In this document: positions 1 to 64,000 of the stretch, piece after piece
Layout of the letters: each line of letters begins with the position of its first letter
How positions within the stretch are numbered: position 1 is the stretch's first letter
NCBI GenBank assembly: GCA_028823955.1
Contig: JAPPFE010000021.1
Location: 4,165-68,164 of the forward strand
Direction of reading: 5' to 3'
Source of the DNA: Candidatus Dadabacteria bacterium
GTDB taxonomy: Bacteria; Desulfobacterota_D; UBA1144; Nemesobacterales; Nemesobacteraceae
Length of the DNA: 64,000 nucleotides
The notes under the pieces: model-generated
The model's database searches: none
What the model was told of the DNA's origin: nothing
What the model saw: only the letters and a program-made list of their open reading frames with translations
Translations under genes and position numbers: made by a program

Positions 1-189
1 CGCGTTCGCCATGCCGTGTATGTTCGATTCGATTCCGAGCCCTTCAAGCGTTTCCGCGTGGCCAGCCGCTATGCCAAGTGCTTTTTCCTCGCTTCTAGAA
101 CCTATGTAGATCTCATGTCCCGCTCTTGACCACCGCAGCACCAGACCTTCCGCTATGTCTCCCGTCCCACCTAGAAGTGAAATTTTCAT
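1..189 (-). CDS. NADPH-dependent F420 reductase-like / COG2085 dinucleotide-binding oxidoreductase (N-terminal part only, runs off window)
   Basis: Minus-strand ATG at 189 preceded by AAGGAGAG SD. Translation MKISLLGGTGDIAEGLVLRWSRAGHEIYIGSRSEEKA... is a Rossmann GxGxxG start typical of Fno/Npd-like reductases. Not in ORF track because it is truncated by the window edge. Confidence 0.55.
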   Translation of the reverse strand, partial: MKISLLGGTGDIAEGLVLRWSRAGHEIYIGSRSEEKALGIAAGHAETLEGLGIESNIHGMANA

Positions 190-368
190 TTTTTGATCTC
201 TCCTTGCGTCAGAATTTTTACAGAACTTCTATCGTATATGCCTCCGGAGTGTTTTTCAAGCCCCTAAAGAGGTTCTCCCCGCTGATAAAACCGATGAGTT
301 GACAAAATCCCGGCGCATTCCAAGCAACAATCCCATTTTACAAATTCCTTTCAAAAAAATAGGACCGA

Positions 369-1700
369 TCAGAGATTTCCAAGTGCTTCTTCCAGGTCTG
401 CCACCGGCTTAAAAATCCATGATCTCCTACGTTTTCGTTTCTCAAAAAGACCCAGTTCCACCAGTTCAAGCAGATCCGTCCGGGACGTCTGATATACAAC
501 ATTATGAACCGTCTGATGACCCCTAACCGTGTAGTCACGGTTAGGATGCTTGAGAGCACTGCCAACCAGATCTCTCTGCCTGTGATTGAGCAAAGCTAGA
601 GACTTAATCTGCGATTCAAGCTCTTTTAATTCACCAGTTCTTCTATCTATGTAATCATGCAGAGTCCTTATGGCTCTTCGTATCACGCAAAGATGGTAAA
701 TGATGAAATAATTAAGGTCGTTTCCGTCGGTTTCCGTATATAAAAACGCCTTAACGTATTGCGTTTTACCCTTGAGAATTATTTCAGATATTGATATGAA
801 CTCAAACAGCCAGTACCCATGGTGGAGCATGGACCAGTAAAACAATGCCCGGGCCGTTCTGCCATTGCTGTCAAAAAACGGATGGTCATATGCTAACCAG
901 AAATGAAGAATTATAGACCGAATCACGGGATGTATGAATCCACTACCGTCCTCACCGTTGGCAAATTCACACATTTTTTTCATTCTCCAAGGAACCTCCA
1001 ACGCAGGTGGGGGCACATGCACTAAGGTGTCCTCTTCCTCGCTCCAATAAACATTTATGTCCTCGGACTCCTTGCGAAACCGTCCGGCCGCGGTTGGTTC
1101 ATCAAGAGTCCCTCTGGTTATAATCTCATGGATATTGAACACTAGTTCTTGAGTCAAGGGCTCATTTTTCAACTCTCTGATTGATTCCATTGCCCTATAG
1201 TTATTAAGAATCATCTCTTCGCTTCTGTCCCTAGGCTTCCGTCCTGTCTGTATCAGGTTCTTAGCCACTAAACGAGTTGTCGAAGCACCCTCAATCTGGC
1301 TTGATGTAATAGCTTCCTCTATAAGCGAACGGACAAGGTACCGGTCCCTTGTATGAGGACCTATACTTTTATCCTCTATCTGGATTGAGCCTCCGGACTC
1401 CATATCAATTCCATGCAGCACTTGGGATATTGATTCGGTCATGTTGTAACTGAAAAGATTTCCCTGCTTGTCTGGAAGCGTAACTTTCTTAGAGGCAGCT
1501 ACTCTTTGAATTTTTATGAAATGCCACCATTGCCTGAGGGTAAGACCATCGGGAATCTGGCGATGCCTCAGTTGATCCCAGTGCAAATATTTTTTGGGAA
1601 CGTTTCCATAAAAGCGTTCCGAAAGTTCCATATACTCGCCGCTTTGAATCACCTCTGCGAACAGTTCCTCAAACGGCGGCGGCTCAAGGGGAAGCTTCAT
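369..1700 (-). CDS. Fic/DOC family protein (putative AMPylase/toxin, class-II-like with internal inhibitory motif)
   Basis: 443 aa. Fic core motif HPFFDSNGRTAR (HxFxDxNGRxxR, with G->S at the 6th position). Upstream SSQIEG matches the (S/T)xxxE(G/N) alpha-inh motif. Lower GC than neighbours. Confidence 0.85.
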   Translation of the reverse strand: MKLPLEPPPFEELFAEVIQSGEYMELSERFYGNVPKKYLHWDQLRHRQIPDGLTLRQWWHFIKIQRVAASKKVTLPDKQGNLFSYNMTESISQVLHGIDMESGGSIQIEDKSIGPHTRDRYLVRSLIEEAITSSQIEGASTTRLVAKNLIQTGRKPRDRSEEMILNNYRAMESIRELKNEPLTQELVFNIHEIITRGTLDEPTAAGRFRKESEDINVYWSEEEDTLVHVPPPALEVPWRMKKMCEFANGEDGSGFIHPVIRSIILHFWLAYDHPFFDSNGRTARALFYWSMLHHGYWLFEFISISEIILKGKTQYVKAFLYTETDGNDLNYFIIYHLCVIRRAIRTLHDYIDRRTGELKELESQIKSLALLNHRQRDLVGSALKHPNRDYTVRGHQTVHNVVYQTSRTDLLELVELGLFEKRKRRRSWIFKPVADLEEALGNL

Positions 1701-1745
1701 ATTAATCCTCTCTCTTTAAACAAGCGCAAGATATATATCAGTAGT

Positions 1746-1769
1746 TATACTAATTTAGCTAAATTTAGT
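1746..1769. promoter_or_regulatory. 24-bp site TATACTAATTTAGCTAAATTTAGT, copy 1; contains the perfect 14-bp palindrome AATTTAGCTAAATT and is embedded in a 49-bp near-palindrome (1735-1783)
   Basis: Read directly from the sequence. Located 46 bp upstream of the Fic start codon (minus strand). Confidence 0.5.
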
Positions 1770-1845
1770 GTAACTACTGATATGGATTTAACAAGAAAAC
1801 AAAATGGGATCGTTCAATACATAAGGGAAATAGAAATACTAAGAT

Positions 1846-1869
1846 TATACTAATTTAGCTAAATTTAGT
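1846..1869. promoter_or_regulatory. 24-bp site TATACTAATTTAGCTAAATTTAGT, copy 2 (identical, exactly 100 bp from copy 1)
   Basis: Read directly from the sequence. Lies between the Fic start and the yggT stop. Confidence 0.5.
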
Positions 1870-1943
1870 ATCCAAACTGGTGCAGTTTTGGCAAAAATCG
1901 GTTCCAGTCTTGTAATTTTCACTTCCCAGAATCCTTCACGCAA

Positions 1944-2243
1944 TTACAAACCGGCCGCCATCTGGAAAAGAGAGTTGACGACGGCGCGCTTTATGAAGAC
2001 TATCAGAAGCAGAACCACTATGGGACTGAGGTCTAATGAGCCCCCGATGGGAGGGATGTATCTCCTTGCAAAACCCAGAACCGGCTCCGTGGCCGAGTAA
2101 AGAAACCTCACTATGGGGTTATACGGGTCGGGATTCACCCATGAAAGTATCGCCCGTCCCACTATGAGCCATATGTAAACACTAAGAAGTATGTCCACCA
2201 CTTCGGCGATGGCCCTTAAGAAATTGCCTCCTAATATTTCCAT
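1944..2243 (-). CDS. yggT: YggT family membrane protein
   Basis: 99 aa, hydrophobic, YggT/Ycf19-like sequence. Classic proC-yggS-yggT neighbourhood. Confidence 0.75.
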   Translation of the reverse strand: MEILGGNFLRAIAEVVDILLSVYIWLIVGRAILSWVNPDPYNPIVRFLYSATEPVLGFARRYIPPIGGSLDLSPIVVLLLIVFIKRAVVNSLFQMAAGL

Positions 2244-2244
2244 G

Positions 2245-3060
2245 TCAGTCCTCCTCTCCTGAAAGTTCCGCGGAACGTCTGGCCGCGGACTCGATAGCAG
2301 ATATCACAGCAGCCCGGAAACCGCCCCGCTCAAGTGAATGAATCCCGCTTGCCGTGGTTCCCCCGGGCGACGTGACCATGTCCTTTATCTCGGCAGGGTG
2401 CGCGGCGCCTTCCTGAATCATTTTCGAGGTGCCCAGAACTGTCTGCGCAGCAAGGTCCGTTGCGAGCTTTCTCGAAAGTCCCATTTTAACCGCGCCGTCG
2501 CAAAGCGCCTCGATGAAAATCGATACAAACGCGGGACCACTTCCGGAAAGAGCCGTAACGGCATCCATGAGGCTCTCGCTCTCAACCCGAAAGGCTTTTC
2601 CCAAGGAGCCTAGGATTTCGAGAACCAGATCCTCTTCCTTACCGGAGAACCCTTCCCCGAAATATACGCAGGATGCCCCCTCAAGCACGAGACTCGGGGT
2701 GTTGGGCATAACCCGCGCGAGCTTTATCTCCCTTCCGATAAGTTTTTTTATGGAAGAATAACCTACCCCGGCAGCGATCGACACATAGAGCTTGTCTTTG
2801 GTGGCGATGTTTTTCACTTCCCTGCAGACCTCGGGAATTACCTGGGGTTTTACGGAAAAAACAACTATATCGGACTTTTTTACCGCTTCGCGGTTATCGG
2901 AGGCGGTCGCGACTCCGTAGCGCGAGGACAGGCAAGAGAGTCTCTCGGGGTCTACGTCTGAGAGCGTTACGTCCTTTTTGTTAAAGCTTCCCGAGGCGAG
3001 AAGTCCCCTCACCATCGCCTCGGCCATGTTCCCCGCTCCTATAAATGCCGTCTTTTTCAT
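2245..3060 (-). CDS. proC: pyrroline-5-carboxylate reductase
   Basis: 271 aa. N-terminal FIGAGNMAEA Rossmann motif. C-terminal P5CR dimerisation region (SPGGTTASG). Confidence 0.9.
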   Translation of the reverse strand: MKKTAFIGAGNMAEAMVRGLLASGSFNKKDVTLSDVDPERLSCLSSRYGVATASDNREAVKKSDIVVFSVKPQVIPEVCREVKNIATKDKLYVSIAAGVGYSSIKKLIGREIKLARVMPNTPSLVLEGASCVYFGEGFSGKEEDLVLEILGSLGKAFRVESESLMDAVTALSGSGPAFVSIFIEALCDGAVKMGLSRKLATDLAAQTVLGTSKMIQEGAAHPAEIKDMVTSPGGTTASGIHSLERGGFRAAVISAIESAARRSAELSGEED

Positions 3061-3068
3061 TTTCTAAT

Positions 3069-3755
3069 TCACCCAGGCCTCGGACCAAAAAGCGCGGTGC
3101 CGATCCTGAGAATAGTCGCACCTTCTTCAATCGCCACCTCGAAATCGTTGCTCATGCCCATTGAAAGCTCCCGTATGCCAGGAAACTCTCGCGCTGCCCT
3201 GTCTCTCATCTCCCTCAGTTCAGAGAACCACGGCCTGCTCATCTCGGGGTCCTCAAAATAAGGGGGCATCATCATGAGTCCCTCAAGCGAAACGTTCCTG
3301 AATCCCGAGGCGTTTCCGAGAAACTCCCGGAGATCGCTCTGTCTGATCCCGTTTTTGCTCTTTTCCCCGCCGTTTATCTCCACAAGCGCGCGCATACAGA
3401 TGCCGCAGGCCGCGGCTCTCTTATCAAGCTCCGCCACAAGGGCCATGTTGTCAACTGCGTGCACAAGATCCGCCTTGCCAATAACGTACTTCACCTTGTT
3501 TCTCTGCAAGGCACCAATGAAGTGCCAGCGAAGCGTGGCGATACCGCTTCCGGCTTCCCTCTGCTTGTCGCGAAGCTCCTGGGCGTAATTCTCCCCGAAA
3601 TCACGAAGCCCGAGACAGGCGGCTTCGGAAATTACTTCAAGGGGAAACTTCTTGGACACGGCCACAAGACGCAGCTCGCCGCGCCTTCTCCCTGATCTGC
3701 GGCACGCTTCGGCGATTCTCCCTTCCACCTCGTCTATTCTGTCTTTCAGGCTCAT
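3069..3755 (-). CDS. yggS: YggS family pyridoxal-phosphate homeostasis protein (alanine racemase N-domain fold)
   Basis: Start placed at MSLKDRIDEVEG (ATG 3755), which aligns with the YggS N-terminus. LVAVSK..FGENYAQE motif. The ORF-track start at 3932 is probably an upstream extension. Confidence 0.85.
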   Translation of the reverse strand: MSLKDRIDEVEGRIAEACRRSGRRRGELRLVAVSKKFPLEVISEAACLGLRDFGENYAQELRDKQREAGSGIATLRWHFIGALQRNKVKYVIGKADLVHAVDNMALVAELDKRAAACGICMRALVEINGGEKSKNGIRQSDLREFLGNASGFRNVSLEGLMMMPPYFEDPEMSRPWFSELREMRDRAAREFPGIRELSMGMSNDFEVAIEEGATILRIGTALFGPRPG

Positions 3756-3849
3756 CCGGATTCCACAACATCCGCTATCAATACAAAAGCGACCGGAAAT
3801 CCCGCCGCGGGCCGTACTCATTTCCCCTTGAAACGGTTTCCGCAAAAAG

Positions 3850-5082
3850 TCACGAAAAACACGGATGACGCCGCCACAAGCAGGATGAACAAGGCATCTT
3901 TGTTCCCAGGGGAGGTTCCCGCGACCGCGCATCCGCCGTCGTCACCCCCCCCGTTTCGGGATAAATGCCGGAACCCCAGATGATTTGGCGTCCGCTGATT
4001 CCAAGCGGAGTCTTGACGACATAGCTTAACTTCGGCACATCGCCCGGGGCCCTGCCCTCTTCTGTTATCGCGGGAACATCATCCGTCGGGTCATCCCAGA
4101 GATACTCGACAAAGACCCCTTCATATGAATCCTTGTCCTCAAGGGCGCTTACGATCAGGTCCCCGACATTGGTTCCATTGGCATCAACGACATTCAGGCT
4201 CCTGTTTTCAAGAGATGGAGTGTTGCCGTTTAGGACAACAAGCCGAGTATCCTCGGTCATAGCAAAAAGATAAACAGAACCTCTCTTCCAGGGCAGAACC
4301 CTGAAACAGTTAAGCGAGTCGATAAAATTTGACGTGCCGCCCGGACGGTTAACCAGCTCGACATAGAACCGGGCAAACTCATCCACGAATTCCTTAAGCG
4401 TGTCCCTGTCCACCACATCAACGGCGCTTGTTTCTGGATCACGATAAGGGCATTGCAATCCAGAAAACGAAACATCTTCAAAATCGTGGTCAAGCCCGGC
4501 TACCAGAACAGTCGGGATCGGGTTCGCAAGGTACTGGAATTCCAGGTCGGAAGAAACGGCACACGCAGCCCTCGTCTCGCCCTCAAATTCATATCCGACA
4601 CATTCCGCCGTCCCCTTTTCCGCGTCTTCAAGATTTCCTCTGAGCTTCCCCATGGGAGCGTACTCGTTCAGGTTTCCGCCCTGGGCGAGGGGATAACGAG
4701 GATGGGGCGGCTGTATTGTACCTTCGTCACTCATCCGGAAGATGTATATTCCGTCCTTGCGCCAGTCCCCTCCTTCCTTCTCAATTTTCCGAAGAAAGGG
4801 AGCGAGGCCGCCTGAGTAATCCGCCAGCTGCTTTATGTGGGCTCTCGCGTGCAGAACAAGTTCCCGCATTCCCTCCATGTCCCCGGCCTCGACATCTTCT
4901 GCTTTCACGCTGTCCGCAGCATGATTGTTCTCATACCCCTGGCGGATCGGGATATCGGTATAATTATGGGCGCGGGATTCGGGAGTGTGAGAAAAAAGGG
5001 CAATCAGCAACAATACAGAGGCAAAAAAGGCCATCTTCCCCTTCCAGAAGCATTTTCCCTCTTTCTCCATACGCGTTTTCAT
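3850..5082 (-). CDS. hypothetical exported protein (N-terminal signal peptide)
   Basis: 410-aa ORF. Hydrophobic N-terminal segment AFFASVLLLIALFSHTPESRA. No recognised catalytic motif. Start uncertain (ATG at 5082, 5070 or 5034). Confidence 0.5.
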   Translation of the reverse strand: MKTRMEKEGKCFWKGKMAFFASVLLLIALFSHTPESRAHNYTDIPIRQGYENNHAADSVKAEDVEAGDMEGMRELVLHARAHIKQLADYSGGLAPFLRKIEKEGGDWRKDGIYIFRMSDEGTIQPPHPRYPLAQGGNLNEYAPMGKLRGNLEDAEKGTAECVGYEFEGETRAACAVSSDLEFQYLANPIPTVLVAGLDHDFEDVSFSGLQCPYRDPETSAVDVVDRDTLKEFVDEFARFYVELVNRPGGTSNFIDSLNCFRVLPWKRGSVYLFAMTEDTRLVVLNGNTPSLENRSLNVVDANGTNVGDLIVSALEDKDSYEGVFVEYLWDDPTDDVPAITEEGRAPGDVPKLSYVVKTPLGISGRQIIWGSGIYPETGGVTTADARSREPPLGTKMPCSSCLWRRHPCFS

Positions 5083-5187
5083 CTTATTACCTCCTGGTCT
5101 GTTTTTCTGAACAAGCTCTTACCTGAGTTTATCATAAACATGCGCCGATTGTAATCCTCGGCCGGCGCGGCGGCAAAATCTGGGAAT

Positions 5188-6081
5188 ATGAACTTGAAAA
5201 CGCGCCTTCTGCGTATACACTCATTGCTTCAAGCTCAGATGGAACTGAAGAAACTTTACCTCAAAGGAAGAAAAAGCTTCGAGGAGAGCGGCTTTGAATG
5301 TCCGGGAATAGAGGCAAAAGCGATACTCGCAAGAAGCCTTGACGCTGACCCGGTTGAACTTTACGCTCACCCGGAAAGACGGGTTGACCCCGGGCGTGGC
5401 GAAGCCTTTGAAAGGCTGGTTGGCCGCCGCCTGCGCGGAGAACCCCTTGCGTACGTTACCGGCAGACGGGAATTCTGCTCGAGGCCTTTTGTCGTTACTC
5501 CCGACGTCCTGATACCGAGACCGGAGACGGAAACGCTAGCGGAACTCGCTATAGAGACCGCGGGGCTGATGAAAAATCCCCGCGTTCTTGATCTCGGAAC
5601 TGGAAGCGGGTGTCTTGCAGTGACGCTCTTTCTTGAATCGCACGGCTGCGAGGTTTTCGCCTCCGACATATCCGCCTCGGCACTCGGGGTAGCGGCAGAG
5701 AACGCACGCACGCACGGCGCAAGCGTAGGTTTTGTAAATTCAGATATCCTGTGCTGCTTCGCGGAATCCTCGTTTGACATGATAGTTTCAAATCCCCCCT
5801 ACGTTTCCGCGGCGCAATACGAGGAACTTCCGGGGGAAATAAGGCATTATGAACCCGCGGTGGCGCTTCTCGGCGGGGAGGATGGACTTGCATGCATAAG
5901 GAAGATAGCGTCCGCGGCGGGCGGCGTTCTTCGCGAAGGCGGTTTTCTGCTTCTTGAAATCGGAGCCGGGCAGGCCGAGTCCGCCGAGAGAATAATCAGC
6001 GGAAGCGGTTTTTCTGATATAGACTTCAAGACCGATATAGCCGGCATCGAAAGGGTAGTGAGGGCAACTTGGAAAAAATAG
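5188..6081 (+). CDS. prmC: release factor glutamine N5-methyltransferase
   Basis: 297 aa. NPPY motif (IVSNPPY). SAM-binding LDLGTGSG. Confidence 0.9.
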   Translation: MNLKTRLLRIHSLLQAQMELKKLYLKGRKSFEESGFECPGIEAKAILARSLDADPVELYAHPERRVDPGRGEAFERLVGRRLRGEPLAYVTGRREFCSRPFVVTPDVLIPRPETETLAELAIETAGLMKNPRVLDLGTGSGCLAVTLFLESHGCEVFASDISASALGVAAENARTHGASVGFVNSDILCCFAESSFDMIVSNPPYVSAAQYEELPGEIRHYEPAVALLGGEDGLACIRKIASAAGGVLREGGFLLLEIGAGQAESAERIISGSGFSDIDFKTDIAGIERVVRATWKK

Positions 6082-7325
6082 TAATAGAAGGGAAAAACAG
6101 GCTTTCCGGAGAGGTGTCGGTCGGCGGAGCAAAAAACGCCGTCCTTCCCATAATGGCGGCCTGCATACTGAACGACGGGGAGAACACCATCTCGAACGTG
6201 CCGGATCTGGCGGACGTGCGGACCATGATGAAGCTCCTCGAAACTCTGGGCGCGAGATGCGAGTACGCAGACGGGGATCTGCTCGTTGACTCAGCAAGCA
6301 TCAACCGCTACAAGGCCCCCTACGATCTGGTAAAGACGATGAGGGCTTCCGTGCTGGTTCTGGGACCGCTTGTGGCCAGGTTTAAAAAAGCCGAAGTCTC
6401 GCTCCCCGGAGGATGCGCGATAGGAGAGAGGCCCATTGATCAGCACATAAAGGGGCTTCGAATTCTCGGGACGTCGGTGCAGCTTGAGGACGGGTACGTA
6501 AGCGCCGTCGCGAAAAAACTTGAGGGGACCACCGTGCCCTTCGATCTCTCGACCGTTACGGGGACCGAAAACATAATGCTGCTTGCAAGCGTCTGCGAAG
6601 GAGAGACCGTCATACTGAACGCCGCATGCGAACCCGAAGTGGTGGATCTGGCAAACGCCCTCAATCTGATGGGAGCGAAAATAGAAGGGGCCGGAACGGA
6701 TATAATAACGATAACGGGGGCAAGCTCGCTCGGTCCGCTTAAGGGCTACAGCGTAATGCCCGACAGGGTAGAGGCGGGGACGCTGATGATAGCCGGCGCC
6801 CTTAATGAAAGCGATCTCGTGATCAGGAACTGCAGGTTCGAGCACCTTGGGGCGCTCACGGGGAAACTGCTTCAGACGGGAACGGAAATAGAAAAAAATG
6901 GGAACTCCATTAGAGTGCGGGGCACAGGGAAGATAAAAAGCATAGACTTCTCCACGCTCCCATACCCGGGATTCCCGACCGACATGCAGGCCCAGATGAT
7001 GATACTCATGTGCGTTGCCGACGGAATGAGCGTCATAACGGAAAACATATTTCCGCAGAGGTTCATGCACACCGCCGAACTGCGGAGGATGGGCGCGGAT
7101 ATAAAGCTTGTCGGAAACAGCGCCGTGGTAAGAGGTGTCCGGGAGATTAGGGGCGCCCCGATCATGGCAAGCGATCTTCGGGCGAGCGCCTCGCTCGTGC
7201 TGGCAGGGCTTTGCGGCGCCGGCAGGACGGAAGTGTCGAGAATCTACCATCTTGACCGGGGATACGAGAAACTTGATGAAAAACTGCGGTCAGTTGGAGC
7301 CTGCATCTGGAGGGAAAAAGAGTGA
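6069..7325 (+). CDS. murA: UDP-N-acetylglucosamine 1-carboxyvinyltransferase
   Basis: 418 aa, MurA/EPT fold signature throughout. Overlaps prmC by 13 bp (operon). Confidence 0.95.
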   Translation: MEKIVIEGKNRLSGEVSVGGAKNAVLPIMAACILNDGENTISNVPDLADVRTMMKLLETLGARCEYADGDLLVDSASINRYKAPYDLVKTMRASVLVLGPLVARFKKAEVSLPGGCAIGERPIDQHIKGLRILGTSVQLEDGYVSAVAKKLEGTTVPFDLSTVTGTENIMLLASVCEGETVILNAACEPEVVDLANALNLMGAKIEGAGTDIITITGASSLGPLKGYSVMPDRVEAGTLMIAGALNESDLVIRNCRFEHLGALTGKLLQTGTEIEKNGNSIRVRGTGKIKSIDFSTLPYPGFPTDMQAQMMILMCVADGMSVITENIFPQRFMHTAELRRMGADIKLVGNSAVVRGVREIRGAPIMASDLRASASLVLAGLCGAGRTEVSRIYHLDRGYEKLDEKLRSVGACIWREKE

Positions 7326-7939
7326 TAACCATAGCGACGCCCAGGGGTAGGCTGCTTGAGGAGACCGTTGATCTCTTCAAGAAGGCCTCGATAGACATAA
7401 CGGAGATAATAAAGGATTCGAGAAAACTCATATTCGAGTTCGAAGAGGCGGGGATGAGGCTGCTTATAGTGAGACCCACAGACGTCACCTCCTACGTCGA
7501 GTACGGCGCCGCGGACTGCGGAATAGTCGGCAAGGACACGCTAATGGAGCAGGACTGCGGCCTCTACGAGCCTCTTGACCTCAGAATAGGAAAATGCAAG
7601 ATGGTAGTCGCCGCTCCGAAGGGCTTTGAGAAATCGGGCAAGGCATCCTTGCGGATCGCGACAAAGTACCCGAAGATCGCAAGCGATTTCTACAACAAAA
7701 AAGGCATAAGCACGGAAGTCATAAAACTCTACGGTTCCGTTGAGCTTGCCCCCATAATAGGGCTTTGCGACGCTATAGTTGATCTTACGGCCACGGGAGA
7801 AACCCTTAAGAAAAACGATCTTGAGATAGTGGAAGTGGTAGCGGAGGTAAGCGCGAAGCTAATCGTCAACAAGGTAAGCATGAAAATAAAGTCAAAGGAA
7901 ATAAAGGAACTGATTGAGAAACTCAAGGAGGCGAGATAG
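7322..7939 (+). CDS. hisG: ATP phosphoribosyltransferase, short form
   Basis: 205 aa HisG-S. 4-bp overlap with murA. The short form normally needs HisZ, which is not in this window. Confidence 0.9.
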   Translation: MITIATPRGRLLEETVDLFKKASIDITEIIKDSRKLIFEFEEAGMRLLIVRPTDVTSYVEYGAADCGIVGKDTLMEQDCGLYEPLDLRIGKCKMVVAAPKGFEKSGKASLRIATKYPKIASDFYNKKGISTEVIKLYGSVELAPIIGLCDAIVDLTATGETLKKNDLEIVEVVAEVSAKLIVNKVSMKIKSKEIKELIEKLKEAR

Positions 7940-7965
7940 CCGCCTCCCTTCTCTCACACGGCTTA

Positions 7966-9012
7966 TCAGAAAAGCTCGAGCTGGGCGGGCCCGTCTCTTC
8001 TGAAGTGGGAAACATCAAGAGGCACCTTCCTTCCCCCAAAACCGAACTTCCCGTAAGCCACGCGAAATATCCTTTCGGTCTGCTCGGCGAAAATCCCCTT
8101 GCCCTTCATCCGGACGCGGTACTCAGAAGAGCTAAGGTTTCCGTCCCTCATAGACTCGATTCGCCTCAGTATCTTTTTCTTTCTGTCGGGGTAGTGGCGC
8201 CCAAGCCACTCGGAGAATATGTCGGCAACTCCGTAGGGAAGCCTGAGCATCACGTAACCCGCGTCGACCGCTCCGCGGGACGAAGCTTCTTTCATTATCT
8301 CCGGAATCTCATGGTCAGTTAGCCCGGGAATCACCGGAGCTATGAGCACCGTCACGGGAATGCCGGCGTCCGCAAGCCTGGCTATTGCCCTGAGCCTGTA
8401 TTCGGGCTGCGACGCTCTGGGTTCCATCTTTCTTGAAAGTTCTCCGTCAAGCGTCGTGACGGAGATAACCACGCTCGCGCAGCCGATTCTGGCCATGTCG
8501 GAGAGAATATCAATATCGCGGGTCACCAGATAGTGTTTAGTTATTATCCCGACCGGATTTTGGAATTCCCTCAGAACCTCGAGGCATTTTCTCGTTATCT
8601 GAAAATGCTTTTCCGCCGGCTGATAGCAGTCGGTAACCCCGCTTATCGCTATCGGCTTAGGAGCCCATTTCGCCGAGCGAAGCTCCTTTCTCAGAAGCTC
8701 GGGGGCATTCTGCTTTACGAAAATCTTTGTTTCAAAATCAAGCCCCGCGGAGAGCCCCAGGTATTCGTGCGTGGGCCTTGCGTAGCAGTAAACGCATCCG
8801 TGCTCGCATCCCCGGTAGGGATTGATGCTCGCGTCAAAGGAAACATCGGGACTCTGGTTGTAGGAGATTATGGTTTTCGTCCGGTCCCTGTAGTAAACGG
8901 TTCTGGGGGCGCCGTCAGCGACGGGCGCATCCTCGTCCGCAACAAAATCAATCCGCTCGAACCTTCCCGCGGGGTTCTCCTGGGATCCCCTTCCTTTTAT
9001 GTATGGCTTCAC
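7966..9012 (-). CDS. radical SAM protein, SplB/COG1533 (DNA repair photolyase-like)
   Basis: 348 aa. CEHGCVYC radical-SAM cysteine triad near the N-terminus, typical of spore-photoproduct-lyase-like proteins. Confidence 0.75.
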   Translation of the reverse strand: MKPYIKGRGSQENPAGRFERIDFVADEDAPVADGAPRTVYYRDRTKTIISYNQSPDVSFDASINPYRGCEHGCVYCYARPTHEYLGLSAGLDFETKIFVKQNAPELLRKELRSAKWAPKPIAISGVTDCYQPAEKHFQITRKCLEVLREFQNPVGIITKHYLVTRDIDILSDMARIGCASVVISVTTLDGELSRKMEPRASQPEYRLRAIARLADAGIPVTVLIAPVIPGLTDHEIPEIMKEASSRGAVDAGYVMLRLPYGVADIFSEWLGRHYPDRKKKILRRIESMRDGNLSSSEYRVRMKGKGIFAEQTERIFRVAYGKFGFGGRKVPLDVSHFRRDGPAQLELF

Positions 9013-9096
9013 TTTACGAATCTTCCCTAAACCAAAAAGCCCCGAAGCGGCAGCGACCGCCTCGGGGCTTTTGAAACACTAAGCAACTGTTTGCCT

Positions 9097-11508
9097 TCAG
9101 TTTATGTTCTTCGGCACCGGGTCAACCTCGAGGGGGTAACCGGACTTGGGAACAACGAAGTTCTTGAGCACAGGCTCATCCGAGAGAAGTACCTTTTCAA
9201 CAACTTCGTCCATATGTTCCACTGGAGTTATCTTTACCTCTTTTCTCACGTTCTCCGGTATGTCCTCAATGTCTTTCTTGTTCTCTACGGGAATCAGCAC
9301 TTCCTTCACCCTGCCCCTGTGGGCGGCGAGGATTTTCTCCTTGAGCCCCCCGATGGTAAGCACTCTTCCGCGAAGCGTGATCTCTCCCGTCATTGCGATT
9401 TCCCTGTTTATGGGCTTTCTCGTAATGGCGCTCGTAATGGCGCTCGCTATCGCTATGCCGGCGCTCGGCCCATCCTTGGGAGTGGCTCCCTCGGGAACGT
9501 GAATGTGTATATCCACGTTCTGATAGAAAAGCCTTTCAAGTCCCAAGCGCTGCGCCCGGCTCCTCACGTAGCTCATCGCCGCGCGCGCGGATTCCTGCAT
9601 CACCTCGCCGAGCTTGCCGGTGACGGTGAAATTCCCTTTACCGGGAACAATGGAAACCTCTATCGTAAGAAGCTCCCCTCCAAGCTCCGTCCACGCAAGC
9701 CCCGTGGCGGCTCCCACCTGGTCGGTCTGCTCAATCTCCCCGTACTCGTACTTGGGAGTGCCGAGGTGCTTGCCGACATTCTTGGCGGTGATGTTGACTC
9801 CCTTGGTCTTTTTCTTCTCAACGATCTCCCTCGCAACCTTCCTGCAAAGCGCCGCTATTCCCCTCTCCAGGTTCCTCACGCCGCTTTCCTTCGTGTACCT
9901 TCTTATGATCTGCAGAAGGGCCTCGTTCTTTATGGTCACCTTGTGGTCGTTAAGGCCATGATCATTCTTCTGCTTCCCTATAAGGAATTTCCTAGCTATC
10001 TGGAGTTTCTCCTGCTCCGTGTATCCGGGAAGGCGGATTATCTCCATTCGGTCCTGAAGCGCCCAGGGAATCGTGTGCAGCACGTTCGCCGTCATTATGA
10101 ACATCACCTTCGAGAGGTCGTAGTCGGCCTCGATGTAATGATCGTTGAAATTTGAGTTCTGCTCAGGGTCAAGGGCCTCAAGAAGCGCCGAAGCCGGATC
10201 TCCCCTGAAATCCATCCCAAGCTTGTCGATCTCGTCGAGGAGAAAGACAGGATTTACGGTTCCGGCCTTTTTCATTCCCTGTATGATCTTGCCTGGAAGG
10301 GCTCCTATGTAGGTCCTCCTGTGTCCCCTTATCTCGGCCTCGTCCCTTACCCCGCCAAGAGACGTCCTGACGAACTTGCGGCCCATTGCGCGCGCTATGG
10401 ACTTGGCCAAAGAGGTCTTTCCCACGCCCGGGGGTCCTACGAAACAGATTATCGGGCCCTTAAGCTTCTCGGCTAGAACCCTAACCGCCAGATATTCAAG
10501 TATTCTCTCCTTGGGTTTTTCAAGGCCGTAGTGATCCTCGTCGAGAATCGATGCGGCTTCCTCGATGTCAAGACGGTCCTCGGTCTTCTCCTTTATCCAC
10601 GGCAGATCCAAAAGCCAGTCGATATAGTTTCTCACCACAGTAGCCTCGGCCGACATGGAGGACATCAGGCGAAGCTTGTTTATCTCTCTTTTTACCCTCT
10701 GCTCAACATCCTCGGGAAGCTCCTTCTCACGAAGCTTTTCCTCAAACTCGTCTATTTCGCTTTTAAGGTCATCTCCCGTGCCGAGCTCCTTCTGAATTGC
10801 CTTCATCTGCTCGTTGAGGTAATACTCCCTCTGGGCCTTCTCCATCTGCTTTTTGACCCTTTTTCCTATGCGCTTTTCCATCTGGAGTATCTCGAGCTCG
10901 GACTGCATCTTCTCGCAAAGCTTCTCCAGCCTCTCGAGCGGATGGAGAACCTCGAGAATCTCCTGCTTGTCCGAAAGCTTCATGCTAAGATGCGAAGCGA
11001 CCGTGTCGCCGAGCTTGCCCGGTTCGTCAATGGACATGAAAGTCACGAGGGTTTCCGAGGGGATCTTCGTGTTGAGTTTCACGTAATCCTCGAAAAGCTT
11101 GGTCGCCGAACGCATGAGCGCTTCAACCTCGACGCTTTCCCCCGAAGGTTCCTCTATCTCCTTTACTTTTACGACAAACATGTCCTTGTGAGAAACAAAG
11201 CCGGATATTGAGGCCCTCTTTTTGCCCTCGACAAGAACCTTCACGGTGCCGTCGGGAAGCCGGAGCATCTGAACTATCGTTCCGATGGTCCCGATTCTGT
11301 ACATATCCTCGTTCCCAGGTTCGTTCACCTTCGCGTCTTTCTGCGCCGAAAGGAATATTTCCTTGCTGCCCTTAGCCGCCTCCTCAAGAGCCTTGATGGA
11401 TTTTTCCCTGCCCACGAAAAGAGGGGCCAGCATGTAGGGGTATATAACTACGTCGCGAAGTGGAAGGAGTGGAAGGACTTTTTGGTTAACGTTTTCGGGA
11501 TCTGACAT
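9097..11508 (-). CDS. lon: ATP-dependent Lon protease (LonA)
   Basis: 803 aa. N-terminal LON domain, Walker [10 protein letters not shown], and C-terminal protease domain with PKDGPSAG. Confidence 0.95.
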
Positions 11509-11703
11509 TTTCTCCTCCTCAATAATCCTATTTAGAGTATATAATACAGGTTCGGATATTTACAACCCTGTTATTATACAGCATGCAGAGCGCCAGTCAT
11601 AATCGGGCAGGCCTCTTGTTGGAAATAATTACCATCTAGTAGTAATTTTTAACAAGCAGGTTATCATTAAAGGTGCAAAACAAGAAACCAAGGAGGAATA
11701 AAA

Positions 11704-12198
11704 ATGATTGACAGTGACGTACAGGACGCAATAAACACGCAGATAAGAAACGAGTACTATTCATCCTATCTATATCTTTCGATGTCCGCCTATTGTGAAT
11801 CCAAAAACTTTTCCGGTTTCGCAAGCTGGCTTCGCAAGCAGAGCGAAGAGGAGCTTGTGCACGCGTTGAAGTTTTTTGATTACCTGATCGACAGGGGCGG
11901 CAGGGTAACCCTTGATTCGATAGAGCAGCCCCCCTCTGAGTTCGGAGCGTTCCTTGAAATGTTCGAGGAGGTTTTGGAGCATGAAAGGGAGGTTACGGGA
12001 ATGATAAACAACATTTATGATCTCGCCGCCTCGAAAAACGATCAGGCAACTCTAGTAATGCTTCACTGGTTCATAGAAGAACAGGTCGAGGAGGAGAAAA
12101 GCGCCGAGGAAGTCGTAGAGCAGTTGAAGCTAGCAGAGGACAATCCCGCAGCGCTTCTGATTCTCGACAGGGAACTCGCCTCAAGAGAGGGTGAATAA
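11704..12198 (+). CDS. ftn: non-heme ferritin
   Basis: 164 aa ferritin-like four-helix-bundle sequence with ferroxidase-centre glutamates. Strong SD AGGAGG upstream. Confidence 0.85.
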   Translation: MIDSDVQDAINTQIRNEYYSSYLYLSMSAYCESKNFSGFASWLRKQSEEELVHALKFFDYLIDRGGRVTLDSIEQPPSEFGAFLEMFEEVLEHEREVTGMINNIYDLAASKNDQATLVMLHWFIEEQVEEEKSAEEVVEQLKLAEDNPAALLILDRELASREGE

Positions 12199-12295
12199 GC
12201 GAAAACTCTGGCGATCTTTACTTTCAAGCTCCGGTATGTATTTTAGTCTGTTTGTAGATTAAAACGTTCTCCGCAGTGGGGAAGGAAGCGGACAA

Positions 12296-13600
12296 TTGGG
12301 AATAAAATACAACCGGCCTGAAGTAAACAGGCAGATTACAAAACAGCTTATAAGTGACTACGGAGCGATTGTTTCCACGCTCGTGAAGGTTTTCGGCTAC
12401 GAGAGCCTTGAGCACGTGCAGAGAGTATGCGCCAACTCTTTTGAGAAGATGAGGGCCAGATGGGGAAAAGACGGAATTCCCCAGGATCCCCAGAGCGCGG
12501 TGTGGGCTGATATAACGGAGAGCTCAAACAAGCTTTTCTGCAGGAAGATAAACTATCTCTCCAGAGCAAACGGTGCGAAGAGAAAGATCGACGTATCGGG
12601 ATTTCAGCTCCCCTTTCCAGATAAAGAGGAAGTGGCGAAAAACCAGGTTAAGATGCTTTTCGCCCTGTGCGCGCCCGGAGTTGAAAGCTCCATCCAGAAA
12701 TATCTCGTACTGAACGTGCTCTGCGGCTTTTCCTGCTCCTCCCTCGCCAGGATACTGGAGAGAAACGAGAAGGCCCTTGAAGAGCAGCTCGCTTCGGAAA
12801 AAAAGAAGATCACCGAAGCGGCCGTTCGGCTGACCGGGGCCGACATGGAGAAAAATCTCGGGGTGGTGACCAAGAACATATACGAGATTTTCAGCCTCGG
12901 CCAAAACGGTATCCGCAAGGCAATGCCCCCGGTCGCCTCCTTGTGCTTTTCCGCGATAAGGCTTGGCGAAATGCTGCTTGATTTCCCCGCAACGAAAAAA
13001 CCCAGGGTTCACGCCCTCGTATCCTTCATGCTGCTAAACGCCTCGAGACTTCAGACCATGAACGACGGCAACGGAAGACCGCTTGGGATAAAGGAGCAGA
13101 ACAGGGAGCTTTGGGACAGGGACATGATCAAAAGGGGATTTGAGCACCTTGCCCTCTCGGCTGAAGAAGGAGAAGAGGTGACGGAGATTCACCTGAAGGC
13201 AGGCGTTGACGCCGTTCACTCTCTAGCCAAAAAATACGGAGACACGAACTGGGACCGGATTATCTCACTTTACGACAAGTACCTGGCGTGCAACTACTGT
13301 CCGCTTGTCGAACTTCAAAAAGCAATCGCCATTTCCAAAACCCGAGGGGCGCAGGAAGGTCTTCGCGTCATAGGGGGAATACGCGGGGTTGAGGATCTCC
13401 GCTCGCACGATCTTCTGTATTCAACTCTTGGAAATCTTCATTTCCAGCTTCATAAGTACGAAGACGCGATATCGAATTTCAACCGCGCGATCGGCCTTGC
13501 CGAGGACTCTTTCGAAAAGGCATTTTATTCCAAAAAGATAAAGATCTGCGAAGACAGGATGAACATGTCGAAGCGTTACAGGTATGGAGTGTCTTTCTGA
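12296..13600 (+). CDS. putative divergent ECF-type sigma factor with C-terminal TPR-like domain (COG4941-like); otherwise hypothetical
   Basis: 434 aa, TTG start. Weak region-2-like pattern (FEKMRARW ... SNKLFCRKINYLSRAN). Region-4-like LARILERNEKAL. C-terminal TPR-like repeats. Pattern-level call only. Confidence 0.4.
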   Translation: MGIKYNRPEVNRQITKQLISDYGAIVSTLVKVFGYESLEHVQRVCANSFEKMRARWGKDGIPQDPQSAVWADITESSNKLFCRKINYLSRANGAKRKIDVSGFQLPFPDKEEVAKNQVKMLFALCAPGVESSIQKYLVLNVLCGFSCSSLARILERNEKALEEQLASEKKKITEAAVRLTGADMEKNLGVVTKNIYEIFSLGQNGIRKAMPPVASLCFSAIRLGEMLLDFPATKKPRVHALVSFMLLNASRLQTMNDGNGRPLGIKEQNRELWDRDMIKRGFEHLALSAEEGEEVTEIHLKAGVDAVHSLAKKYGDTNWDRIISLYDKYLACNYCPLVELQKAIAISKTRGAQEGLRVIGGIRGVEDLRSHDLLYSTLGNLHFQLHKYEDAISNFNRAIGLAEDSFEKAFYSKKIKICEDRMNMSKRYRYGVSF

Positions 13601-13620
13601 ACACTCCCCGGTCGCTTAAT

Positions 13621-15348
13621 ATGCCCGCGGACTCGATCCTTAAACACGCCTTCATGCTCTGTCTTGTTTTATCCATTGCACTCTCTTCCGCCCACGCGGA
13701 GCCCGATTATTTAAATAAAAGTACGGCGGAATCCACATCTTTTCGAAACGGGATGGTTGTATCCGAGGAGCAGATCGCTACCCTCGTCGGGCTCTCCGTA
13801 CTCAAGGAAGGCGGAAACGCCGTTGATGCAGCGGTCGCCGTCGGATTCGCCCTTGCGGTCACTCACCCGAGAGCCGGAAACCTCGGGGGCGGCGGATTCA
13901 TGCTGGTGCATCTGAGCAAAACGGGACGGACAGTCGCCATAGATTACAGGGAAAAAGCTCCGCTTAAAGCCACGCGCAACATGTTCCTCGATGAGAACGG
14001 AAAGGTTGACACGGAGCGGGCACGGCACAGCATCTATTCCTGCGGGGTTCCGGGAACGGTCGCGGGGCTTTCGCTGGCCCTTGAAAAATACGGGACCATG
14101 CCGCTTGAAAAGGTTCTTGCGCCGGCAATAAGGCTCGCGGAGGAGGGATTTGCGGTTACGCCGGAACTCAGAAAATCGCTTCTGAAAGCAAAAGGGCGCT
14201 TGAAAAAATCAGGCGAGAGCATGGAGATTTTTTTCAAAAACAACGGAGAGCCGCCCCGGGAGGGAGAAATCCTCAGGCAGAAAAACCTTGCGTGGAGCCT
14301 CAAGGAAATAAGCAAAAACGGTCCCGGGGCGTTTTACAGAGGGACGATAGCGAAAAAAATCACGGCTTACATGAAAAAAGAGGGAGGCCTCATAACCGAA
14401 CAGGACCTTACCTCTTATGAGGCTCTCATAAGAGAACCGGTGACCGGAAGCTACAGGGGCTACAGCATACACTCGATGCCGCCTCCAAGCTCGGGCGGGG
14501 TCCATCTTATCCAGATGCTTAACATTCTCGAGCGCTATCCCCTCTCGCAATACGGCCATAATTCCGCGCGCTACATCCATATTCTCTCGGAGACCATGAA
14601 GCTTGCCTACGCCGACAGATCAAAACATCTGGGCGATCCGGACTTCTCTCCCGTTCCCACAGCACATCTTGTCTCAAAACAGTACGCAAAACGCTTGGCA
14701 AACCGCGTCAATCCCCAAAAAGCGACTCCGAGCATATACGTAAAGCCGGGCTCACCACCCCCCGCCGGAGGCACTGACACCACCCACTTCACCGTAGCCG
14801 ACAGGTTCGGAAACGTGGTTTCAAACACGTACACGCTTAATTTCGCCTACGGCTCGGGTCTCGCCGTGGCGGGAACAGGGATACTGCTTAACAACGAAAT
14901 GGATGATTTCTCGGCAAAACCCGCAACGCCGAACGCATACGGTCTCATCGGCGGCGAAAAGAACTCCATTGCCCCCGGCAAAAGAATGCTGAGCTCCATG
15001 ACGCCGACCATCGTGTTTAACGGCGAAGAATTTCTTCTCGCGACGGGGGGCCGTGGAGGGAGCAGAATAATAACTTCCGTGCTTCAGGTCATTCTGAACG
15101 TGATTGATCACAAGATGAGCATCCGGGAGGCCACATCGGCCCCGAGGATACACCACCAGTGGCTCCCCGATACCCTGTACGTGGAAAGGGAAACAGGGAA
15201 AGACCTGGAGGCCAGGCTGCGGGAAAAAGGATACGAGGTGAAAAGAACCGGCCCGATGGAGAGCGCTCAGAGCGTGGCGAAGACAGAAGGGCTCTTTCTC
15301 GGAGCAGCCGATCCCAGGCACCCGGGAGGACTGGCGCAGGGATACTGA
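13621..15348 (+). CDS. ggt: gamma-glutamyltranspeptidase
   Basis: 575 aa. Signal peptide. Autoprocessing-site threonine in GGTDTTHF. GGT large- and small-subunit signatures. Confidence 0.9.
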   Translation: MPADSILKHAFMLCLVLSIALSSAHAEPDYLNKSTAESTSFRNGMVVSEEQIATLVGLSVLKEGGNAVDAAVAVGFALAVTHPRAGNLGGGGFMLVHLSKTGRTVAIDYREKAPLKATRNMFLDENGKVDTERARHSIYSCGVPGTVAGLSLALEKYGTMPLEKVLAPAIRLAEEGFAVTPELRKSLLKAKGRLKKSGESMEIFFKNNGEPPREGEILRQKNLAWSLKEISKNGPGAFYRGTIAKKITAYMKKEGGLITEQDLTSYEALIREPVTGSYRGYSIHSMPPPSSGGVHLIQMLNILERYPLSQYGHNSARYIHILSETMKLAYADRSKHLGDPDFSPVPTAHLVSKQYAKRLANRVNPQKATPSIYVKPGSPPPAGGTDTTHFTVADRFGNVVSNTYTLNFAYGSGLAVAGTGILLNNEMDDFSAKPATPNAYGLIGGEKNSIAPGKRMLSSMTPTIVFNGEEFLLATGGRGGSRIITSVLQVILNVIDHKMSIREATSAPRIHHQWLPDTLYVERETGKDLEARLREKGYEVKRTGPMESAQSVAKTEGLFLGAADPRHPGGLAQGY

Positions 15349-15444
15349 CCCGCACGCCGCGCCCGGGAAAACAGGTTGCCGGAATCCGTCTTTATTTGTA
15401 TGGTAAAATCAAGTCTGAAAACGGAATCCAGAGGAGAACTCTCC

Positions 15445-17334
15445 ATGTTGCGATATCTGCTTTTTGCCGTTGCCGTTTTGCTCCTGTCAGGGTTTGGCAT
15501 CGGCAGCCGGGCGCAAACTTTCAGTTCCGTCGTCACATTCGGCGACAGCTTGAGCGACTCAGGAAATATCGTCCAGTTTTACGCGCCTGTTGCCAAGTCT
15601 CGCGGATTCAATATTCCGGACGGCACAAGCTTCACCACGAATCCCGACCCGGTCTGGGTTGAAATCGTGGCCGAAGCCTTCGGAGCATCGGCAGTCAATT
15701 CGCTCGCCGGCGGGACGAACTATTCCTGGGGAGGCGCCTGCGTAGACCCGGACGTTGCCTGTGAGAATCCCGTGCCCACGACGCGGCAGCAGATCAGCCA
15801 GCATCTCTCGGGCTCAAGCGCGGATCCGGACGCGCTCTACATGATCTGGGGCGGCGCAAACGACATAAGCGCCGTTGCCGGGGAGAACCAGTCTGATCCC
15901 CAGGACGCTCTTGAAGACACGTTGAAAGCGGCGGAAGCATACATAGATCAGATCCGAGGCCTTCAGGACGCCGGCGCGCGTTACGTCGTGGTGCTGAACC
16001 TGCCCGACCGCGGAAAAACCTTAAGCGCCCGGCGCGCCGGAGCCGCGGCCGCGGCAGGACTCTCAGCCCTGACCCGCGCCTACAACGAAGCACTGGACAC
16101 GGGTCTTGCTTCTCTGGAGCGCGGAATCATTCCCGTAAATGTCTCCGCCCTGATGGACGAGATAACTGAAGATCCAGGAAACTACGGATTCACAAACACC
16201 GATGATATAGCCTGCGCTCCCGGTTCAAACCCCCTGCGCCCTGGCGGGGGACTGGAGTCACTGGTATGCGGCCCGACCGACTCAGGCTACCTCTCACCTC
16301 CCAAAACTGACGAGACTTATCTTTTCGCGGATGATTCCCATCCCAGCGGAGCGGTTCACGCGGCGGTTGCAAACACGGTAATCTCCACCCTCGCGGCCCC
16401 GGTTCAGGTATCGCTTGGAGGGGAGGCAGGAGTAGAAGTTGCTAGGGCGCACCGCGACGCCGTATTTACGGAGCGGATGCTTGACCTCGGGTTTAACCGC
16501 TCGGCCAGGAAATGGCGCAGCTACGCTAGGGGCCTGATAGGCAGACACAATCTCGAATCCCTGCCGCATCTGGGCAAAACGCAGGCCGAAATGCATGTGC
16601 TCACCCTGGGCACCGACTACCGCATCGGGGATGGGCTTTACCTGGGCGCGGCATTGAGCCTCGGGAACCACGACAATGATCTCTCGGGCGCAAGCATTGA
16701 CAGCATCGTTGTGACAGGCTCGCTGCACGGCACCCTTGTTTACGACGTTTTTTACCTAAGCGGCGCCTTTAACGGGGGCAGGACATCCATTGACATCAAC
16801 CGTTCGACCCGGCTCGGAGCGGCACTACGCACGGAGCACGGCTCCACAAGCTCCTATCAGTTCGGAACCGATGTTGAAGTGGGCTGGGTTTCGAGCACAT
16901 CCGAGAGATACAGACATAATCTGTTCCTGGGACTCGGATGGCTTAATCAGAAAATCGACGGCTACAGTGAAATCGGCTCCACGTCCACCTCGATGAACTT
17001 CTCGGACTTTGAACGCGACTCCCTATTTGCGAGAGCGGGTTATCAGTTCAAGGGAAATCTAGGTCTAGGCGAAAGGCTGCTGCCATACCTCCGCGTCTCT
17101 TACGAGAGAGAGCTTAACGACGATTCCGTTTCGGTCACCGCGGGATCGAACACCATGTCCGGTCGCTTTACTCTCTCGGGCTTTAAGCCGCCGAATGAAT
17201 GGGTAAACGCCGGCGGCGGCCTTACCGCCAACATCGGCAGCCGGACGAAAACTTTCGTCGGCTACTCCGGGCGCTTTGGCAACGACTCCAACCTCAACCA
17301 TGAGTTCAGCCTCGGAGTGCACATGACATTCTAG
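15445..17334 (+). CDS. GDSL/SGNH esterase autotransporter (EstA-like)
   Basis: Signal peptide. GDSLSDSGN block I motif at the N-terminus. C-terminal ~280-aa autotransporter beta-domain ending in aromatic F. Start chosen at MLRYLLF (15445). Confidence 0.8.
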   Translation: MLRYLLFAVAVLLLSGFGIGSRAQTFSSVVTFGDSLSDSGNIVQFYAPVAKSRGFNIPDGTSFTTNPDPVWVEIVAEAFGASAVNSLAGGTNYSWGGACVDPDVACENPVPTTRQQISQHLSGSSADPDALYMIWGGANDISAVAGENQSDPQDALEDTLKAAEAYIDQIRGLQDAGARYVVVLNLPDRGKTLSARRAGAAAAAGLSALTRAYNEALDTGLASLERGIIPVNVSALMDEITEDPGNYGFTNTDDIACAPGSNPLRPGGGLESLVCGPTDSGYLSPPKTDETYLFADDSHPSGAVHAAVANTVISTLAAPVQVSLGGEAGVEVARAHRDAVFTERMLDLGFNRSARKWRSYARGLIGRHNLESLPHLGKTQAEMHVLTLGTDYRIGDGLYLGAALSLGNHDNDLSGASIDSIVVTGSLHGTLVYDVFYLSGAFNGGRTSIDINRSTRLGAALRTEHGSTSSYQFGTDVEVGWVSSTSERYRHNLFLGLGWLNQKIDGYSEIGSTSTSMNFSDFERDSLFARAGYQFKGNLGLGERLLPYLRVSYERELNDDSVSVTAGSNTMSGRFTLSGFKPPNEWVNAGGGLTANIGSRTKTFVGYSGRFGNDSNLNHEFSLGVHMTF

Positions 17335-17341
17335 AAAAGGG

Positions 17342-18295
17342 TTATTGAGCCGAGATGTAAAGCATCCTGTCTATCGATTTCTTGGCCTTCTGGGCAATAT
17401 CCTCGGGAACCCTGACCTCGTAGACCTCATCCCTTAGGGAATTGAGCACCTTATCAACCGTTATCATCTTCATGTACTCGCAGACCGCGTCGGCCTTGGC
17501 GGGGTAGAACTCCTTCTCGGGGCTCTGCTTCCTGAGAGTGTGAAGAATTCCGGTTTCAGTGGCGACCACGAACTCAGGGGTGTCGGAATTCCGGGTGTAG
17601 TCAATCATCTTTCCCGTAGAGAAAAACTTTATCTCCTTTGCCAGCTCGTCGTCCCTGGCGGCGGAATGAAGAAAAGACGTGGTGCAGCCGCACTCGGGGT
17701 GAACTATCATCTCCGCATTGGGATAGGATTCCTTTATCTTCCTTATATCCTTCGGGCGTATCCCCGCGTGCACGTGGCATTCCCCGGGCCAGATGTGAAT
17801 CTTCCTGCCCGTAGCCTTGGAGACAAAGGCTCCCAGGAACATGTCGGGCAGAAAAAGTATCTCCCTGTCCTTGGGAATGGATTCCACTATCTTGACGGCG
17901 TTTGAGGATGTAACGCAGTAGTCGGTCTCCGACTTGACGGCGGCCGAGGTGTTCACGTAGGAAACCACGAGTGTGTCCGGGTGTTCGGATTTCCACTTTT
18001 TGAGCTGCTCCAGGTTTATGGTCTCGGCAAGGGAGCACCCTGCCTCGGGATCGGGGATGAGCACCTTCTTGTCGGGAGAGATTATGGAAGCGGTTTCGGC
18101 CATGAAGTGGACTCCGCAGAAGATGATGATTTCCGCGTCGGTTTCAGAAGCCTTCTGCGAGAGACCCAAGGAATCCCCCGTGTAGTCGGCAAGATCCTGG
18201 ATTTCGGGTATCTGGTAGTTATGGGCCAGAATTACCGCGTTTTTTTCCTTTCTGAGCCTGTTTATTTCTTCTGAAATGTCACGTAAGCTGTCCAT
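17342..18295 (-). CDS. nadA: quinolinate synthase
   Basis: 317 aa NadA signature. Confidence 0.95.
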   Translation of the reverse strand: MDSLRDISEEINRLRKEKNAVILAHNYQIPEIQDLADYTGDSLGLSQKASETDAEIIIFCGVHFMAETASIISPDKKVLIPDPEAGCSLAETINLEQLKKWKSEHPDTLVVSYVNTSAAVKSETDYCVTSSNAVKIVESIPKDREILFLPDMFLGAFVSKATGRKIHIWPGECHVHAGIRPKDIRKIKESYPNAEMIVHPECGCTTSFLHSAARDDELAKEIKFFSTGKMIDYTRNSDTPEFVVATETGILHTLRKQSPEKEFYPAKADAVCEYMKMITVDKVLNSLRDEVYEVRVPEDIAQKAKKSIDRMLYISAQ

Positions 18296-18332
18296 CTCAA
18301 CAGCCGGGCATCCACTATTTAGCCCGCAACTT

Positions 18333-19181
18333 TCAGTCTAACACATCAAAAGAAATATCTAAACACGGAGCCGAGTGCGTAAGAGCTCCTACGGATATGA
18401 AATCGACTCCGCTTTGCGCCAGATCCCTAACGTTCTCAAGGGTAACTCCGCCGGAGACCTCGACAAGCGCGCGGCGGCCTATCAGGCGCACGGCCTCCCC
18501 GATTTCCCGGATGTCCATGTTGTCAAGCATTATGACGTCAACGCCGCAGGAAACCGCCTCCTTTACCTGCTCCATGGTTTTGGTCTCTACCTCTATGGAG
18601 AAATCCTCTCCGACGCCCCGCCCCGCCCTCTCGACCGCCGCCGTTATGCTCCCGGCGGCCTTTATATGGTTGTCCTTTATGAGCACTCCGTCGTAAAGCC
18701 CGGCGCGGTGATTATGTCCCCCGCCAACTGCCACGGCGTATTTGCTGATCCACCTGAGTCCCGGAAGGGTTTTTCTCGTGTCTTTTATCTTCACTCCGGA
18801 ACCGGCTACGGCCTCGACGAAAAAAGAAGTGAGAGTCGAGATGCCGCTCATTTTCTGAAGTACGTTAAGAGCGGTCCGCTCCGCCGAAAGAATCGCCCTG
18901 CTTCTACCCGTAACGCGGGCAAGAGTGTCTCCCGGCGAAACCCTGTCCCCGTCATGGACAATCTCTTCCCACACACAGTCCGGATCAAGTTTCCGGAAAA
19001 CGGCGCCGGAAAGTCCCAGTCCCGAAACCACGCCGGTCCCCTTCGCACGCACTTCTCCGGTTAAAACGGCGTCTTCGGGAACTATGCTCCCGGTCGTAAC
19101 GTCTCCGCTTCCTATATCCTCCCGAAGGGCAAGCTCCAAGACGGCGTCAACTTCCTGCGGGTAACTTTCGTGCGTCTTCAT
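18333..19181 (-). CDS. nadC: nicotinate-nucleotide pyrophosphorylase (carboxylating)
   Basis: 282 aa QPRTase fold. Confidence 0.9.
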   Translation of the reverse strand: MKTHESYPQEVDAVLELALREDIGSGDVTTGSIVPEDAVLTGEVRAKGTGVVSGLGLSGAVFRKLDPDCVWEEIVHDGDRVSPGDTLARVTGRSRAILSAERTALNVLQKMSGISTLTSFFVEAVAGSGVKIKDTRKTLPGLRWISKYAVAVGGGHNHRAGLYDGVLIKDNHIKAAGSITAAVERAGRGVGEDFSIEVETKTMEQVKEAVSCGVDVIMLDNMDIREIGEAVRLIGRRALVEVSGGVTLENVRDLAQSGVDFISVGALTHSAPCLDISFDVLD

Positions 19182-20761
19182 CAGTCGGCTCCGTATATCT
19201 CCAGATTCTTCCTGAAAACCAGATGTTTTTCATAATCCGAGTGTTCCTCCGGATGATCAGACCTCATGTGGGCTCCCCGCGACTCCTTCCTCAAAAGAGC
19301 TGCGCGCGCGACGAGCAGACACACATCCAGCATCGTCCCGAGCTTAAAGCCAAACCATCCGGGAACATCCCTGGCTGCCGAGGAAAACTCCTCGAGCCGC
19401 GCAACGAATTCCTCCATACCCTCTCGCTCTCTCACTATCCCGAGATGCGTGCTCATCCCCCCGATTATTGAGTCCTTGGCTTCGTTGAAAAACCCGGCAT
19501 CGGCTTCTCTGGTGTCGGCAAGCATAAAGCCTTCGAAATCTCCGCTAATGTCCCCCGCATGCCGCCTGCCGGACGCGCTGTCAACACACCTTTTAGCAAA
19601 CACCATGCACTCGAGAAGGGAATTGCTCGCAAGGCGGTTGGCTCCGTGGACACCAGTGTTTGAAACCTCTCCGCAGGCGTAAAGACCCTCTATGTTCGTC
19701 TCTCCCATGAGACTGGTCCTCACTCCGCCTATGGTGTAATGGGCGGCCGGAGCAACGGGAATGCGGTCTTTGGCAAGATCAAAGCCCGAATCCCTGCAGA
19801 GCCTGTCTATGTTAGAGAACCTTTTCCTTACAAATCCGGGATCCATATGGGAGAGATCGAGATACACGTAATCTTCTCCGCAGGACCTCATCTCACTGTG
19901 AATCGCCTTTGAGACCACGTCTCTCGGGGCAAGTTCAAGGAGGGAACTGTAGTGTTCCATGAACCTCGCGCCCCGGGCGTTAAGGAGATAGGCTCCCTCC
20001 CCCCTTATCGCCTCGGTGAGAAGAAAGGCGTCGCCTTTTTTGCCGCTGAAAACAGTGGGGTGGAACTGAACGAACTCCATGTCGGAAATCTCGGCCCCCG
20101 CTCTCCAAGCAAGCGATATGCCTTCTCCCGAGGCCCCTTCCGGGTTGGTGGTCCTGCTGTAAAGGGCGCTCGCACCGCCGGTGGCGACTATGGTGCAGGG
20201 AGAAGAAATTCTCACGTAGCTTTCCCTTCCCTCGTCGTAACCCCAGACGCCGTAGCATCTCTCTCCGTCTGAGATTATGTCGGTAACGGTGACAAGTTCC
20301 AAAATGGTTACCGATTCGCTTGAACTTACAAAAGAGATTAGGAACTCGATCATCTCCTTTCCCGTCGAGTCGCCTCCCGCGTGAAGAACTCTCCTTTTCG
20401 AGTGGCCACCCTCGAGGCCGAGCAGAAGACCGCTGTCGTCGGAATCGAACTTCATGCCGAGGTTTATGAGGTCCGTGACCCTCTCCCTTCCCTCCTCGAC
20501 CAGAATCTGCACTGCGCGGCCATCGCAAAGCCCTCTTCCCGCGGCAATAGTGTCCTCTTGGTGAAAAACGGGCGAGTCCTCGGGGTCGACCGCAGCCGCG
20601 ATTCCTCCCTGAGCCCAGTATGAATTGCTTTGCACGAGGGTCTGCTTGGTCACCACCACGCACCGGCCGAGGGAAGATGCGCACACCGCAGCGTAGAGAC
20701 CCGCAAGCCCCCCGCCCACAACAAGAAAATCGCACTCGACGTCAATAATTTCCGTGCTCAT
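19181..20761 (-). CDS. nadB: L-aspartate oxidase
   Basis: 526 aa. N-terminal FAD motif VVGGGLAGL. Stop overlaps the nadC start (translational coupling). Confidence 0.95.
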   Translation of the reverse strand: MSTEIIDVECDFLVVGGGLAGLYAAVCASSLGRCVVVTKQTLVQSNSYWAQGGIAAAVDPEDSPVFHQEDTIAAGRGLCDGRAVQILVEEGRERVTDLINLGMKFDSDDSGLLLGLEGGHSKRRVLHAGGDSTGKEMIEFLISFVSSSESVTILELVTVTDIISDGERCYGVWGYDEGRESYVRISSPCTIVATGGASALYSRTTNPEGASGEGISLAWRAGAEISDMEFVQFHPTVFSGKKGDAFLLTEAIRGEGAYLLNARGARFMEHYSSLLELAPRDVVSKAIHSEMRSCGEDYVYLDLSHMDPGFVRKRFSNIDRLCRDSGFDLAKDRIPVAPAAHYTIGGVRTSLMGETNIEGLYACGEVSNTGVHGANRLASNSLLECMVFAKRCVDSASGRRHAGDISGDFEGFMLADTREADAGFFNEAKDSIIGGMSTHLGIVREREGMEEFVARLEEFSSAARDVPGWFGFKLGTMLDVCLLVARAALLRKESRGAHMRSDHPEEHSDYEKHLVFRKNLEIYGAD

Positions 20762-20782
20762 TAAAACCGCCCGCCTTCTCTC

Positions 20783-23398
20783 CTAGCTCACCGCCGATAT
20801 AAGAAAATCCTCTATCTTTTTCAGCTTCTTGGCACCGCTTATCTTGCGCCCTCTCGAGTCACGCACGTAAAACGTATCGGCGACCTGATCCGCCCTGGTC
20901 GAAATCTTGGCGTAGTCAATCGAAAGATTCAGCTCGGCAATTGTTTTCGTGATGCTGTAGAGAAGTCCCTCCCGGTCATGGGCATAAACCTCTATCACGG
21001 TCGCCTTATCTGAAGACTCGTTGTCAAACACGATTTCCGGAGGATACTCGGGAATCTTTCTTCCGTAGGAGGAATAGTTCCTCTTCCTCCTCTCAACCAG
21101 CTCGTTAACCTCAACATCTCCGTCAAGCACCTTCCCGAGGTTTTTGTCGACCTTTTTCCACACCTCTCCATACTCCTCTTCGGTCAGGTAATCGGTCCTT
21201 TCCACGTAGAACACGTCGAAAGCCTTCTTGTCGAGAGTGGTTACGATTCTTGCCCCCAGGATATTGAGTCCGTTCGCACTAAGAACCCCGCAGAACTCCG
21301 AGAATATACCCTTCTTGTCGGGAGCACAGACTGTAAACTCGTCGTATTCCTCGTAGCGGATTACCTCCGTTGCGAACTTTCCCTCAATCGAGTTCAGGAG
21401 CTTTACGTGGCGTAAAATGTTCTGTCTCGAAAACTGGCCGAAATAGGAAACCGGCATTTTTTTCAATATTTTCGTCACCTTGCGCTCGGGAATCTCTCCG
21501 GCGGCGTCTGCCACTATGTCCGAGGTCATCTTCTGCATCCACTCCTCATCGGTTTTACGCCGGTACGTGCCCGCCGACATCTGCCGGAGGGTCTTCACAT
21601 AGAGCTCCTGGAGCAGCATTCCCGTCCAGTCTTTCCACACGTCGGGACCAACCGATCTTATATCCGCAAAAGTGAGCAGGTAGAGAAGAGAGAGTGTTTC
21701 CTGGTCCGGAATGGACTTGGCCAACCTGTTCAGAACGACCGGGTCGTCAAGATCCCTTCTCTGGGAAAAATGAACCATGGCCAGATGATGTCTCACCAGA
21801 AATTCAAGCTGCTCCGCGTCGGAGGCACTAAGACCCATCCTCTCGGCTATCTTCGGGATCATGGCAGCCCCTTTCTGCGCGTGGCCTCCCCCCTGGCCCT
21901 TCCCCATGTCGTGGAAAAGGCAGGCGAGGAAAAGAACATGTCTTTTCACCAAGGTTTCGGCGACCTTTGTGAGAAAGGGAAATTTTTCCTCGTATTCGTA
22001 ATTTATAAGCCTTTCGATCTCCCTGACCATGAATATGGAGTGTATGTCGACTGTATAGACGTGGTAGGAATCGAACTGCACCATGCAGACTATTTTCCCG
22101 AATTCCGGAATGAAGCGGCCCAAAAGACGCATCTCGTTCATCTTGAGCAGCATTTTAGAAACATCCTTTCCGAAACGCAGGAGTCTCAGGAACATCATGT
22201 TGAACTCCGGGTCGTTTCGGACCTTTTCGTCTATGCGGGTTGCCTGCTCGGCCATGAGAAGTTCCAGGTATTCCGTGAATTCGACCGAGTGGCGGTCAGC
22301 GTATTCAAACGCGCGCAGGAAATTGCAGAAGTCCTCGCTGAAAACGTTTCTGCTCGTCACGGAGAGATACTTGCCCCGTATCGTAAAACCGTGGTCAAGA
22401 TGAATGGCCCTTTTGGCGAGCCTTCTTCGCGCGTACGCTCTAGTGCATTTTTCCGTCAGCCTTCGGGACTGCTGTACCAGCACCGCGGCGCGGAGGTAAT
22501 AGATCCTCATGAACTTCTCCACCGCACGGAGCTTTCCGTCCCTGTAACCGAAGGATTTCGCTACCTGGACCTGAAGATCGAAACTCAGGTTGTCCTCCCT
22601 TTTTTTCGCCTGGTAATGCAACTGCGCACGCACAAGCATAAGGAAGTTAAGGCATTTGCGTATCGCCACGTATTCCCTCTCCGAGACAAACCCCCTCTGG
22701 AGCACCTCCTCGAAACTTTTGGCCTTGTAGCTTGCCTGTGCTATCCACATCGCCGTCTGGAACTCCCTGAGCCCTCCTCTTCCCTCCTTAACGTTAGGTT
22801 CGAGGATGTAGAGGGTTTTTCCGTATCTTTCGCCCCTTACGTCCCTTTCATCTATTTTTCTCCTTATGAAATCGTGTGAGATCTTGGGGAGCACCTCGCC
22901 GTAAATTTCGTTTTCAAGTTCGTCGTAAAGAGCCCTGTCCCCGCATATGAACCTCGAGTCAAGAAGAGAACTCAGGATGGTTACATCGTTTTTGTCCATT
23001 GAGAGCTCCCTGCACTCCTCAAGGCTTCTCGTGCAGTTCCCCACATCCATTTTCGTATCCCAGAGAAGGTAAAGAAGCCGCTCAACTACTTCCTCGGCCA
23101 GGCCCTTCGAGCCTTTTTTGTGAAGGAAAAGAAGATCTATGTCGGAGTACGGGGAAAGCTCTTCCCTGCCGTAACCCCCGAGAGCCACTATGGAGACGCC
23201 TTTGAGTTCCGGGTAACCGTACCGCGAAAGGGCCTGCTTGATGAACTCGTCCACAATCTCGGTTCTCTCTCGGGCAAGCTCGTAGCCTATGAGGGCCTTA
23301 TTTTTCCTGCTCCTCGCGTAATGGCGCCTGCGTATATGCTCGTAGGAGTCCGTAAAAAAAGCCAGAAGCTCATTCTCAGTGGTCTCAAGTTCTTTCAC
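20783..23398 (-). CDS. glnD: [protein-PII] uridylyltransferase/uridylyl-removing enzyme
   Basis: 871 aa. Nucleotidyltransferase motif GGYGREELSPYSDIDL. HD domain. Two C-terminal ACT domains. Confidence 0.9.
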   Translation of the reverse strand: MKELETTENELLAFFTDSYEHIRRRHYARSRKNKALIGYELARERTEIVDEFIKQALSRYGYPELKGVSIVALGGYGREELSPYSDIDLLFLHKKGSKGLAEEVVERLLYLLWDTKMDVGNCTRSLEECRELSMDKNDVTILSSLLDSRFICGDRALYDELENEIYGEVLPKISHDFIRRKIDERDVRGERYGKTLYILEPNVKEGRGGLREFQTAMWIAQASYKAKSFEEVLQRGFVSEREYVAIRKCLNFLMLVRAQLHYQAKKREDNLSFDLQVQVAKSFGYRDGKLRAVEKFMRIYYLRAAVLVQQSRRLTEKCTRAYARRRLAKRAIHLDHGFTIRGKYLSVTSRNVFSEDFCNFLRAFEYADRHSVEFTEYLELLMAEQATRIDEKVRNDPEFNMMFLRLLRFGKDVSKMLLKMNEMRLLGRFIPEFGKIVCMVQFDSYHVYTVDIHSIFMVREIERLINYEYEEKFPFLTKVAETLVKRHVLFLACLFHDMGKGQGGGHAQKGAAMIPKIAERMGLSASDAEQLEFLVRHHLAMVHFSQRRDLDDPVVLNRLAKSIPDQETLSLLYLLTFADIRSVGPDVWKDWTGMLLQELYVKTLRQMSAGTYRRKTDEEWMQKMTSDIVADAAGEIPERKVTKILKKMPVSYFGQFSRQNILRHVKLLNSIEGKFATEVIRYEEYDEFTVCAPDKKGIFSEFCGVLSANGLNILGARIVTTLDKKAFDVFYVERTDYLTEEEYGEVWKKVDKNLGKVLDGDVEVNELVERRKRNYSSYGRKIPEYPPEIVFDNESSDKATVIEVYAHDREGLLYSITKTIAELNLSIDYAKISTRADQVADTFYVRDSRGRKISGAKKLKKIEDFLISAVS

Positions 23399-23425
23399 TT
23401 TGGGATCCCGGGAAATAAATATCCG

Positions 23426-24067
23426 TTAAATCCTGACACTTAGCGCCACCCCGTCGCGAAGGGGAACCACCGTGGAGAAAAACTCCGGATCCGAGAACAA
23501 AAGCCGGTTAAACTCCAAGACTCCTTCGGTGCTCTCAGAACCTCCGCCGCCGAGAACCCTCCCTCCCCAAAGCACGTTATCGGTAATGAGCATCCCTCCG
23601 GGGTTAAGGCTCTCCCGCGCAAGCTCGATGACCTGCGGGTAGTTCTCCTTGTCTATGTCATTGAATATCATATCAAATTTACGGTCCGAATTCGCCAGTA
23701 CTTCGAGCGCGTCCCCGCAGACAAAGCGGAGCTTGCGAATCTGCCCGGCCCGCGTGAAGTACCCGCGCGCCGCCTCCGCGTTTTCCTCAAGCCAGTCCGT
23801 ACAGGTTACCACGCCTCCGTCACCCAGAAAAAGGGAGAACCAAAGGGCCGAGTACCCGAACCCGGAACCCATCTCAAAAATGCTTTGCGGCCTGCGCAGA
23901 AGGCATATCTGCGAAAAAAACCTTCCCACAAGAGGCCCCACTATTTTCACGTCGCTTCCCTCAGCCCGCTTTTCCATCTCATAGAAAACCTCGTGGACGC
24001 GAGGATAGAGAGAGAGAATGTAATCTTCGATCTCGGGGTTCGTTATAATTGCGCCTTCGTCCATCAC
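23426..24067 (-). CDS. class I SAM-dependent O-methyltransferase (family 3, caffeoyl-CoA-OMT-like)
   Basis: 213 aa. SAM motif EMGSGFGYS. Confidence 0.8.
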   Translation of the reverse strand: MMDEGAIITNPEIEDYILSLYPRVHEVFYEMEKRAEGSDVKIVGPLVGRFFSQICLLRRPQSIFEMGSGFGYSALWFSLFLGDGGVVTCTDWLEENAEAARGYFTRAGQIRKLRFVCGDALEVLANSDRKFDMIFNDIDKENYPQVIELARESLNPGGMLITDNVLWGGRVLGGGGSESTEGVLEFNRLLFSDPEFFSTVVPLRDGVALSVRI

Positions 24068-24639
24068 CCGTCCTCGCCCCGTCCGAAATCAACGAAGATC
24101 TCCCCCGTCCCCGCGGCCTTATTCTCCACTCTCGCAAGAACGAAAAGAAGATCCGAGAGGCGGTTAAGGTAAACCAGAATCTTGCTTCCCTCCTCGGAAT
24201 CCCCGAAAAATTCCTCAACGCCTCTCTCGGCCCTCCTGCACACCGTGCGGGCGAGATGAAGCCAGGCGGCGCCCTCCGCCCCTCCAGGCAAAACAAATTC
24301 CCTAAGCTCTCCGACCTCTGGCAAAAACTCATCTATCCGTTCCTCAAGCCGTTTCGCCATCCCCGCGGTCACCCTCGGCGGGGAGAAAGTCGAATCCAGC
24401 GGGGTCGCCAAGTCGCTTCCCACGGTGAAAAGCGCGTTCTGTATTTCCCGCAGAAGCTCCTTAACCCTGGGATCGACCGCTTTTGTGCAGGCAACTCCCA
24501 GAACCGAGTTAAGCTCGTCCACATCGCCGTACGCATCGACCCTCGGCGATGATTTCCTCACCCTTTTTCCGCCCAGAAGCGAAGTTTTCCCGTCATCTCC
24601 AAGACCAGTGTAAACAGTAGTTATTCTCTTTTTAGGCAT
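24064..24639 (-). CDS. PduO-type ATP:cob(I)alamin adenosyltransferase
   Basis: Start at MPKKRITTVYTGLGDDGKTSL (24639), the classic PduO/MMAB N-terminus. 4-bp overlap with the O-methyltransferase. Confidence 0.8.
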   Translation of the reverse strand: MPKKRITTVYTGLGDDGKTSLLGGKRVRKSSPRVDAYGDVDELNSVLGVACTKAVDPRVKELLREIQNALFTVGSDLATPLDSTFSPPRVTAGMAKRLEERIDEFLPEVGELREFVLPGGAEGAAWLHLARTVCRRAERGVEEFFGDSEEGSKILVYLNRLSDLLFVLARVENKAAGTGEIFVDFGRGEDG

Positions 24640-24783
24640 TTGAAAAAATTTTAACCGCCCTCCTGCGAGCTTCAATTGTGGTTTAAATCTCCTCCCTCCT
24701 GCGACACATCCCAAGCGCCTTGCCCGCCGCTTTAAATCATGTTAGTTTTTAATTTCCGGCTTTAAGTTGTGAGGAGGTTCGGA

Positions 24784-25260
24784 TTGCCTTTCCCCCCCAG
24801 GCTAAGAGATAAGATACAAGAAATAGCGGATGACCACGAAACCAGGCTTTCGGCGCTTATTCCCGTCCTGCGGGAAGTGCAGAACGAATTCGGCTGGCTT
24901 TCCACCGAATCCATGGAAGAAGTCGCCGAGACACTTGATATTCCCGCCTCTTCGGTTCAGAACGTCGCGTCATTTTACACCATGTTTTTCACAGAACCCG
25001 TGGGGACTCACGTTATGTGGCTCTGCAGAACCCTTTCCTGTGCGCTTCGCGGAGCCGAGGGGTTGGAGCATCACCTATGCAAGCGCCTGGGAGTAAAAAC
25101 CGGTGAAACAACGGCCGACGGAAAAATAACCTTTCTCGAAGCGGAATGTCTTGCCTCCTGCGGTACCGCCCCCGCCATGCTCGTGGACGATACTCTTTAC
25201 GAGAACCTCACCGAGTCGGAAGTTGACAGAATAGTTGATGAAATTAAGAGAAGGGAATGA
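24784..25260 (+). CDS. NuoE-like thioredoxin-fold [2Fe-2S] ferredoxin (stand-alone)
   Basis: In-frame TTG 6 nt after a GAGGAGG SD. Cys pattern C..C...C..C (WLCRTLSC ... AECLASCGTAP) as in NADH dehydrogenase 24-kDa subunit. Stop overlaps the glycerate kinase start. Confidence 0.7.
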   Translation: MPFPPRLRDKIQEIADDHETRLSALIPVLREVQNEFGWLSTESMEEVAETLDIPASSVQNVASFYTMFFTEPVGTHVMWLCRTLSCALRGAEGLEHHLCKRLGVKTGETTADGKITFLEAECLASCGTAPAMLVDDTLYENLTESEVDRIVDEIKRRE

Positions 25261-26585
25261 GCGAGAAACTTAGAAAGGACGCAAGGAAGCTTTTTGACCA
25301 GGCGCTTAAAGAAGCCGACCCGGGAAAATGCGTTCTGGAGCATATTAAACTCAAAGGCAAGCAACTTAAGGTCGGAGGGAAGAGCTTCAATCTCTCCGAT
25401 TTCGAGTCGGTGTACGTCGTGGCCTTCGGAAAGGCCGCGTCCTCCATGGCCGCGGCGCTTGAGGAGCTTCTCGGCGAGCGGATAACCGGGGGAATCGTGG
25501 TATCAAATGTCCGTTCCGAGCAGGCTTTTCAGAAAATGGATTTTCATCTCTCCTCTCACCCGGTGCCGGATGAAAAAAGCGTCAAGGCGGCGAAAAAAGT
25601 AGTCTCGCTTCTCGAAGGATCGGGAGAGAAAGATCTCGTGATTTTCCTCATATCGGGAGGCGGAAGCTCGATACTCGCGATGCCAAGCGAAGGGCTCACC
25701 ATAGGGGATAAAAGAGCGGTGACCCAGAGACTGATGCTGAGCGGAGTCGACACCTACGGCCTTAACACCGTGAGGAAGAAAATGTCGCAGACAAAAGGAG
25801 GAGGGCTTCTTAAAAAAGCCCTGCCCTCGCAGGTCATCACGCTGATTCTCTCGGATGTTGTGGGCGACCGGCTTGAATTCATAGCTTCGGGACCCACGGT
25901 TCCCGACACTACGACCTACGAGGACGCGTGGCGGGTCATAGAGGCACTTGAGCTTGAGCATAAAATTCCCCCTAGGGTGGTGGTGCATCTTGAGAGAGGA
26001 AGGGAAAAAAACAGTTCTCCCACGATGGACCGCGAGCAGTACGAACGGAGCGGAGCCACCACGGTTGTTGTCGGAAACAATCACAAGGCGATAACCTCTA
26101 TGGAGAAGATGGCGAAGAAAATGGGGTACAACACGCTTTTTCTCTCCTCCCAGATATCTGGAGAGGCAAGGGAAGTGGCCAAGGTGCTTGCGGGAATCTC
26201 CTTTGATGTACAAAGGTTCGGAAGGCCTGTTAAGAAACCCGCCTGCATACTTTTCGGGGGAGAGACAACCGTGAACGTAACGGGGCGGGGACGCGGCGGG
26301 CGCAACACCGAGACCGCCCTTTCCTTCTGCTTTGAGATAATAGGGAGTAGTGGAATCGTGGGGCTTTTCGCCGGAACCGACGGAATAGACGGTCCCACGG
26401 ACGCCGCCGGGGCGATATGCGACGGGCAATCACGCCTGATAGCAAGATCGATGGGCATAAGCGCGAGAGACCATCTTGCCGACAACGACTCTTACTCTTT
26501 CTTCGAAACCCTGGGCGATCTTATAAAAACCGGAAGCACGGGAACAAACGTCATGGACGTGGGAGTGGTTCTGATAGGAGAATGA
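25257..26585 (+). CDS. glycerate kinase (MOFRL family, glycerate 2-kinase type)
   Basis: 442 aa with DUF4147/MOFRL architecture. Confidence 0.85.
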   Translation: MSEKLRKDARKLFDQALKEADPGKCVLEHIKLKGKQLKVGGKSFNLSDFESVYVVAFGKAASSMAAALEELLGERITGGIVVSNVRSEQAFQKMDFHLSSHPVPDEKSVKAAKKVVSLLEGSGEKDLVIFLISGGGSSILAMPSEGLTIGDKRAVTQRLMLSGVDTYGLNTVRKKMSQTKGGGLLKKALPSQVITLILSDVVGDRLEFIASGPTVPDTTTYEDAWRVIEALELEHKIPPRVVVHLERGREKNSSPTMDREQYERSGATTVVVGNNHKAITSMEKMAKKMGYNTLFLSSQISGEAREVAKVLAGISFDVQRFGRPVKKPACILFGGETTVNVTGRGRGGRNTETALSFCFEIIGSSGIVGLFAGTDGIDGPTDAAGAICDGQSRLIARSMGISARDHLADNDSYSFFETLGDLIKTGSTGTNVMDVGVVLIGE

Positions 26586-26625
26586 AAAACCATCGGACAG
26601 GCGGAACAGGAGAGAACCTCGAACG

Positions 26626-27981
26626 ATGGACAGTCTGACGAAATCACCCCTTCCGAGCAACGAAGAGGCGGAGCGCGCTGTACTGGGCTCTGTACTCATT
26701 GAAAGCAGCTCGATAAACCAGGTCCTCGAAATCCTTATAGCCGAGGATTTCTATAACGAAAGCCACTCCAAGATAATGAACTGCATGATAGATCTTGACA
26801 GGGAGGGCACACCCATCGACGTTCTTACCCTGTATGAGTGGATGGACTCCAAGGGGATCATAGAAGAAGTCGGGGGGGCCGCCTACCTCACCTACTTGGT
26901 CTCGACCGTTCCCACGGCGGGAAACGTCGCTCATTACGCGAGGATAGTAAAAGACAAGTCCGTCCTGAGGAAACTGGTGCTCACCGCAACTGACATAGCC
27001 CACCGCGGGTACGGACCCGATATCGAAGTTGACGAGTTCCTGGACAGGGCGGAGCAGTCAATCCTCGACATCGCCCAGAACAAGATAAAGCCAAGCTTCT
27101 GGCACTCAAGGGAGCTCGCACCGGTGGCGATAGACAATATCGAGAGGCTCTACAAGAAAAAAGAGCTCATAACCGGCTTAAGAACCGGCTTTGAGAAACT
27201 CGACCACCTGACCTCGGGTCTTCAGAGATCTGATCTCGTGATAATTGCCGCGCGCCCGGGGGCGGGAAAAACATCGCTCTGCCTTAACATAATAAGCAAC
27301 GCCGCATTGAACGAAGACCTCTCAGTGGCCATGTTCTCGCTTGAGATGACGAAGGAGCAGCTCATGATGAGACTTCTTTCCATAAACTCGAAAGTCAGTT
27401 TTTCGGCAATGCGAAGCGGGTACATAAGGGATAACGACCTGGAGAGGCTGTTTGATTCAGCCGAGAGGTACGCGAGCGCGAGCATCTTTATAGACGACAC
27501 CCCGGCACTCACGGTGCTTGAGATAAGGGCAAAGGCGAGACGGCTTAAGAAGGACAACCGCCTCGACCTGATCGTGGTCGACTATCTGCAGCTCATGAGA
27601 GGAAGCTCGAGAAATGAAACCCGGGAAAGGGAAATAGCGGAGATCTCGGGCGCCCTGAAGGCGCTTGCCAAGGAACTTGACGTTCCGGTAATAGGAATCT
27701 CGCAGCTAAGCCGCCAGACCGAAGCCAGAACCGACCGCCGTCCCCAGCTCTCAGACCTCAGGGAAAGCGGCGCCATAGAGCAGGACGCAGACGTAGTGCT
27801 CTTCATTCACCGCCAAGACATATACAGAAAAAACCCCGAGGAAAAAGATGGCATGGCGGAACTCATAATCGGAAAGCAGAGAAACGGGCCCACGGGCACG
27901 GTGAAGCTGGTGTTTCTTGAGCAAAACGGGATTCCGAGCTTCGAGAATCCTTCGGACGAATTCGAAGAGGGATTCGTCTAG
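26626..27981 (+). CDS. dnaB: replicative DNA helicase
   Basis: 451 aa. Walker A GARPGAGKTS. DnaB C-terminal RecA fold. No intein. Confidence 0.95.
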   Translation: MDSLTKSPLPSNEEAERAVLGSVLIESSSINQVLEILIAEDFYNESHSKIMNCMIDLDREGTPIDVLTLYEWMDSKGIIEEVGGAAYLTYLVSTVPTAGNVAHYARIVKDKSVLRKLVLTATDIAHRGYGPDIEVDEFLDRAEQSILDIAQNKIKPSFWHSRELAPVAIDNIERLYKKKELITGLRTGFEKLDHLTSGLQRSDLVIIAARPGAGKTSLCLNIISNAALNEDLSVAMFSLEMTKEQLMMRLLSINSKVSFSAMRSGYIRDNDLERLFDSAERYASASIFIDDTPALTVLEIRAKARRLKKDNRLDLIVVDYLQLMRGSSRNETREREIAEISGALKALAKELDVPVIGISQLSRQTEARTDRRPQLSDLRESGAIEQDADVVLFIHRQDIYRKNPEEKDGMAELIIGKQRNGPTGTVKLVFLEQNGIPSFENPSDEFEEGFV

Positions 27982-28610
27982 ACTATGAAGGGCTTTACGA
28001 CCGCCTTGGACTTTGACTCCTCCAGGTAGAGAGCGGGGGAGCGCTGCCAAGCAACGAATTTTTGGTGGATTTCTGCGAATTTCTGCCTGACCGAGGTCCA
28101 GTGAAAATCCCAGTCGTAGTTCTTAGGCCTGTCTGAAAAAAACATTTCGGAGAATACGGCGCTCTGCTCCGGAAGTCCCTTCTCCGCGATCCAGCCCGTT
28201 CTCACGTTCGCGTAGCCGCTGGCAAACCCCATGGCCAGCGTTCCCTCGAGGCCGAGGCGCAGCGCTGCCGCGTTCACAAGCTCTACATAGACGTAGAGGG
28301 CTTCCGTTGTGCGGTAGTTTTTCTCCGGGAATCTCTCCCGGAACTCCTGCAGGTTCTTCACGAGATACATCGGATAATAGGTTGGAGAGTAAACCGAAAC
28401 GGATTTCGTCGGACTCCCAAGCGGCTCGCGCGTTATTGTTTCCCCGGAAATTGTCCCGAGCATGAAATCATCCCCGCAGTAATCCCCCGTATCCCCGCAA
28501 AGAGCCAGGGAGACCCTTATCTTCTCCCATTCTTCTCTGGCGATCTCGCTTGCGCGCTCTATCTCGCTGGCTGTCTCGTCGGCTAAAACAAGTTCTTCAA
28601 GTGAAGGCAT
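27978..28610 (-). CDS. hypothetical protein
   Basis: 210-aa ORF convergent with dnaB (stop codons overlap). Backbone GC. No motif recognised. Confidence 0.5.
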   Translation of the reverse strand: MPSLEELVLADETASEIERASEIAREEWEKIRVSLALCGDTGDYCGDDFMLGTISGETITREPLGSPTKSVSVYSPTYYPMYLVKNLQEFRERFPEKNYRTTEALYVYVELVNAAALRLGLEGTLAMGFASGYANVRTGWIAEKGLPEQSAVFSEMFFSDRPKNYDWDFHWTSVRQKFAEIHQKFVAWQRSPALYLEESKSKAVVKPFIV

Positions 28611-28671
28611 CTTGAACGAAAATCCTCCTGCGCTTCAATATACATATACCGGGGAATTTATCAAAAAACAC

Positions 28672-29055
28672 TTAAGGCAAAAACCTTTCCCTCTCCTCAG
28701 GGGACGGTACCCGGCATGTATCCCTTCTACCGAAAATACTGTAGCGGTTCCTCGATATGATTCCGTAGAAATAGTCTTTTACAGGCCGGGGGACGCATAT
28801 TAGTAGCGCGGGAAGTGTCCAGAGACCCCCAAGCCTTCTAAGAACCAGCAAAACCGCGTCAGCTCCCTCGTAAACCCCTTCTTCATCAGCGTAGGCTATC
28901 TTCCAATCGCGCGGGGGTTCGTCCTGATACAGAGAGAACTCAACGGCTGTCTCTCCCTGCACGGGGGAAAAGAATATTTCCCGGCGGACATCCGCCCACA
29001 TCACGAAATCGACGAACCTGTTACAGAACCCGCACACGCCGTCAAAAAAAATCAC
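28672..29055 (-). CDS. thiol-disulfide oxidoreductase DCC family (DUF393)
   Basis: 127 aa. FDGVCGFCN motif. Confidence 0.8.
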   Translation of the reverse strand: MIFFDGVCGFCNRFVDFVMWADVRREIFFSPVQGETAVEFSLYQDEPPRDWKIAYADEEGVYEGADAVLLVLRRLGGLWTLPALLICVPRPVKDYFYGIISRNRYSIFGRRDTCRVPSPEERERFLP

Positions 29056-29089
29056 AGGTTTTTCTGATCCCGGAATCTCTATCTCCCGT

Positions 29090-29563
29090 TTACGTAAGCT
29101 CCCGTATGAGGTTTTCGTGCTGAGGAAATCTCAGCAGAAGGCTCTCCTGCGCACCCAGTTCGAAATCCTCAAGCTCAAACCCGGGAGCCATCGTAGTTCC
29201 CATAAAAGCGTATCCGTGCTCTCCCTCCACCACCATTGCGCCCTGCCAGGTTCCCTTGGGAATCACAAGCTGGGTTCTCTGGCCGGAGGGAAGATTATCT
29301 CCCATGAACACTATCCTTGATTCTCCCGTAGGATAGAGAAGCAGCATCTGGACGGGATCGCCGAAGTAAAAATGAAAAATTTCGTCCGAATTCACCCTGT
29401 GCATCTTGGAATTCTCCTCTGAGGTTATAAGGTAGTAAATAGCGGTTGAAAGACTGCGGTCTTCTCCGGCCATTTCCTCGCTTCTGTAAGTTTCTTTGTA
29501 GTATCCTCCCTCGCCGGGAAGCTTTTTCAGACCGAGTCTCTGTATAAGGTGATCGGCTTTCAT
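29090..29563 (-). CDS. cupin-fold protein, DUF985/COG3542
   Basis: 157 aa. N-terminus LGLKKLPGEGGYYKETYRS typical of DUF985. Confidence 0.75.
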   Translation of the reverse strand: MKADHLIQRLGLKKLPGEGGYYKETYRSEEMAGEDRSLSTAIYYLITSEENSKMHRVNSDEIFHFYFGDPVQMLLLYPTGESRIVFMGDNLPSGQRTQLVIPKGTWQGAMVVEGEHGYAFMGTTMAPGFELEDFELGAQESLLLRFPQHENLIRELT

Positions 29564-29656
29564 GGATTTTCCTCCAGCAAAATTGTTAAAATCAAATCAG
29601 CAATATAATATAATACGTCAGGACGATTTCACCATACAAAAACGGGGGATATTAAA

Positions 29657-30058
29657 ATGTCAGAAGAAGACACAAAGCCGCAAGAGGGAACAGAGTCGGA
29701 AGAGGCAGTAGCAGACAACTTCATGAACTCCATAAACATGGCCTTTAACCTCGGAGTAGCGGCCCATCAGGAGTCCGGCCAGTCAAAAAGCGTCGTGGAG
29801 ATAGCGACCGAGCTCGGAAACCAGATATACCAGAATTTCGCACAGGCATACGGCGGCGAGATAAACGAGTCCTTTCTCAAGGCAAACACCGAATACTTTC
29901 TCCAGATAGCGCTTATGGGATACATAATCCCAGGGGTATGCGCCTTTGATAACGACTTCAAGGAGAAATTCTTCGCTCTTGTCTACGCCAGAGCCAAGCA
30001 GAACCAGCAGAGACAAAGCGGAGGGGAACCCGAGGGCGGAAGCAGGATAATAACCTGA
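29657..30058 (+). CDS. hypothetical protein (acidic N-terminus)
   Basis: 133-aa ORF 22 bp upstream of the nitrilase gene. No motif recognised. Confidence 0.45.
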   Translation: MSEEDTKPQEGTESEEAVADNFMNSINMAFNLGVAAHQESGQSKSVVEIATELGNQIYQNFAQAYGGEINESFLKANTEYFLQIALMGYIIPGVCAFDNDFKEKFFALVYARAKQNQQRQSGGEPEGGSRIIT

Positions 30059-30080
30059 GTACGCCTGCGGCCCGAGGCTC

Positions 30081-31202
30081 ATGAGAAAAGTTCTAGGCGG
30101 CAGGGAAAAAGTAAAAGTTGCGGTTGCCCAGACGGCTCCCGTGTTCATGGACAAGGAACGGACCCTTGAGAAGGCCTGTCGCGTGATAAGGGAAGCGGGA
30201 GATAACGGAGCGGAGCTTATCGCATTCCCCGAGGCATTCATTCCAGGCTACCCGGCCTATTACACAGTCGGCTACGAAACCCCGCCGCATGACTGGACGG
30301 ATTTCATGATCGCGCTTCAGGACAACTCCTTAGTGATTCCCGGAGACGATACCGAGATGCTCGCAGAGGCCGCCAAGGCAGCTGATGCTCACGTGGTAAT
30401 AGGCTGCAACGAGCTTGACGACCGCAAGGGAAGCCGCACCGTTTACAACTCTCTTCTTTTCATATCGCGAGAAGGCAAGGTGCTCGGCAGGCACAGAAAG
30501 CTCATGCCCACCTACACAGAGAGAGTCTACTGGGGCCAGGGGGACGGAAGCGACATAACCACCTACGACACCGACATAGGAAGAATAGGGGGACTTGTTT
30601 GCTGGGAGAATCATATGGTTCTCGTAAGGGCCGCGATGGTTCACAGCGGACAGGACTTCCACGTGGCGGTGTGGCCGGGGAACTGGAGGAGAGGAGACGA
30701 CAAACTGCTTGCCGCCGAAACGGAGGATCCCGGAGCGGGGTGCACGGTGCAGGCGCTCATAAGGGTTCACGCGTTTGAATCGGGGGCGTTCGTCCTAAGC
30801 GCCTGCGGTTATCTTGACGACGATGATTTCCCGGAAAGATGGCACTATGTGCGCGACGGGGACCACATGAATTACGACTGGGCTCGAGGAGGAAGCTCCA
30901 TCGTCAACCCAGCCGGCAGATACCTTTTCGAACCCCACTTCGAAAAAGACGCGATACTCTACGCCGACTGTTACGCAAACCAGATAAAGGCGGTAAAGGC
31001 TGTTTTCGACTCCCTGGGCCACTATTCAAGGTGGGACGTGGCCAAACTTCTCATCGACAGGGAGAAACGGGAACCCATTGCGGAAAAAACCACGGGACTT
31101 CGGATATCTTCCCAGGAAATAAAAAGAATTTCAGATGAGTACGGGGTTTCCGAGGACAAGCTTGAGGCAATCGCAGAAGAGCTTGAAAGACTTTTTAACT
31201 GA
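30081..31202 (+). CDS. nitrilase / cyanide-hydratase family carbon-nitrogen hydrolase
   Basis: 373 aa. Catalytic triad context: E in FPEAFIPGYP, K in RKLMPT, C in GLVCWENHM. Confidence 0.85.
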   Translation: MRKVLGGREKVKVAVAQTAPVFMDKERTLEKACRVIREAGDNGAELIAFPEAFIPGYPAYYTVGYETPPHDWTDFMIALQDNSLVIPGDDTEMLAEAAKAADAHVVIGCNELDDRKGSRTVYNSLLFISREGKVLGRHRKLMPTYTERVYWGQGDGSDITTYDTDIGRIGGLVCWENHMVLVRAAMVHSGQDFHVAVWPGNWRRGDDKLLAAETEDPGAGCTVQALIRVHAFESGAFVLSACGYLDDDDFPERWHYVRDGDHMNYDWARGGSSIVNPAGRYLFEPHFEKDAILYADCYANQIKAVKAVFDSLGHYSRWDVAKLLIDREKREPIAEKTTGLRISSQEIKRISDEYGVSEDKLEAIAEELERLFN

Positions 31203-31295
31203 GAATAAAAATCTCAGCCGTCGCTAAAACGCCCCATTTTGTCTTTAAGTGTAATTCCGAGTCGCGACCGGTTCGTCTTTTGAGAATGTGCGCTT

Positions 31296-32267
31296 CTATG
31301 TCCCGGTCATTGCGTCGGAGAGTTCAAGAACCTGTTTTTCCGCATGGTAAGAGCTTCTGACAAGCGGTCCCGCTTCCACGTGCGGGATACCGATTATTTT
31401 CTCCCCGTAGTCTTTAAGAGATTCGAATTCGACGGGATGATAGAACCTTGATACCGGTATATGATCGATAGTGGGCTGCAGATACTGTCCTATGGTAACT
31501 ATGTCGCAACCGGCGCGCTTGAGATCCTTAAGCGTTTCGACGATTTCTTCGAAACTCTCCCCAAGACCGACCATAATGCCTGATTTGGTAAGCATCCCGG
31601 GCCTTCCCATCCTCGCGGACAGCGAAAGAAGTTCAAGAGATCTGCCGTAGACCGCCTGCGGCCTCACGGACCTCGTTCTTCCCGACTGAGTTTTCTGGGG
31701 AAGCGAGTAGAGTCTCGGAACGGTTTCAATATTATGATTCAAAACGTCGGGAGATGACGCTATCACTTTGTGAATCGCCTCGTGTTCCCCCTTGAAATCC
31801 GGGATCAGAACTTCGATCTTTACCCCCGGGGATGTCTTTTTTACCTCGTTTACGGTCTGCGCGAAGATACAGGCACTTTCGTAGTTCCTGTCATCTCTGT
31901 TTACCGAAGTTATAACTACATGTGTAACCCGCGCGTTGTTTTTCCGAAGCTCCGCGACCGCCGCAGCCACCCTGGCGGGTTCTTCCCAGTCAAGTTCACC
32001 GCCTTTCCCCGTTTTCACATGGCAGAACCCACAGCTTCTCGTGCAGACGTCCCCCAGGATCATGAAAGTGAGCGTTCCGGCCCCCCAGCACTCCCCTATG
32101 TTCGGACATTTCGCTTCCTCGCACACGGTGTGAAGGCCAAATTCGCGCACCAAGCTCCTAAGCTTGGTATAATTCGGACCGCTTGGGATTTTGGCCTTTA
32201 TCCATTCGGGTTTTTTGCGAGTCCCCGTACGAACAGGCATCCGAGTTTCAGTGGTAGCAGATCTCAT
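31296..32267 (-). CDS. lipA: lipoyl synthase
   Basis: 323 aa. Auxiliary cluster CEEAKCPNIGEC. Radical-SAM CTRSCGFC. Confidence 0.95.
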   Translation of the reverse strand: MRSATTETRMPVRTGTRKKPEWIKAKIPSGPNYTKLRSLVREFGLHTVCEEAKCPNIGECWGAGTLTFMILGDVCTRSCGFCHVKTGKGGELDWEEPARVAAAVAELRKNNARVTHVVITSVNRDDRNYESACIFAQTVNEVKKTSPGVKIEVLIPDFKGEHEAIHKVIASSPDVLNHNIETVPRLYSLPQKTQSGRTRSVRPQAVYGRSLELLSLSARMGRPGMLTKSGIMVGLGESFEEIVETLKDLKRAGCDIVTIGQYLQPTIDHIPVSRFYHPVEFESLKDYGEKIIGIPHVEAGPLVRSSYHAEKQVLELSDAMTGT

Positions 32268-32686
32268 TTCGGCGTCTTGAACAGATCATGGGAAGAAGGC
32301 GGTTCCTGATAGCCGGCAGGTTTGTTCTGCAGAAGCTCCACCTCTAGCTTCCCGACTTTTTCCTCGAGATCTTTCACGGTTTCCCTGCTTCGCCTCAACT
32401 CGGACTTTGTGGAATGGCCTCTTGCAAAAGTCAGCAAGAAAAAAACAAACCCGCCCAGAATAAACGAAGCTCCTATTATCCCGGCATTGTAAACCCCCCA
32501 CGTATTCTTAAAAGAGAAAAAACCCAGCTCGACTACAAACACCTGCGTGGCTATCTCAAGGTTCTGAATGAAGAAAACCGCTACAAAACAGCATATGATC
32601 AGGAGAAAAAATCTTTTTACGTGTTTCATCGGTTGTTTGAAAAACGGTTTCGCTAAACCAGCGTGATCCGCCAAGCGGTACTGCAT
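32264..32686 (-). CDS. LapA-like (DUF1049) inner-membrane protein
   Basis: Two TM helices followed by a coiled-coil tail. 4-bp overlap with lipA. Start may be the internal ATG at 32629. Confidence 0.55.
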   Translation of the reverse strand: MQYRLADHAGLAKPFFKQPMKHVKRFFLLIICCFVAVFFIQNLEIATQVFVVELGFFSFKNTWGVYNAGIIGASFILGGFVFFLLTFARGHSTKSELRRSRETVKDLEEKVGKLEVELLQNKPAGYQEPPSSHDLFKTPK

Positions 32687-32783
32687 TTTAGAATATCGGT
32701 TTTTGGAGAAAATACCAGCCGAATCAAGCTGCTGTACACGTACTGCAAGACGAAAATTGATATGGAATAAGGGGGAACTTCGG

Positions 32784-33683
32784 TTAGTAAACCACGTCGG
32801 CTATGTAGTAAAGACCGAACCCGGTTCTCACGGGAGAGACAAAAGTCACGTGCTCAGAAAGAGTTTCGGGGAAAACGAAATCAAGCAACGTTTTTTTCTT
32901 CATGGGATACTCCCTAATCCACGAATCCTCATCTAGGTCCCCTAGCTCCCTCGCCTCGGCAATCGCGGCCTCAAGAGTCCCGATGCGGTCAATCAGGCCG
33001 AGCTCCCTCGCCTGGCTTCCGATGAATATCTTTCCGTCAGAAAGCGAAGTGACTTTCGCCGGGGGCAGGTTCCTTCTTTCGGAAATCATGCCCTTGAACT
33101 GGGAGTGGGCGCCGTCTATGAGAGTCTGCAGGTAAGCCTTTTGCGTCTCGGGCATTTTGCGAAACGGCGAGCCCAGATCCTTAAACTCCCCGCTCTTTAT
33201 CACCTCGACTTCCACCTTCGCCCACTTAAGCAGCTGCTCGTAGCTTGCAAACTGCGCTATCACGCCGATGCTCCCGGTCACGGTGCCGGGATTGGCATAA
33301 ATCGTGGCTGCCGCGCAGGCGATATAGTAACCCCCCGAGGCGGCAACCGTTCCCATGCTGGCCACAACCGGCATGGCTTCGCCCAGGCTTCTGAGTTCTT
33401 CGTATATTTCCTGAGAGGCAGCGACTGATCCTCCCGGGGAATTTACCCTTATAACAACAGCCTTTACGGAATCGGTCTCGCGTATTTTTCTTATGCTTTT
33501 AATATAGGGATCGGGGTTGATTATTATGCCGTCAATGTTCACCACCGCCACCCCGTCCCCGCCGGGGTTCTGGCCATGATCGGAGATCAGCATTCCTATG
33601 AGGATTCCCGCGAAACCGACAAGGAGGATGACCAGAAGCGAGAGAAAGGTCTTAAGAAAGAAATTCAGGTCGGGGACTTTCAC
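32784..33683 (-). CDS. sppA: signal peptide peptidase SppA (36K type)
   Basis: 299 aa. Serine-peptidase S49 motif NSPGGSV. Confidence 0.85.
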   Translation of the reverse strand: MKVPDLNFFLKTFLSLLVILLVGFAGILIGMLISDHGQNPGGDGVAVVNIDGIIINPDPYIKSIRKIRETDSVKAVVIRVNSPGGSVAASQEIYEELRSLGEAMPVVASMGTVAASGGYYIACAAATIYANPGTVTGSIGVIAQFASYEQLLKWAKVEVEVIKSGEFKDLGSPFRKMPETQKAYLQTLIDGAHSQFKGMISERRNLPPAKVTSLSDGKIFIGSQARELGLIDRIGTLEAAIAEARELGDLDEDSWIREYPMKKKTLLDFVFPETLSEHVTFVSPVRTGFGLYYIADVVY

Positions 33684-33694
33684 TTCGCCACCCC

Positions 33695-35404
33695 TCAGTC
33701 AAGGGCCTTGAGCTTTTCGTTCAGGATGTCCCCGAGCTTGGAGGAACTTTCCTGCTGGGAAGACGCGAAGTCTCTCATCGTGTCTTTTTCCTGCTTCTTC
33801 TCAAGCCTTCTGCGGCTGAGATTCACCTGATGCTTGGGCTTGTTAAAACCCGTGACGAGACCGCTTATCTCGTCTCCAACCTTAATGGATTCCTTGCTGA
33901 ACTCATCGTCCTGAAATTCGCGGATGGCGTAAAATCCCGTTACGTCGTCGGCAAGCGCCACGGTGACGCCGCTCTCGAGAATTTCCTCTATCTTGGAGGT
34001 GACCACGGTTTCGTTCACCTTGTAGTCCCGAAGCACCTTGTTCCACGGGTCCGGGGTGAGCTGCTTGACTCCAAGCCCGATTTTTCTCTGTCTCGGGATG
34101 ACATTCAGCACAATAAGCTCTATTTCCTTTCCCAGGTCTTCGCTTGAGAAAACCTCAAGGGGGCTGATTTCCCCCTCCCACTTCAGATTTTCCGGACGCA
34201 CGAGCCCGACCATGTCCGGGGCAACTTCGACAAAAACCCCGAGTTCCGTAACGTTTCTTATGGTTCCGCTAACCCTTGTGTTAGGAGGATTGTTCCGCTT
34301 GAACTCATCCCATGGGTTTTCCTGTATCTGCTTGAGGCTCAGCGAAATTCTTCTTTCCTTCGGCTTTACTCCCAGAACCGCGACTTCTATCTCGCTTCCG
34401 ACTGAAACTACTTCACTTGGATGACGGAAATTCTTAACCCAGGAAAGTTCGCTTACGTGCACAAGCCCCTCTATCCCGGGTTCAAGCTCGACGAACACGC
34501 CGAATTCTGCCGCGAAGACTACCTTGCCCTTGACTCTGTCGCCGATTCGGTATCTTTCCTGTATGCTCTCCCACGGATCCTCGGTGGTCTGTTTCACCCC
34601 GAGAGTTATTTTCCCGTTTTCGATCTCAAGGCGAAGAATCTTGACCTGGATGTCCTCGCCTTCTTTGAGGACATCCCCCGGATGCCTTACCCTCCCCCAA
34701 GAAAGCTCTCCTATCGGGACAAAACCCTCTATGCCCCCTATATCCACGAAAGCCCCGGCGTCAATTATCTTCACCACGTTTCCGGAAACAGTCTGGTCTT
34801 CCGATATAGTGGCAAGCGTCTCCTTCTTCTTCTCCTCCCTCTCTTCTTCGAGAATCGCCCTTCTCGACACCACTATACCGTTGTCGTTGTTCTGAATAAT
34901 GCGGGTTTCGATCGTCTGTCCTACCATCTCGTCAAAATCCGCAACCGGTCGCAGGCCGACTTGGGAACCGGGAAGAAATACCTTGAAGGGGGTATGCCGC
35001 CCTATATCGCAGTTAAAACCACCCTTAACTCTGTTTAGAATCTTAGTGACGACCGGTTCTTTGTTCTTGAACTTCTCCTCGATCGCCCTTTTTTCTCTGA
35101 TCTGGTCTGCTTTTTGTTTGGAAGCCCTGACGGTGTTCGGATTAGGTCTTTCGACCAGAACCTCTATCTCCGAGCCCACCGAGACTTCATATTCGCCGTC
35201 TTTGTTTAGAAATTGGTTTATGGGAACTATGCACTCGAACTTAAACCCGAGGTCTATGAAAACAGCATCAGAATCAACCCTTATGACCCTTCCTTTCGCT
35301 ATTTCCCCGTTCTCGGGCTCGCTCAAGCGCGATTCCATACTTTCATCAAGTAACTCCTCAAAGCTTTTCTCATTAGAATCCGTAACACCATTATCCTGAG
35401 TCAT
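33695..35404 (-). CDS. rpsA: 30S ribosomal protein S1
   Basis: 569 aa with six S1 repeats. Confidence 0.95.
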   Translation of the reverse strand: MTQDNGVTDSNEKSFEELLDESMESRLSEPENGEIAKGRVIRVDSDAVFIDLGFKFECIVPINQFLNKDGEYEVSVGSEIEVLVERPNPNTVRASKQKADQIREKRAIEEKFKNKEPVVTKILNRVKGGFNCDIGRHTPFKVFLPGSQVGLRPVADFDEMVGQTIETRIIQNNDNGIVVSRRAILEEEREEKKKETLATISEDQTVSGNVVKIIDAGAFVDIGGIEGFVPIGELSWGRVRHPGDVLKEGEDIQVKILRLEIENGKITLGVKQTTEDPWESIQERYRIGDRVKGKVVFAAEFGVFVELEPGIEGLVHVSELSWVKNFRHPSEVVSVGSEIEVAVLGVKPKERRISLSLKQIQENPWDEFKRNNPPNTRVSGTIRNVTELGVFVEVAPDMVGLVRPENLKWEGEISPLEVFSSEDLGKEIELIVLNVIPRQRKIGLGVKQLTPDPWNKVLRDYKVNETVVTSKIEEILESGVTVALADDVTGFYAIREFQDDEFSKESIKVGDEISGLVTGFNKPKHQVNLSRRRLEKKQEKDTMRDFASSQQESSSKLGDILNEKLKALD

Positions 35405-35503
35405 TTTGTTTAGCCGCCTTTGCCATCAGTCTTTTACTAATAAAGGCAAGGTTACATGAAAACTGTCTAAAATGAAAAGAGCGCTAGGGAAGAAAAATTG
35501 TTT

Positions 35504-36178
35504 TCAATCGCCGCGGAAAGAGATATCTTTTGTGCGAAGAAATATCGCCGCAATCACATCTTCGGCGCTCATTCGGGTCGTATCTATCACCACGGCGTCC
35601 TGGGCGGGACGAAGTGGGTTCTCCGCGCGAAGCGTGTCACGACGGTCCCTTCTGCGAAGCTCGTCTTCGACATCGGAGAGGGGAATATCTCCCCGTTTAC
35701 TTTGAAGAAATCTCCTTTTCGCTCTCTCGGCGACCGTAGCGTCGAGGTAGAATTTATACCTTGCCCCGGGAAAAACATAGGTTCCCATATCCCTTCCCTC
35801 GGCAACTATGTTTTCCCCTTCCCCGATCTTTCTCTGAATGCCGATGAGAAATTCCCTTACTTCGGCAAGCTCCGCGAGTTCGGAGGAAAGGGAAGAGATC
35901 TTCTCCGTCCTTATAAGTTTCGAGACGTCGCGCCCGTCAAGGAAAACAAGGCCCTCCGGAGAGAATTCCACCATAGTTCCGGAAAGAAGCCGCGAGAGCG
36001 AAGCGGGATCGTTGGGGTCAACTTCCGCCTCGCTTACCTTAAGCGCCACGGCCCTGTACATGGCGCCCGTGTCAAGACACGAAAAACCGAGCAGGTCGGC
36101 AACTCGTCTGGCAACGGTGCTTTTCCCCACTCCCGAAGGTCCGTCTATGGTAACGATATTGTCGCCGTCTCGTTTCAT
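35504..36178 (-). CDS. cmk: cytidylate kinase
   Basis: 224 aa. P-loop IDGPSGVGKST. Confidence 0.95.
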   Translation of the reverse strand: MKRDGDNIVTIDGPSGVGKSTVARRVADLLGFSCLDTGAMYRAVALKVSEAEVDPNDPASLSRLLSGTMVEFSPEGLVFLDGRDVSKLIRTEKISSLSSELAELAEVREFLIGIQRKIGEGENIVAEGRDMGTYVFPGARYKFYLDATVAERAKRRFLQSKRGDIPLSDVEDELRRRDRRDTLRAENPLRPAQDAVVIDTTRMSAEDVIAAIFLRTKDISFRGD

Positions 36179-37464
36179 TTGGAATCTAAAAGAGCCTCGA
36201 AAAGCGGGAAGAATTCAGGAAATGAAATGGAAACGCATCCGGCGTCCCCGATCACCGTCTCCCCCCGGGCCCGCGTGGCAGCGACGGCAAGAGACATGGC
36301 GACCCGGTGGTCTCCGCGGCTCTCGCACCGGGCTCCGCGAAGCTCACCCGTGCCGTTTATAATCATGCCGTCCGGTGTTTCGCTTATGTCCGCGCCAAGT
36401 TTCGAAAGCTCACCCGTCATGGCGCTTATCCGGTCGGTTTCCTTTACCCGAAGCTCCCCCGCGCCGCTTATCACCGTTTCGCCCTCGGCAAAACACGCAG
36501 CCACGGAAATAACGGGAAGTTCGTCTATGGCCCGCGACACCGACTCTCCCTCTATGCGCACGGCGCGAAGCGCACCGTGGCGGGCAATTAGATCCCCTAC
36601 CGGTTCCCCGCAGCACTGGCGGCGGTTCTCAACCGAGATGTCGGCCCCCATTTCCCACAGGATATCAAGCACCCCGGTTCTAAGCGGGTTAAGTCCGACG
36701 TTTTTCACCATGATTTCCGATCCCGGGTTTAGAAGCGCGGCGACGATAAAAAAAGCCGCCGATGAGATGTCCGAGGGGATTTCAAGCTCGGTTCCCGGAA
36801 ACTCCACTCCCTGGCTTACCGAGACACATGTTCCGTTTATCTGCACCGGAACTCCAAAGTAGCGCAGCATCCTTTCGGTGTGGTCCCGAGTTCTTTCGAG
36901 TTCTGTCACGCTCGTCCTTCCCGCAGCATAGAGTCCCGCGAGCAGAATCGTGGATTTTACCTGCGCGCTTGCCACTGGAGATCTGTAATCTATTCCCTGA
37001 AGTTCCGAGCCTGTTATGTGAAGCGGAAGGACTTCCCCCTCCCCCGATATCCTGGCCCCCATGCTGCGAAGCGGGACAGTCACTCTGGACATGGGACGGC
37101 GGCGCAGGGAAGCATCCCCGGTAATGGTCGAGGGGAAGCTCTGGGCACTTAGAACTCCCGTGAGCAGCCTGGCGGTGGTTCCTGAATTTTCAGCGTCTAT
37201 AGTCTTGCGGGGCTCCTTGAGGCCGAAAAGCCCCCTTCCCGCAATTTCCACTCCTCCCGCGCCTACTTCAACCTCGATCCCCATGCTTCTAAAAGCGTTC
37301 GCCGTAGCAAGGGTATCTTGGGAAGCGAGAAACCCGCTTGCCCTGGTCTTTCCCCGCGCAAGCGAGCCTAGAATGATCGCTCTGTGGGAAATGGATTTAT
37401 CGCCGGGAGGGGTTATCTCTCCGGCAAGCGTGCGGGGTTTTTCCTTGAGTATGAAATCGGACAT
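36175..37464 (-). CDS. aroA: 3-phosphoshikimate 1-carboxyvinyltransferase (EPSP synthase)
   Basis: Start at MSDFILKEKPRTLAGEITPPGDKSISHRA (ATG 37464), which aligns with the AroA N-terminus. 4-bp overlap with cmk. Confidence 0.95.
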   Translation of the reverse strand: MSDFILKEKPRTLAGEITPPGDKSISHRAIILGSLARGKTRASGFLASQDTLATANAFRSMGIEVEVGAGGVEIAGRGLFGLKEPRKTIDAENSGTTARLLTGVLSAQSFPSTITGDASLRRRPMSRVTVPLRSMGARISGEGEVLPLHITGSELQGIDYRSPVASAQVKSTILLAGLYAAGRTSVTELERTRDHTERMLRYFGVPVQINGTCVSVSQGVEFPGTELEIPSDISSAAFFIVAALLNPGSEIMVKNVGLNPLRTGVLDILWEMGADISVENRRQCCGEPVGDLIARHGALRAVRIEGESVSRAIDELPVISVAACFAEGETVISGAGELRVKETDRISAMTGELSKLGADISETPDGMIINGTGELRGARCESRGDHRVAMSLAVAATRARGETVIGDAGCVSISFPEFFPLFEALLDSK

Positions 37465-37549
37465 CTTCTGACTGAGAATTATATACCTAACTCGGTAAAA
37501 CAATATATAATATTTACCGTAAGGCGCAGTCTTTTACCGAAAACACGGG

Positions 37550-37924
37550 ATGAAAACGGAAGAGAAAAACATATTCGGCGAAGAGTTAAAAGAATGTAGC
37601 ACGGATCCGATGACCGGATTTTTCAGGGATGGCTGCTGCAGAGCGGCAGTCGAGGATGTGGGGCTTCATCTGGTCTGCGCGGAGATGACGGAGGAATTTC
37701 TCGAATTTTCGAGATCCAAGGGAAACGACCTCATAACCCCCCGCCCCGAGTTCGGTTTTGATGGGCTGAAACCCGGAGACAGGTGGTGTCTTTGCGCGCT
37801 TCGCTGGAAAGAAGCACTTGACGGCGGTGTGGCTCCCCCGGTTTTTCTTCAGTCGACCCATGAATCGGTGCTCAAAATCATAGATCTCTCGGATCTTAAA
37901 AAATACGCCGCCGACATATCCTGA
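37550..37924 (+). CDS. DUF2237 family protein
   Basis: 124 aa. Conserved Cys-rich signature CSTDPMTGFFRDGCC. Confidence 0.7.
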   Translation: MKTEEKNIFGEELKECSTDPMTGFFRDGCCRAAVEDVGLHLVCAEMTEEFLEFSRSKGNDLITPRPEFGFDGLKPGDRWCLCALRWKEALDGGVAPPVFLQSTHESVLKIIDLSDLKKYAADIS

Positions 37925-37964
37925 GCCTTGATTCCCCTGAATTTACATATACCCTCTTCTCACC

Positions 37965-39176
37965 GTGAAATACCTTGTCCTCCAAGGCGACGGCATGCCC
38001 GACCACAAGCTCCCCGAGCTTGAGGGAAGGACTCCGCTTGAAGTCGCCGACACTCCCAACCTTGACGCGATCGCCAAGCGGGCCGAGATTTTCGGAATCG
38101 CAAAAACCATTCCGGATCCTCTCCCTCCGGGAAGCGACGTGGGAAACCTGGCGGTGCTGGGCTACGATCCCACGAAATACTACACGGGAAGATCCCCCCT
38201 TGAAGCCGCGAGCATTGGGATTTCGCTCGGGGAGACGGACGTTACGGTGCGATGCAATCTTGTAACTCTCGCGGAGAGAAACGGCCGGACGGTCATGGAG
38301 GACTACAGCGCCGGGCACATAACGGACGATGATGCGGCCGGGATCATCGAGGATCTAAAAAAAGAGTTCGACGGGGAGGAGTTCTCCCTAAGCCAGGGGG
38401 TAAGCTACAGGCATCTTCTGCTCTGGCGCGGAGGAAACAGCGGTATTCAAACGACTCCACCTCATGACATTTCCGGAAAGGAAATCGCTCCCTGGCTTCC
38501 TTCGGGAGACGGGGCGGAAAAACTCCTGAACCTCATGGAGAGATCCCGGAGGATACTTAAAGACCACCCCGTGAACGCAAAAAGAAGAGCCGAAGGGAAA
38601 AACACCGCAGACTCCATATGGCTCTGGGGCGAGGGGACAAAACCCGACATGCCGTCCCTTCAGGAGCTTTACGGAATCACCGGGTCAGTGGTATCGGCGG
38701 TCGACCTCGTAAAGGGGATAGGAATATTCGCCGCGATGGAAGTGATCGAGGTTCCGGGAGCGACCGGGTACCTCGACACCAACTACGCGGGAAAGGTGAG
38801 CGGCGCTATTGAGTCGCTGCAACGCGTGGACCTCGCAATGATCCACATAGAGGCAACGGACGAAACGGGTCATGTCGGAGACGCGAGCCTTAAAATACAG
38901 GCGATCGAGGATTTTGACCAAAAGGTAGTGGGGCCTGCACTCGCGGGGATGGAGCAGTTCGGCGAATACAGGGTGCTGGTGCTCTCAGACCATCCCACCC
39001 CCATAGACCTCAGGACCCACTCGAACGAACCCGTCCCATTTGCCATACTTGATTCCGCGAACCGCTCGGTAAAGCATGACTCTCTTGTTTATACCGAGGA
39101 CTGCGCCGCGGCAAGCGGAGTCTATGTAAAAGAAGGCTGGAAGCTATTGGGAACGCTTGTCGCCAGACAGGAATAA
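37965..39176 (+). CDS. apgM: cofactor-independent phosphoglycerate mutase, archaeal-type (ApgM family)
   Basis: 403 aa. N-terminus LQGDGMPD. Alkaline-phosphatase-superfamily metal-binding regions. Confidence 0.85.
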   Translation: MKYLVLQGDGMPDHKLPELEGRTPLEVADTPNLDAIAKRAEIFGIAKTIPDPLPPGSDVGNLAVLGYDPTKYYTGRSPLEAASIGISLGETDVTVRCNLVTLAERNGRTVMEDYSAGHITDDDAAGIIEDLKKEFDGEEFSLSQGVSYRHLLLWRGGNSGIQTTPPHDISGKEIAPWLPSGDGAEKLLNLMERSRRILKDHPVNAKRRAEGKNTADSIWLWGEGTKPDMPSLQELYGITGSVVSAVDLVKGIGIFAAMEVIEVPGATGYLDTNYAGKVSGAIESLQRVDLAMIHIEATDETGHVGDASLKIQAIEDFDQKVVGPALAGMEQFGEYRVLVLSDHPTPIDLRTHSNEPVPFAILDSANRSVKHDSLVYTEDCAAASGVYVKEGWKLLGTLVARQE

Positions 39177-39182
39177 AGCGCC

Positions 39183-40091
39183 TCAGAGGTAATACTTGAG
39201 CCCGACCGTGAAGGTCCAGCTGTCTGTGTCACCCACTTCGAAATCGGTCGTAAGCGGCGTAACGCCGTCGGCGCGTATGGGTTCGTGGCCTCTAACCCGC
39301 TTCCAAGACAGGTCGTCGCGGTCAAAATCGCTAAGGCGCGTCCAGCGGGCCTTGGCGCCGACTGAAAGATCGTCGCTGAGCGCGTAGTCGACTCCGCCCA
39401 CAACCTGAAAGCCGAACCTGGTTTTTCCCAGCTCTGTATCTATGTCGCTGACCGTGCCCGCCGCGGCCATCTGCCACGGTTCCGTGCCCAGATCGCTCCT
39501 GCGCAAAAATCTGGCAGAGTAACGCATTTCCGTCGAACCCACACCTATACCACCCCCGATATAAGGCGTAAAGGGCGAGTCGTTGCGCAGGTCGTAGTAG
39601 GCGTTCAGGAAGAAATGATGAGCGCTGAGGTCATACACGCGTTCTGAAGGAAGATCGTTCTCGTCCCATTCGCTCTCCTTCTGATCAAACGTTTCGCCGC
39701 CGCCGGAACCGAGGCGCGCGAGCCTTCTCTGCGAGCCCTGGCGGCGGTTTAGATACTCCGCCTCAAAACGCAGCCCGTTGCCGAATGCGTAACCAAGGGT
39801 CGCGCCCCCCGCGAAGCCAGCGCCGGGGGCAAACACGTTTGCAATGATAGTTGTCTTTTCGGTGGTGCACTCCGCGTCCATCGGTGGAGTCGCACCGGAA
39901 GGGTAAAGGAACGAATCGCATCGGGTTGGATGATCAATCAAGGACTGGGAAACGTCCATGTCTCCCGACTTTGAAAAACCCGCTTCAAGCCCTACATAAA
40001 AACCTTCCGCCGCTCCATCCGTCACCGACAAGGTGGCCGCCACAAAAACCGCCACAAGCCAAAGACACCCGTTGCCCGTAAAATGTCTCAT
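39183..40091 (-). CDS. outer-membrane beta-barrel protein (signal peptide)
   Basis: Start at ATG 40091, preceded by AAGGAG SD. Signal peptide CLWLVAVFVAATLSV. Alternating amphipathic beta strands. Confidence 0.55.
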   Translation of the reverse strand: MRHFTGNGCLWLVAVFVAATLSVTDGAAEGFYVGLEAGFSKSGDMDVSQSLIDHPTRCDSFLYPSGATPPMDAECTTEKTTIIANVFAPGAGFAGGATLGYAFGNGLRFEAEYLNRRQGSQRRLARLGSGGGETFDQKESEWDENDLPSERVYDLSAHHFFLNAYYDLRNDSPFTPYIGGGIGVGSTEMRYSARFLRRSDLGTEPWQMAAAGTVSDIDTELGKTRFGFQVVGGVDYALSDDLSVGAKARWTRLSDFDRDDLSWKRVRGHEPIRADGVTPLTTDFEVGDTDSWTFTVGLKYYL

Positions 40092-40161
40092 ATATTTTCT
40101 CCTTGTATCTCTCAATTCAAGAACCGTTCACGGGCAAAGAATACCCCTGAAGCGAGGGAAA

Positions 40162-40932
40162 CTACGTCTTTTTTACCTCTTCCCAGATCTCGTCCATCTG
40201 CTCCATGGAAAGAGTGCTTATTTCTTTTGCCCCGGTCCGCGCTTTCTCTTCGAACCGGGAGAATCTCTCTATGAACTTCTCGACGGCCCCATGAGACGTA
40301 GTCTCGGCGTCGATGTCAAGATGTCTTGCCAGATTCACTACGGAAAAAACAAGATCTCCCCACTCCTCCCGGGATCTGTTTTTCTCGCCGGCCTCCATTT
40401 CCCGTTCAAGCTCAAGCAGTTCCTCCTTTACCTTAGCAAAAGCCGAAGAAACGTCGCTCCAGTCAAACCCGGTGCGGGCCGCTTTCTCGCCGACTCTCTG
40501 CGCCCTCATCAAAGAGGGCATGGCTCTCGGTATTTCCTCCAGATCGGACTTCCCTTTTTTCTCCTTGAGCTTCTCGGCGTTCCAAGTCCTTAAGGCCTCG
40601 TCCGCGTCCTTGGCTTTTTTCTCACCGAACACGTGAGGGTGCCTTCTTATGAGTTTGTCGTGGAGTCTCTGGGTAACATCGCCTATGCCGAATTTCCCCT
40701 CTTCGCTTGCTATCTGGGAGATGAAGACAACCTGGAAAAGGAAATCTCCAAGCTCCTCTACAAGTCCGTCCGTATCCCCAAGCTCTATTGCCTGTATTAC
40801 CTCGTAGGCCTCTTCGAGAACGTACGCCCGAAGCGACTCGAGCGTCTGCTCCCTGTCCCATGGACAGCCTCCCGGAGCGCGCAGACGCCTTGCAAGCGAA
40901 ACTATATCGTCAAAAGTTTTTTCCTCTTTCAT
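40162..40932 (-). CDS. mazG: nucleoside triphosphate pyrophosphohydrolase
   Basis: 256 aa. Tandem MazG domains (EEAYEV ... motif). Confidence 0.9.
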   Translation of the reverse strand: MKEEKTFDDIVSLARRLRAPGGCPWDREQTLESLRAYVLEEAYEVIQAIELGDTDGLVEELGDFLFQVVFISQIASEEGKFGIGDVTQRLHDKLIRRHPHVFGEKKAKDADEALRTWNAEKLKEKKGKSDLEEIPRAMPSLMRAQRVGEKAARTGFDWSDVSSAFAKVKEELLELEREMEAGEKNRSREEWGDLVFSVVNLARHLDIDAETTSHGAVEKFIERFSRFEEKARTGAKEISTLSMEQMDEIWEEVKKT

Positions 40933-40947
40933 AACTCCTGGGGCACC

Positions 40948-42126
40948 CTAGACCCGAAATTTCTTCGAACACCGGGTCAGGTTCTGGTTTCCGTCCCGCG
41001 TGACCAAGACCACGTCCTCTATCCTGACTCCCCCGAGACGCTCGTAGTAAAGACCGGGCTCTACAGTAACAACATTTCCCTCCTTAAGAATCTCGTTTCC
41101 GGGACCGATTCTCGGCGGCTCATGGATGTCAAGCCCCAGGCCGTGGCCCGTGGAATGTATGAACCCTTCGGGGCTTCCGGAACCCGAAGCCGTGGTAGGA
41201 AACCCCCGTTCCGTGAAGAAATCGATTACCGCGCCGTGCACGTCCTTTGATCTCACGCCGTCTTTTATCATGGAAAGCGCGATTTTCTGACCGCGCAAAA
41301 CGGTAGCGTACATTCTTAGAAGTTCAGCCGAGGGCTCGCCCTTAACAACCGTCCTCGTCATGTCGCCGAAGTAGCCGTTCTCCTGGGATCTCGGGAAAAT
41401 GTCGATCACCACCGGCCACCCGGCCTTAAGAGGCCCTGAGCCCTTCTCGTGGGGCATGGAGCCCTGAACCCCTCCGGCCACTATGGTGTTTGAAGCCAGA
41501 TACCCCCGTTCGGCAAGATAGGAGCTTATGGCGGAACGCACTATCTCGGAGGTAAGGGGCTTGCCGTCGCGGTAAAGCACGGAACCCTTCACCACTGAAT
41601 CCGATATAATTGAAATAGCAATCCTCATGGCCCATGCCGTAGCGTAAAGCGCCTTCTTTATGAGTGAAACTTCCGCCGGGGATTTCCTGAGGCGCCCGGG
41701 AAAAAGAAAATCCGTTTTCGCGGTCCTGACGAAAAAACCGGCTCCCCGGAGCGCGTCGGCATAGGAAACCGGAAAAAACCTCTGGACAACCAGGCTCCTT
41801 ACCCCTCTTTCCCTGAGAATTGCCGCGGCCACCTCGGCAATACCGGGCCTTTTTCTCTTGCCACCGCGAATCTTGGCAACCCACTCCCCAAGTGAGATGA
41901 CCCGCTCTACTCTTGCCTCTTTTTTCCCCCGCTCAAGCTCAAGGTCGCTGAGAACCAGTGTTCCTTCCCCGTCGTGCTCGAAAAAAATAACAGGGTCCGG
42001 AACGAAAAAGCCGGTTCTGTGGTAAAGGTCGGAATTGCGCTCGCTCGAATCGATTATAAGGTAGGCCGTTTTGCTCACGCCGAAAACTATACAATAAACC
42101 TGGGCAGCGGGGCAAACTAGCGCCAC
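40948..42126 (-). CDS. M24 family Xaa-Pro aminopeptidase
   Basis: 392 aa. Creatinase N-domain plus pita-bread fold with HSTGHGLGLDIHE. GTG start at 42126 lies 2 bp from direct-repeat copy 1. Start uncertain. Confidence 0.85.
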   Translation of the reverse strand: MALVCPAAQVYCIVFGVSKTAYLIIDSSERNSDLYHRTGFFVPDPVIFFEHDGEGTLVLSDLELERGKKEARVERVISLGEWVAKIRGGKRKRPGIAEVAAAILRERGVRSLVVQRFFPVSYADALRGAGFFVRTAKTDFLFPGRLRKSPAEVSLIKKALYATAWAMRIAISIISDSVVKGSVLYRDGKPLTSEIVRSAISSYLAERGYLASNTIVAGGVQGSMPHEKGSGPLKAGWPVVIDIFPRSQENGYFGDMTRTVVKGEPSAELLRMYATVLRGQKIALSMIKDGVRSKDVHGAVIDFFTERGFPTTASGSGSPEGFIHSTGHGLGLDIHEPPRIGPGNEILKEGNVVTVEPGLYYERLGGVRIEDVVLVTRDGNQNLTRCSKKFRV

Positions 42127-42128
42127 TG

Positions 42129-42144
42129 CTTACCGCTTACGCTT
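42129..42144. repeat. 16-bp direct repeat CTTACCGCTTACGCTT, copy 1 (left boundary of the inserted segment)
   Basis: Exact 16-mer read from the sequence. The second copy is at 45056-45071. Confidence 0.7.
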
Positions 42145-42579
42145 GTTAGCAATAAATTAATTGTCCAGTCTTAGATTTTTGGTTGCAGGAGGGATCTACG
42201 AACCGGACAGAGTTACTGCTTAACTGACTTCTGAACAAATGCTTGACAATGCACATTCATGTTAGTTATACCGACGTACGTACCTAGACCGACCTGGACA
42301 CCATCCGTAGATGAGGAAACCACCATCTACGAGGAATTTATGGAAGATGAAGAAAGCTAGCATTGCGTTCTATTGCACATATTGATATAGTGAGGAATGG
42401 GCGGTAATAAAATATGCTAGTAGGCTATCTGACCAGATACTAACATTCACCATTCACCCTTCGCATCTACTGCCCCGTTTGATATGGGCGATGAGAGAAA
42501 CTTTGCTATTTATTGAATTCTTTATCCTGTGTTTAGTTGAGGCAATGGTTTTGGCTTACTGTTAATGGAGGTTTTTATT

Positions 42580-43134
42580 GTGAAAAGATTTTTGCTTTTA
42601 TTGACGGCTTTCTTTGTCATAGGTTTGGCTTCTTGTGATGACGATAATGACTCAGACATGGAACCTGAGCCCACGACAATAAAGATGAAGGGTTTCTTTA
42701 ACAGCGTTGATGAAAACAACATGGATGACTGTCAGAGTGAGGACCTGAATTTGATAGTGGAAGATGAGGTAGTTGTTGGCAGTTCTAATTTTGCTGCATC
42801 AGGGGAAACGGGCGAAGTCTTTGATGAAGCGGTGTTCGGATATATAGGTATAAAGACTCAAAACCGTATAGCCGCCTCTTACGTAACGGCAACGAGAGAA
42901 GGGGAACTTGTTAATCCCGGAGTTCTCTATCTTAGGAAAAGAGGGGATTTATATGTTGGGTTTTGGGGTGGAGGAGCTACACGTCCGGAAGGTAATCCGT
43001 CCGTTGTTTGTCCGTACATAATGGTTCCGCAGGAGATGGTCGAGGAAGATGGCTGCGAAGCTGAAGCTTATGCAGAGTATCTTAAAAATGAGGATGGTTC
43101 AATAAAAGCCTGTGTAATGGCCCCAAATAGCTAA
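42580..43134 (+). CDS. acidic lipoprotein (cargo gene of the insertion)
   Basis: GGAGG SD then 7 nt then a GTG start at 42580 (the ORF-track ATG at 42565 overlaps the SD). Lipobox VIGLA-SC followed by a D/E-rich stretch and 4 further Cys. AT-rich codon usage. Confidence 0.6.
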   Translation: MKRFLLLLTAFFVIGLASCDDDNDSDMEPEPTTIKMKGFFNSVDENNMDDCQSEDLNLIVEDEVVVGSSNFAASGETGEVFDEAVFGYIGIKTQNRIAASYVTATREGELVNPGVLYLRKRGDLYVGFWGGGATRPEGNPSVVCPYIMVPQEMVEEDGCEAEAYAEYLKNEDGSIKACVMAPNS

Positions 43135-43219
43135 TCCGTTAAATGAGTGACGGACCTGTAATTACGATAACAGTGGAAATTCCCGAAACTGTTAGTCAAC
43201 TTCCTCCTGGCGATGACGA

Positions 43220-43357
43220 TCAGGAATTTGAAATATGTCTATATAATAAATGGAAAGCAGCTTCGACCAAATCTTGTAGCGGCTTCACGCCGTCTGAATG
43301 GCTTCGTAGATATGCTTGACCATATGCGTTCGTTTTTTCACATTTCTTACGATTCAT
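43220..43357 (-). CDS. small ORF (45 aa) with consensus Shine-Dalgarno
   Basis: AAGGAGG, 8 nt spacer, then ATG at 43357. Hand-translated as MNRKKCEKTNAYGQAYLRSHSDGVKPLQDLVEAAFHLLYRHISNS*. Below the ORF-track length cutoff. Confidence 0.25.
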   Translation of the reverse strand: MNRKKCEKTNAYGQAYLRSHSDGVKPLQDLVEAAFHLLYRHISNS

Positions 43358-43671
43358 AATTAAAACCTCCTTGAACTTCATTTGAGTTCATTGACTTAAA
43401 GACCTAATTACCATTTAATTTGTTTCCAGTACCGTTCTGAAAGCTTAAATCAAGCGAAAAAATTTAAAATCGAGTTTGCTTAAATTCACGGGTTGCCTGA
43501 CCGAGAGCTGCCTAATTTGCTTCCGCGCCAAAGAGCGCCTGTGTAGGACAAGCGCCTCGGTCAAGCACCACCGTGATAAATGTCCAACAGGAAGTTCGTG
43601 CCATCGAGCACCCGTACTGGATCCGACAAACATCACGGCTAACCCGAATTTACATGGAGGTATTAATTTAC

Positions 43672-44922
43672 ATGAAGAATCATGAATCTCTATTTTTTGC
43701 AGGCATTGACTGGGGGAGAAATTCCCACCAGGTCTGCGTTGTTGATCGCGAAGGTTCCGTCATCGGAGAAAAAAGCTTCAAGCACTCAGGAGGCGGTCTT
43801 TTGGAAATGGCTCAGTGGATGAGAAAGATCTCAGACTCTGAGGTCTGCGACATAGCAGCAGCTATTGAGGTAAACCACGGCCCTGTCGTGGAAAGTCTTG
43901 TTGAACAAGGCTTCCGGGTTTATTCCATAAACCCAAAACAGCTTGACCGCTTCAGGGACAGATTCTGCGTCTCAGGAGCCAAGGATGACAGAAGAGACGC
44001 CTTGGTACTGGCTTCGGCGCTTAGAACGGATCGTTATCACTTCCGCTTTATTGAACCCCAGGACCCCAATGTCATAATCCTGCGGGAATTCAACAGAACC
44101 AGAGAGGAGCTCACAGCAGAACACACCCGCTTGGTAAACCGTCTCCGCGGACTGCTCTTCAGGTATTACCCCCAGTTCGGCGAGCTTCTGGGCAAGAAGG
44201 TAAGCGCGTGGCACCTGGAACTATGGGAGCTTATGCCTTGTCCTGACTCTACAAAAGGAAAAAGAGTCTCAACGGTCAAGAACCTCCTCAGACGCAACGG
44301 AGTGAGGCGTTTTAACGCGAAGGAGGTGCTCAGGGTATTGCATGACAAGAAAATAGAATTAAACGATGCAACCACCGAGAGCTGCGTTTGGCACATAAGG
44401 AAAATCATTGAACGCATGAAAGTGATAGACCGCCAGATAAAAGAGACCGAAGACTCTATCAAACAGATTGTTGAGACCATGAACTCAAAACTCAAGACCG
44501 AGGGCCAAGGGCCAACCGACATTGAGATACTCATCTCCATTCCGGGGGTGGGACATGTAGTTCTCGCTACTTTGATTGCCGAGGCTTGGGACCTTATACG
44601 TCGTCGAGACCGCGAGGCGCTTCGATGTCTTGGAGGTACGGCCCCTGTAACGAGACAGTCGGGCAAAAGCAGACAGGTTGTTCTGCGAAGAGCGGTATGC
44701 AGGAACCTCGCCGACGCGTTTCATGTTCTGGGCAGGATAGCCGCAGTCAATGATCCGGCGAGCAAGGCCAAATATAAAGCGCTTCGCGCAAAAGGCCATC
44801 GTCATTGCAGATCTGTTCGTACTGTATGCGATCGTCTTTTATCGGTTGTCTGCGCTATACTGAAAAAGGGAGAATTGTTCGACAAGGAGTTCAAGAAACC
44901 CTTGGAGGATATTGCGGCGTGA
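43672..44922 (+). CDS. IS110-family transposase (DEDD RuvC-like N-domain plus Transposase_20 C-domain)
   Basis: N-terminal FAGIDWGRNSHQVCVVD. C-terminal IPGVGHVVLATLIAEAWD helix-hairpin-helix and a conserved Ser region. ATG at 43672 chosen (the ORF-track start at 43573 is an upstream extension). Confidence 0.9.
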   Translation: MKNHESLFFAGIDWGRNSHQVCVVDREGSVIGEKSFKHSGGGLLEMAQWMRKISDSEVCDIAAAIEVNHGPVVESLVEQGFRVYSINPKQLDRFRDRFCVSGAKDDRRDALVLASALRTDRYHFRFIEPQDPNVIILREFNRTREELTAEHTRLVNRLRGLLFRYYPQFGELLGKKVSAWHLELWELMPCPDSTKGKRVSTVKNLLRRNGVRRFNAKEVLRVLHDKKIELNDATTESCVWHIRKIIERMKVIDRQIKETEDSIKQIVETMNSKLKTEGQGPTDIEILISIPGVGHVVLATLIAEAWDLIRRRDREALRCLGGTAPVTRQSGKSRQVVLRRAVCRNLADAFHVLGRIAAVNDPASKAKYKALRAKGHRHCRSVRTVCDRLLSVVCAILKKGELFDKEFKKPLEDIAA

Positions 44923-45055
44923 ATGGAAACCAAGCAGGAATGAAATCGTCAGGGAAAGCAGAACAAAAGAACAGAGAAAATCGAGGAGGAATCTTAAAAA
45001 AGGAAATTCGCACTATACATAAATTTAAGCTTGCTAAAAAACAGGAAGTCCTACA

Positions 45056-45071
45056 CTTACCGCTTACGCTT
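45056..45071. repeat. 16-bp direct repeat CTTACCGCTTACGCTT, copy 2 (right boundary)
   Basis: Exact match to 42129-42144. Sits 78 bp upstream of erpA. Confidence 0.7.
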
Positions 45072-45148
45072 TGACAATCGTCCCCGGCAGATGTATTTTG
45101 TTAGTGGAGTGGTAAAAGAAATTTACACTGCGAGGAGGCAGAGGAATT

Positions 45149-45472
45149 ATGTTTTCCGTAACTCCCAAAGCCGTAGATGAAATAAAAAGGCTGCTTGCCG
45201 AAGACGACATCGAAAATGCGTTTCTCAGGGTAAGGATAGTGCCCGGGGGCTGTTCCGGGTTTTCCTACGAGATGGGATTTGACGACGAGACCGATGAAGG
45301 AGACAACTTGATCGAGTCCGACGGCATAAAGGTCGCTATCGACGAGATCAGCTACACCTATCTAGACGGATCGGTTCTTGATTTCAAGGATGGTCTTGAC
45401 GGAAAGGGCTTTGCAATCGAAAACCCTAACGCGACCGGTTCCTGCGGCTGCGGACAGTCTTTCACCGCATAG
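45149..45472 (+). CDS. erpA: iron-sulfur cluster insertion protein (HesB/IscA/ErpA family)
   Basis: 107 aa. Cys ligands in VPGGCSGF and the C-terminal GSCGCGQSF. Confidence 0.85.
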   Translation: MFSVTPKAVDEIKRLLAEDDIENAFLRVRIVPGGCSGFSYEMGFDDETDEGDNLIESDGIKVAIDEISYTYLDGSVLDFKDGLDGKGFAIENPNATGSCGCGQSFTA

Positions 45473-45744
45473 AAAAATCCGCAACATCCAGATTTTCCCC
45501 ACAAAACCTTTGCCGGATCCCGCGGCGAATCTTGACGCGGAGGATTCATTGAATGTGGACGGGCCGGAAAAGCAGGCTTTTTGTCTGTGGGGCGTTGTGT
45601 GGGGTAACGGATCATGGTTTCTGTATTTGCAAAAAACCGCAGAAACCAGATTCTCGGAAAAACGTATTCTTTTTCGGATAAACAGATTTGATTATATACT
45701 TATACAGGTAGCAGACCTGCTAGGCAGTCGGCACAGAGTACATC

Positions 45745-47592
45745 ATGGCATCAACGGCAAAAACACTTAAGGCCCACGAAGAAGCAAAAAGCTACGACAG
45801 GATCAAGTCAAAACACCTGATCGGAACCATCTTCACCGACTTTACTCCTTGGAACAAGCTCTACGGATTCAGAAACTTTATCCACGCCCCCTCAGGGAAG
45901 AAGATCGAGTTCGCTAACGATCCCGCCGTCATAGTAGGCACCGCAGTGTTTAAGGGCACCGGTGAGGAAGTGGCCGTAATAGCCCAGCAGACCCCCTCGA
46001 GCGAAAAGGAAAGAACTACGCTTAACTATGGAATGGTCAAGGCCGACGGCTACGGGCTGTCTTTGTGCATGATGGAATACGCAGAGCAGCACCGTCTCAA
46101 ACTCTACACGTTCATCGACACCATTGGTGGAGATCCCTATGAATACTCGGCCGAAAAGCTTCAGTCCTGGCTGATTTCCTACTGCCAGTCAAAGATGATC
46201 TCCATAAGAACGAAAACGATAACCACGGTGCTCGGGCTCGGGGGAAGCGGCGGCGCGATCGCCATACAGCTGGGACACAGGAGGCTCATGCTCTCGAGAG
46301 CCGAATATTCCGTAATAACGGCCGAAGGCTGTTCCGCCATCCTTTTCAGAAGTGCGGACAAAGTGGCGGAAGCGCTTGAGGTGCTGCAGCCCACGGCGAC
46401 CCACATGAAGAAATACGGAATAATAGACGAGATAGTAAAAGAGGCTCCTCTTGGAAGAAACAACTACATCCCATCGACACTTAAGAACCTGCAGGCATCC
46501 CTGACCGCCGCCTCCAATGAAGTTGACTGCTTCGACGTGAGGCACCTGCGCCAGGAACTGCGCAGGAAAATCGAGAAGTGTGGCCGCATAAAAAAGCGGG
46601 AGAGACTCTACGGGGGGATCGCAAAGAAAATAAAGGCCTGGCTCCCTAACTACTTCAGCGGAAGAAAGGAAAATCCCGATATCTCGGAAATGCAGATAGC
46701 CATCTACGGATCGGAACCTCACTTCTGCAACGACGAAAAAGACGGTCAGGGAAAAATTATACGCCCCGGTTGCAAGAAACAGCTTACGAAAAAGGAACTG
46801 CACGCGAACAATTCCTCGTGTCCTTACTGCGGCCGCCCCGAAGCGCTTAGTTCCGATGACTATCTGGACTTTCTTCTGGACGAGGCGTCCTTTCACGAAG
46901 TAGAACCGGGTCTTTCCCTTGAGGACGTGGATTCGGTCTACAAGTTCTTTAACTATTCGTCTTCAATACAGAAACTCGCCGGGAAAACCGACTCCAAGGA
47001 TTCCCTTGTAACGGGTTACGGGACCATGTTCGGCATACCCGTGGCGGTGGCGGTCTGCGACTTCCGTTTCATGGGCGGGTCAATGAGTTCCGTCTTCGGC
47101 GAGAAGATGAACAGGATCGTCAGCTACGCCATAGAAAACAGGCTTCCCCTGATAACGATAACGGTAAGCGGAGGAGCCAGGATGCAGGAAGGCACCGTGG
47201 CGCTGTATCAGATGGCGAAAACCATATCAGCGATTATGAGGCTTAAAGAAAACGGGCTTCCGAACATCTCCATACTCGGCCACCCGACGACCGGAGGAGC
47301 CCTCGCGAGCTACTCGGTCCAGGGAGACTTTATAATAGCGGAGAAAAGAGCGACAATCGCATTTGCCGGAGACCGGGTTGTAAAGCTCACAAGCGGCGGA
47401 CGCGGGGTCGATCCGAAAATAATGTCCTCTGAGTTCTACGAGGAAAGCGGCGGCGTTCACCTGGTGGTCGAAAGAAGCAAGATAAAACCCGCGATCTCCG
47501 GGCTGCTTAAGTTCAGGGGTTTTAAAAACAGTCTGGACACCGGGGCATTTCACCAGCGCCTGGACGATGGATTCGAAGACGACTGGCTTTAG
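45745..47592 (+). CDS. accAD: fused acetyl-CoA carboxylase carboxyltransferase, AccA-like N-half and AccD-like C-half
   Basis: 615 aa. Residues ~100-250 match the AccA core (FIDTIGGDP ... LGLGGSGGAIA ... SVITAEGCSAIL). Residues ~340-560 match AccD, including the Zn ribbon (CxxC ... CPYCG) and FMGGSMSSVFGEK. Confidence 0.8.
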   Translation: MASTAKTLKAHEEAKSYDRIKSKHLIGTIFTDFTPWNKLYGFRNFIHAPSGKKIEFANDPAVIVGTAVFKGTGEEVAVIAQQTPSSEKERTTLNYGMVKADGYGLSLCMMEYAEQHRLKLYTFIDTIGGDPYEYSAEKLQSWLISYCQSKMISIRTKTITTVLGLGGSGGAIAIQLGHRRLMLSRAEYSVITAEGCSAILFRSADKVAEALEVLQPTATHMKKYGIIDEIVKEAPLGRNNYIPSTLKNLQASLTAASNEVDCFDVRHLRQELRRKIEKCGRIKKRERLYGGIAKKIKAWLPNYFSGRKENPDISEMQIAIYGSEPHFCNDEKDGQGKIIRPGCKKQLTKKELHANNSSCPYCGRPEALSSDDYLDFLLDEASFHEVEPGLSLEDVDSVYKFFNYSSSIQKLAGKTDSKDSLVTGYGTMFGIPVAVAVCDFRFMGGSMSSVFGEKMNRIVSYAIENRLPLITITVSGGARMQEGTVALYQMAKTISAIMRLKENGLPNISILGHPTTGGALASYSVQGDFIIAEKRATIAFAGDRVVKLTSGGRGVDPKIMSSEFYEESGGVHLVVERSKIKPAISGLLKFRGFKNSLDTGAFHQRLDDGFEDDWL

Positions 47593-47768
47593 TCGTCCGA
47601 AACATCTCCCACAGAACTGATCAGAAGTTAACTTCTCCTCTCAGGATGACTCCATGCTCGGGCTTTGCGGTATTACTCTGCCTGCGTACGGGTGAAGATT
47701 GCTCAAACGGGCATGCTATGTATGGAGCCGGATGAATAAGTTTGGTCGGAAACCCTGAAGCGGGCGCT

Positions 47769-48389
47769 TCATGTGGCCGGAGGCGTATCCGGTTTCTCGG
47801 AGTAGGTGCCGTCAAGTCCCATTATTTTTGAAATTTCCTCTGGGGAATCGAGTATCTCCCCTTTGCCCATCTTGTAAAGAAAGTTCGCGTTGTCCCTCGG
47901 GGCGTCGCTTTTTACGTTAGGGTCGAAGAAAACCTCTTTGGTGTGAACGAGTCCCGCGCGGTTATACGAAGAGAGTTCATACTTCATTCCCATCCGAAGC
48001 GCATCGCACGGGCAGGCCTCGACGCAAAAGCCGCAGAAAACGCAGCGCATGAAATCTATGTTGTATACCTTGGGCCTTCTCTCGATTCCGTAATCGTCCG
48101 CAGGCTCAGAAACTATGGAGATAGCTTGGGTGGGACACGCGATCTCGCAGAGCTTGCACGCAACGCACCTTATCTCGCCCTCGTCATCGGCAGGCATCAC
48201 GTGAAGCCCCCTGTAGTTCTCGGGAAGCGCTTTTACCTCCTCGGGGTATTTCACGGTTATCGGCTGGTGACGCGTGATGTGCCTTATGGTGATCATAAGG
48301 CCCTTTAGCACCTGGGGAATGTAAAGCTTCTCCCAGAAAGAAAGCCGCGGTCGCTCAAGCACTTTTACGTTTATCGCCATAGCAACCAT
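47769..48389 (-). CDS. nuoI: NuoI-like 2x[4Fe-4S] ferredoxin subunit (stand-alone)
   Basis: 206 aa. Two CxxCxxCxxxCP motifs (CVACKLCEIACP, CVFCGFCVEACP) and the NuoI-specific N-terminal region YPEE..LP..YRG. Confidence 0.75.
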   Translation of the reverse strand: MVAMAINVKVLERPRLSFWEKLYIPQVLKGLMITIRHITRHQPITVKYPEEVKALPENYRGLHVMPADDEGEIRCVACKLCEIACPTQAISIVSEPADDYGIERRPKVYNIDFMRCVFCGFCVEACPCDALRMGMKYELSSYNRAGLVHTKEVFFDPNVKSDAPRDNANFLYKMGKGEILDSPEEISKIMGLDGTYSEKPDTPPAT

Positions 48390-48423
48390 CTATATACCAC
48401 AGAAAGGGAAAATACTGAAGCCG

Positions 48424-50166
48424 CTAGCGGAAAAAACTGCCGTGGCGGTAAAGGATGAGGGCAAGCGCAAGTGCCGAGCCGCAAAGAAGCCAGAGCGCGG
48501 TTTCTACGTCTCCCAGAACGAGCTTTCCCGTCCCTATCATGAAACAGAGAAGAAAGGATACGACAAGCGACCAGTTAAGAAAGACCGAGGAAAAAACTCC
48601 CTGCCCCGGCGCAATCCCCGCTTTCTTCCGGACGGGCGACCAGAGGCCAGGAGGTCTTACCCTCGAGTAAAATTCCGAGAGTTTTTCCGAGGACTCGGGA
48701 GCGGTGACGAAAGTGGCCGTAACCCAGCAGGCAATCGAGACGGGAACGACAAGTATCTGGTGGCGCAGTTCAAGCGGAATGCCCTTGGCCTCAGTGTAGA
48801 GAATCAGAACCAGTATGGTCGCAAGCGACGATGCAAGCGCCACTATCTCGCTCCAGGCGTTTATCCTCCACCAGAACCACCTGAGTATGAGCACAAGGCC
48901 GATTCCCGAACTCATGGCCCAGAGAAATATCCAGGCGTCCCCTATGTTTTTTATCTGAAGCGCCACTGCGCCCGCGATAACGGCAAGCACCACGGTTGCG
49001 ATCCTCGAGACCGCCACGTAATGGCGCTGCGGGGCGCTTTGCCGCACGAACCTCCTGTAAAGATCGTTCACTAGATACGAAGCCCCCCAGTTAAGGTGCG
49101 TCGATACCGTGGACATAAACGCCGCGAGAAAGGAAACCAGCAGAAGACCCCGAAGACCCGGCGGGAGAAAGTCCCTGATCATCACAAGGTAAACTGACTC
49201 ATCATCCCCTCCCGCCACTCCGGCCGCCTCGGGAAAGATTACCACCGAAGCCAGTGCAACCAGAACCCACGGCCAGAGGCGAAGCACATAATGGTTAAGC
49301 GCAAACCACGCTGTGCCCGCAAGGGCATGTCTCTCGTCTTTTGCGGAACAAAGCCGCTGTATGAAGTAACCTCCACCGTCAGCGTTGTGGGAGGACCACC
49401 AGACAACAGTCATGAAAATAAGGAATGTGAAAAAGTCAGAGGAAAAAAACTCTTCAGTGCCTGCAGCCTGCGTGATGAACATGGAGGTCTGCTCAGGGGG
49501 AAGCTCCGCGATTTTGCTTACGAACTGTCCGTACCCTCCGACTGCGTCAGAGTTTATTACCACGACCGCGAGTATGATCGTGCCGCCGAGCGCTATGGCG
49601 TACTGCACGAAATCCGTTATCACGACTCCCCAGAGCCCGGAGAAGACCGTGTAGATGAGCACGATTCCTACGCAAAGCGAAACCGCGTATATCTGCCCCA
49701 CTCCGAAAAAGACCTCAAACACCTTGATCATCGCGGTTATAACCCACCCCATCACTATGAAATTAAAAATCGTCGAGAAATAAAACGCCTTAAACCCCCG
49801 GAGAAACGCGGCGGGGCGGCCCCCGTAGCGAAGCTCTATCAGTTCGTTGTCGGTTATAACCTGAGCCCTTCTCCAGAGTCTCGAGAAAACCACTATCACG
49901 AGCGCGTGGCTGAAGATGTAGTTCCACCAGAACCAGTTCTTCCATATCCCTTCGGTCCTTATCCACCCGGTTATGGCAAGCGGGGTGTCGGCGGCAAAAG
50001 TGGTGGCGACCATCGAGGTTCCAAGAAGCCACCAGGGAAGCCCGCGCCCCGAAACGAAATAGTCTGAAAGACTTCCGGACGCCCTCCTTGAAAAATAAAG
50101 GCCTACACCCAGGGAAAAGACCAGGTAGAGGCCGAGCAGCATCCAGTCTACGGCGTGGAGTTTCAT
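48424..50166 (-). CDS. sodium:solute symporter (SSS) family transporter
   Basis: 580 aa, ~13 TM helices. SSS N-terminal signature. 4-bp overlap with nagZ. Confidence 0.85.
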   Translation of the reverse strand: MKLHAVDWMLLGLYLVFSLGVGLYFSRRASGSLSDYFVSGRGLPWWLLGTSMVATTFAADTPLAITGWIRTEGIWKNWFWWNYIFSHALVIVVFSRLWRRAQVITDNELIELRYGGRPAAFLRGFKAFYFSTIFNFIVMGWVITAMIKVFEVFFGVGQIYAVSLCVGIVLIYTVFSGLWGVVITDFVQYAIALGGTIILAVVVINSDAVGGYGQFVSKIAELPPEQTSMFITQAAGTEEFFSSDFFTFLIFMTVVWWSSHNADGGGYFIQRLCSAKDERHALAGTAWFALNHYVLRLWPWVLVALASVVIFPEAAGVAGGDDESVYLVMIRDFLPPGLRGLLLVSFLAAFMSTVSTHLNWGASYLVNDLYRRFVRQSAPQRHYVAVSRIATVVLAVIAGAVALQIKNIGDAWIFLWAMSSGIGLVLILRWFWWRINAWSEIVALASSLATILVLILYTEAKGIPLELRHQILVVPVSIACWVTATFVTAPESSEKLSEFYSRVRPPGLWSPVRKKAGIAPGQGVFSSVFLNWSLVVSFLLCFMIGTGKLVLGDVETALWLLCGSALALALILYRHGSFFR

Positions 50167-51680
50167 GGATCTATTCTCACCGGAAGCTTAGCAGCCGACG
50201 TCCGCTCTCCCGCAAGAATTTCCGCGGCAGCGCGGCCCGCCGCGCGCGAGGAATCGAAAAGCGAGATCACGGTATCGAAAAAGGGAAACTCGGCTGCTGG
50301 ATAGGGAGAGCCGAAGGTAAGCAGAATTTTTTCACCCGAAAAGGAGGAAAGACCGTTTACGTAATCAGCTATCGCCGGGGGAACAATGCAGTTCTCCGTC
50401 CATCCTGCCGGGGCTGCGGATAAAACGCACACGAGCGAGGAAACATTTTCCCTTGGCGGCAGTTCGGGGCAGCAAAAGCTCTTCTCCAACGTCACCCCTC
50501 CCTCGGAGAATCCCTCGCGAAGCCCATCCAGAAGCTCCTCCGTATCTTCCCTGCCAAAATGAAAGACCGAGACTTTTTCGCCGCGAAGCCTGCCTCCTCG
50601 AACAACACAGGCCGAGCGGCGGGCGATTTCCCCTGCCTCCTCGCGGTTTTTCTTAAAATCGGGTGGCGGAACCTCGTCCCCGCCCGAGGCGAAAAGCCCC
50701 TTCGCGTAGGATATCCTGGAGAGAGATTCTCCCCGAGCAGTATCTTTAAAAAAGTCATCCTCCGCCCTTCTTTCGAGAAATCCCTCTGGATCCCTTGGGT
50801 CAAGAACTATGTCCACCCCGCTCGCAAGAGCCGCCAGAATGTTTTCCTCCTCCCGCTCATCCCCTCCCAGCGCGTCCATCCTGAAGGAATCCGAGACGAT
50901 CAGGCCGTTGAATCCGAGTCTTCCGCGCAGAAGGCCCCGCAGAATCGGTTCCGATAGGGTGGCAGGGACTCCGAGAGGGTCAAGGGCGGTATAACAGACA
51001 TGGGCCGGCATTACGCAGTGAAGCCTTTTCGCAATCGCTTCCCGAAAAGGCAGAAGATCCGATTCCATGAGACGCTCAAAAGACCTTTCGACTGTAGGAA
51101 GGCAGGCATGGGAATCCTCGAGGGTGGCGCCGTGGCCCGGAAAGTGCTTCCCGCAGGCTAGCACTCCCTCTTTCTGCATGGTCTCTGCAAAAACTCCTCC
51201 CAGTTTCGAGACAACCGCGGGATCATCAGAGAACGCCCTTACGTTTATTATCGGGTTTTGTGGCTCGGAATTAACGTCAAGAACCGGAGCGAAGGCAAGA
51301 TTTAGCCCGCAGCATCTCATCTCCCGGGCCGTTATCATAGCCTGACGCTTTAGAAGCTCCTCGTCGTCCATCGCCCCCTGGGCCATCGCGAAAGGAAAAA
51401 GAGTCCCTCCCGAAACGCGCTGACCGAGGCCCCTTTCAACGTCGCAGCCGAAAAAAAGCGGAAACTCGGAGAGATCCGAAAGCCTCCGCGTGGTCTCCCT
51501 CACCCGCTCGACATCCCCGTTGAATATTATGAAGCCGCAGACACCGAAATCCCGCGCGAGACGCTCCGCCCGTTTGACCGAGCCGGGGTCCTGAAAATCG
51601 ATTCTCGGCATAATAAACTGTGCCGCGCGCCGGGACGCGGGGAGATCTTTTGACGAAAAAACTGAAGGATTCTCATACAT
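50163..51680 (-). CDS. nagZ: glycoside hydrolase family 3 beta-N-acetylhexosaminidase (NagZ-like, with C-terminal extension)
   Basis: GKHFPGHG motif. Start placed at MYENPSVF (51680), directly after the anmK stop. Confidence 0.8.
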   Translation of the reverse strand: MYENPSVFSSKDLPASRRAAQFIMPRIDFQDPGSVKRAERLARDFGVCGFIIFNGDVERVRETTRRLSDLSEFPLFFGCDVERGLGQRVSGGTLFPFAMAQGAMDDEELLKRQAMITAREMRCCGLNLAFAPVLDVNSEPQNPIINVRAFSDDPAVVSKLGGVFAETMQKEGVLACGKHFPGHGATLEDSHACLPTVERSFERLMESDLLPFREAIAKRLHCVMPAHVCYTALDPLGVPATLSEPILRGLLRGRLGFNGLIVSDSFRMDALGGDEREEENILAALASGVDIVLDPRDPEGFLERRAEDDFFKDTARGESLSRISYAKGLFASGGDEVPPPDFKKNREEAGEIARRSACVVRGGRLRGEKVSVFHFGREDTEELLDGLREGFSEGGVTLEKSFCCPELPPRENVSSLVCVLSAAPAGWTENCIVPPAIADYVNGLSSFSGEKILLTFGSPYPAAEFPFFDTVISLFDSSRAAGRAAAEILAGERTSAAKLPVRIDP

Positions 51681-51682
51681 TT

Positions 51683-52864
51683 TTACAAGGTATTCTTCCC
51701 AATCGAGATTTTTCCGAGAAACGTGGCATCCCGGGCTCCCGTAACTGCTGGCACGTTCGTCCGGTTTCCACACACGGTTTCATTCGCAAGCACCGCGAAT
51801 CCTACAGCTTCCTTGGCATCTGCGGGAATGCCGTATTCATCCGAGAGGCAAAGCCGCGTTGGGGCGAGCTTTTCACGAAGCCTCGAGACCATTACGGGGT
51901 TTCTGGCGCCGCCGCCGCTCAGCACGACTTCTTCCACATCCGCACGGGGGTAAATGAATCTTTCATAGGCAGAGACTATGGAGCAGGCAGTAAACTCGAC
52001 GAGGGTGCGCAGGAGATCGGGAAGAGATACCCCTTTTTTCTGGGCAAGGGAAAAAAGCCTCCCCGCCATCCGTTCCCCGAAAAGCTCCCTGCCGGTCGAT
52101 TTAGGGGGTTCTATATCAAGGTACGGATTTTTCATGAGCCTGCGGAAAATGTCCTTATTAACCGAACCCTCCCCCGCTATTGTGCCGTCCTCATCGAAAC
52201 TCCTCTCGCCCCCCGAGGCAAGGCGCACCACCGAGTCCACCAGGGAATTGCCGGGTCCCGTATCGAAAGCCAGAAGCTCCCCGAGTTTTTTCGTGACCAG
52301 AGTGCAGTTGGAAATGCCCCCTATGTTATGGGCTATTACGTTTTTACCGGTTCCGGAAAACAGCAGGTAGTCGACGTAGGGGATAAGGGGCGCTCCTTCT
52401 CCGCCCGCCGCCATATCCCTAGTCCTGAAATCTCCCACCGTGGTAATTCCCGTAGCCTCGCAGATAACGTCCGCTTCGCCCAGCTGAAGGGTCGAGGAAA
52501 CCTCCTGTCCCAGAGAAGGGGGATTATGAAAAACCGTCTGGCCGTGGGTGCCCACCAGGTCAATGTCGGTCGTTTTGAGTGCCGCCTTCCGCAGAAGATC
52601 AAAGACCGCCGCAGAAAACTCCTGGCCGAGCAGGAAATTAAGATCGGACAGTGAGGCGGTGTTCAGGGCGCTGGGAGAGAGAAGGAGGTTCCTTGCGTCA
52701 TCGGAGTATTCCCGGCAGATAAAGTCCTCAACCTGTACTTCTGTATCCTCTCCCGAGTCGCGAATCCTTACCAGCGCCGCGTCAATACCGTCCATCGAAG
52801 TCCCGGAAATGAGACCGACAGCCAGTTTTTCCTTCTTCGAAATTATCGGACGAAGCCAGTTCAC
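51683..52864 (-). CDS. anmK: anhydro-N-acetylmuramic acid kinase
   Basis: 393 aa. N-terminus GLISGTSMDGIDAALV typical of AnmK. Confidence 0.9.
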   Translation of the reverse strand: MNWLRPIISKKEKLAVGLISGTSMDGIDAALVRIRDSGEDTEVQVEDFICREYSDDARNLLLSPSALNTASLSDLNFLLGQEFSAAVFDLLRKAALKTTDIDLVGTHGQTVFHNPPSLGQEVSSTLQLGEADVICEATGITTVGDFRTRDMAAGGEGAPLIPYVDYLLFSGTGKNVIAHNIGGISNCTLVTKKLGELLAFDTGPGNSLVDSVVRLASGGERSFDEDGTIAGEGSVNKDIFRRLMKNPYLDIEPPKSTGRELFGERMAGRLFSLAQKKGVSLPDLLRTLVEFTACSIVSAYERFIYPRADVEEVVLSGGGARNPVMVSRLREKLAPTRLCLSDEYGIPADAKEAVGFAVLANETVCGNRTNVPAVTGARDATFLGKISIGKNTL

Positions 52865-52922
52865 GCGGAAAAAGTTACCTGATGAAAAAAGGATTTAGCA
52901 GACGGAATGAGCATGGGGCCAG

Positions 52923-53855
52923 TTACGAATTCCCCGCCGAGCGGGATATGCCCCTTAGGGTTTTCTTCAAGTACCCGCCGTTTTCCCGCAGCACTTTGAC
53001 CGACTCTTCGGGCAAGAGGCCGCCGAGTTTCATTACCACGGCAACCTTGAGATTTCCGCCGGCTTTCTGGAAAAGCGAGGCAGCCTCCTCTTCCCCCACG
53101 CCACATATGTCCATTATGATTCTCCTTGCCCTGTCGACAAGCTTTGACGATGTGGGCTTAAGGTCAACCATCAGGTTTCCGTAAGTTTTCCCGAGAAGTA
53201 CCATCGCGGTCGTCGTAACCATGTTAAGGACCATCTTGGTAGCGGTAGCGGCCTTGAGCCTGGTGGAACCCACTATCACTTCAGGACCGACAAGAAGGGG
53301 TATGACCAAGTCGGCCGGGGTGTTCTCTGGCTCGCTGCAGCATACAAGTATGCTTGTACAACCAACCGTCTTTGCATACTCAAGAGCTGATATCACAAAC
53401 GGCGTACCGGAGCTCGCCGCGATTCCCAAGACCACGTCGTCCCCCGAGAGTTTTTTGTCACGGAGGGCTTCCACGGAAGCCGTAGCGGAATCCTCAGCAC
53501 CCTCGACCGAGTTCCATACTGCATCCCGCCCTCCCGCCATAACCGCCTGCACCGTTTCGGGATCCGTTCCGAAGGTAGGCGGGCATTCGGCAGCTTCCAT
53601 TACCCCGAGCCGCCCGCTTGTCCCCGCCCCGACGAAAAAGACCCTGCCGCTACGCTCAAGGGAGCGGAAAACCATTTCCGCTGCCTGGGAGATGGAATCT
53701 TTTTCCCTGGAAACGGCCTCAAACGCCGCTTGGTCTTCCCCGCTTACAAGATCGATGATCTCGGAACATGAAAGTTCATCGATACTGACCGTCCTCGGGT
53801 TTGCTTTCTCTGTGAGCAGGTGTCCTGTCCGGCGAGTCTTTTCCACAGGAAACAT
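52923..53855 (-). CDS. murQ: N-acetylmuramic acid 6-phosphate etherase
   Basis: 310 aa. SIS domain with GAGTSGRLG. Confidence 0.9.
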   Translation of the reverse strand: MFPVEKTRRTGHLLTEKANPRTVSIDELSCSEIIDLVSGEDQAAFEAVSREKDSISQAAEMVFRSLERSGRVFFVGAGTSGRLGVMEAAECPPTFGTDPETVQAVMAGGRDAVWNSVEGAEDSATASVEALRDKKLSGDDVVLGIAASSGTPFVISALEYAKTVGCTSILVCCSEPENTPADLVIPLLVGPEVIVGSTRLKAATATKMVLNMVTTTAMVLLGKTYGNLMVDLKPTSSKLVDRARRIIMDICGVGEEEAASLFQKAGGNLKVAVVMKLGGLLPEESVKVLRENGGYLKKTLRGISRSAGNS

Positions 53856-53947
53856 TATATCTGAAACATGCGCCGCTTATCCGGAGAACCGTCCGCGGTG
53901 CCGGGTTTGATTTGTAAGCGATATCCGTATAGAGTGCTTTGGATATT

Positions 53948-54021
53948 GCGGGTGTAGCTCAGCTGGCCAGAGCATTGGCTTCCCAAGCCAAGGGTCGCGG
54001 GTTCGAATCCCGTCGCCCGCT
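53948..54021 (+). tRNA. tRNA-Gly (anticodon CCC)
   Basis: Hand-folded cloverleaf. Acceptor stem GCGGGTG/CGCCCGC. D-arm GCTC..GAGC. Anticodon stem TTGGC/GCCAA with loop TTCCCAA. T-arm GCGGG-TTCGAAT-CCCGT. CCA not encoded. Confidence 0.85.
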
Positions 54022-54148
54022 CTCACTCTCTGAAGGCTGTATTTGAATTCTGGTTGTCGCACTAATATCAAATCCGCCCGATTTGTATTGATGATTCTGC
54101 TTTTCCCAATCCGAAAAAATTAAGTTCGTGGAAAAACATTTAGAAATA

Positions 54149-55369
54149 TCATAAGAGGGTAAATTGTCGGCGAATCTCTCCAGTACCAACAAACTGAGAG
54201 AGCAGGCGGTAGTTTCCTTGTTCATGGCGAACCCTGCCAGCCACTATTGCCGGATGAATATTTAAAGCTCTTGCCAGATTCATAACGGCTACTGCGGTAG
54301 TTGGCTGCTTGCTGGCCTCGCTGGTATCCCAAACTGCTTTTGGTATTAATGCTTCCTTAACCCATTGGTCTGCTTGTGTCTCCATTTCATCTTGTAACAT
54401 AGATCTGGCTCCGCCCAAACTTAAATCATCAAAAAAGGCGTCCCCTTCGTTATTGTCAATATGAAGTCCAACATGGGCTAACTCATGTAAAAGACAGAAC
54501 CAGAAATTATCAATCCGGTCATAACGTAGAGTAAGACCAATGACTGGCCTCCCGTCACTGCCTCGCAGTGCCGCCCCATCAAGATATGTCTTCGGCAGAT
54601 GCCTGACTGTCACAAAAGAAATACCGTTGTTCGCCAAGAACTCCGCCGCAAGTCGCGGTCCTTCTTCCGACCAGCTCATTTGTGCAAGCTGACTCAGAAA
54701 ATCCAACGTTACGGTTCCGGGTTTGTAAGCCACCTCGGGACGATTCTCGTTCGCCGCACCCAACACCTTCCAGCACCATGCCTTGAGCGCATACGGATCC
54801 GTTTTGGCATTTAGGCGACGGTAATCATTCTTTCGGTAAAAAGCAGCATAAGCCACATCCCGACCACCTGCACGTTCAATCAGTTCACCAATAATTTCTT
54901 CAGCGCGCTCCTTCAAGTTGGGAACACTTGGAATCCACTCCCACTTCGCCATAGTTTTGAGTGGGAACCGGCCCCACTGAATATCGTCCTCGGGATTCTC
55001 AAGCCCTGCATCCGAATTGCGAATCAGCACTTCGGCTGGAATACCAATATGTTCATGAAGAGCTCTCGCCATAGGCATAGTTATGGCGCGTTTCCCGGAA
55101 AGCACTTCGGAAACCCTCGCACGGCTTCCTATGAAAGGAACCAAGTCGCGCTGATTCAAACCTGCCTGCTCCATGCGAAATTTGATCGCTTCAATAGGGT
55201 CTGGATACCCCATTGGCACATGTTTGCTCTCGTAGAGCTCAACAAGGTCAACCAGAACATCAAGTTCTGCGCCCTCGGGACTATCTAATTCGGCTTCAAA
55301 GATTTCGTCGATACGAGCCAAGGCAGCTTCATAGTCTTCCTCGGTACGAATTGGTTTTACGTTAACCAT
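54149..55369 (-). CDS. higA: HigA antitoxin (XRE HTH) fused to an ImmA/IrrE-type HEXXH zinc metallopeptidase domain
   Basis: Residues 1-128 align along their length with E. coli HigA (YgjM), ending in the HTH RVSEVLSGKRAITMPMARAL. Residues ~130-406 are an extra domain containing HELAHVGLH (HExxH) in ImmA/IrrE (COG2856) context. GGAGGAGG SD. Starts 2 nt after the higB stop. Confidence 0.8.
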   Translation of the reverse strand: MVNVKPIRTEEDYEAALARIDEIFEAELDSPEGAELDVLVDLVELYESKHVPMGYPDPIEAIKFRMEQAGLNQRDLVPFIGSRARVSEVLSGKRAITMPMARALHEHIGIPAEVLIRNSDAGLENPEDDIQWGRFPLKTMAKWEWIPSVPNLKERAEEIIGELIERAGGRDVAYAAFYRKNDYRRLNAKTDPYALKAWCWKVLGAANENRPEVAYKPGTVTLDFLSQLAQMSWSEEGPRLAAEFLANNGISFVTVRHLPKTYLDGAALRGSDGRPVIGLTLRYDRIDNFWFCLLHELAHVGLHIDNNEGDAFFDDLSLGGARSMLQDEMETQADQWVKEALIPKAVWDTSEASKQPTTAVAVMNLARALNIHPAIVAGRVRHEQGNYRLLSQFVGTGEIRRQFTLL

Positions 55370-55371
55370 TT

Positions 55372-55665
55372 TTATACCTCCTCCGCATCTATACGATCAT
55401 ACTGCGCGTGGGTTCCCACGAAACGTATATAAACCACGCGGTATTTATAGTTAATTTTCACGACTAATCTGTACTTATTGCCCTTTATGTTAAAAACCAC
55501 TCGATTGTCCCCCAAGATACTGGCACTACGGTACTTTTCTTTTACCTCGGCAGGAGTATCCCAATCTTCTTTCTCAACCTCGCGATACCAACTGAGAAGT
55601 GATTGCTCTGCATCTTTATAACACTCATAAAATTCCCGCAACCTTTTCTTGGCTATAATTCTCAT
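55372..55665 (-). CDS. higB: type II toxin HigB (YgjN-type, RelE/ParE superfamily mRNA interferase)
   Basis: 97 aa. Similar along its length to E. coli HigB (MRIIAKKRL ... NIKGNKYRLVVKINYKYRVVYIRFVGTHAQYD). Toxin-first higBA order. Confidence 0.85.
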   Translation of the reverse strand: MRIIAKKRLREFYECYKDAEQSLLSWYREVEKEDWDTPAEVKEKYRSASILGDNRVVFNIKGNKYRLVVKINYKYRVVYIRFVGTHAQYDRIDAEEV

Positions 55666-55678
55666 GTAGCAACTTATA

Positions 55679-55714
55679 TCGCTCCCAATTTAATTTGAAG
55701 TACTTCGCTCCCAA
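55679..55714. promoter_or_regulatory. two copies of TCGCTCCCAA (55679-55688 and 55705-55714) in the higBA promoter region; candidate HigA operators
   Basis: Direct 10-bp repeat read from the sequence. The proximal copy lies between putative -35 (TTCAAA) and -10 (TATAAG) elements on the minus strand. Confidence 0.4.
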
Positions 55715-56011
55715 ACTGATACAATTCTAACTTCTTTCATTCAAATGTCAAACAGTAAAATTTTGGTACAGACTTCATATAGAAAAAGAGGCTTAGTTCT
55801 TGTTTCCTAGACGAAGTGTTGCATTTAAAAAACTACGGGGTAATGCAAATTGGCATTAAAAGCGATCGATTGAAATAACACAACAGCTATGGAGCCGTTA
55901 ACATTAAAAACGCTGTTAATTTAAGGTTTGTGACAAATGCAGTTTAATTCACGTCTCAACTTCGAGAGTTCTAAAATCAAACGATTTATCGAATTGAAAA
56001 ACCAGAACCAA

Positions 56012-56683
56012 TCAAGACCTTTTCTTAAAAACCAGATACTTAAGGCCGAAGAAGTTCCAGAAAAGCGTGAATATCAAGGATACCGCAGCTCCTATGTTCG
56101 CCCACACCGTGGACGAGATGGAGCCCCCCGAACCTCCAAATTCGGCAACCACGTACGAAGCAACCGTAACGTTTATCACGAGCCCCACGCCCACGACGGC
56201 GAAGAACCTTATGAACTGGTTCATCCATCCCTCGACCTCCTTGCTGCGAAACGTCCAGAACTTGTTCCACGCATAGCCGTTAACGTTTGCCAGAATAAAG
56301 GAAGCCGCCTTGAAAACCGAGTAGAGGATCCCCTCCGCCACCCCGGAATAATAGATGAGCAGGTTAAGTATTCCGAAGTCGATTACGAGGTTAGAAAAAC
56401 TTATGACGCAGAACTTTGCGAACTGGACCAGCGAGGACCAACGGGAGAAAAACCCGAGAAAAAGAAAGTGGATCACGGGACTCAGTATGAACATCCCCCA
56501 CTGCACTCCCACAAGCTTGGAGTACACTCCGGGCATCTCGGCGCGAAGCGTGAAGAAGAGAAGCAGTATGAAAAACGCGTTTATCTCGCTTATTACGAAT
56601 AAAACGGGATAATCCGATCTGGTCATGGGGGTTTTCGGGGAAAAAAAGGGTTGTATCCCGAAGCAAGAAGCTTCGGGATACAA
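56012..56683 (-). CDS. GtrA-family membrane protein
   Basis: GtrA signature ANVNGYAWNKFWTFR and 4 TM helices in the C-terminal ~130 aa. The long N-terminal extension suggests the true start is an internal ATG (56536 or 56494). Confidence 0.55.
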   Translation of the reverse strand: MYPEASCFGIQPFFSPKTPMTRSDYPVLFVISEINAFFILLLFFTLRAEMPGVYSKLVGVQWGMFILSPVIHFLFLGFFSRWSSLVQFAKFCVISFSNLVIDFGILNLLIYYSGVAEGILYSVFKAASFILANVNGYAWNKFWTFRSKEVEGWMNQFIRFFAVVGVGLVINVTVASYVVAEFGGSGGSISSTVWANIGAAVSLIFTLFWNFFGLKYLVFKKRS

Positions 56684-56709
56684 CCCTGAAAAATGTACTT
56701 ACCTTACCT

Positions 56710-57483
56710 TCAGTTAACTACCTGGTACTGGGGGTAGACGAAGCTTCCCTTGGTCCAGATCGCCCAGGTCGGATCCGCAAGCGGCTTAAGCTTGTGAAGC
56801 GAATGTCCCTCGGGAGCCGTGAACGTTATTTTCGGGTTAGCCATTGATACCGTTCCCCCGTTCCACGGGATCGGGTACTTGACCACTCCCTTGTCCTCCA
56901 TAAACCCGAAGTAGTTAAGGTGTCCTCCGCCGAATCCTCCGAGTTCGCTTCCGACCTCGGCCGTGGCCTCGATCATCGACTGTCCGCCGATTTCAAGCTT
57001 TGTCTTAAGCACTCCGTTCTCTACCACGGTGGTGGTCATTCCCTCCTGAGCGGGAATTCCGACAGGCTTGGTGAACTCCCTCATCGTGGGAGAGCTGTTG
57101 TAGTAATGAACGAAGTACCTTCCGGGGTAGGTTATATCGGAATCCATCACGTACGAGTTGTGACCTTCAAGCTCAATCGTCAGATAGGTGAGCGTGTACG
57201 CCCCGAATCCCGAGGTCTGGTTCTTGTCGGGAACCGTGTACATGTTTATGACCACGTGATTGTTCGGATGGGGCTTAAGACCCGCCGGAAGCATCGATTT
57301 CAAAACCTCCGGGTCGGCCTTGTAGGCTGCGATGAACATCCAAGCACCGGTTACCAGCTGCGGGCCCGGAAGCGAAAACGACTTGGCCGGGGCCGGCGGG
57401 GCCTCACCCGAGTGCGTGGCCGTGAGCGGAACGGCACAGAAAACCAAAGCAATCAAAAAAACCAAAAACCTTCTAGCTAACAT
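56710..57483 (-). CDS. hypothetical exported protein
   Basis: 257 aa with signal peptide (LVFLIALVFCAVPLTA). Confidence 0.5.
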   Translation of the reverse strand: MLARRFLVFLIALVFCAVPLTATHSGEAPPAPAKSFSLPGPQLVTGAWMFIAAYKADPEVLKSMLPAGLKPHPNNHVVINMYTVPDKNQTSGFGAYTLTYLTIELEGHNSYVMDSDITYPGRYFVHYYNSSPTMREFTKPVGIPAQEGMTTTVVENGVLKTKLEIGGQSMIEATAEVGSELGGFGGGHLNYFGFMEDKGVVKYPIPWNGGTVSMANPKITFTAPEGHSLHKLKPLADPTWAIWTKGSFVYPQYQVVN

Positions 57484-57552
57484 CTTTATTACCTCCTTAA
57501 GACTTTCTGATTCAATATCAAGACGTCGCCGGAAGCAAGGTCCGCTTGAACC

Positions 57553-58329
57553 CTAATGCTCTCCCGACGCCCTCTTCTCCTTTTCTTCTATCATATACCT
57601 AACGGCGGAGCGAACAAACCTGTTTCTCTCCGCCTCCCCCAGCACTCCTTTAAGGGCGTCGTGAACCGAGGGATCGACTATAAGTGCCCCAAGCGAACCT
57701 TCTCCTTCCCTGATCATCCGGGAAATCTCGGCCAAGTTGGAGGAGAAGCTCCGCATGTCGGCCGCAAACTGCTCGTCGTAGATGAGAGTATGCAGGAAAT
57801 CCTCCCGCTTCTCATCCGCAAACGCCCCCACTATCTTGTCGAGACTCCTGGAGATGGACGTGAGGTTAGTAACGAATTCCTCTGACTGGCTTATTATCTC
57901 CTGCATCTCGGGCGACGTGTAACCCCTGATCACGATCCCGTCGCGGGCCTTGCCTATGCTCTCTCCCTGGCCGGGAACGATCTCGACGAACTTCGCCCCC
58001 AGAAGTCCTTCGGTCTTGATCGTGGCGTGGGAGTCCTTCGAGATTCTGGAAAGCGCCCGCTTGTTGATTTCCATTATGACCTGAACCTTCCCGAGGGAAG
58101 AATCGTCCGAGAAACGGATGGTCGACACGGATCCCACTCCCACTCCCGAGAGTCGCACATAGGCACCCTCGAGCAACCCAGCCGAGTTGTCAAAGTAGGT
58201 CTTTACCTTGTACTCCCTCTCAAAGAGCTCTTCCTGGCCGCTTATCGTGAAAACTCCGTAAACGAATATAGCGATCGATGCGAGGACGAAAACCCCTACC
58301 TTGAGTCGGGCCGATTTCTGCTTTTCCAT
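57553..58329 (-). CDS. MCE-domain protein (MlaD-like)
   Basis: N-terminal TM anchor plus MCE domain (VRLSGVGVGSVSTIRF). C-terminal extension. Confidence 0.75.
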   Translation of the reverse strand: MEKQKSARLKVGVFVLASIAIFVYGVFTISGQEELFEREYKVKTYFDNSAGLLEGAYVRLSGVGVGSVSTIRFSDDSSLGKVQVIMEINKRALSRISKDSHATIKTEGLLGAKFVEIVPGQGESIGKARDGIVIRGYTSPEMQEIISQSEEFVTNLTSISRSLDKIVGAFADEKREDFLHTLIYDEQFAADMRSFSSNLAEISRMIREGEGSLGALIVDPSVHDALKGVLGEAERNRFVRSAVRYMIEEKEKRASGEH

Positions 58330-58480
58330 CTGCGCTCACCCGGCGCGGCCGACACGCCTGATCTCTGATATTGTACCATATTGTTTGCAAGCAGAGAATT
58401 GAAAATCCGGGCGACTGTGATAACCTGAATTATTCCTTTCCATCCGAGGCACGCCCCGATTCCGAAAAGGAGTTTATTTC

Positions 58481-60046
58481 ATGACAAAGATAAAAAGAGC
58501 GGTAATAAGCGTTTACGACAAAAAGGGGATAACCACGCTCGCAAAGGGCCTGGGGGAACTCGGCGTTGAGATGCTCTCAACCGGAGGGACCGCCAGGAGG
58601 CTTAGGGACGGCGGGGCGAAAGTGACGGAAATATCGGACTACACGGGGTTTCCCGAAATACTTGGAGGAAGGGTGAAAACGCTTCACCCCAAAATACACG
58701 GAGGCCTTCTTGGAATGAGGGACGATGAGCGCCACCTTGGGGAAATGGCCGAGAATTCCATAGAGCCGATAGACATGCTCGTGGTCAACTTCTACCCTTT
58801 TGAGGAAGTGGTCGCGAAAGAGGGAACCACGTTTTCTGAAGCGATAGAGAACATAGACATAGGCGGGCCGGCGATGCTTCGGGCCGCGGCGAAGAACCAC
58901 GCGTCGGTAAGCGTGCTCACCGACCCCGAAGACTACGGTGCCGTGCTCAGGGAGCTTCGCAGAAACAAGGGAAAAATCTCCCCCGAAACCAATTTCCGCC
59001 TCTCGGCAAAGGCCTTTTCCTACGTCTCGAGGTACGACGCGGCGATATCGAATTATCTCTCGTTCCTCGAACCTGACGGCGAAAGAAACCCGCTTCCGGC
59101 GACCTACACCCTCTACCTCGAAAAAAAGCTTGATCTTCGCTACGGGGAGAACCCCCACCAGCTGGGGGCCTTCTACACGGAAGGCGGCATAGAAGGGGCG
59201 CACTGCGTGGCAAACGCCAGACAACTCCAAGGGAAAGAGCTTTCCCTTAACAACATATACGACACCGACTCCGCCTTCGAGCTCGTAAGGGAGTTCCAAG
59301 AGACCGCATGCGTAATAGTGAAGCACAACAATCCCTGCGGAGCGGCACTCGGGGACACTCCGGCAGAGGCGTTCTCCCGGGCGAGGGAATGCGACCCGGA
59401 AAGCGCTTTCGGCGGGATAATCGCCTTTAACAGGGAGGTTGACGAGACCGCGGCCGGGGAGATAGCCGGCATGTTCGCCGAGGTCGTGATAGCCCCCGGT
59501 TTTTCTGAGAAGGCGCTCATGCTGCTTGGGGCAAGGAAGAACCTGCGGGTGCTTCTTTCGGGAGGCATGGATATCGGCGGGGCGGGCATCTGGGACATAA
59601 AGAAAGTGACGGGAGGGGCACTCATACAGCAAAGCGACAGGGGATTGGAAGATGATTTCTCAGAGATAAAGATTCCGACCAGGAGAAAACCCACCCCCGA
59701 GGAAATGGAAGATCTGCGCTTCGCTTGGAAAGTCTGCCGGCACACCAAGTCAAATGCCATTGTCTACGCGAGAAACCTCCGGACGATGGGAATAGGGGCG
59801 GGGCAGATGAGCAGGGTAGATTCAGTCAGGATCGCGGGGATGAAGGCCCGAACGCCGACTGACGGCTCGGTACTCGCTTCTGACGCGTTTTTCCCTTTCA
59901 GAGACGGAGTTGACGAGGCGGCGCGTGCGGGAATCACGGCAATAGTGCAGCCCGGGGGATCCGTAAGGGACGACGAAGTGATAGCCGCAGCGGATGAGCA
60001 CTCGATGGCGATGATCTTTACCGGAAAAAGGCACTTTAAGCACTGA
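58481..60046 (+). CDS. purH: bifunctional AICAR transformylase / IMP cyclohydrolase
   Basis: 521 aa. MGS-like N-domain (RALISVYDK-type start). AICARFT C-domain. Confidence 0.95.
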   Translation: MTKIKRAVISVYDKKGITTLAKGLGELGVEMLSTGGTARRLRDGGAKVTEISDYTGFPEILGGRVKTLHPKIHGGLLGMRDDERHLGEMAENSIEPIDMLVVNFYPFEEVVAKEGTTFSEAIENIDIGGPAMLRAAAKNHASVSVLTDPEDYGAVLRELRRNKGKISPETNFRLSAKAFSYVSRYDAAISNYLSFLEPDGERNPLPATYTLYLEKKLDLRYGENPHQLGAFYTEGGIEGAHCVANARQLQGKELSLNNIYDTDSAFELVREFQETACVIVKHNNPCGAALGDTPAEAFSRARECDPESAFGGIIAFNREVDETAAGEIAGMFAEVVIAPGFSEKALMLLGARKNLRVLLSGGMDIGGAGIWDIKKVTGGALIQQSDRGLEDDFSEIKIPTRRKPTPEEMEDLRFAWKVCRHTKSNAIVYARNLRTMGIGAGQMSRVDSVRIAGMKARTPTDGSVLASDAFFPFRDGVDEAARAGITAIVQPGGSVRDDEVIAAADEHSMAMIFTGKRHFKH

Positions 60047-60209
60047 GCACCTGCCGGTTAAAGAAAGGATTGGGCGATATTCTTTCTTTACGGAAGCTCT
60101 AAAGAAAGCTTTTGCGGTTTTCCTTTCTTAAGGAGACCTCCAAGAAGAGGGTGCTTTCGCTAGAGATAAGCAACGGAAAACGCTTAGCGCTTGGTGACCT
60201 CGCGATATT

Positions 60210-60449
60210 TCACCTCTCTTGACAGCCAGAACTCCGCACTGCCGCCAACGCCCGTTCCAGTCGAAACGCGGCATCCTCCGTAATCGCCGCCTTGCCTTGT
60301 ACAAGCCGGCTTACGTGCTTTGTCGTATAACCGGTACGGTCTGCGAACTTAGCCTGAGCCCAGTTTTTCTCTTCGAGAATGTCAAGAATCGTATCTCCAG
60401 GCGGAGACAAACGCCATTTCGGTTCAAACCGATCAAGATTTTCAGTCAT
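60210..60449 (-). CDS. HigA-like XRE-family antitoxin (COG3093 / VapI type), orphan
   Basis: 79 aa. HTH AQAKFADRTGYTTKHVSRLVQGKAAIT. AGGAGA SD 8 nt upstream. No partner toxin ORF in any frame upstream (60450-60740). Confidence 0.65.
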   Translation of the reverse strand: MTENLDRFEPKWRLSPPGDTILDILEEKNWAQAKFADRTGYTTKHVSRLVQGKAAITEDAAFRLERALAAVRSSGCQER

Positions 60450-60854
60450 GACAGTCTCCTATAAATACAATCCGTATTGGTTTCAATGGGAAACTATATA
60501 CAAGGTTACAATTATCTCTCTATTCAGCTATTTGAACGAGTGTGGAATAAAGATTTCTTAAGGAAAGGCCTAGCCAACATTTCACAACTTCACTAATTAA
60601 CCTAGGAAGTTCCGTGATTATAACTTATCTCGGAAAACCTGACTGTCACAGCTAAGAGATGTTTTTGCAGAATCAACCACAAAAGTTTTCTACACACTTT
60701 TTGCTATCAAAAAGATTTTTCGACTGTCTAAAGCATTCCGGCTTCTGCCCTCGTGAAAGCTACTCTTATTAAGCCATTGCTTTTATGGTTAAATAAAGAT
60801 AATCGACTATGCTTATTTGACTTTTCTTTTCTCACCGTTATCATACTTAGCGCT

Positions 60855-62312
60855 ATGCGGAAAGTTCCCGAAGAAGAAATCCTCAAGCGGTTGCGTGTTG
60901 ACAACCCTTGGTGGAAGAACCGAAACAATGTCAGGTGGAAAAAATATCCTGAACGGGTCTATTTAACCCCGTTTTTCGAACTTGTATACAGGAAGAAAAT
61001 TAACAGGGCGATTGTGCTGATGGGACCGCGCAGAGTCGGTAAAACTGTTATGGTTCACCAGGCAATTGCCAAGCTAATAAAGGAAAAAGTTCCACCGCGG
61101 CGGATTCTCTACGTTTCTCTGGACAATCCTCTGTATTCAGGCCTCTGGCTTGAAAAAATACTTCTTATGTTCTCCGAACTAAACTCTTTAACGCAAAAGG
61201 AGCGTTGCTATGTTTTTTTTGACGAGATTCAGTATTTAGGCGACTGGGAGAGACACCTCAAATCCTTAGTTGATTCCTACCCGCAGCACCGTTTCGTAGC
61301 TACCGGTTCGGCTGCTGCTGCGCTAAAACTGAAAAGCAATGAATCCGGAGCCGGGAGATTCTCTGATTTTACACTTCCTCCTCTCACGTTCTATGAATAT
61401 ATAAGATTCTCGGACACTAATAAAAAATCCCCTTTTCTGCAAAAAGACGGTTCTTTTGAACCCAGAATTCTCGAAAAAATTGAAGATTTAAACAATGAGT
61501 TCATAAATTATATAAATTTCGGCGGCTACCCAGAAACCGTATTTCTGAAGGACGCCAGAGAAAACCCCCGTTTCGTCAAGGACGATATTATAGATAAGGT
61601 GCTTCTGCGGGATTTGCCAAGCCTGTACGGAATTCAAGACATCGCAGAACTAAACAGGCTGTTTGTGACGCTTTCCCACAACACGGGACAAGAAGTTGAC
61701 CTGCCTGGCATTTCTCAAGACTCAAACGTGTCGAAAGATACGATATTGAGATATCTGGAATATCTGGAAGCAGCTTTTCTGATAAAACGCGTAAATAGGG
61801 TTGACAGAAGTGTCCGGAAGTTTAAAAGAAACCACACATTCAAAGTCTATTTAAGGAATGCCTCGATGTACCCAGCGCTGTTCGGTTCCGTGAGTAAGAG
61901 CAACAAAGCCGTCTTGGGAAGATTGGTAGAGACAGCTGTTTTCAGCCACTTTTTTCATTTCGCGGAATATCTAAACCCACATTATGCAAGATGGAAAAAC
62001 GGAGAGGTTGATCTGATAATCATGGACGTACTGGGAAAACCCATTCAGGCGGTTGAAATCAAGTGGTCCAACAGACCGCTTGAAAACCCGTCTCAGCTTA
62101 AAGCGTTGCTTAGTTTTGGCGAAAAAAACCAACTTAGCAGTTCGAAAAAATTGATTTGCTGTACTCTTACCAAACTCGATTCCCGGACATACGGCAATAA
62201 AGAAATCGTGTTTTGTCCGACAAGTTTTTTCTGTCTTCTGTACGGACAATCTCTGGAAAGTCCGGAATTCAGAAAAGCTTTGATTGGGCCTTCAATTGAA
62301 GGTGAGAATTAA
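60855..62312 (+). CDS. AAA+ ATPase with DUF4143 C-terminal domain (COG1373 family)
   Basis: Walker A GPRRVGKT. Walker B VFFDEIQY. C-terminal DUF4143-like region. AT-rich codon usage. Start placed at ATG 60855. Confidence 0.8.
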   Translation: MRKVPEEEILKRLRVDNPWWKNRNNVRWKKYPERVYLTPFFELVYRKKINRAIVLMGPRRVGKTVMVHQAIAKLIKEKVPPRRILYVSLDNPLYSGLWLEKILLMFSELNSLTQKERCYVFFDEIQYLGDWERHLKSLVDSYPQHRFVATGSAAAALKLKSNESGAGRFSDFTLPPLTFYEYIRFSDTNKKSPFLQKDGSFEPRILEKIEDLNNEFINYINFGGYPETVFLKDARENPRFVKDDIIDKVLLRDLPSLYGIQDIAELNRLFVTLSHNTGQEVDLPGISQDSNVSKDTILRYLEYLEAAFLIKRVNRVDRSVRKFKRNHTFKVYLRNASMYPALFGSVSKSNKAVLGRLVETAVFSHFFHFAEYLNPHYARWKNGEVDLIIMDVLGKPIQAVEIKWSNRPLENPSQLKALLSFGEKNQLSSSKKLICCTLTKLDSRTYGNKEIVFCPTSFFCLLYGQSLESPEFRKALIGPSIEGEN

Positions 62313-62393
62313 GCAAGTGCCCCCAAATCCAAGTTTGGGCATGACCATTGTAAAAAGAAAAAAGCCGCTTTTAACCTCGACCGGCGGGGGGAA

Positions 62394-63956
62394 TCAGTCA
62401 ACCTCAAGATAAGGCCCGATGTCCGAGTGGTTCTCTATGAGAAAGGAATTGCTCTCTATCATTGTCCCTCTCGCACGCTCAAGATCGGCAAGGGCTACCC
62501 GGTGGCTGGCAAAAGCGCTTATGTAGCTGGACTCCGCGCCTATGAGATCCCTCTGCGCTTCGAGGAGTTCCCTAGTGGTGGAAAGTCCCGCCTTGAACTT
62601 CTCTTCCTCGTTCCCGAGCACCTCCTTTGCGAGATTGGTGGAAAGCAGGGCGGCTTCCATTCTCCTCTGGCTGCTTGCGATCTCCCTTATGGCGTTCCTA
62701 ACGTCGAGGCGCACTGTATCTTTCTGTTTCTGGTAGCTTATAACGCTTCGGTCATAGTCGGCGCGGGCTTTCGCGTAGTTTCCCCCGGCCTTTCTACCGA
62801 AAATTGGAAAACTTAACTTCCCCGTAACGCTCCAGCTCGGAAAATCGCGGTCGACGATGCTGTCGTAGGCATGCGAGGAATCGGTGAAGCGACGGGGCAC
62901 GCCGCCAGACTCTCCGAAAACTAGCCTGTCGGGATTCTCGGAGCCCCCAAGGCCCAGGTACTCGAGGCGGCCCTCGACTGTGAGACGCGGCAGTCTCTGG
63001 CGGAAGTAGAAGGTCTTAAGCGCCTGTGCCTTCTCCATCTCCCGCTCCGCCCGGCGCATCTCGGGGCGGTTCTCAAACGCCTGCACTACGGCCACGGCCT
63101 CCGAGGGCGGTTCGTAAGCAGTAGGCATGGAATCGGTTACCTCGAGCAGCTCAACGCTTTCCTCCAAGGGGATAACGAGCAGGTTTTTAAGCGCATCCAT
63201 AGACGCCTCGTAGGCGTTCTCGGAGTTTATCATCCTCACCTTCCTGGCGGCGCTTTCAGAGCGCGCCTGGGTGAGGGCGACCCTGGGCAGAACCCCGACC
63301 TCCACTTTTATTCGGGTTCTTCTCTCAAGGTCCAGGGCAAGATCGTAGGCTTTTTTCTCAAGATCGCGGTCGTGGGCCGCGGCCACGACTCCCCAGTAGC
63401 TTCTCTCAAGATCGAAAAGAGTCTTCGCCACCATGAGCTCAAATTCGTAAACGGATATGTCCCTGTTCTTTCTCGAGAGCACCACGGATACCCTGTTGGA
63501 GGCTATATCGAAGCCGCGGAGCAGCTCCTGCCCCACGCTGAAACCTAGGCTCGCGGCCCACGAAGGGCTCAGGCTCTCAAGCGGAGAATCGGTCTCGGTC
63601 CGCGATACTTCAAGATCGTAGAGCTTGTAGAAGGTTCCGGTGGGCAGCTTCCCCGAGAGTTCGCTTCCGAAGGAGAAAACCTCGGCGTTTACTATTCCGT
63701 CCTCTATGAAGGCGCTGAGAACGGGGGTTTTTGTGTCGGCGTAGGAGGCCATGAAACTTATCTCGGGGTCATAGACTCCCCGTTTGCTCTTGTACTCCCC
63801 GCGTGCGGCGTCGACGCCGAGCATCCATACCCTTACGTCATGGTTTTTCTCAAGGGCCATTATCTTCGCCTGCGTGAGAGTGAGGGCCTGCGCCCCGACC
63901 GAGGCAAAGAGAAGACACGCAGCGAAAACCAGAAAGATCTTAAAATGTTTTGACAT
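62394..63956 (-). CDS. TolC-family outer-membrane efflux protein
   Basis: 520 aa. Signal peptide. Two OEP repeats. Confidence 0.85.
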   Translation of the reverse strand: MSKHFKIFLVFAACLLFASVGAQALTLTQAKIMALEKNHDVRVWMLGVDAARGEYKSKRGVYDPEISFMASYADTKTPVLSAFIEDGIVNAEVFSFGSELSGKLPTGTFYKLYDLEVSRTETDSPLESLSPSWAASLGFSVGQELLRGFDIASNRVSVVLSRKNRDISVYEFELMVAKTLFDLERSYWGVVAAAHDRDLEKKAYDLALDLERRTRIKVEVGVLPRVALTQARSESAARKVRMINSENAYEASMDALKNLLVIPLEESVELLEVTDSMPTAYEPPSEAVAVVQAFENRPEMRRAEREMEKAQALKTFYFRQRLPRLTVEGRLEYLGLGGSENPDRLVFGESGGVPRRFTDSSHAYDSIVDRDFPSWSVTGKLSFPIFGRKAGGNYAKARADYDRSVISYQKQKDTVRLDVRNAIREIASSQRRMEAALLSTNLAKEVLGNEEEKFKAGLSTTRELLEAQRDLIGAESSYISAFASHRVALADLERARGTMIESNSFLIENHSDIGPYLEVD

Positions 63957-64000
63957 CGAGATACTCCGTTACGTTGGAACCGGACCCCGGCGTTTCGTAT

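What the first reader, a model, noticed from the sequence alone, without database searches (positions are those of the whole stretch)
42129..45071. Perfect 16-bp direct repeats (CTTACCGCTTACGCTT) bracket a 2.9 kb AT-rich insertion containing an IS110-family transposase plus cargo
The 16-mer occurs at 42129-42144 and 45056-45071. The first copy is 2 bp from the M24 peptidase start. The second is 78 bp upstream of erpA. So the native peptidase/erpA divergent intergenic region appears to have been split by the insertion. A 16-bp exact match at this spacing is very unlikely by chance. IS110-family (DEDD) elements normally make no long target duplications or very short ones, and do not carry cargo. 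So either a larger unit (lipoprotein plus small ORF plus IS) moved by site-specific recombination with a 16-bp core, or an IS inserted next to a pre-existing islet. The insertion must also have displaced the peptidase promoter.
Basis: seen in the sequence. Interest (0 to 1): 0.55.

Follow-up and report, generated by a model that had tools for sequence, protein, structure and literature searches.

The report
Bridge-RNA IS nested in older islet
The 16-bp repeats are real, but they flank a 1.3-kb lipoprotein islet that exists on its own in sister strains. The IS110-family element is a separate, ordinary RNA-guided insertion sitting 4 bp inside that islet's right end.

Summary
CTTACCGCTTACGCTT occurs only at 42129-42144 and 45056-45071. 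Nine related Candidatus Dadabacteria contigs have one copy of it between the M24 peptidase gene and erpA, with no insert.

The 2.9-kb insert is two nested elements, not one unit.

1. A 1,287-bp AT-rich islet (42145-43427 plus 45052-45055) carries a lipoprotein gene. Two sister contigs (L024, L027) have this islet with both 16-mers and no IS. So the repeat belongs to the islet.

2. A 1,624-bp IS110-group element (43428-45051) is flanked by a 3-bp core, TCC. Its 244-nt left end encodes a bridge RNA. Two internal loops match the target (TAATTTGTTTCC|TACAC) and the element's own joined ends. In seven independent relatives the target guides change in step with the flanks, and the stems show compensatory changes.

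How the islet inserted is unresolved. It has 5'-TGT...ACA-3' ends, a roughly 21-bp imperfect terminal inverted repeat (end-anchored P about 1e-4 to 6e-4) and a 15/16-bp duplication. These features resemble the ISTde1 subgroup of the IS1202 family, but the islet has no transposase and no second copy was found.

Overall: a new member of a known IS kind, plus a small islet scar. Interest is low to moderate.

The parts
42129..42144 (+). Left copy of the 16-bp direct repeat CTTACCGCTTACGCTT. It is the duplicated target of the islet; the last T could belong to the islet, which would make the duplication 15 bp.
   Evidence: Single copy at empty sites. Both copies are present in the IS-free islets L024 and L027.
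42145..43427 (+). Main part of the 1,287-bp AT-rich islet. The last 4 bp, TACA, are now at 45052-45055, separated from the rest by the IS.
   Evidence: L024 1-1838 matches window 41590-43427 at 98.7% and continues directly into TACA + 16-mer. L027 shows the same. Absent from 9 relatives. No match in the plasmid or phage collections.
42144..42163 (+). Candidate left terminal inverted repeat of the islet, TGTTAGCAATAAATTAATTG (5'-TGT end).
   Evidence: An end-anchored alignment against the reverse complement of the right end scores 10, with P about 1e-4 (random internal pairs) to 6e-4 (shuffled ends). An unanchored local test was not significant.
42580..43134 (+). Lipoprotein gene of 184 aa. It has a signal peptide with an LASC lipobox and four conserved Cys. 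Function unknown. This is the islet's cargo.
   Evidence: ORF. Homologues at 56-73% identity sit at other chromosomal loci in relatives, and only the CDS is homologous. No Pfam family. The AF2 model has pLDDT 57, is beta-rich, and has no significant fold match.
43143..43381 (.). Small overlapping ORFs of unknown status: 58 aa on + (43143-43319) and 53 aa on - (43220-43381).
   Evidence: No family hits. Conserved in L024.
43411..43427 (+). Right end of the islet up to the IS: CCATTTAATTTGTTTCC. It is the candidate right inverted repeat together with TACA at 45052-45055. Its last 12 nt (43416-43427) are the left half of the IS target.
43425..43427 (+). Left copy of the core TCC at the IS junction.
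   Evidence: The empty site in L024 and L027 reads ...AATTTGTTTCC^TACACTTACC. TCC is present at both junctions in the window.
43428..45051 (+). IS110-group insertion sequence, 1,624 bp. The left end is 244 nt, the transposase CDS follows, and the right end is 129 nt. It ends with the second TCC (45049-45051).
   Evidence: Boundaries come from the IS-free sites and from 99.5%-identical copies with a different left flank (L020, L021). Relatives are 1,586-1,624 bp.
43483..43639 (+). Bridge RNA core: a target-binding loop and a donor-binding loop on conserved stems.
   Evidence: RNAalifold consensus. 35 pairs, 95.5% of cells paired, 6 pairs with compensatory changes, slid controls at most 42%. Covariance model hit of 171.7 bits, the only one in the window; the model also finds modules not used to build it in L014.
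43513..43524 (+). Left target guide, TAATTTGCTTCC.
   Evidence: Matches the left target TAATTTGTTTCC at 11/12, and TTGCTTCC in L020 at 8/8.
43541..43548 (+). Right target guide, GTGTAGGA.
   Evidence: Its reverse complement TCCTACAC equals the core plus the right flank, 8/8. The equivalent guide tracks the right flank in L013, L015-L019, L031 and L041.
43586..43597 (+). Left donor guide, AACAGGAAGTTC.
   Evidence: Matches the right end of the IS, AACAGGAAGTCC, at 11/12 (10 contiguous).
43614..43621 (+). Right donor guide, GTACTGGA.
   Evidence: Its reverse complement TCCAGTAC equals the core plus the first 5 nt of the left end, 8/8.
43672..44922 (+). IS110-family DEDD/Tnp RNA-guided recombinase, 416 aa. 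The RBS GGAGG lies about 10 nt upstream.
   Evidence: PF01548 4e-36 and PF02371 4.4e-12. NF033542 at 191.6 bits. The nearest solved structure is the IS621 transposase 8wt6, E 2e-6. 4,267 homologues, the closest in Ca. Dadabacteria.
45052..45055 (+). TACA: the last 4 bp of the islet (its ...ACA-3' terminus) and the start of the right half of the IS target.
45056..45071 (+). Right copy of the 16-bp direct repeat. Its first C is the last base of the IS target. Its last T is the first base of the erpA -35 box.
45071..45099 (+). erpA promoter-like site, TTGACA-17-TATTTT. It is intact downstream of both insertions.
   Evidence: 10 of 12 matches. Conserved in relatives.

Best explanation
The 2.9-kb insert is two independent mobile-DNA events nested at one site.

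Event A. A 1,287-bp AT-rich islet carrying a promoter, a lipoprotein gene and small ORFs entered the M24/erpA spacer and duplicated 15-16 bp of target. This produced the two 16-mers. Inferred: the islet is a transposase-less passenger cassette moved in trans by a DDE transposase that makes long staggered cuts. It has 5'-TGT...ACA-3' ends and a roughly 21-bp imperfect terminal inverted repeat, like the ISTde1 subgroup of the IS1202 family.

Event B. A 1,624-bp IS110-group element inserted into the islet's right end, 4 bp from the right 16-mer, by bridge-RNA-guided recombination. The RNA is encoded in the 244-nt left end.
- Its target-binding loop pairs with TAATTTG(T/C)TTCC | TACAC.
- Its donor-binding loop pairs with the joined ends of the IS, AACAGGAAGTCC | AGTAC.
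- Strand exchange at the shared core (TCC, or CC) leaves the core on both sides.

Shown: the anatomy, the boundaries, both kinds of empty site, the guide matches and the covariation. Inferred by analogy with IS621: the chemistry, a circular intermediate, and a junction promoter (TTGCTA-17-TACCGT across the joined right and left ends).
For: Sites empty of everything: 9 relatives with one 16-mer.

Islet without IS, with both 16-mers and an intact IS target: L024 and L027.

L027 (no IS) and L028 (with IS) differ at only 2 of the variable sites in about 3.2 kb of left flank plus islet. So the IS comes and goes independently of the islet.

IS without the islet: L020 and L021 are 99.5% identical from 43420 to 45054 but have a Rieske-gene left flank. 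More distant copies (L013-L019, L031, L041) share only the IS.

Guides:
- left target guide 11/12;
- right target guide 8/8;
- left donor guide 11/12 (10 contiguous);
- right donor guide 8/8.

In 7 independent relatives the reverse complement of the right target guide equals TCC plus the right flank. L013 and L015 match 9/9, L041 8/9, L017 8/9, L018 8/9, L016, L019 and L031 7/9. The left target guide tracks the left flank.

Structure: 35 pairs, 95.5% paired, 6 compensatory pairs, slid controls at most 42%.

Protein: PF01548 + PF02371, and NF033542 'IS110 family RNA-guided transposase'.

Architecture (long left end holding the RNA, two internal loops, shared core) is as described for the IS110 group in PMC11208160.

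Islet ends: end-anchored inverted repeat with P about 1e-4 to 6e-4. TGT/ACA ends with 15-17-bp repeats are a documented combination for ISTde1-type IS1202-family elements.
Against: For the IS:
- No Rfam family was hit.
- No RNA, circle or activity data exist.
- The left target guide has one mismatch (C against T) to this site.
- The junction -10 (TACCGT) is weak.

For the islet mechanism:
- There is no transposase in or near it.
- Every islet copy found is at this one locus.
- No other sequence resembling its ends occurs in the window or in 42 loci.
- The inverted repeat is AT-rich and gapped, was first spotted by eye, and failed an unanchored local test.
- One repeat position varies between strains.
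- A 16-bp att core of a decayed integrative element would give the same junctions.

The order of events cannot be polarised. The IS could already have been in the islet when the islet arrived, and been lost precisely in L024 and L027.
Confidence: 0.85

Rival explanations
1. One 2.9-kb unit (lipoprotein + small ORF + IS) moved as a whole by site-specific recombination through a 16-bp core. The IS110 recombinase would be the mobilising enzyme. This is the reader's first alternative, and it is analogous to ISPpu9 'modular' circles.
For: The two 16-mers bracket the whole insert in the window, L001 and L026. There is a precedent for IS110-family elements co-mobilising an adjacent module (ISPpu9/ssr9, PMC12288879). 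IS110 excision can be precise, so the IS-free islets could in principle be derived.
Against: The islet keeps both 16-mers without the IS (L024, L027). The IS occurs elsewhere without the islet. The IS has its own precise boundaries, its own core and guides that match its local target. The islet's left end has no donor-like site: there is no TCCAGTACC-like sequence in 42145-43424, and guide-like matches to the 16-mer site are at chance level. The bridge RNA guides do not match the 16-mer site.
Confidence: 0.03
2. The islet is the remnant of an integrative element, such as a decayed island or a cis-mobilisable element, that integrated through a tyrosine or serine recombinase. The 16-mer would be the shared att core, and the recombinase gene has since been deleted or acts in trans. 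The IS part is as in the best explanation.
For: Identical repeats sit flush with the insert, with a single copy at empty sites. The islet is AT-rich and looks foreign. It is found at only one locus, as expected for site-specific integration.
Against: No recombinase gene lies in the islet or in the parts of the window examined. The ORF next to tRNA-Gly is an HTH/M78 protein paired with HigB, not an integrase. The site is not a tRNA or other classical att target. This model does not predict the TGT...ACA ends or the end-anchored inverted repeat.
Confidence: 0.25
3. The two 16-mers are native regulatory motifs or a chance repeat, not an insertion scar.
For: An exact 16-mer pair somewhere in 64 kb is not rare (62 of 200 shuffles). 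The right copy abuts the erpA -35 box. The 16-mer is partly conserved among relatives.
Against: All 9 islet-free relatives have exactly one copy at the homologous position, and the second copy appears only together with the islet.
Confidence: 0.02
4. The islet was captured by illegitimate recombination: a staggered break, fill-in and ligation of a stray fragment. This would give a one-off 16-bp duplication with no dedicated mobility machinery.
For: It is a single event at a single locus. No enzyme gene is present. Homologous lipoprotein genes at other loci share only the CDS.
Against: The end-anchored inverted repeat and the TGT/ACA termini are not expected under this model. Clean 16-bp fill-in duplications are uncommon in bacteria (own knowledge).
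Confidence: 0.15

Closest known systems
IS621 and other IS110-group bridge-RNA elements (Durrant et al. 2024, PMC11208160; Hiraizumi et al. 2024, PMC11208158)
   Same: It has a DEDD + Tnp recombinase and a long left end upstream of the CDS that encodes a structured RNA. The RNA has two internal loops. In each loop the 5' side is identical to the left half-site and the 3' side is complementary to the core plus the right half-site. A short core is repeated at both junctions, the empty site is precise, there are no terminal inverted repeats, and guides and targets covary across relatives.
   Different: The protein is only distantly related (E 2e-6 to 8wt6; 416 against 326-328 aa). The core is CC/TCC rather than CT. 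No Rfam family was hit. The host is an uncultured Ca. Dadabacteria lineage. Nothing has been tested experimentally.
ISPpu9 modular transposition (PMC12288879)
   Same: An IS110-family element with a neighbouring non-transposase module. This is the closest precedent for the 'IS plus cargo' idea.
   Different: In ISPpu9 the module is bounded by IS-end-like boxes and forms circles with or without tnp. Here the islet has no donor-like ends, and the islet and the IS are each found without the other.
[quoted passage not shown]
   Same: A DEDD-family IS sits a few bp inside the end of another inserted element. 16 of the 17 target nucleotides lie in the islet's terminal 21 bp.
   Different: A second site of the same IS (L020, L021) is at the 3' end of a Rieske-type gene, not at an element end. 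So there is no evidence that element ends are targeted as a class.
ISTde1 subgroup of the IS1202 family (bioRxiv 10.1101/2022.12.17.520857; PMC10132070)
   Same: 5'-TGT...ACA-3' termini, imperfect terminal inverted repeats of about 20-26 bp, and unusually long direct target repeats of 15-17 bp.
   Different: The islet has no transposase at all, carries only a passenger gene, is known at a single site, and its inverted repeat is only suggestive. It resembles what such an enzyme would leave behind. It is not a member of the family.
Mobile insertion cassettes (MICs) and MITE-like passenger elements (own knowledge)
   Same: Short DNA bounded by IS-like inverted repeats and a target duplication, carrying non-transposase genes and presumed to be mobilised in trans.
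   Different: No multiple copies and no cognate IS have been identified.

Membership tests
IS110 family, IS110 group (bridge-RNA-guided recombinase elements) | Recombinase with an N-terminal DEDD (RuvC-like) domain and a C-terminal Tnp domain | tested here: met
   PF01548 4e-36 and PF02371 4.4e-12. NF033542 at 191.6 bits against a cutoff of 140. IS621 transposase is the best PDB hit.
IS110 family, IS110 group (bridge-RNA-guided recombinase elements) | Left non-coding end longer than the right, with the RNA encoded upstream of the CDS | tested here: met
   Left end 244 nt (43428-43671), right end 129 nt (44923-45051). RNA at 43483-43639. Criterion from PMC11208160.
IS110 family, IS110 group (bridge-RNA-guided recombinase elements) | RNA with two internal loops that match the target and the donor (joined right and left ends) around a shared core | tested here: met
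   Left target guide 11/12, right target guide 8/8, left donor guide 11/12, right donor guide 8/8. Structure 95.5% paired with 6 compensatory pairs.
IS110 family, IS110 group (bridge-RNA-guided recombinase elements) | Guides covary with the flanking target across related elements | tested here: met
   Seven independent relatives. The reverse complement of the right target guide equals TCC plus the right flank at 7-9 of 9 positions, and the left target guide tracks the left flank.
IS110 family, IS110 group (bridge-RNA-guided recombinase elements) | No terminal inverted repeats; only a 2-3-bp core repeated at the junctions; precise empty site | tested here: met
   TCC on both sides. L024 and L027 read ...TTTGTTTCC^TACAC....
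IS110 family, IS110 group (bridge-RNA-guided recombinase elements) | Circular intermediate with a promoter rebuilt across the joined right and left ends | not testable with these tools
   The sequence allows TTGCTA (45031-45036) - 17 nt - TACCGT (43430-43435) in a circle. The -10 is weak. No reads are available.
IS110 family, IS110 group (bridge-RNA-guided recombinase elements) | Match to a curated RNA family | tested here: not met
   No Rfam 15 hit at E up to 1 in 41500-46000. This says nothing if no bridge-RNA model of this subtype is curated.
IS1202 family, ISTde1 subgroup (considered for the islet) | Encodes an IS1202-type DDE transposase | tested here: not met
   The islet ORFs have no transposase hit in Pfam or NCBIfam. 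So the islet is not a member; at most it is a non-autonomous derivative.
IS1202 family, ISTde1 subgroup (considered for the islet) | Termini 5'-TGT ... ACA-3' | tested here: met
   TGTTAGC...CCTACA if the ambiguous T at 42144 is assigned to the element. Criterion.
IS1202 family, ISTde1 subgroup (considered for the islet) | Imperfect terminal inverted repeats of about 20-26 bp | tested here: inconclusive
   End-anchored score of 10, P about 1e-4 to 6e-4. The unanchored local test was not significant. AT-rich, gapped and found post hoc.
IS1202 family, ISTde1 subgroup (considered for the islet) | Direct target repeats of 15-17 bp | tested here: met
   15 or 16 bp. Criterion.
IS1202 family, ISTde1 subgroup (considered for the islet) | Several copies at different sites, each with its own repeat | tested here: not met
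   All 13 cluster members traced lie at the M24/erpA locus. No similar ends occur elsewhere in the window or in 42 loci. Whole genomes could not be searched.
Integrative element with an att core (tyrosine or serine recombinase) | Identical core at both ends and a single core at the empty site | tested here: met
Integrative element with an att core (tyrosine or serine recombinase) | Recombinase gene in the element or adjacent to it | tested here: not met
   None in the islet. 51978-63956 holds no integrase. The rest of the window was not scanned by profile.
IS110 'IS + cargo' composite (ISPpu9-like module) | Cargo bounded by IS-end-like donor sequences and co-occurring with the IS | tested here: not met
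   No donor-like site in the islet. Islet found without the IS, and IS without the islet.

The most novel reading that the evidence does not exclude
The islet is a transposase-less passenger cassette of an ISTde1-like (long-duplication, TGT/ACA) transposon lineage not yet described in Ca. Dadabacteria. The IS110 element's bridge RNA would be programmed against that cassette's terminal repeat. An RNA-guided IS would then home to the end of another mobile element and could ride along whenever the cassette is mobilised.
Probability: 0.15. Interest if true: 0.5.

Novelty: new member of a known kind. Interest (0 to 1): 0.3.

Why it matters
The case shows that one pair of flanking repeats can mislead. 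Repeats that seem to bracket 'an IS with cargo' actually belong to an older, separate insertion. The IS110 element behaves as the bridge-RNA model predicts.

The locus gives a clean natural example of that model in an uncultured symbiont lineage. Filled and empty sites occur in near-identical strains, the core is TCC/CC, and seven related elements have target guides that change in step with their insertion sites.

The islet's 15/16-bp duplication and TGT/ACA ends hint at long-duplication DDE transposition of a passenger gene in this lineage. That would be worth a genome-wide search.

Nothing here changes what is known about either mechanism.

Tried and rejected
- Other copies of the IS or the 16-mer in the window: none.
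- Rfam over 41500-46000 at E up to 1: no hit.
- Exact-protein look-up of the 184-aa lipoprotein: not on record. It was found through its cluster instead.
- JGI metagenome scans with the lipoprotein and with the 36-nt target-binding-loop sequence: nothing.
- Islet DNA against plasmids and phages: no match.
- Guide-like matches inside the islet to its own empty site or to a hypothetical circle junction: at chance level.
- A bridge-RNA-like module in the islet: none with the covariance model.
- A donor-like TCCAGTACC site at the islet's left end: none.
- Ungapped and local tests for terminal inverted repeats of the islet: not significant. Only the end-anchored test was.
- Homology of the islet flanks to the loci that hold lipoprotein homologues (mnmE-pheT in L022 and L023; L025): only the CDS matches.
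- An integrase next to tRNA-Gly: not there. It is a HigB / HTH-M78 pair.
- Lipoprotein fold: pLDDT 57 and no significant PDB match.
- The Rieske locus of L020 in the window: absent. Its empty site could not be fetched because the look-ups were exhausted.
- Polarising IS gain against IS loss with flanking SNPs: not resolvable.


Full report
**Observation.** The 16-mer CTTACCGCTTACGCTT is present exactly at 42129-42144 and 45056-45071 and nowhere else in the window, even with two mismatches. An exact 16-mer direct pair somewhere in 64 kb appears in 62 of 200 shuffles. I estimate about 0.045 such pairs within 3 kb per window. The region between the copies is AT-rich (34-48% GC against 52.6% overall). 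It holds an IS110-family transposase gene (PF01548 + PF02371; NF033542 'IS110 family RNA-guided transposase', 191.6 bits).

**Empty sites.** Looking up the exact ErpA protein returned ten loci from related Candidatus Dadabacteria assemblies (organism names). In nine of them the M24 peptidase gene and erpA are 144 bp apart. The spacer holds a single copy of the 16-mer, exact in L006 and L012 and slightly diverged in the others, followed by TGACAATCG. So an insertion did split the native divergent spacer, and the 16-mer was duplicated in the process.

**The insert is two things.** Homologous IS copies align to the window only from about 43420/43428 to 45051/45054.
- These include 99.5%-identical copies with a different left flank, a Rieske/KshA_C gene (L020, L021). 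They also include 58-85%-identical copies in other genomes (L013-L019, L031, L041).
- Many relatives assemble as contigs of about 1.6 kb, and one Logan contig breaks inside the left end.
- The left 1.3 kb is therefore not part of the IS.

The lipoprotein's 90%-identity cluster led to contigs that carry the islet at this same locus.
- L024 (a TARA scaffold) and L027 (99.1-99.7% identical to the window) have M24, the 16-mer, the islet, TACA, the 16-mer and erpA, with no IS and with both 16-mers.
- Their junction reads ...CCATTTAATTTGTTTCC^TACACTTACCGC...
- Relative to it, the window has exactly 43428-45051 (1,624 bp) inserted, with TCC on both sides.
- So the 16-bp repeat brackets the 1,287-bp islet (42145-43427 plus 45052-45055). 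The IS has its own 3-bp junction repeat.
- L027 (no IS) and L028 (with IS) are almost the same haplotype, with 2 differences in about 3.2 kb, while IS-bearing contigs fall into three haplotypes.
- The IS has therefore been gained or lost very recently and independently of the islet. The direction cannot be polarised.

**The IS is a bridge-RNA element.** The 244-nt left end contains four segments that match the two DNA partners.
- TAATTTGCTTCC (43513-43524) equals the left half of the target, TAATTTGTTTCC, at 11/12. It matches L020's left flank TTGCTTCC at 8/8.
- GTGTAGGA (43541-43548) is the reverse complement of TCCTACAC, which is the core plus the right half of the target.
- AACAGGAAGT(TC) (43586-43597) equals the right end of the IS, AACAGGAAGTCC.
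- GTACTGGA (43614-43621) is the reverse complement of TCCAGTAC, which is the core plus the first bases of the left end.

Each pair of guides flanks a short hairpin inside a longer stem. This gives two internal loops, the layout described for IS621 and the IS110 group (PMC11208160).

In an alignment of seven distinct relatives the scaffold and the donor guides are conserved while the target guides differ.
- The proposed 35-pair structure is 95.5% paired.
- Six pairs show compensatory changes.
- Slid-partner controls reach at most 42%.

In every relative the reverse complement of the right target guide equals TCC plus the bases that follow the right end. Examples are L013 TCCATGGGA, L015 TCCCCCTCA and L041 TCCACTTT. 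The left target guide matches the bases before the left end.

A covariance model built from the alignment finds one module in the window and none in the islet. It also recovers modules it was not trained on.

The mechanism I commit to is RNA-guided recombination between the joined IS ends and the target at the TCC/CC core. The anatomy is shown. The chemistry, the circular intermediate and a junction promoter (TTGCTA-17-TACCGT across the joined ends) are inferred by analogy. The protein is only distantly related to IS621 (E 2e-6), and Rfam has no matching family.

**The islet.** It carries a conserved lipoprotein gene of 184 aa, with a lipobox and four invariant Cys.
- Homologues at 56-73% identity sit at other chromosomal loci in relatives, and only the CDS is homologous.
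- The fold model is poor and unassignable.
- The islet has no recombinase, no bridge-RNA-like module, no donor-like end, and no match in plasmids or phages.

How it inserted is the open point. If the ambiguous T at 42144 is assigned to the element, it reads 5'-TGTTAGCAATAAATTAATTG...CCATTTAATTTGTTTCCTACA-3'.
- That gives TGT/ACA termini and a 15-bp duplication.
- It also gives a gapped inverted repeat of about 21 bp. This is significant only when the alignment is anchored at the ends (P about 1e-4 to 6e-4). Local and ungapped tests were not significant.
- This combination is documented for the ISTde1 subgroup of the IS1202 family, which has TGT ends and 15-17-bp repeats.

I therefore favour, at roughly 0.4, a transposase-less cassette moved in trans. 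A decayed integrative element with a 16-bp att core is next, at about 0.25, followed by a one-off illegitimate capture at about 0.15. The islet fails membership of the IS1202 family because it has no transposase and only one known site.

- The peptidase start is probably 42078, not 42126 (376-aa calls in relatives; frame-breaking indels upstream).
- A promoter-like site at 42115-42086 (minus strand) remains between the left 16-mer and that start. The erpA promoter-like site at 45071-45099 is intact. Promoter displacement is therefore not supported.
- The 'whole unit moved through a 16-bp core' option is essentially excluded.

**Verdict.** The IS is a new member of a known kind. The islet is a small scar of uncertain origin, and that is the only unusual aspect.

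Noticed in passing
L020:1-3700 and L021:1-3453: The same IS (99.5% identical) sits at the 3' end of a Rieske/KshA_C-type gene in two other MAGs. In L020 the contig runs on into TACA + 16-mer + erpA. So L020 is either an assembly chimera across IS copies or a real IS-mediated rearrangement. The left flank there, TTGCTTCC, matches the left target guide perfectly.
   Followed up: partly
L015:3610-3755, L018:3610-3755, L016:3267-3413, L017:3267-3413: Related IS110 elements carry a second, degenerate bridge-RNA-like module upstream of the main one (68-70 bits). It has an intact donor-binding loop, but the target-binding loop lacks its 3' guide.
   Followed up: partly
L014:2214-5319: Nested IS110 relatives. 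A left end with its bridge RNA (2268-2417) is separated from its transposase by an inverted second element that has its own bridge RNA (3718-3871, minus strand).
   Followed up: no
window 42407-42517: All differences between the window and the otherwise identical L001 (4 SNPs and a 7-bp CATTCAC copy-number change) cluster in 110 bp upstream of the lipoprotein gene. At the four SNP sites the window carries the L026 alleles. This looks like a short recombination patch or an assembly mosaic.
   Followed up: partly
window 42215-42270: Inside the islet, ACTGCTTA...TTGACAAT repeats, in the same order, two 8-mers of the native erpA upstream region. It is followed by TTGACA-18-TATACC, a likely promoter for the lipoprotein gene. 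The number of such matches is at chance level.
   Followed up: partly
window 43391-43419: TTGACT-17-TTTAAT at the islet's right end points into the left end of the IS. It could drive the bridge RNA and the transposase in the integrated state.
   Followed up: no
window 45502-45690: A 189-bp stretch between erpA and the acetyl-CoA carboxylase gene is absent from L003, L008 and L009. In the window it is bordered by CAGATTT on both sides.
   Followed up: partly
window 53948-55665: tRNA-Gly(CCC) is followed by a HigB-toxin gene (55372-55665) and an HTH_3/Peptidase_M78 gene (54149-55369). This is a toxin-antitoxin-like pair, not an integrase.
   Followed up: partly
window 45745-47592: A single 615-aa ORF combines ACCA (carboxyltransferase alpha) and Carboxyl_trans (beta) domains. 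It is an apparent fused AccA/AccD, conserved in all relatives.
   Followed up: no
window 1745-1770 and 1845-1870: A 25-bp exact direct repeat (TTATACTAATTTAGCTAAATTTAGT) at 100-bp spacing in an intergenic region. Tandem Repeats Finder did not call it.
   Followed up: partly
L027:2500-2602: The IS-free contig has about 100 extra bases, with a roughly 55-bp overlap of the alignments, inside the M24 peptidase gene. No peptidase gene was called there. It is a possible duplication or pseudogene, or an assembly artefact.
   Followed up: no
L008:8544-12324: One relative carries DarT, an ADP-ribosylglycohydrolase and a UvrD-like helicase downstream of the carboxylase gene, where other relatives have ferredoxin and SSF transporter genes. 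L004, L006 and L012 have a giant SRCR/cadherin/fn3 autotransporter there.
   Followed up: no

Follow-up and report, generated by a model that had tools for sequence, protein, structure and literature searches.

How does a toxin-antitoxin pair work when its antitoxin appears to carry a peptidase of its own? The question is raised by a two-gene module in the window (here, the whole stretch of 64,000 nucleotides that was analysed). Both open reading frames lie on the minus strand, at exactly the positions given in a preliminary description. The module and its immediate surroundings are laid out as follows.

55372..55665, minus strand: gene A, HigB-family toxin (putative), 97 aa
54149..55369, minus strand: gene B, HigA-like/Xre HTH/M78 zinc peptidase fusion, 406 aa
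53948-54022, plus strand: tRNA-Gly(CCC), found with ARAGORN (Rfam, 69 bits), convergent with gene B and forming one edge of the islet
54023..56011, no strand: AT-richer islet, bounded by the tRNA-Gly and a gene for a GtrA-like membrane protein

Only 2 nt separate the TAA of gene A from the ATG of gene B, and a GAGGAGG ribosome-binding site for gene B is placed within the 3' end of gene A. The toxin gene comes before the antitoxin gene, as in the HigB family, and A lies directly upstream of B in essentially all full-length related loci.

Is gene A a complete HigB? The preliminary description had called it one, and profile searches agree: it matches the Pfam family HigB_toxin (PF09907) with E=1.3e-34 and 118.7 bits (cut-off 27) over positions 1-74 of 74, the PADLOC model PD-Lambda-2_A (PDLC03979) with E=3.3e-43 over positions 1-97 of 97, and E. 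coli HigB (5IFG_A) with E=2e-6. Residues N59, G62, N63, R66, R81, T85, H86, Y89 and D90 are retained and align with N61, G64, N65, R68, R83, T87, H88, Y91 and D92 of the K-12 protein; R66 and the motif T85-H86-x-x-Y89-D90 are present in 60-63 of 63 two-gene homologues. In the HigB homologue SehA, toxicity requires H88 and Y91, and the substitutions H88A and Y91A abolish it (bioRxiv 10.1101/2024.07.09.602740). Across 8 close relatives gene A has a dN/dS of 0.23. From its sequence, gene A encodes an intact HigB with a complete catalytic motif, whose product would be a toxin acting as an mRNA endonuclease.

Gene B is the unusual partner. Its parts can be listed in order from the N-terminus.

55022..55369, minus strand: B residues 1-116, HigA-like N-terminal helices and Xre-type HTH, presumed to bind HigB and DNA
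54620..55021, minus strand: B residues 117-250, a linker (117-124) and then an all-helical subdomain in front of the peptidase core
54152..54619, minus strand: B residues 251-406, M78 (ImmA/IrrE/CapP-like) zinc metallopeptidase core
54473..54487, minus strand: codons of the zinc-binding/catalytic HExxH motif, H295-E296-L-A-H299, read from the sequence
54380..54382, minus strand: codon of E330, probable third zinc ligand, on the helix after the HExxH helix

The N-terminal part was described at the outset as an E. coli-type HigA of about 128 residues. The type holds, since residues ~6-113 match E. coli K-12 HigA (5IFG_B) with E=1.5e-7 as a single sequence and E=2e-10 with the family profile; the length does not, as the homology ends at about residue 116-120. 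Foldseek matches this part to 6JQ4 and 6KML_B with probability 1.0, residues 62-114 match Pfam HTH_3 with a score just under the threshold, and residues 1-116 also match phrog_1373 and phrog_11202. Gene B is not a HigA of the P. vulgaris type, as the NCBIfam model TIGR02607 gives it 16.5 bits against a cut-off of 47.7. The pair thus resembles K-12 HigB-HigA (YgjN-YgjM; 5IFG, 6KML), with the toxin first, a PF09907 domain, and antitoxin helices followed by an Xre HTH. HigA proteins are usually single modules of ~100-140 aa, and that of K-12 has 138 aa and ends after the HTH, whereas B has 406 aa and extends for ~290 residues more (a helical subdomain and the M78 peptidase). Which part of B does A evolve with? 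Over 57 pairs, the distances of A correlate most closely with those of B residues 1-55 (r=0.86, standardised coefficient 0.66), compared with a standardised coefficient of -0.19 for the peptidase domain, in a mirror-tree analysis for which the relatedness of the sequences precludes a valid test of significance. Residues 1-116 have a dN/dS of 0.08. The linker at 117-124 is modelled with low confidence (pLDDT <50); the helices between it and the peptidase core are confidently predicted in a model of the C-terminal part. Residues 117-250 match no family and are the least conserved, yet W198, S232, G237 and P238 are conserved in at least 94% of sequences, and their dN/dS is 0.18.

Is the C-terminal part truly a peptidase of the ImmA/IrrE kind, as first proposed? 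Among 141 sequences of 40-64% identity, H295 is conserved in 100%, E296 in 98%, H299 in 100% and E330 in 99%; by analogy with IrrE, E330 is the probable third zinc ligand. Window B scores 20.6 bits against Pfam PF06114, under the gathering score of 22; among its close homologues, 113 of 119 match at E<=0.01 (best 4e-7), and homologues of the E. coli clade have a precomputed PF06114 assignment. PADLOC capP matches window B with E=1e-3. Comparison of the predicted structure places its zincin fold nearest to solved M78 members, CapP/IrrE-like. The B family profile searched against PDB sequences recovers HigA only and no solved M78 enzyme, so the link to the peptidases rests on Pfam, PADLOC capP and the fold comparison. 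Together, these results uphold the proposed assignment, and the catalytic motifs of both enzymes, HigB and M78 peptidase, are intact.

What could such a peptidase sense? In IrrE and CapP, the groove that binds ssDNA is formed by the peptidase domain together with a C-terminal GAF domain. In the predicted structure of B the core reaches the C-terminus, all helical after about residue 330, and there is no GAF domain and hence no ssDNA groove of the IrrE/CapP type. The trigger by DNA damage, put forward by analogy with these proteins, loses its structural basis here, and for this reason a DNA-damage or ssDNA trigger is not adopted. The cysteine-switch loop of CapP is not evident in B either; C292 is not conserved across the family.

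Upstream of gene A lie two predicted regulatory elements.

55724..55751, minus strand: predicted sigma-70-like promoter TTGACA-16-TAGAAT, upstream of gene A
55679..55714, minus strand: candidate operator, between the promoter and the start codon of gene A

The predicted promoter matches the consensus at 11 of 12 positions, and 7 related loci conserve the two hexamers. The candidate operator consists of two TTGGGAGCGA direct repeats (55714-55705 and 55688-55679) that flank the palindrome AAGTACTT (55705-55698). Its core is conserved in close relatives, which are too similar for this conservation to prove function; the region may serve as an operator.

Where does the module sit? The islet has a GC content of 0.44 against 0.55-0.56 in the flanks, and the tRNA-Gly(CCC) lies 126 nt from the stop of gene B, in line with the AT-richer islet beside a tRNA that had been noticed earlier. 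Within it, GC is 0.41 in gene A, 0.49 in gene B and 0.34-0.36 in the two intergenic stretches. The slot is syntenic across Thermodesulfobacteriota MAGs, some of which hold different cargo or remnants of the module, and ShosTA occupies it in sister genomes; it is a variable cargo slot. Integration of an island at the tRNA was considered and rejected, as neither an integrase nor att-like direct repeats matching the 3' end of the tRNA turned up at the islet borders. The position next to this tRNA-Gly is seen only in the lineage of the window, and a neighbouring tRNA does not characterise the family: 2 of 46 unrelated two-gene loci that were scanned have one. Between 53500 and 56500, Rfam detected no non-coding RNA other than the tRNA. 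Relatives of the module are present on plasmids and viral contigs.

Might the module then be a leftover of a mobile element, inert and no longer functional? B fragments that stand alone, with A lost, at the same slot in sister genomes would fit this idea, as would an islet that lacks a flanking integrase or att repeat. It is nevertheless very improbable: in 8 related genomes neither open reading frame is broken, dN/dS is 0.08-0.23 for each of the four parts, so that purifying selection acts on every part of the module, and nothing is lost from the predicted promoter, ribosome-binding site or catalytic residues. The remnants themselves (sister loci L009, L010 and L012-L014, n=5) do not discriminate which of the two partners is the toxin. 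Gene A and the peptidase part are both missing in 5 of 5 fragment loci, and that line of reasoning was dropped.

Is this kind of module new? The preliminary description regarded a HigA-peptidase fusion beside HigB, incorrectly, as uncharacterised. Work of Vassallo et al. in 2022 had described PD-lambda-2, an E. coli anti-phage system with an abortive-infection phenotype that consists of a HigB-like protein, a HigA-peptidase fusion and a third gene (PMC9519451). As in PD-lambda-2, the HigB-family gene of the window stands immediately before a HigA/Xre-M78 fusion of ~400 aa with a conserved HExxH...E site. Window B matches PADLOC PD-Lambda-2_B (PDLC03982) with E=4.5e-142 over positions 1-396 of 402, and is 42% identical to the E. 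coli protein over its full length. At E<=1e-30 the B family has 624 clusters of 50% identity; of the best 150 listed, almost all are ~400 aa long. The A proteins share 23% identity, and E. coli PD-lambda-2 A is matched best by the other sub-model, PDLC03978.

The differences are as telling. PD-lambda-2 has a third gene, Beta_protein (PF14350), which is needed for defence (PMC9519451), while the window has none: with E. coli C as the query, tblastn reached a best E of 1.5 anywhere in the window. Beta_protein is found in 0 of 95 related two-gene loci, and no downstream gene recurs in the 66 loci with downstream sequence, apart from small clusters of near-duplicate loci. A three-gene reading of the window locus was therefore rejected. 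Conversely, the PD-lambda-2 clade always has Beta_protein among the E. coli-clade homologues examined, the three-gene contexts coming from four look-ups. Whether scanned with E. coli B or with an alignment of Beta_protein, viral contigs yielded only one and the same E. coli-like contig, and tblastn detected no homologue of E. coli C on plasmids. The A proteins of that clade have 87-90 aa, lack R66, are truncated before T-H-x-x-Y-D and reach 24.6 bits on PF09907, compared with 118.7 for the intact A of the window. These comparisons point to two clades, a three-gene one with a truncated HigB and Beta_protein and a two-gene one with an intact HigB, to which the window belongs. This split is what the analysis adds to a family already known. 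The module is very probably a sister-clade member of PD-lambda-2 in the 'ImmA-protease antitoxin' class, a translationally coupled two-gene system of the toxin-antitoxin type, located in a small Thermodesulfobacteriota-like genome at a variable slot for defence genes and mobile elements.

Which of the two proteins is harmful? In PD-lambda-2, B is toxic when over-expressed alone and co-expression of A rescues the cells (PMC9519451). This is the sole experiment on a homologue, it runs against the simple polarity in which HigB is the toxin, and it makes the polarity of the window module uncertain. If it applied here, the harm would come from B, which might for example cut proteins of the host or the phage or mis-regulate transcription, and A would be an inhibitor or sensor that infection separates from B. 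The identity between the two B proteins and their equally conserved active sites favour such an arrangement. It is nonetheless unlikely for the window. The A of the tested clade is truncated and always accompanied by Beta_protein whereas window A is a full HigB, A co-varies with the HigA-like N-terminus of B and not with its peptidase domain, and HigB residues so widely conserved (60-63 of 63 two-gene homologues) are hard to explain if A is a mere inhibitor. In the tested clade HigB is degenerate and the third gene obligatory, and a blind transfer of its results to the two-gene clade would be unwise.

Could both proteins be harmful? HigB and the peptidase might each be toxic when free and silenced in the A-B complex, until a trigger dissociates or cleaves it and frees RNase and protease together. 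The intact HigB motif, the intact and constrained peptidase site and the toxicity of PD-lambda-2 B alone would all be accommodated. We regard this as quite unlikely, since it is less economical and the 57 pairs revealed no co-variation of A with the peptidase domain.

Related systems offer further clues. The idea of a self-processing antitoxin, presented as new in the preliminary description, goes back to Makarova et al. 2009 (PMC2701414), who predicted, without experiments, COG2856-Xre fusions beside RelE/PIN toxins with a LexA-like protease/repressor role. The window has the very arrangement of their 'three-component' systems, in which a COG2856-Xre fusion shares an operon with a RelE-superfamily toxin, and is one concrete member of that prediction in a HigB (PF09907) flavour. 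Ernits et al. 2023 (PMC10440598) suggested that in antitoxins with an ImmA domain the HTH is cleaved. The role of such proteins as antitoxins has been validated in RosmerTA (RmrT/RmrA; NetFlax node D25, 'ImmA protease antitoxin'), a class that has diverse toxin partners and functions in phage defence, and whose antitoxin, like B, joins an N-terminal HTH to an ImmA-type zinc peptidase. Window B differs in its additional HigA-type N-terminal helices, and RmrT toxins are described as of unknown function or membrane-depolarising, whereas the toxin of the window is of the HigB type. RmrA models do not match window B at E<=1; E. coli PD-lambda-2 B has weak matches to RmrA of ~1e-8 (4.5e-8) in the peptidase core. 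Given the matching PADLOC models, the 2009 description, PD-lambda-2 in 2022 and the established RosmerTA class, the claim of novelty fails. The locus is an ordinary representative, in an uncultured bacterium, of a large and already catalogued family and not a new type of system.

The characterised M78 enzymes ImmA, IrrE and CapP all cleave an Xre repressor. ImmA-ImmR, IrrE(PprI)-DdrO and CapP-CapH are pairs of proteins whose output is a regulon; B is one chain with the HTH first, and the output of the window module would be a toxin. Is the cleavage perhaps only regulatory? As in a fused CapH/CapP, cutting the HTH would merely de-repress the operon under stress while HigB stays on the N-terminal helices, and the module would be an ordinary stress-inducible or addiction higBA locus, not an abortive-infection switch. 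That all characterised relatives act on transcription through repressor cleavage is consistent with this, as are the strong predicted promoter and candidate operator, and the relatives on plasmids, where addiction would be favoured. It seems improbable nevertheless: the nearest relative studied by experiment acts in defence and shows an abortive-infection phenotype, the family is found in viral contigs and defence-rich slots, and de-repression of a toxin-antitoxin operon that frees no toxin has no obvious output.

How, then, might the module work? In the reading we prefer, and to which we give a probability of roughly 0.4, A would be an active, ribosome-dependent mRNA endonuclease of the HigB type. 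In the resting cell, the HigA-like segment of B would hold and neutralise it and the Xre HTH would repress the promoter upstream of A. The M78 peptidase would be a built-in switch answering a cue, most likely a signal of phage infection and not necessarily ssDNA, by cutting B within its HigA-like part or its linker, in cis or between the protomers of a B dimer. HigB would then be released and the operon de-repressed, so that translation halts and the infection is aborted. The signal-triggered, self-destroying antitoxin of the preliminary description, one that frees HigB, remains plausible; what we infer is that A is toxic and B neutralises it, that B cuts itself in response to a trigger, and that the module acts against phage.

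Several observations agree with this reading: a full-length HigB, the HigA homology of B residues 1-116 and the tracking of A with residues 1-55 and not with the peptidase; the 98-100% conserved peptidase site, the constraint on all parts, the linkage of A to B and the missing third gene; the relatives on plasmids and viral contigs, ShosTA in the same slot and abortive infection by PD-lambda-2; and the precedents of RosmerTA antitoxins and of M78 enzymes that cleave Xre repressors. Against it stand the toxicity of PD-lambda-2 B alone, with rescue by A, and its need for a third gene that the window lacks; the missing GAF domain, which IrrE and CapP use for sensing; and the M78 and HTH_3 scores of window B just under the Pfam thresholds. 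Cleavage of a HigA-peptidase fusion was not reported in the literature that could be searched.

A broader and doubtful extension makes the widespread two-gene clade ancestral and distinct in mechanism, with an active HigB and an active M78 peptidase locked together until a phage-cued self-cut, and PD-lambda-2 derived from it. The cut would fall in the linker that follows the HTH, around residues 117-125, possibly freeing two toxic activities, and in PD-lambda-2 the HigB would have lost catalysis and Beta_protein been recruited as effector or sensor. If the preferred mechanism is true, B would become the first type II antitoxin demonstrated to bear its own dedicated protease as a trigger, and it would explain a family of hundreds of clusters in many phyla, plasmids and phages. 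On a minor point, the sole apparent A-B 'fusion' in the database, P0118, proved to be a frameshift artefact.

The HigB-family ORF (A) and the HigA-like/Xre HTH/M78 peptidase fusion (B) are positioned and described correctly in the preliminary description, as a module in an AT-richer islet beside tRNA-Gly (GC 0.44 across 54023-56011 against 0.55-0.56 in both flanks). The two genes are strictly linked and translationally coupled, with a gap of 2 nt between them and a GAGGAGG ribosome-binding site inside the 3' end of A.

Features of the module and its borders
53948-54022, tRNA-Gly(CCC), toward which B is convergent
54149-55369, minus strand, ORF B (406 aa), downstream of A
55372-55665, minus strand, ORF A (97 aa)
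55679-55714, minus strand, candidate operator for the HTH of B: two TTGGGAGCGA repeats 26 nt apart, flanking the palindrome AAGTACTT
55751-55724, minus strand, near-consensus promoter TTGACA-16-TAGAAT, upstream of A

The candidate operator is placed between the promoter and the start codon of A. Both elements are kept in close relatives (the operator in seven), which are too alike for this to prove function.

What do the two proteins look like? By its sequence, A belongs over its whole length to the E. coli-type HigB family (PF09907 in Pfam, E=1.3e-34, 118.7 bits; E. coli HigB 5IFG_A, E=2e-6). Among 63 homologues from the window's clade, N59, G62, N63, R66, H86 and Y89 are kept in 62-63, R81 in 62, T85 in 61 and D90 in 60. 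H86 and Y89 correspond to H88 and Y91 of the HigB homologue SehA, in which H88A and Y91A each abolish toxicity (bioRxiv 10.1101/2024.07.09.602740). B is homologous to E. coli K-12 HigA over residues 6-113: its sequence alone gives E=1.5e-7, and a profile of 119 homologues reaches E=2e-10. A low-confidence linker (117-124) and a helical subdomain (125-250) follow; a match to a known family was sought for the latter and none was found. The C-terminus scores 20.6 bits against Pfam Peptidase_M78, slightly below the threshold of 22, and is assigned to this family nonetheless because PF06114 matches 113 of the 119 homologues (E<=0.01) and because, across 141 sequences that share 40-64% identity, conservation is 98-100% at the peptidase-site residues H295, E296, H299 and E330 and also at R282, D287 and W290. 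The ImmA-type metallopeptidase proposed earlier for this part of B stands, and the toxin and antitoxin domains had also been recognised correctly. The sequence evidence shows an RNase-type toxin and a zinc peptidase, both intact as enzymes, together with a HigA-type binding/DNA-binding module.

Among 1.84 billion cluster representatives, 10,719 match B at E<=1e-3, and 624 do so at the stricter E<=1e-30; nearly all of the best 150 matches listed are ~400 aa long, with alignments that run end to end. Gammaproteobacteria, Gemmatimonadota, Defluviicoccus, Spirochaetia and Thermodesulfobacteriota are among the named sources; members are plasmid-borne in Acinetobacter, Limnohabitans, Deefgea and Paraburkholderia, and occur in 11 viral contigs. 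Of the 107 loci fetched, virtually all that are full-length have A directly 5' of B. The 468-aa protein P0118 was rejected as a natural HigB-B fusion: it is a frameshifted partial HigB running into B, whose HigB C-terminus reads HARGIRRDRRRGGM where THAxYD is expected.

The slot, ordered GtrA-like gene, module, tRNA-Gly, murQ, anmK, holds the module in six Thermodesulfobacteriota/Spirochaetia MAGs and one metagenome contig. Among eight slot copies dN/dS is 0.23 for A and 0.08, 0.18 and 0.08 for B residues 1-120, 121-250 and 251-406, so all parts of the module are under purifying selection. This makes it very improbable that the module is an inert remnant. In five sister genomes B survives just as 5' fragments that cover, at the DNA level, roughly its first 53 to 150 codons, and A is absent or cut down to its last 27 codons; at a sixth locus, close to the edge of a Dadabacteria contig, B is similarly stopped and there is no A. 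Three of the fragments read as open frames for a HigA-only protein, about 119-129 aa long, that ends just past the HTH.

Remnants of the module in related loci
L009:3998-4384, HigA-only ORF, A lost
L010:4004-4363, HigA-only ORF, A lost
L011:4001-4390, HigA-only ORF, A lost
L012-L014:4001-4160, first 53 codons of B, A lost

Because A and the peptidase part are both gone, these remnants are uninformative on which partner is the toxin. The HigA-only ORFs (pairwise dN/dS 0.13-0.23) may still be constrained, as orphan HigA-like regulators. A purely transcriptional switch is an unlikely account of the module. In other sister genomes the slot holds a ShosTA pair, IS elements or an AAA_14/DUF4143 ATPase; with such varied cargo it therefore behaves as a variable defence/mobile-element slot.

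Is the logic of the module new? The preliminary description regarded it as uncharacterised for HigBA, a claim that earlier work overtakes. In PADLOC, the model PD-Lambda-2_A matches A (E=3.3e-43) and PD-Lambda-2_B matches B (E=4.5e-142), both end to end, and the locus belongs to an already known kind of system. In the account of Vassallo et al. (2022), PD-lambda-2 consists of a protein resembling HigB, a HigA-like Xre/C-terminal peptidase fusion and a third protein, C, related to a P4 phage antitoxin; it confers abortive-infection defence, for which C is needed, and B is toxic when on its own, an effect from which A rescues (PMC9519451). Fusions of COG2856 with Xre next to RelE and PIN toxins in operons were listed as early as Makarova et al. 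(2009), who proposed, with an explicit LexA analogy, that the protease cuts the Xre repressor/antitoxin (PMC2701414). Antitoxins with an ImmA-type peptidase are validated in RosmerTA; they form a hub in NetFlax, and an 'HTH cleavage mechanism' was suggested for them too (PMC10440598). RefSeq labels homologous pairs 'HigB family toxin' and 'ImmA/IrrE family metallo-endopeptidase'. Signal-triggered release of HigB by the peptidase of B is plausible and, as an idea, not new; we found no paper resolving the PD-lambda-2 mechanism.

The main new point of the analysis is that these systems split into two clades. In a bona fide PD-lambda-2 locus from E. coli, which the PADLOC models for A, B and C match at E=5e-29, 9e-178 and 1e-155, B is 42% identical to that of the window, whereas A is only 23% identical and scores 24.6 bits against PF09907, below the cut-off. 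Four more contexts of this type were sampled (Salmonella, Vibrio, a Marinobacter-like metagenome contig and Xanthomonas): in 4/4 a PF14350 Beta_protein gene lies directly 3' of B, and in 4/4 A has a weak or no Pfam HigB match. In the alignment, E. coli-type A proteins (87-90 aa) no longer have an equivalent of R66 and terminate short of the T-H-x-x-Y-D motif. In contrast, the window's clade keeps the HigB motif intact and lacks Beta_protein (0/95 related full-length loci), with no other recurrent downstream gene found. The three-gene contexts examined are few, namely five lineages plus a Sinorhizobium variant. These losses suggest that the 'HigB' of the PD-lambda-2 clade is probably no longer an RNase, and therefore the polarity reported there need not hold for the window. 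That B is the effector and A its inhibitor is a minority possibility here. We found no experimental test of the two-gene clade with intact HigB in the literature; the remaining interest lies in this clade and in what the peptidase does in any of these systems.

How could the parts work together? Over 57 non-identical pairs, A diverges in step with residues 1-55 of B (r=0.86, standardised coefficient 0.66) and much less so with the peptidase domain (coefficient -0.19). This co-divergence fits, as soft support, a HigB-HigA-type contact; in the 5IFG structure, HigB is held by the N-terminal helices of HigA. The best reading, to which we give a probability of roughly 40%, is that A is a HigB toxin which the N-terminus of B would neutralise while repressing the promoter, the peptidase being a built-in trigger: upon an infection cue it would cut B after the HTH and free HigB. 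Mutual neutralisation of two effectors would use both predicted enzymes, and seems improbable beside a co-divergence centred on residues 1-55. As for the cue of the proposed HigB release, the ssDNA/DNA-damage trigger suggested by analogy with IrrE and CapP gains no support from the architecture. In those proteins the GAF and peptidase domains together form the ssDNA-sensing groove, whereas B has no C-terminal GAF domain.

A three-gene variant on Sinorhizobium terangae plasmid pCB3126_2 (L112:1848-4592) has a DUF6932 gene in place of A, then an Xre-M78 fusion (PD-Lambda-2_B, E=2e-77) and Beta_protein, which suggests that B and C form a core whose first partner is exchanged; the same partial match (residues 69-403) recurs on many plasmids of Rhizobium and Agrobacterium. 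ShosTA, a defence TA system of a DprA-like and a PRTase-like gene (PADLOC ShosA E=8e-79, ShosT E=1e-8), occupies the tRNA-Gly slot, syntenic with window 54023-56011, at L005:5420-7105, between module and tRNA, and at L012:1874-3271. A second AT-rich stretch of the window (60000-62312, GC 0.38-0.43) encodes a 519-aa AAA_14 + DUF4143 ATPase (60753-62312, plus strand; PADLOC candidate family PDC-S01, E=9e-59), relatives of which occupy the tRNA-Gly slot in L003 and L009. Just past the GtrA-like gene, the product of 56710-57483 (minus strand) is 257 aa long, apparently starts with a signal sequence and weakly matches the acetoacetate decarboxylase-like family PF06314 (E=7e-8); it is unrelated to the module. 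A further site of variable cargo lies between murQ and anmK in sister genomes, 1 kb from the tRNA-Gly slot: L004:6607-7677 and L013:5547-6631 carry there a pair that is absent from the window, a ~200-aa protein with a Fic motif (HPFPNGNGRHAR) and a ~153-aa HTH protein, and L001:7940-8401 the HTH gene with an IS30-like transposase.
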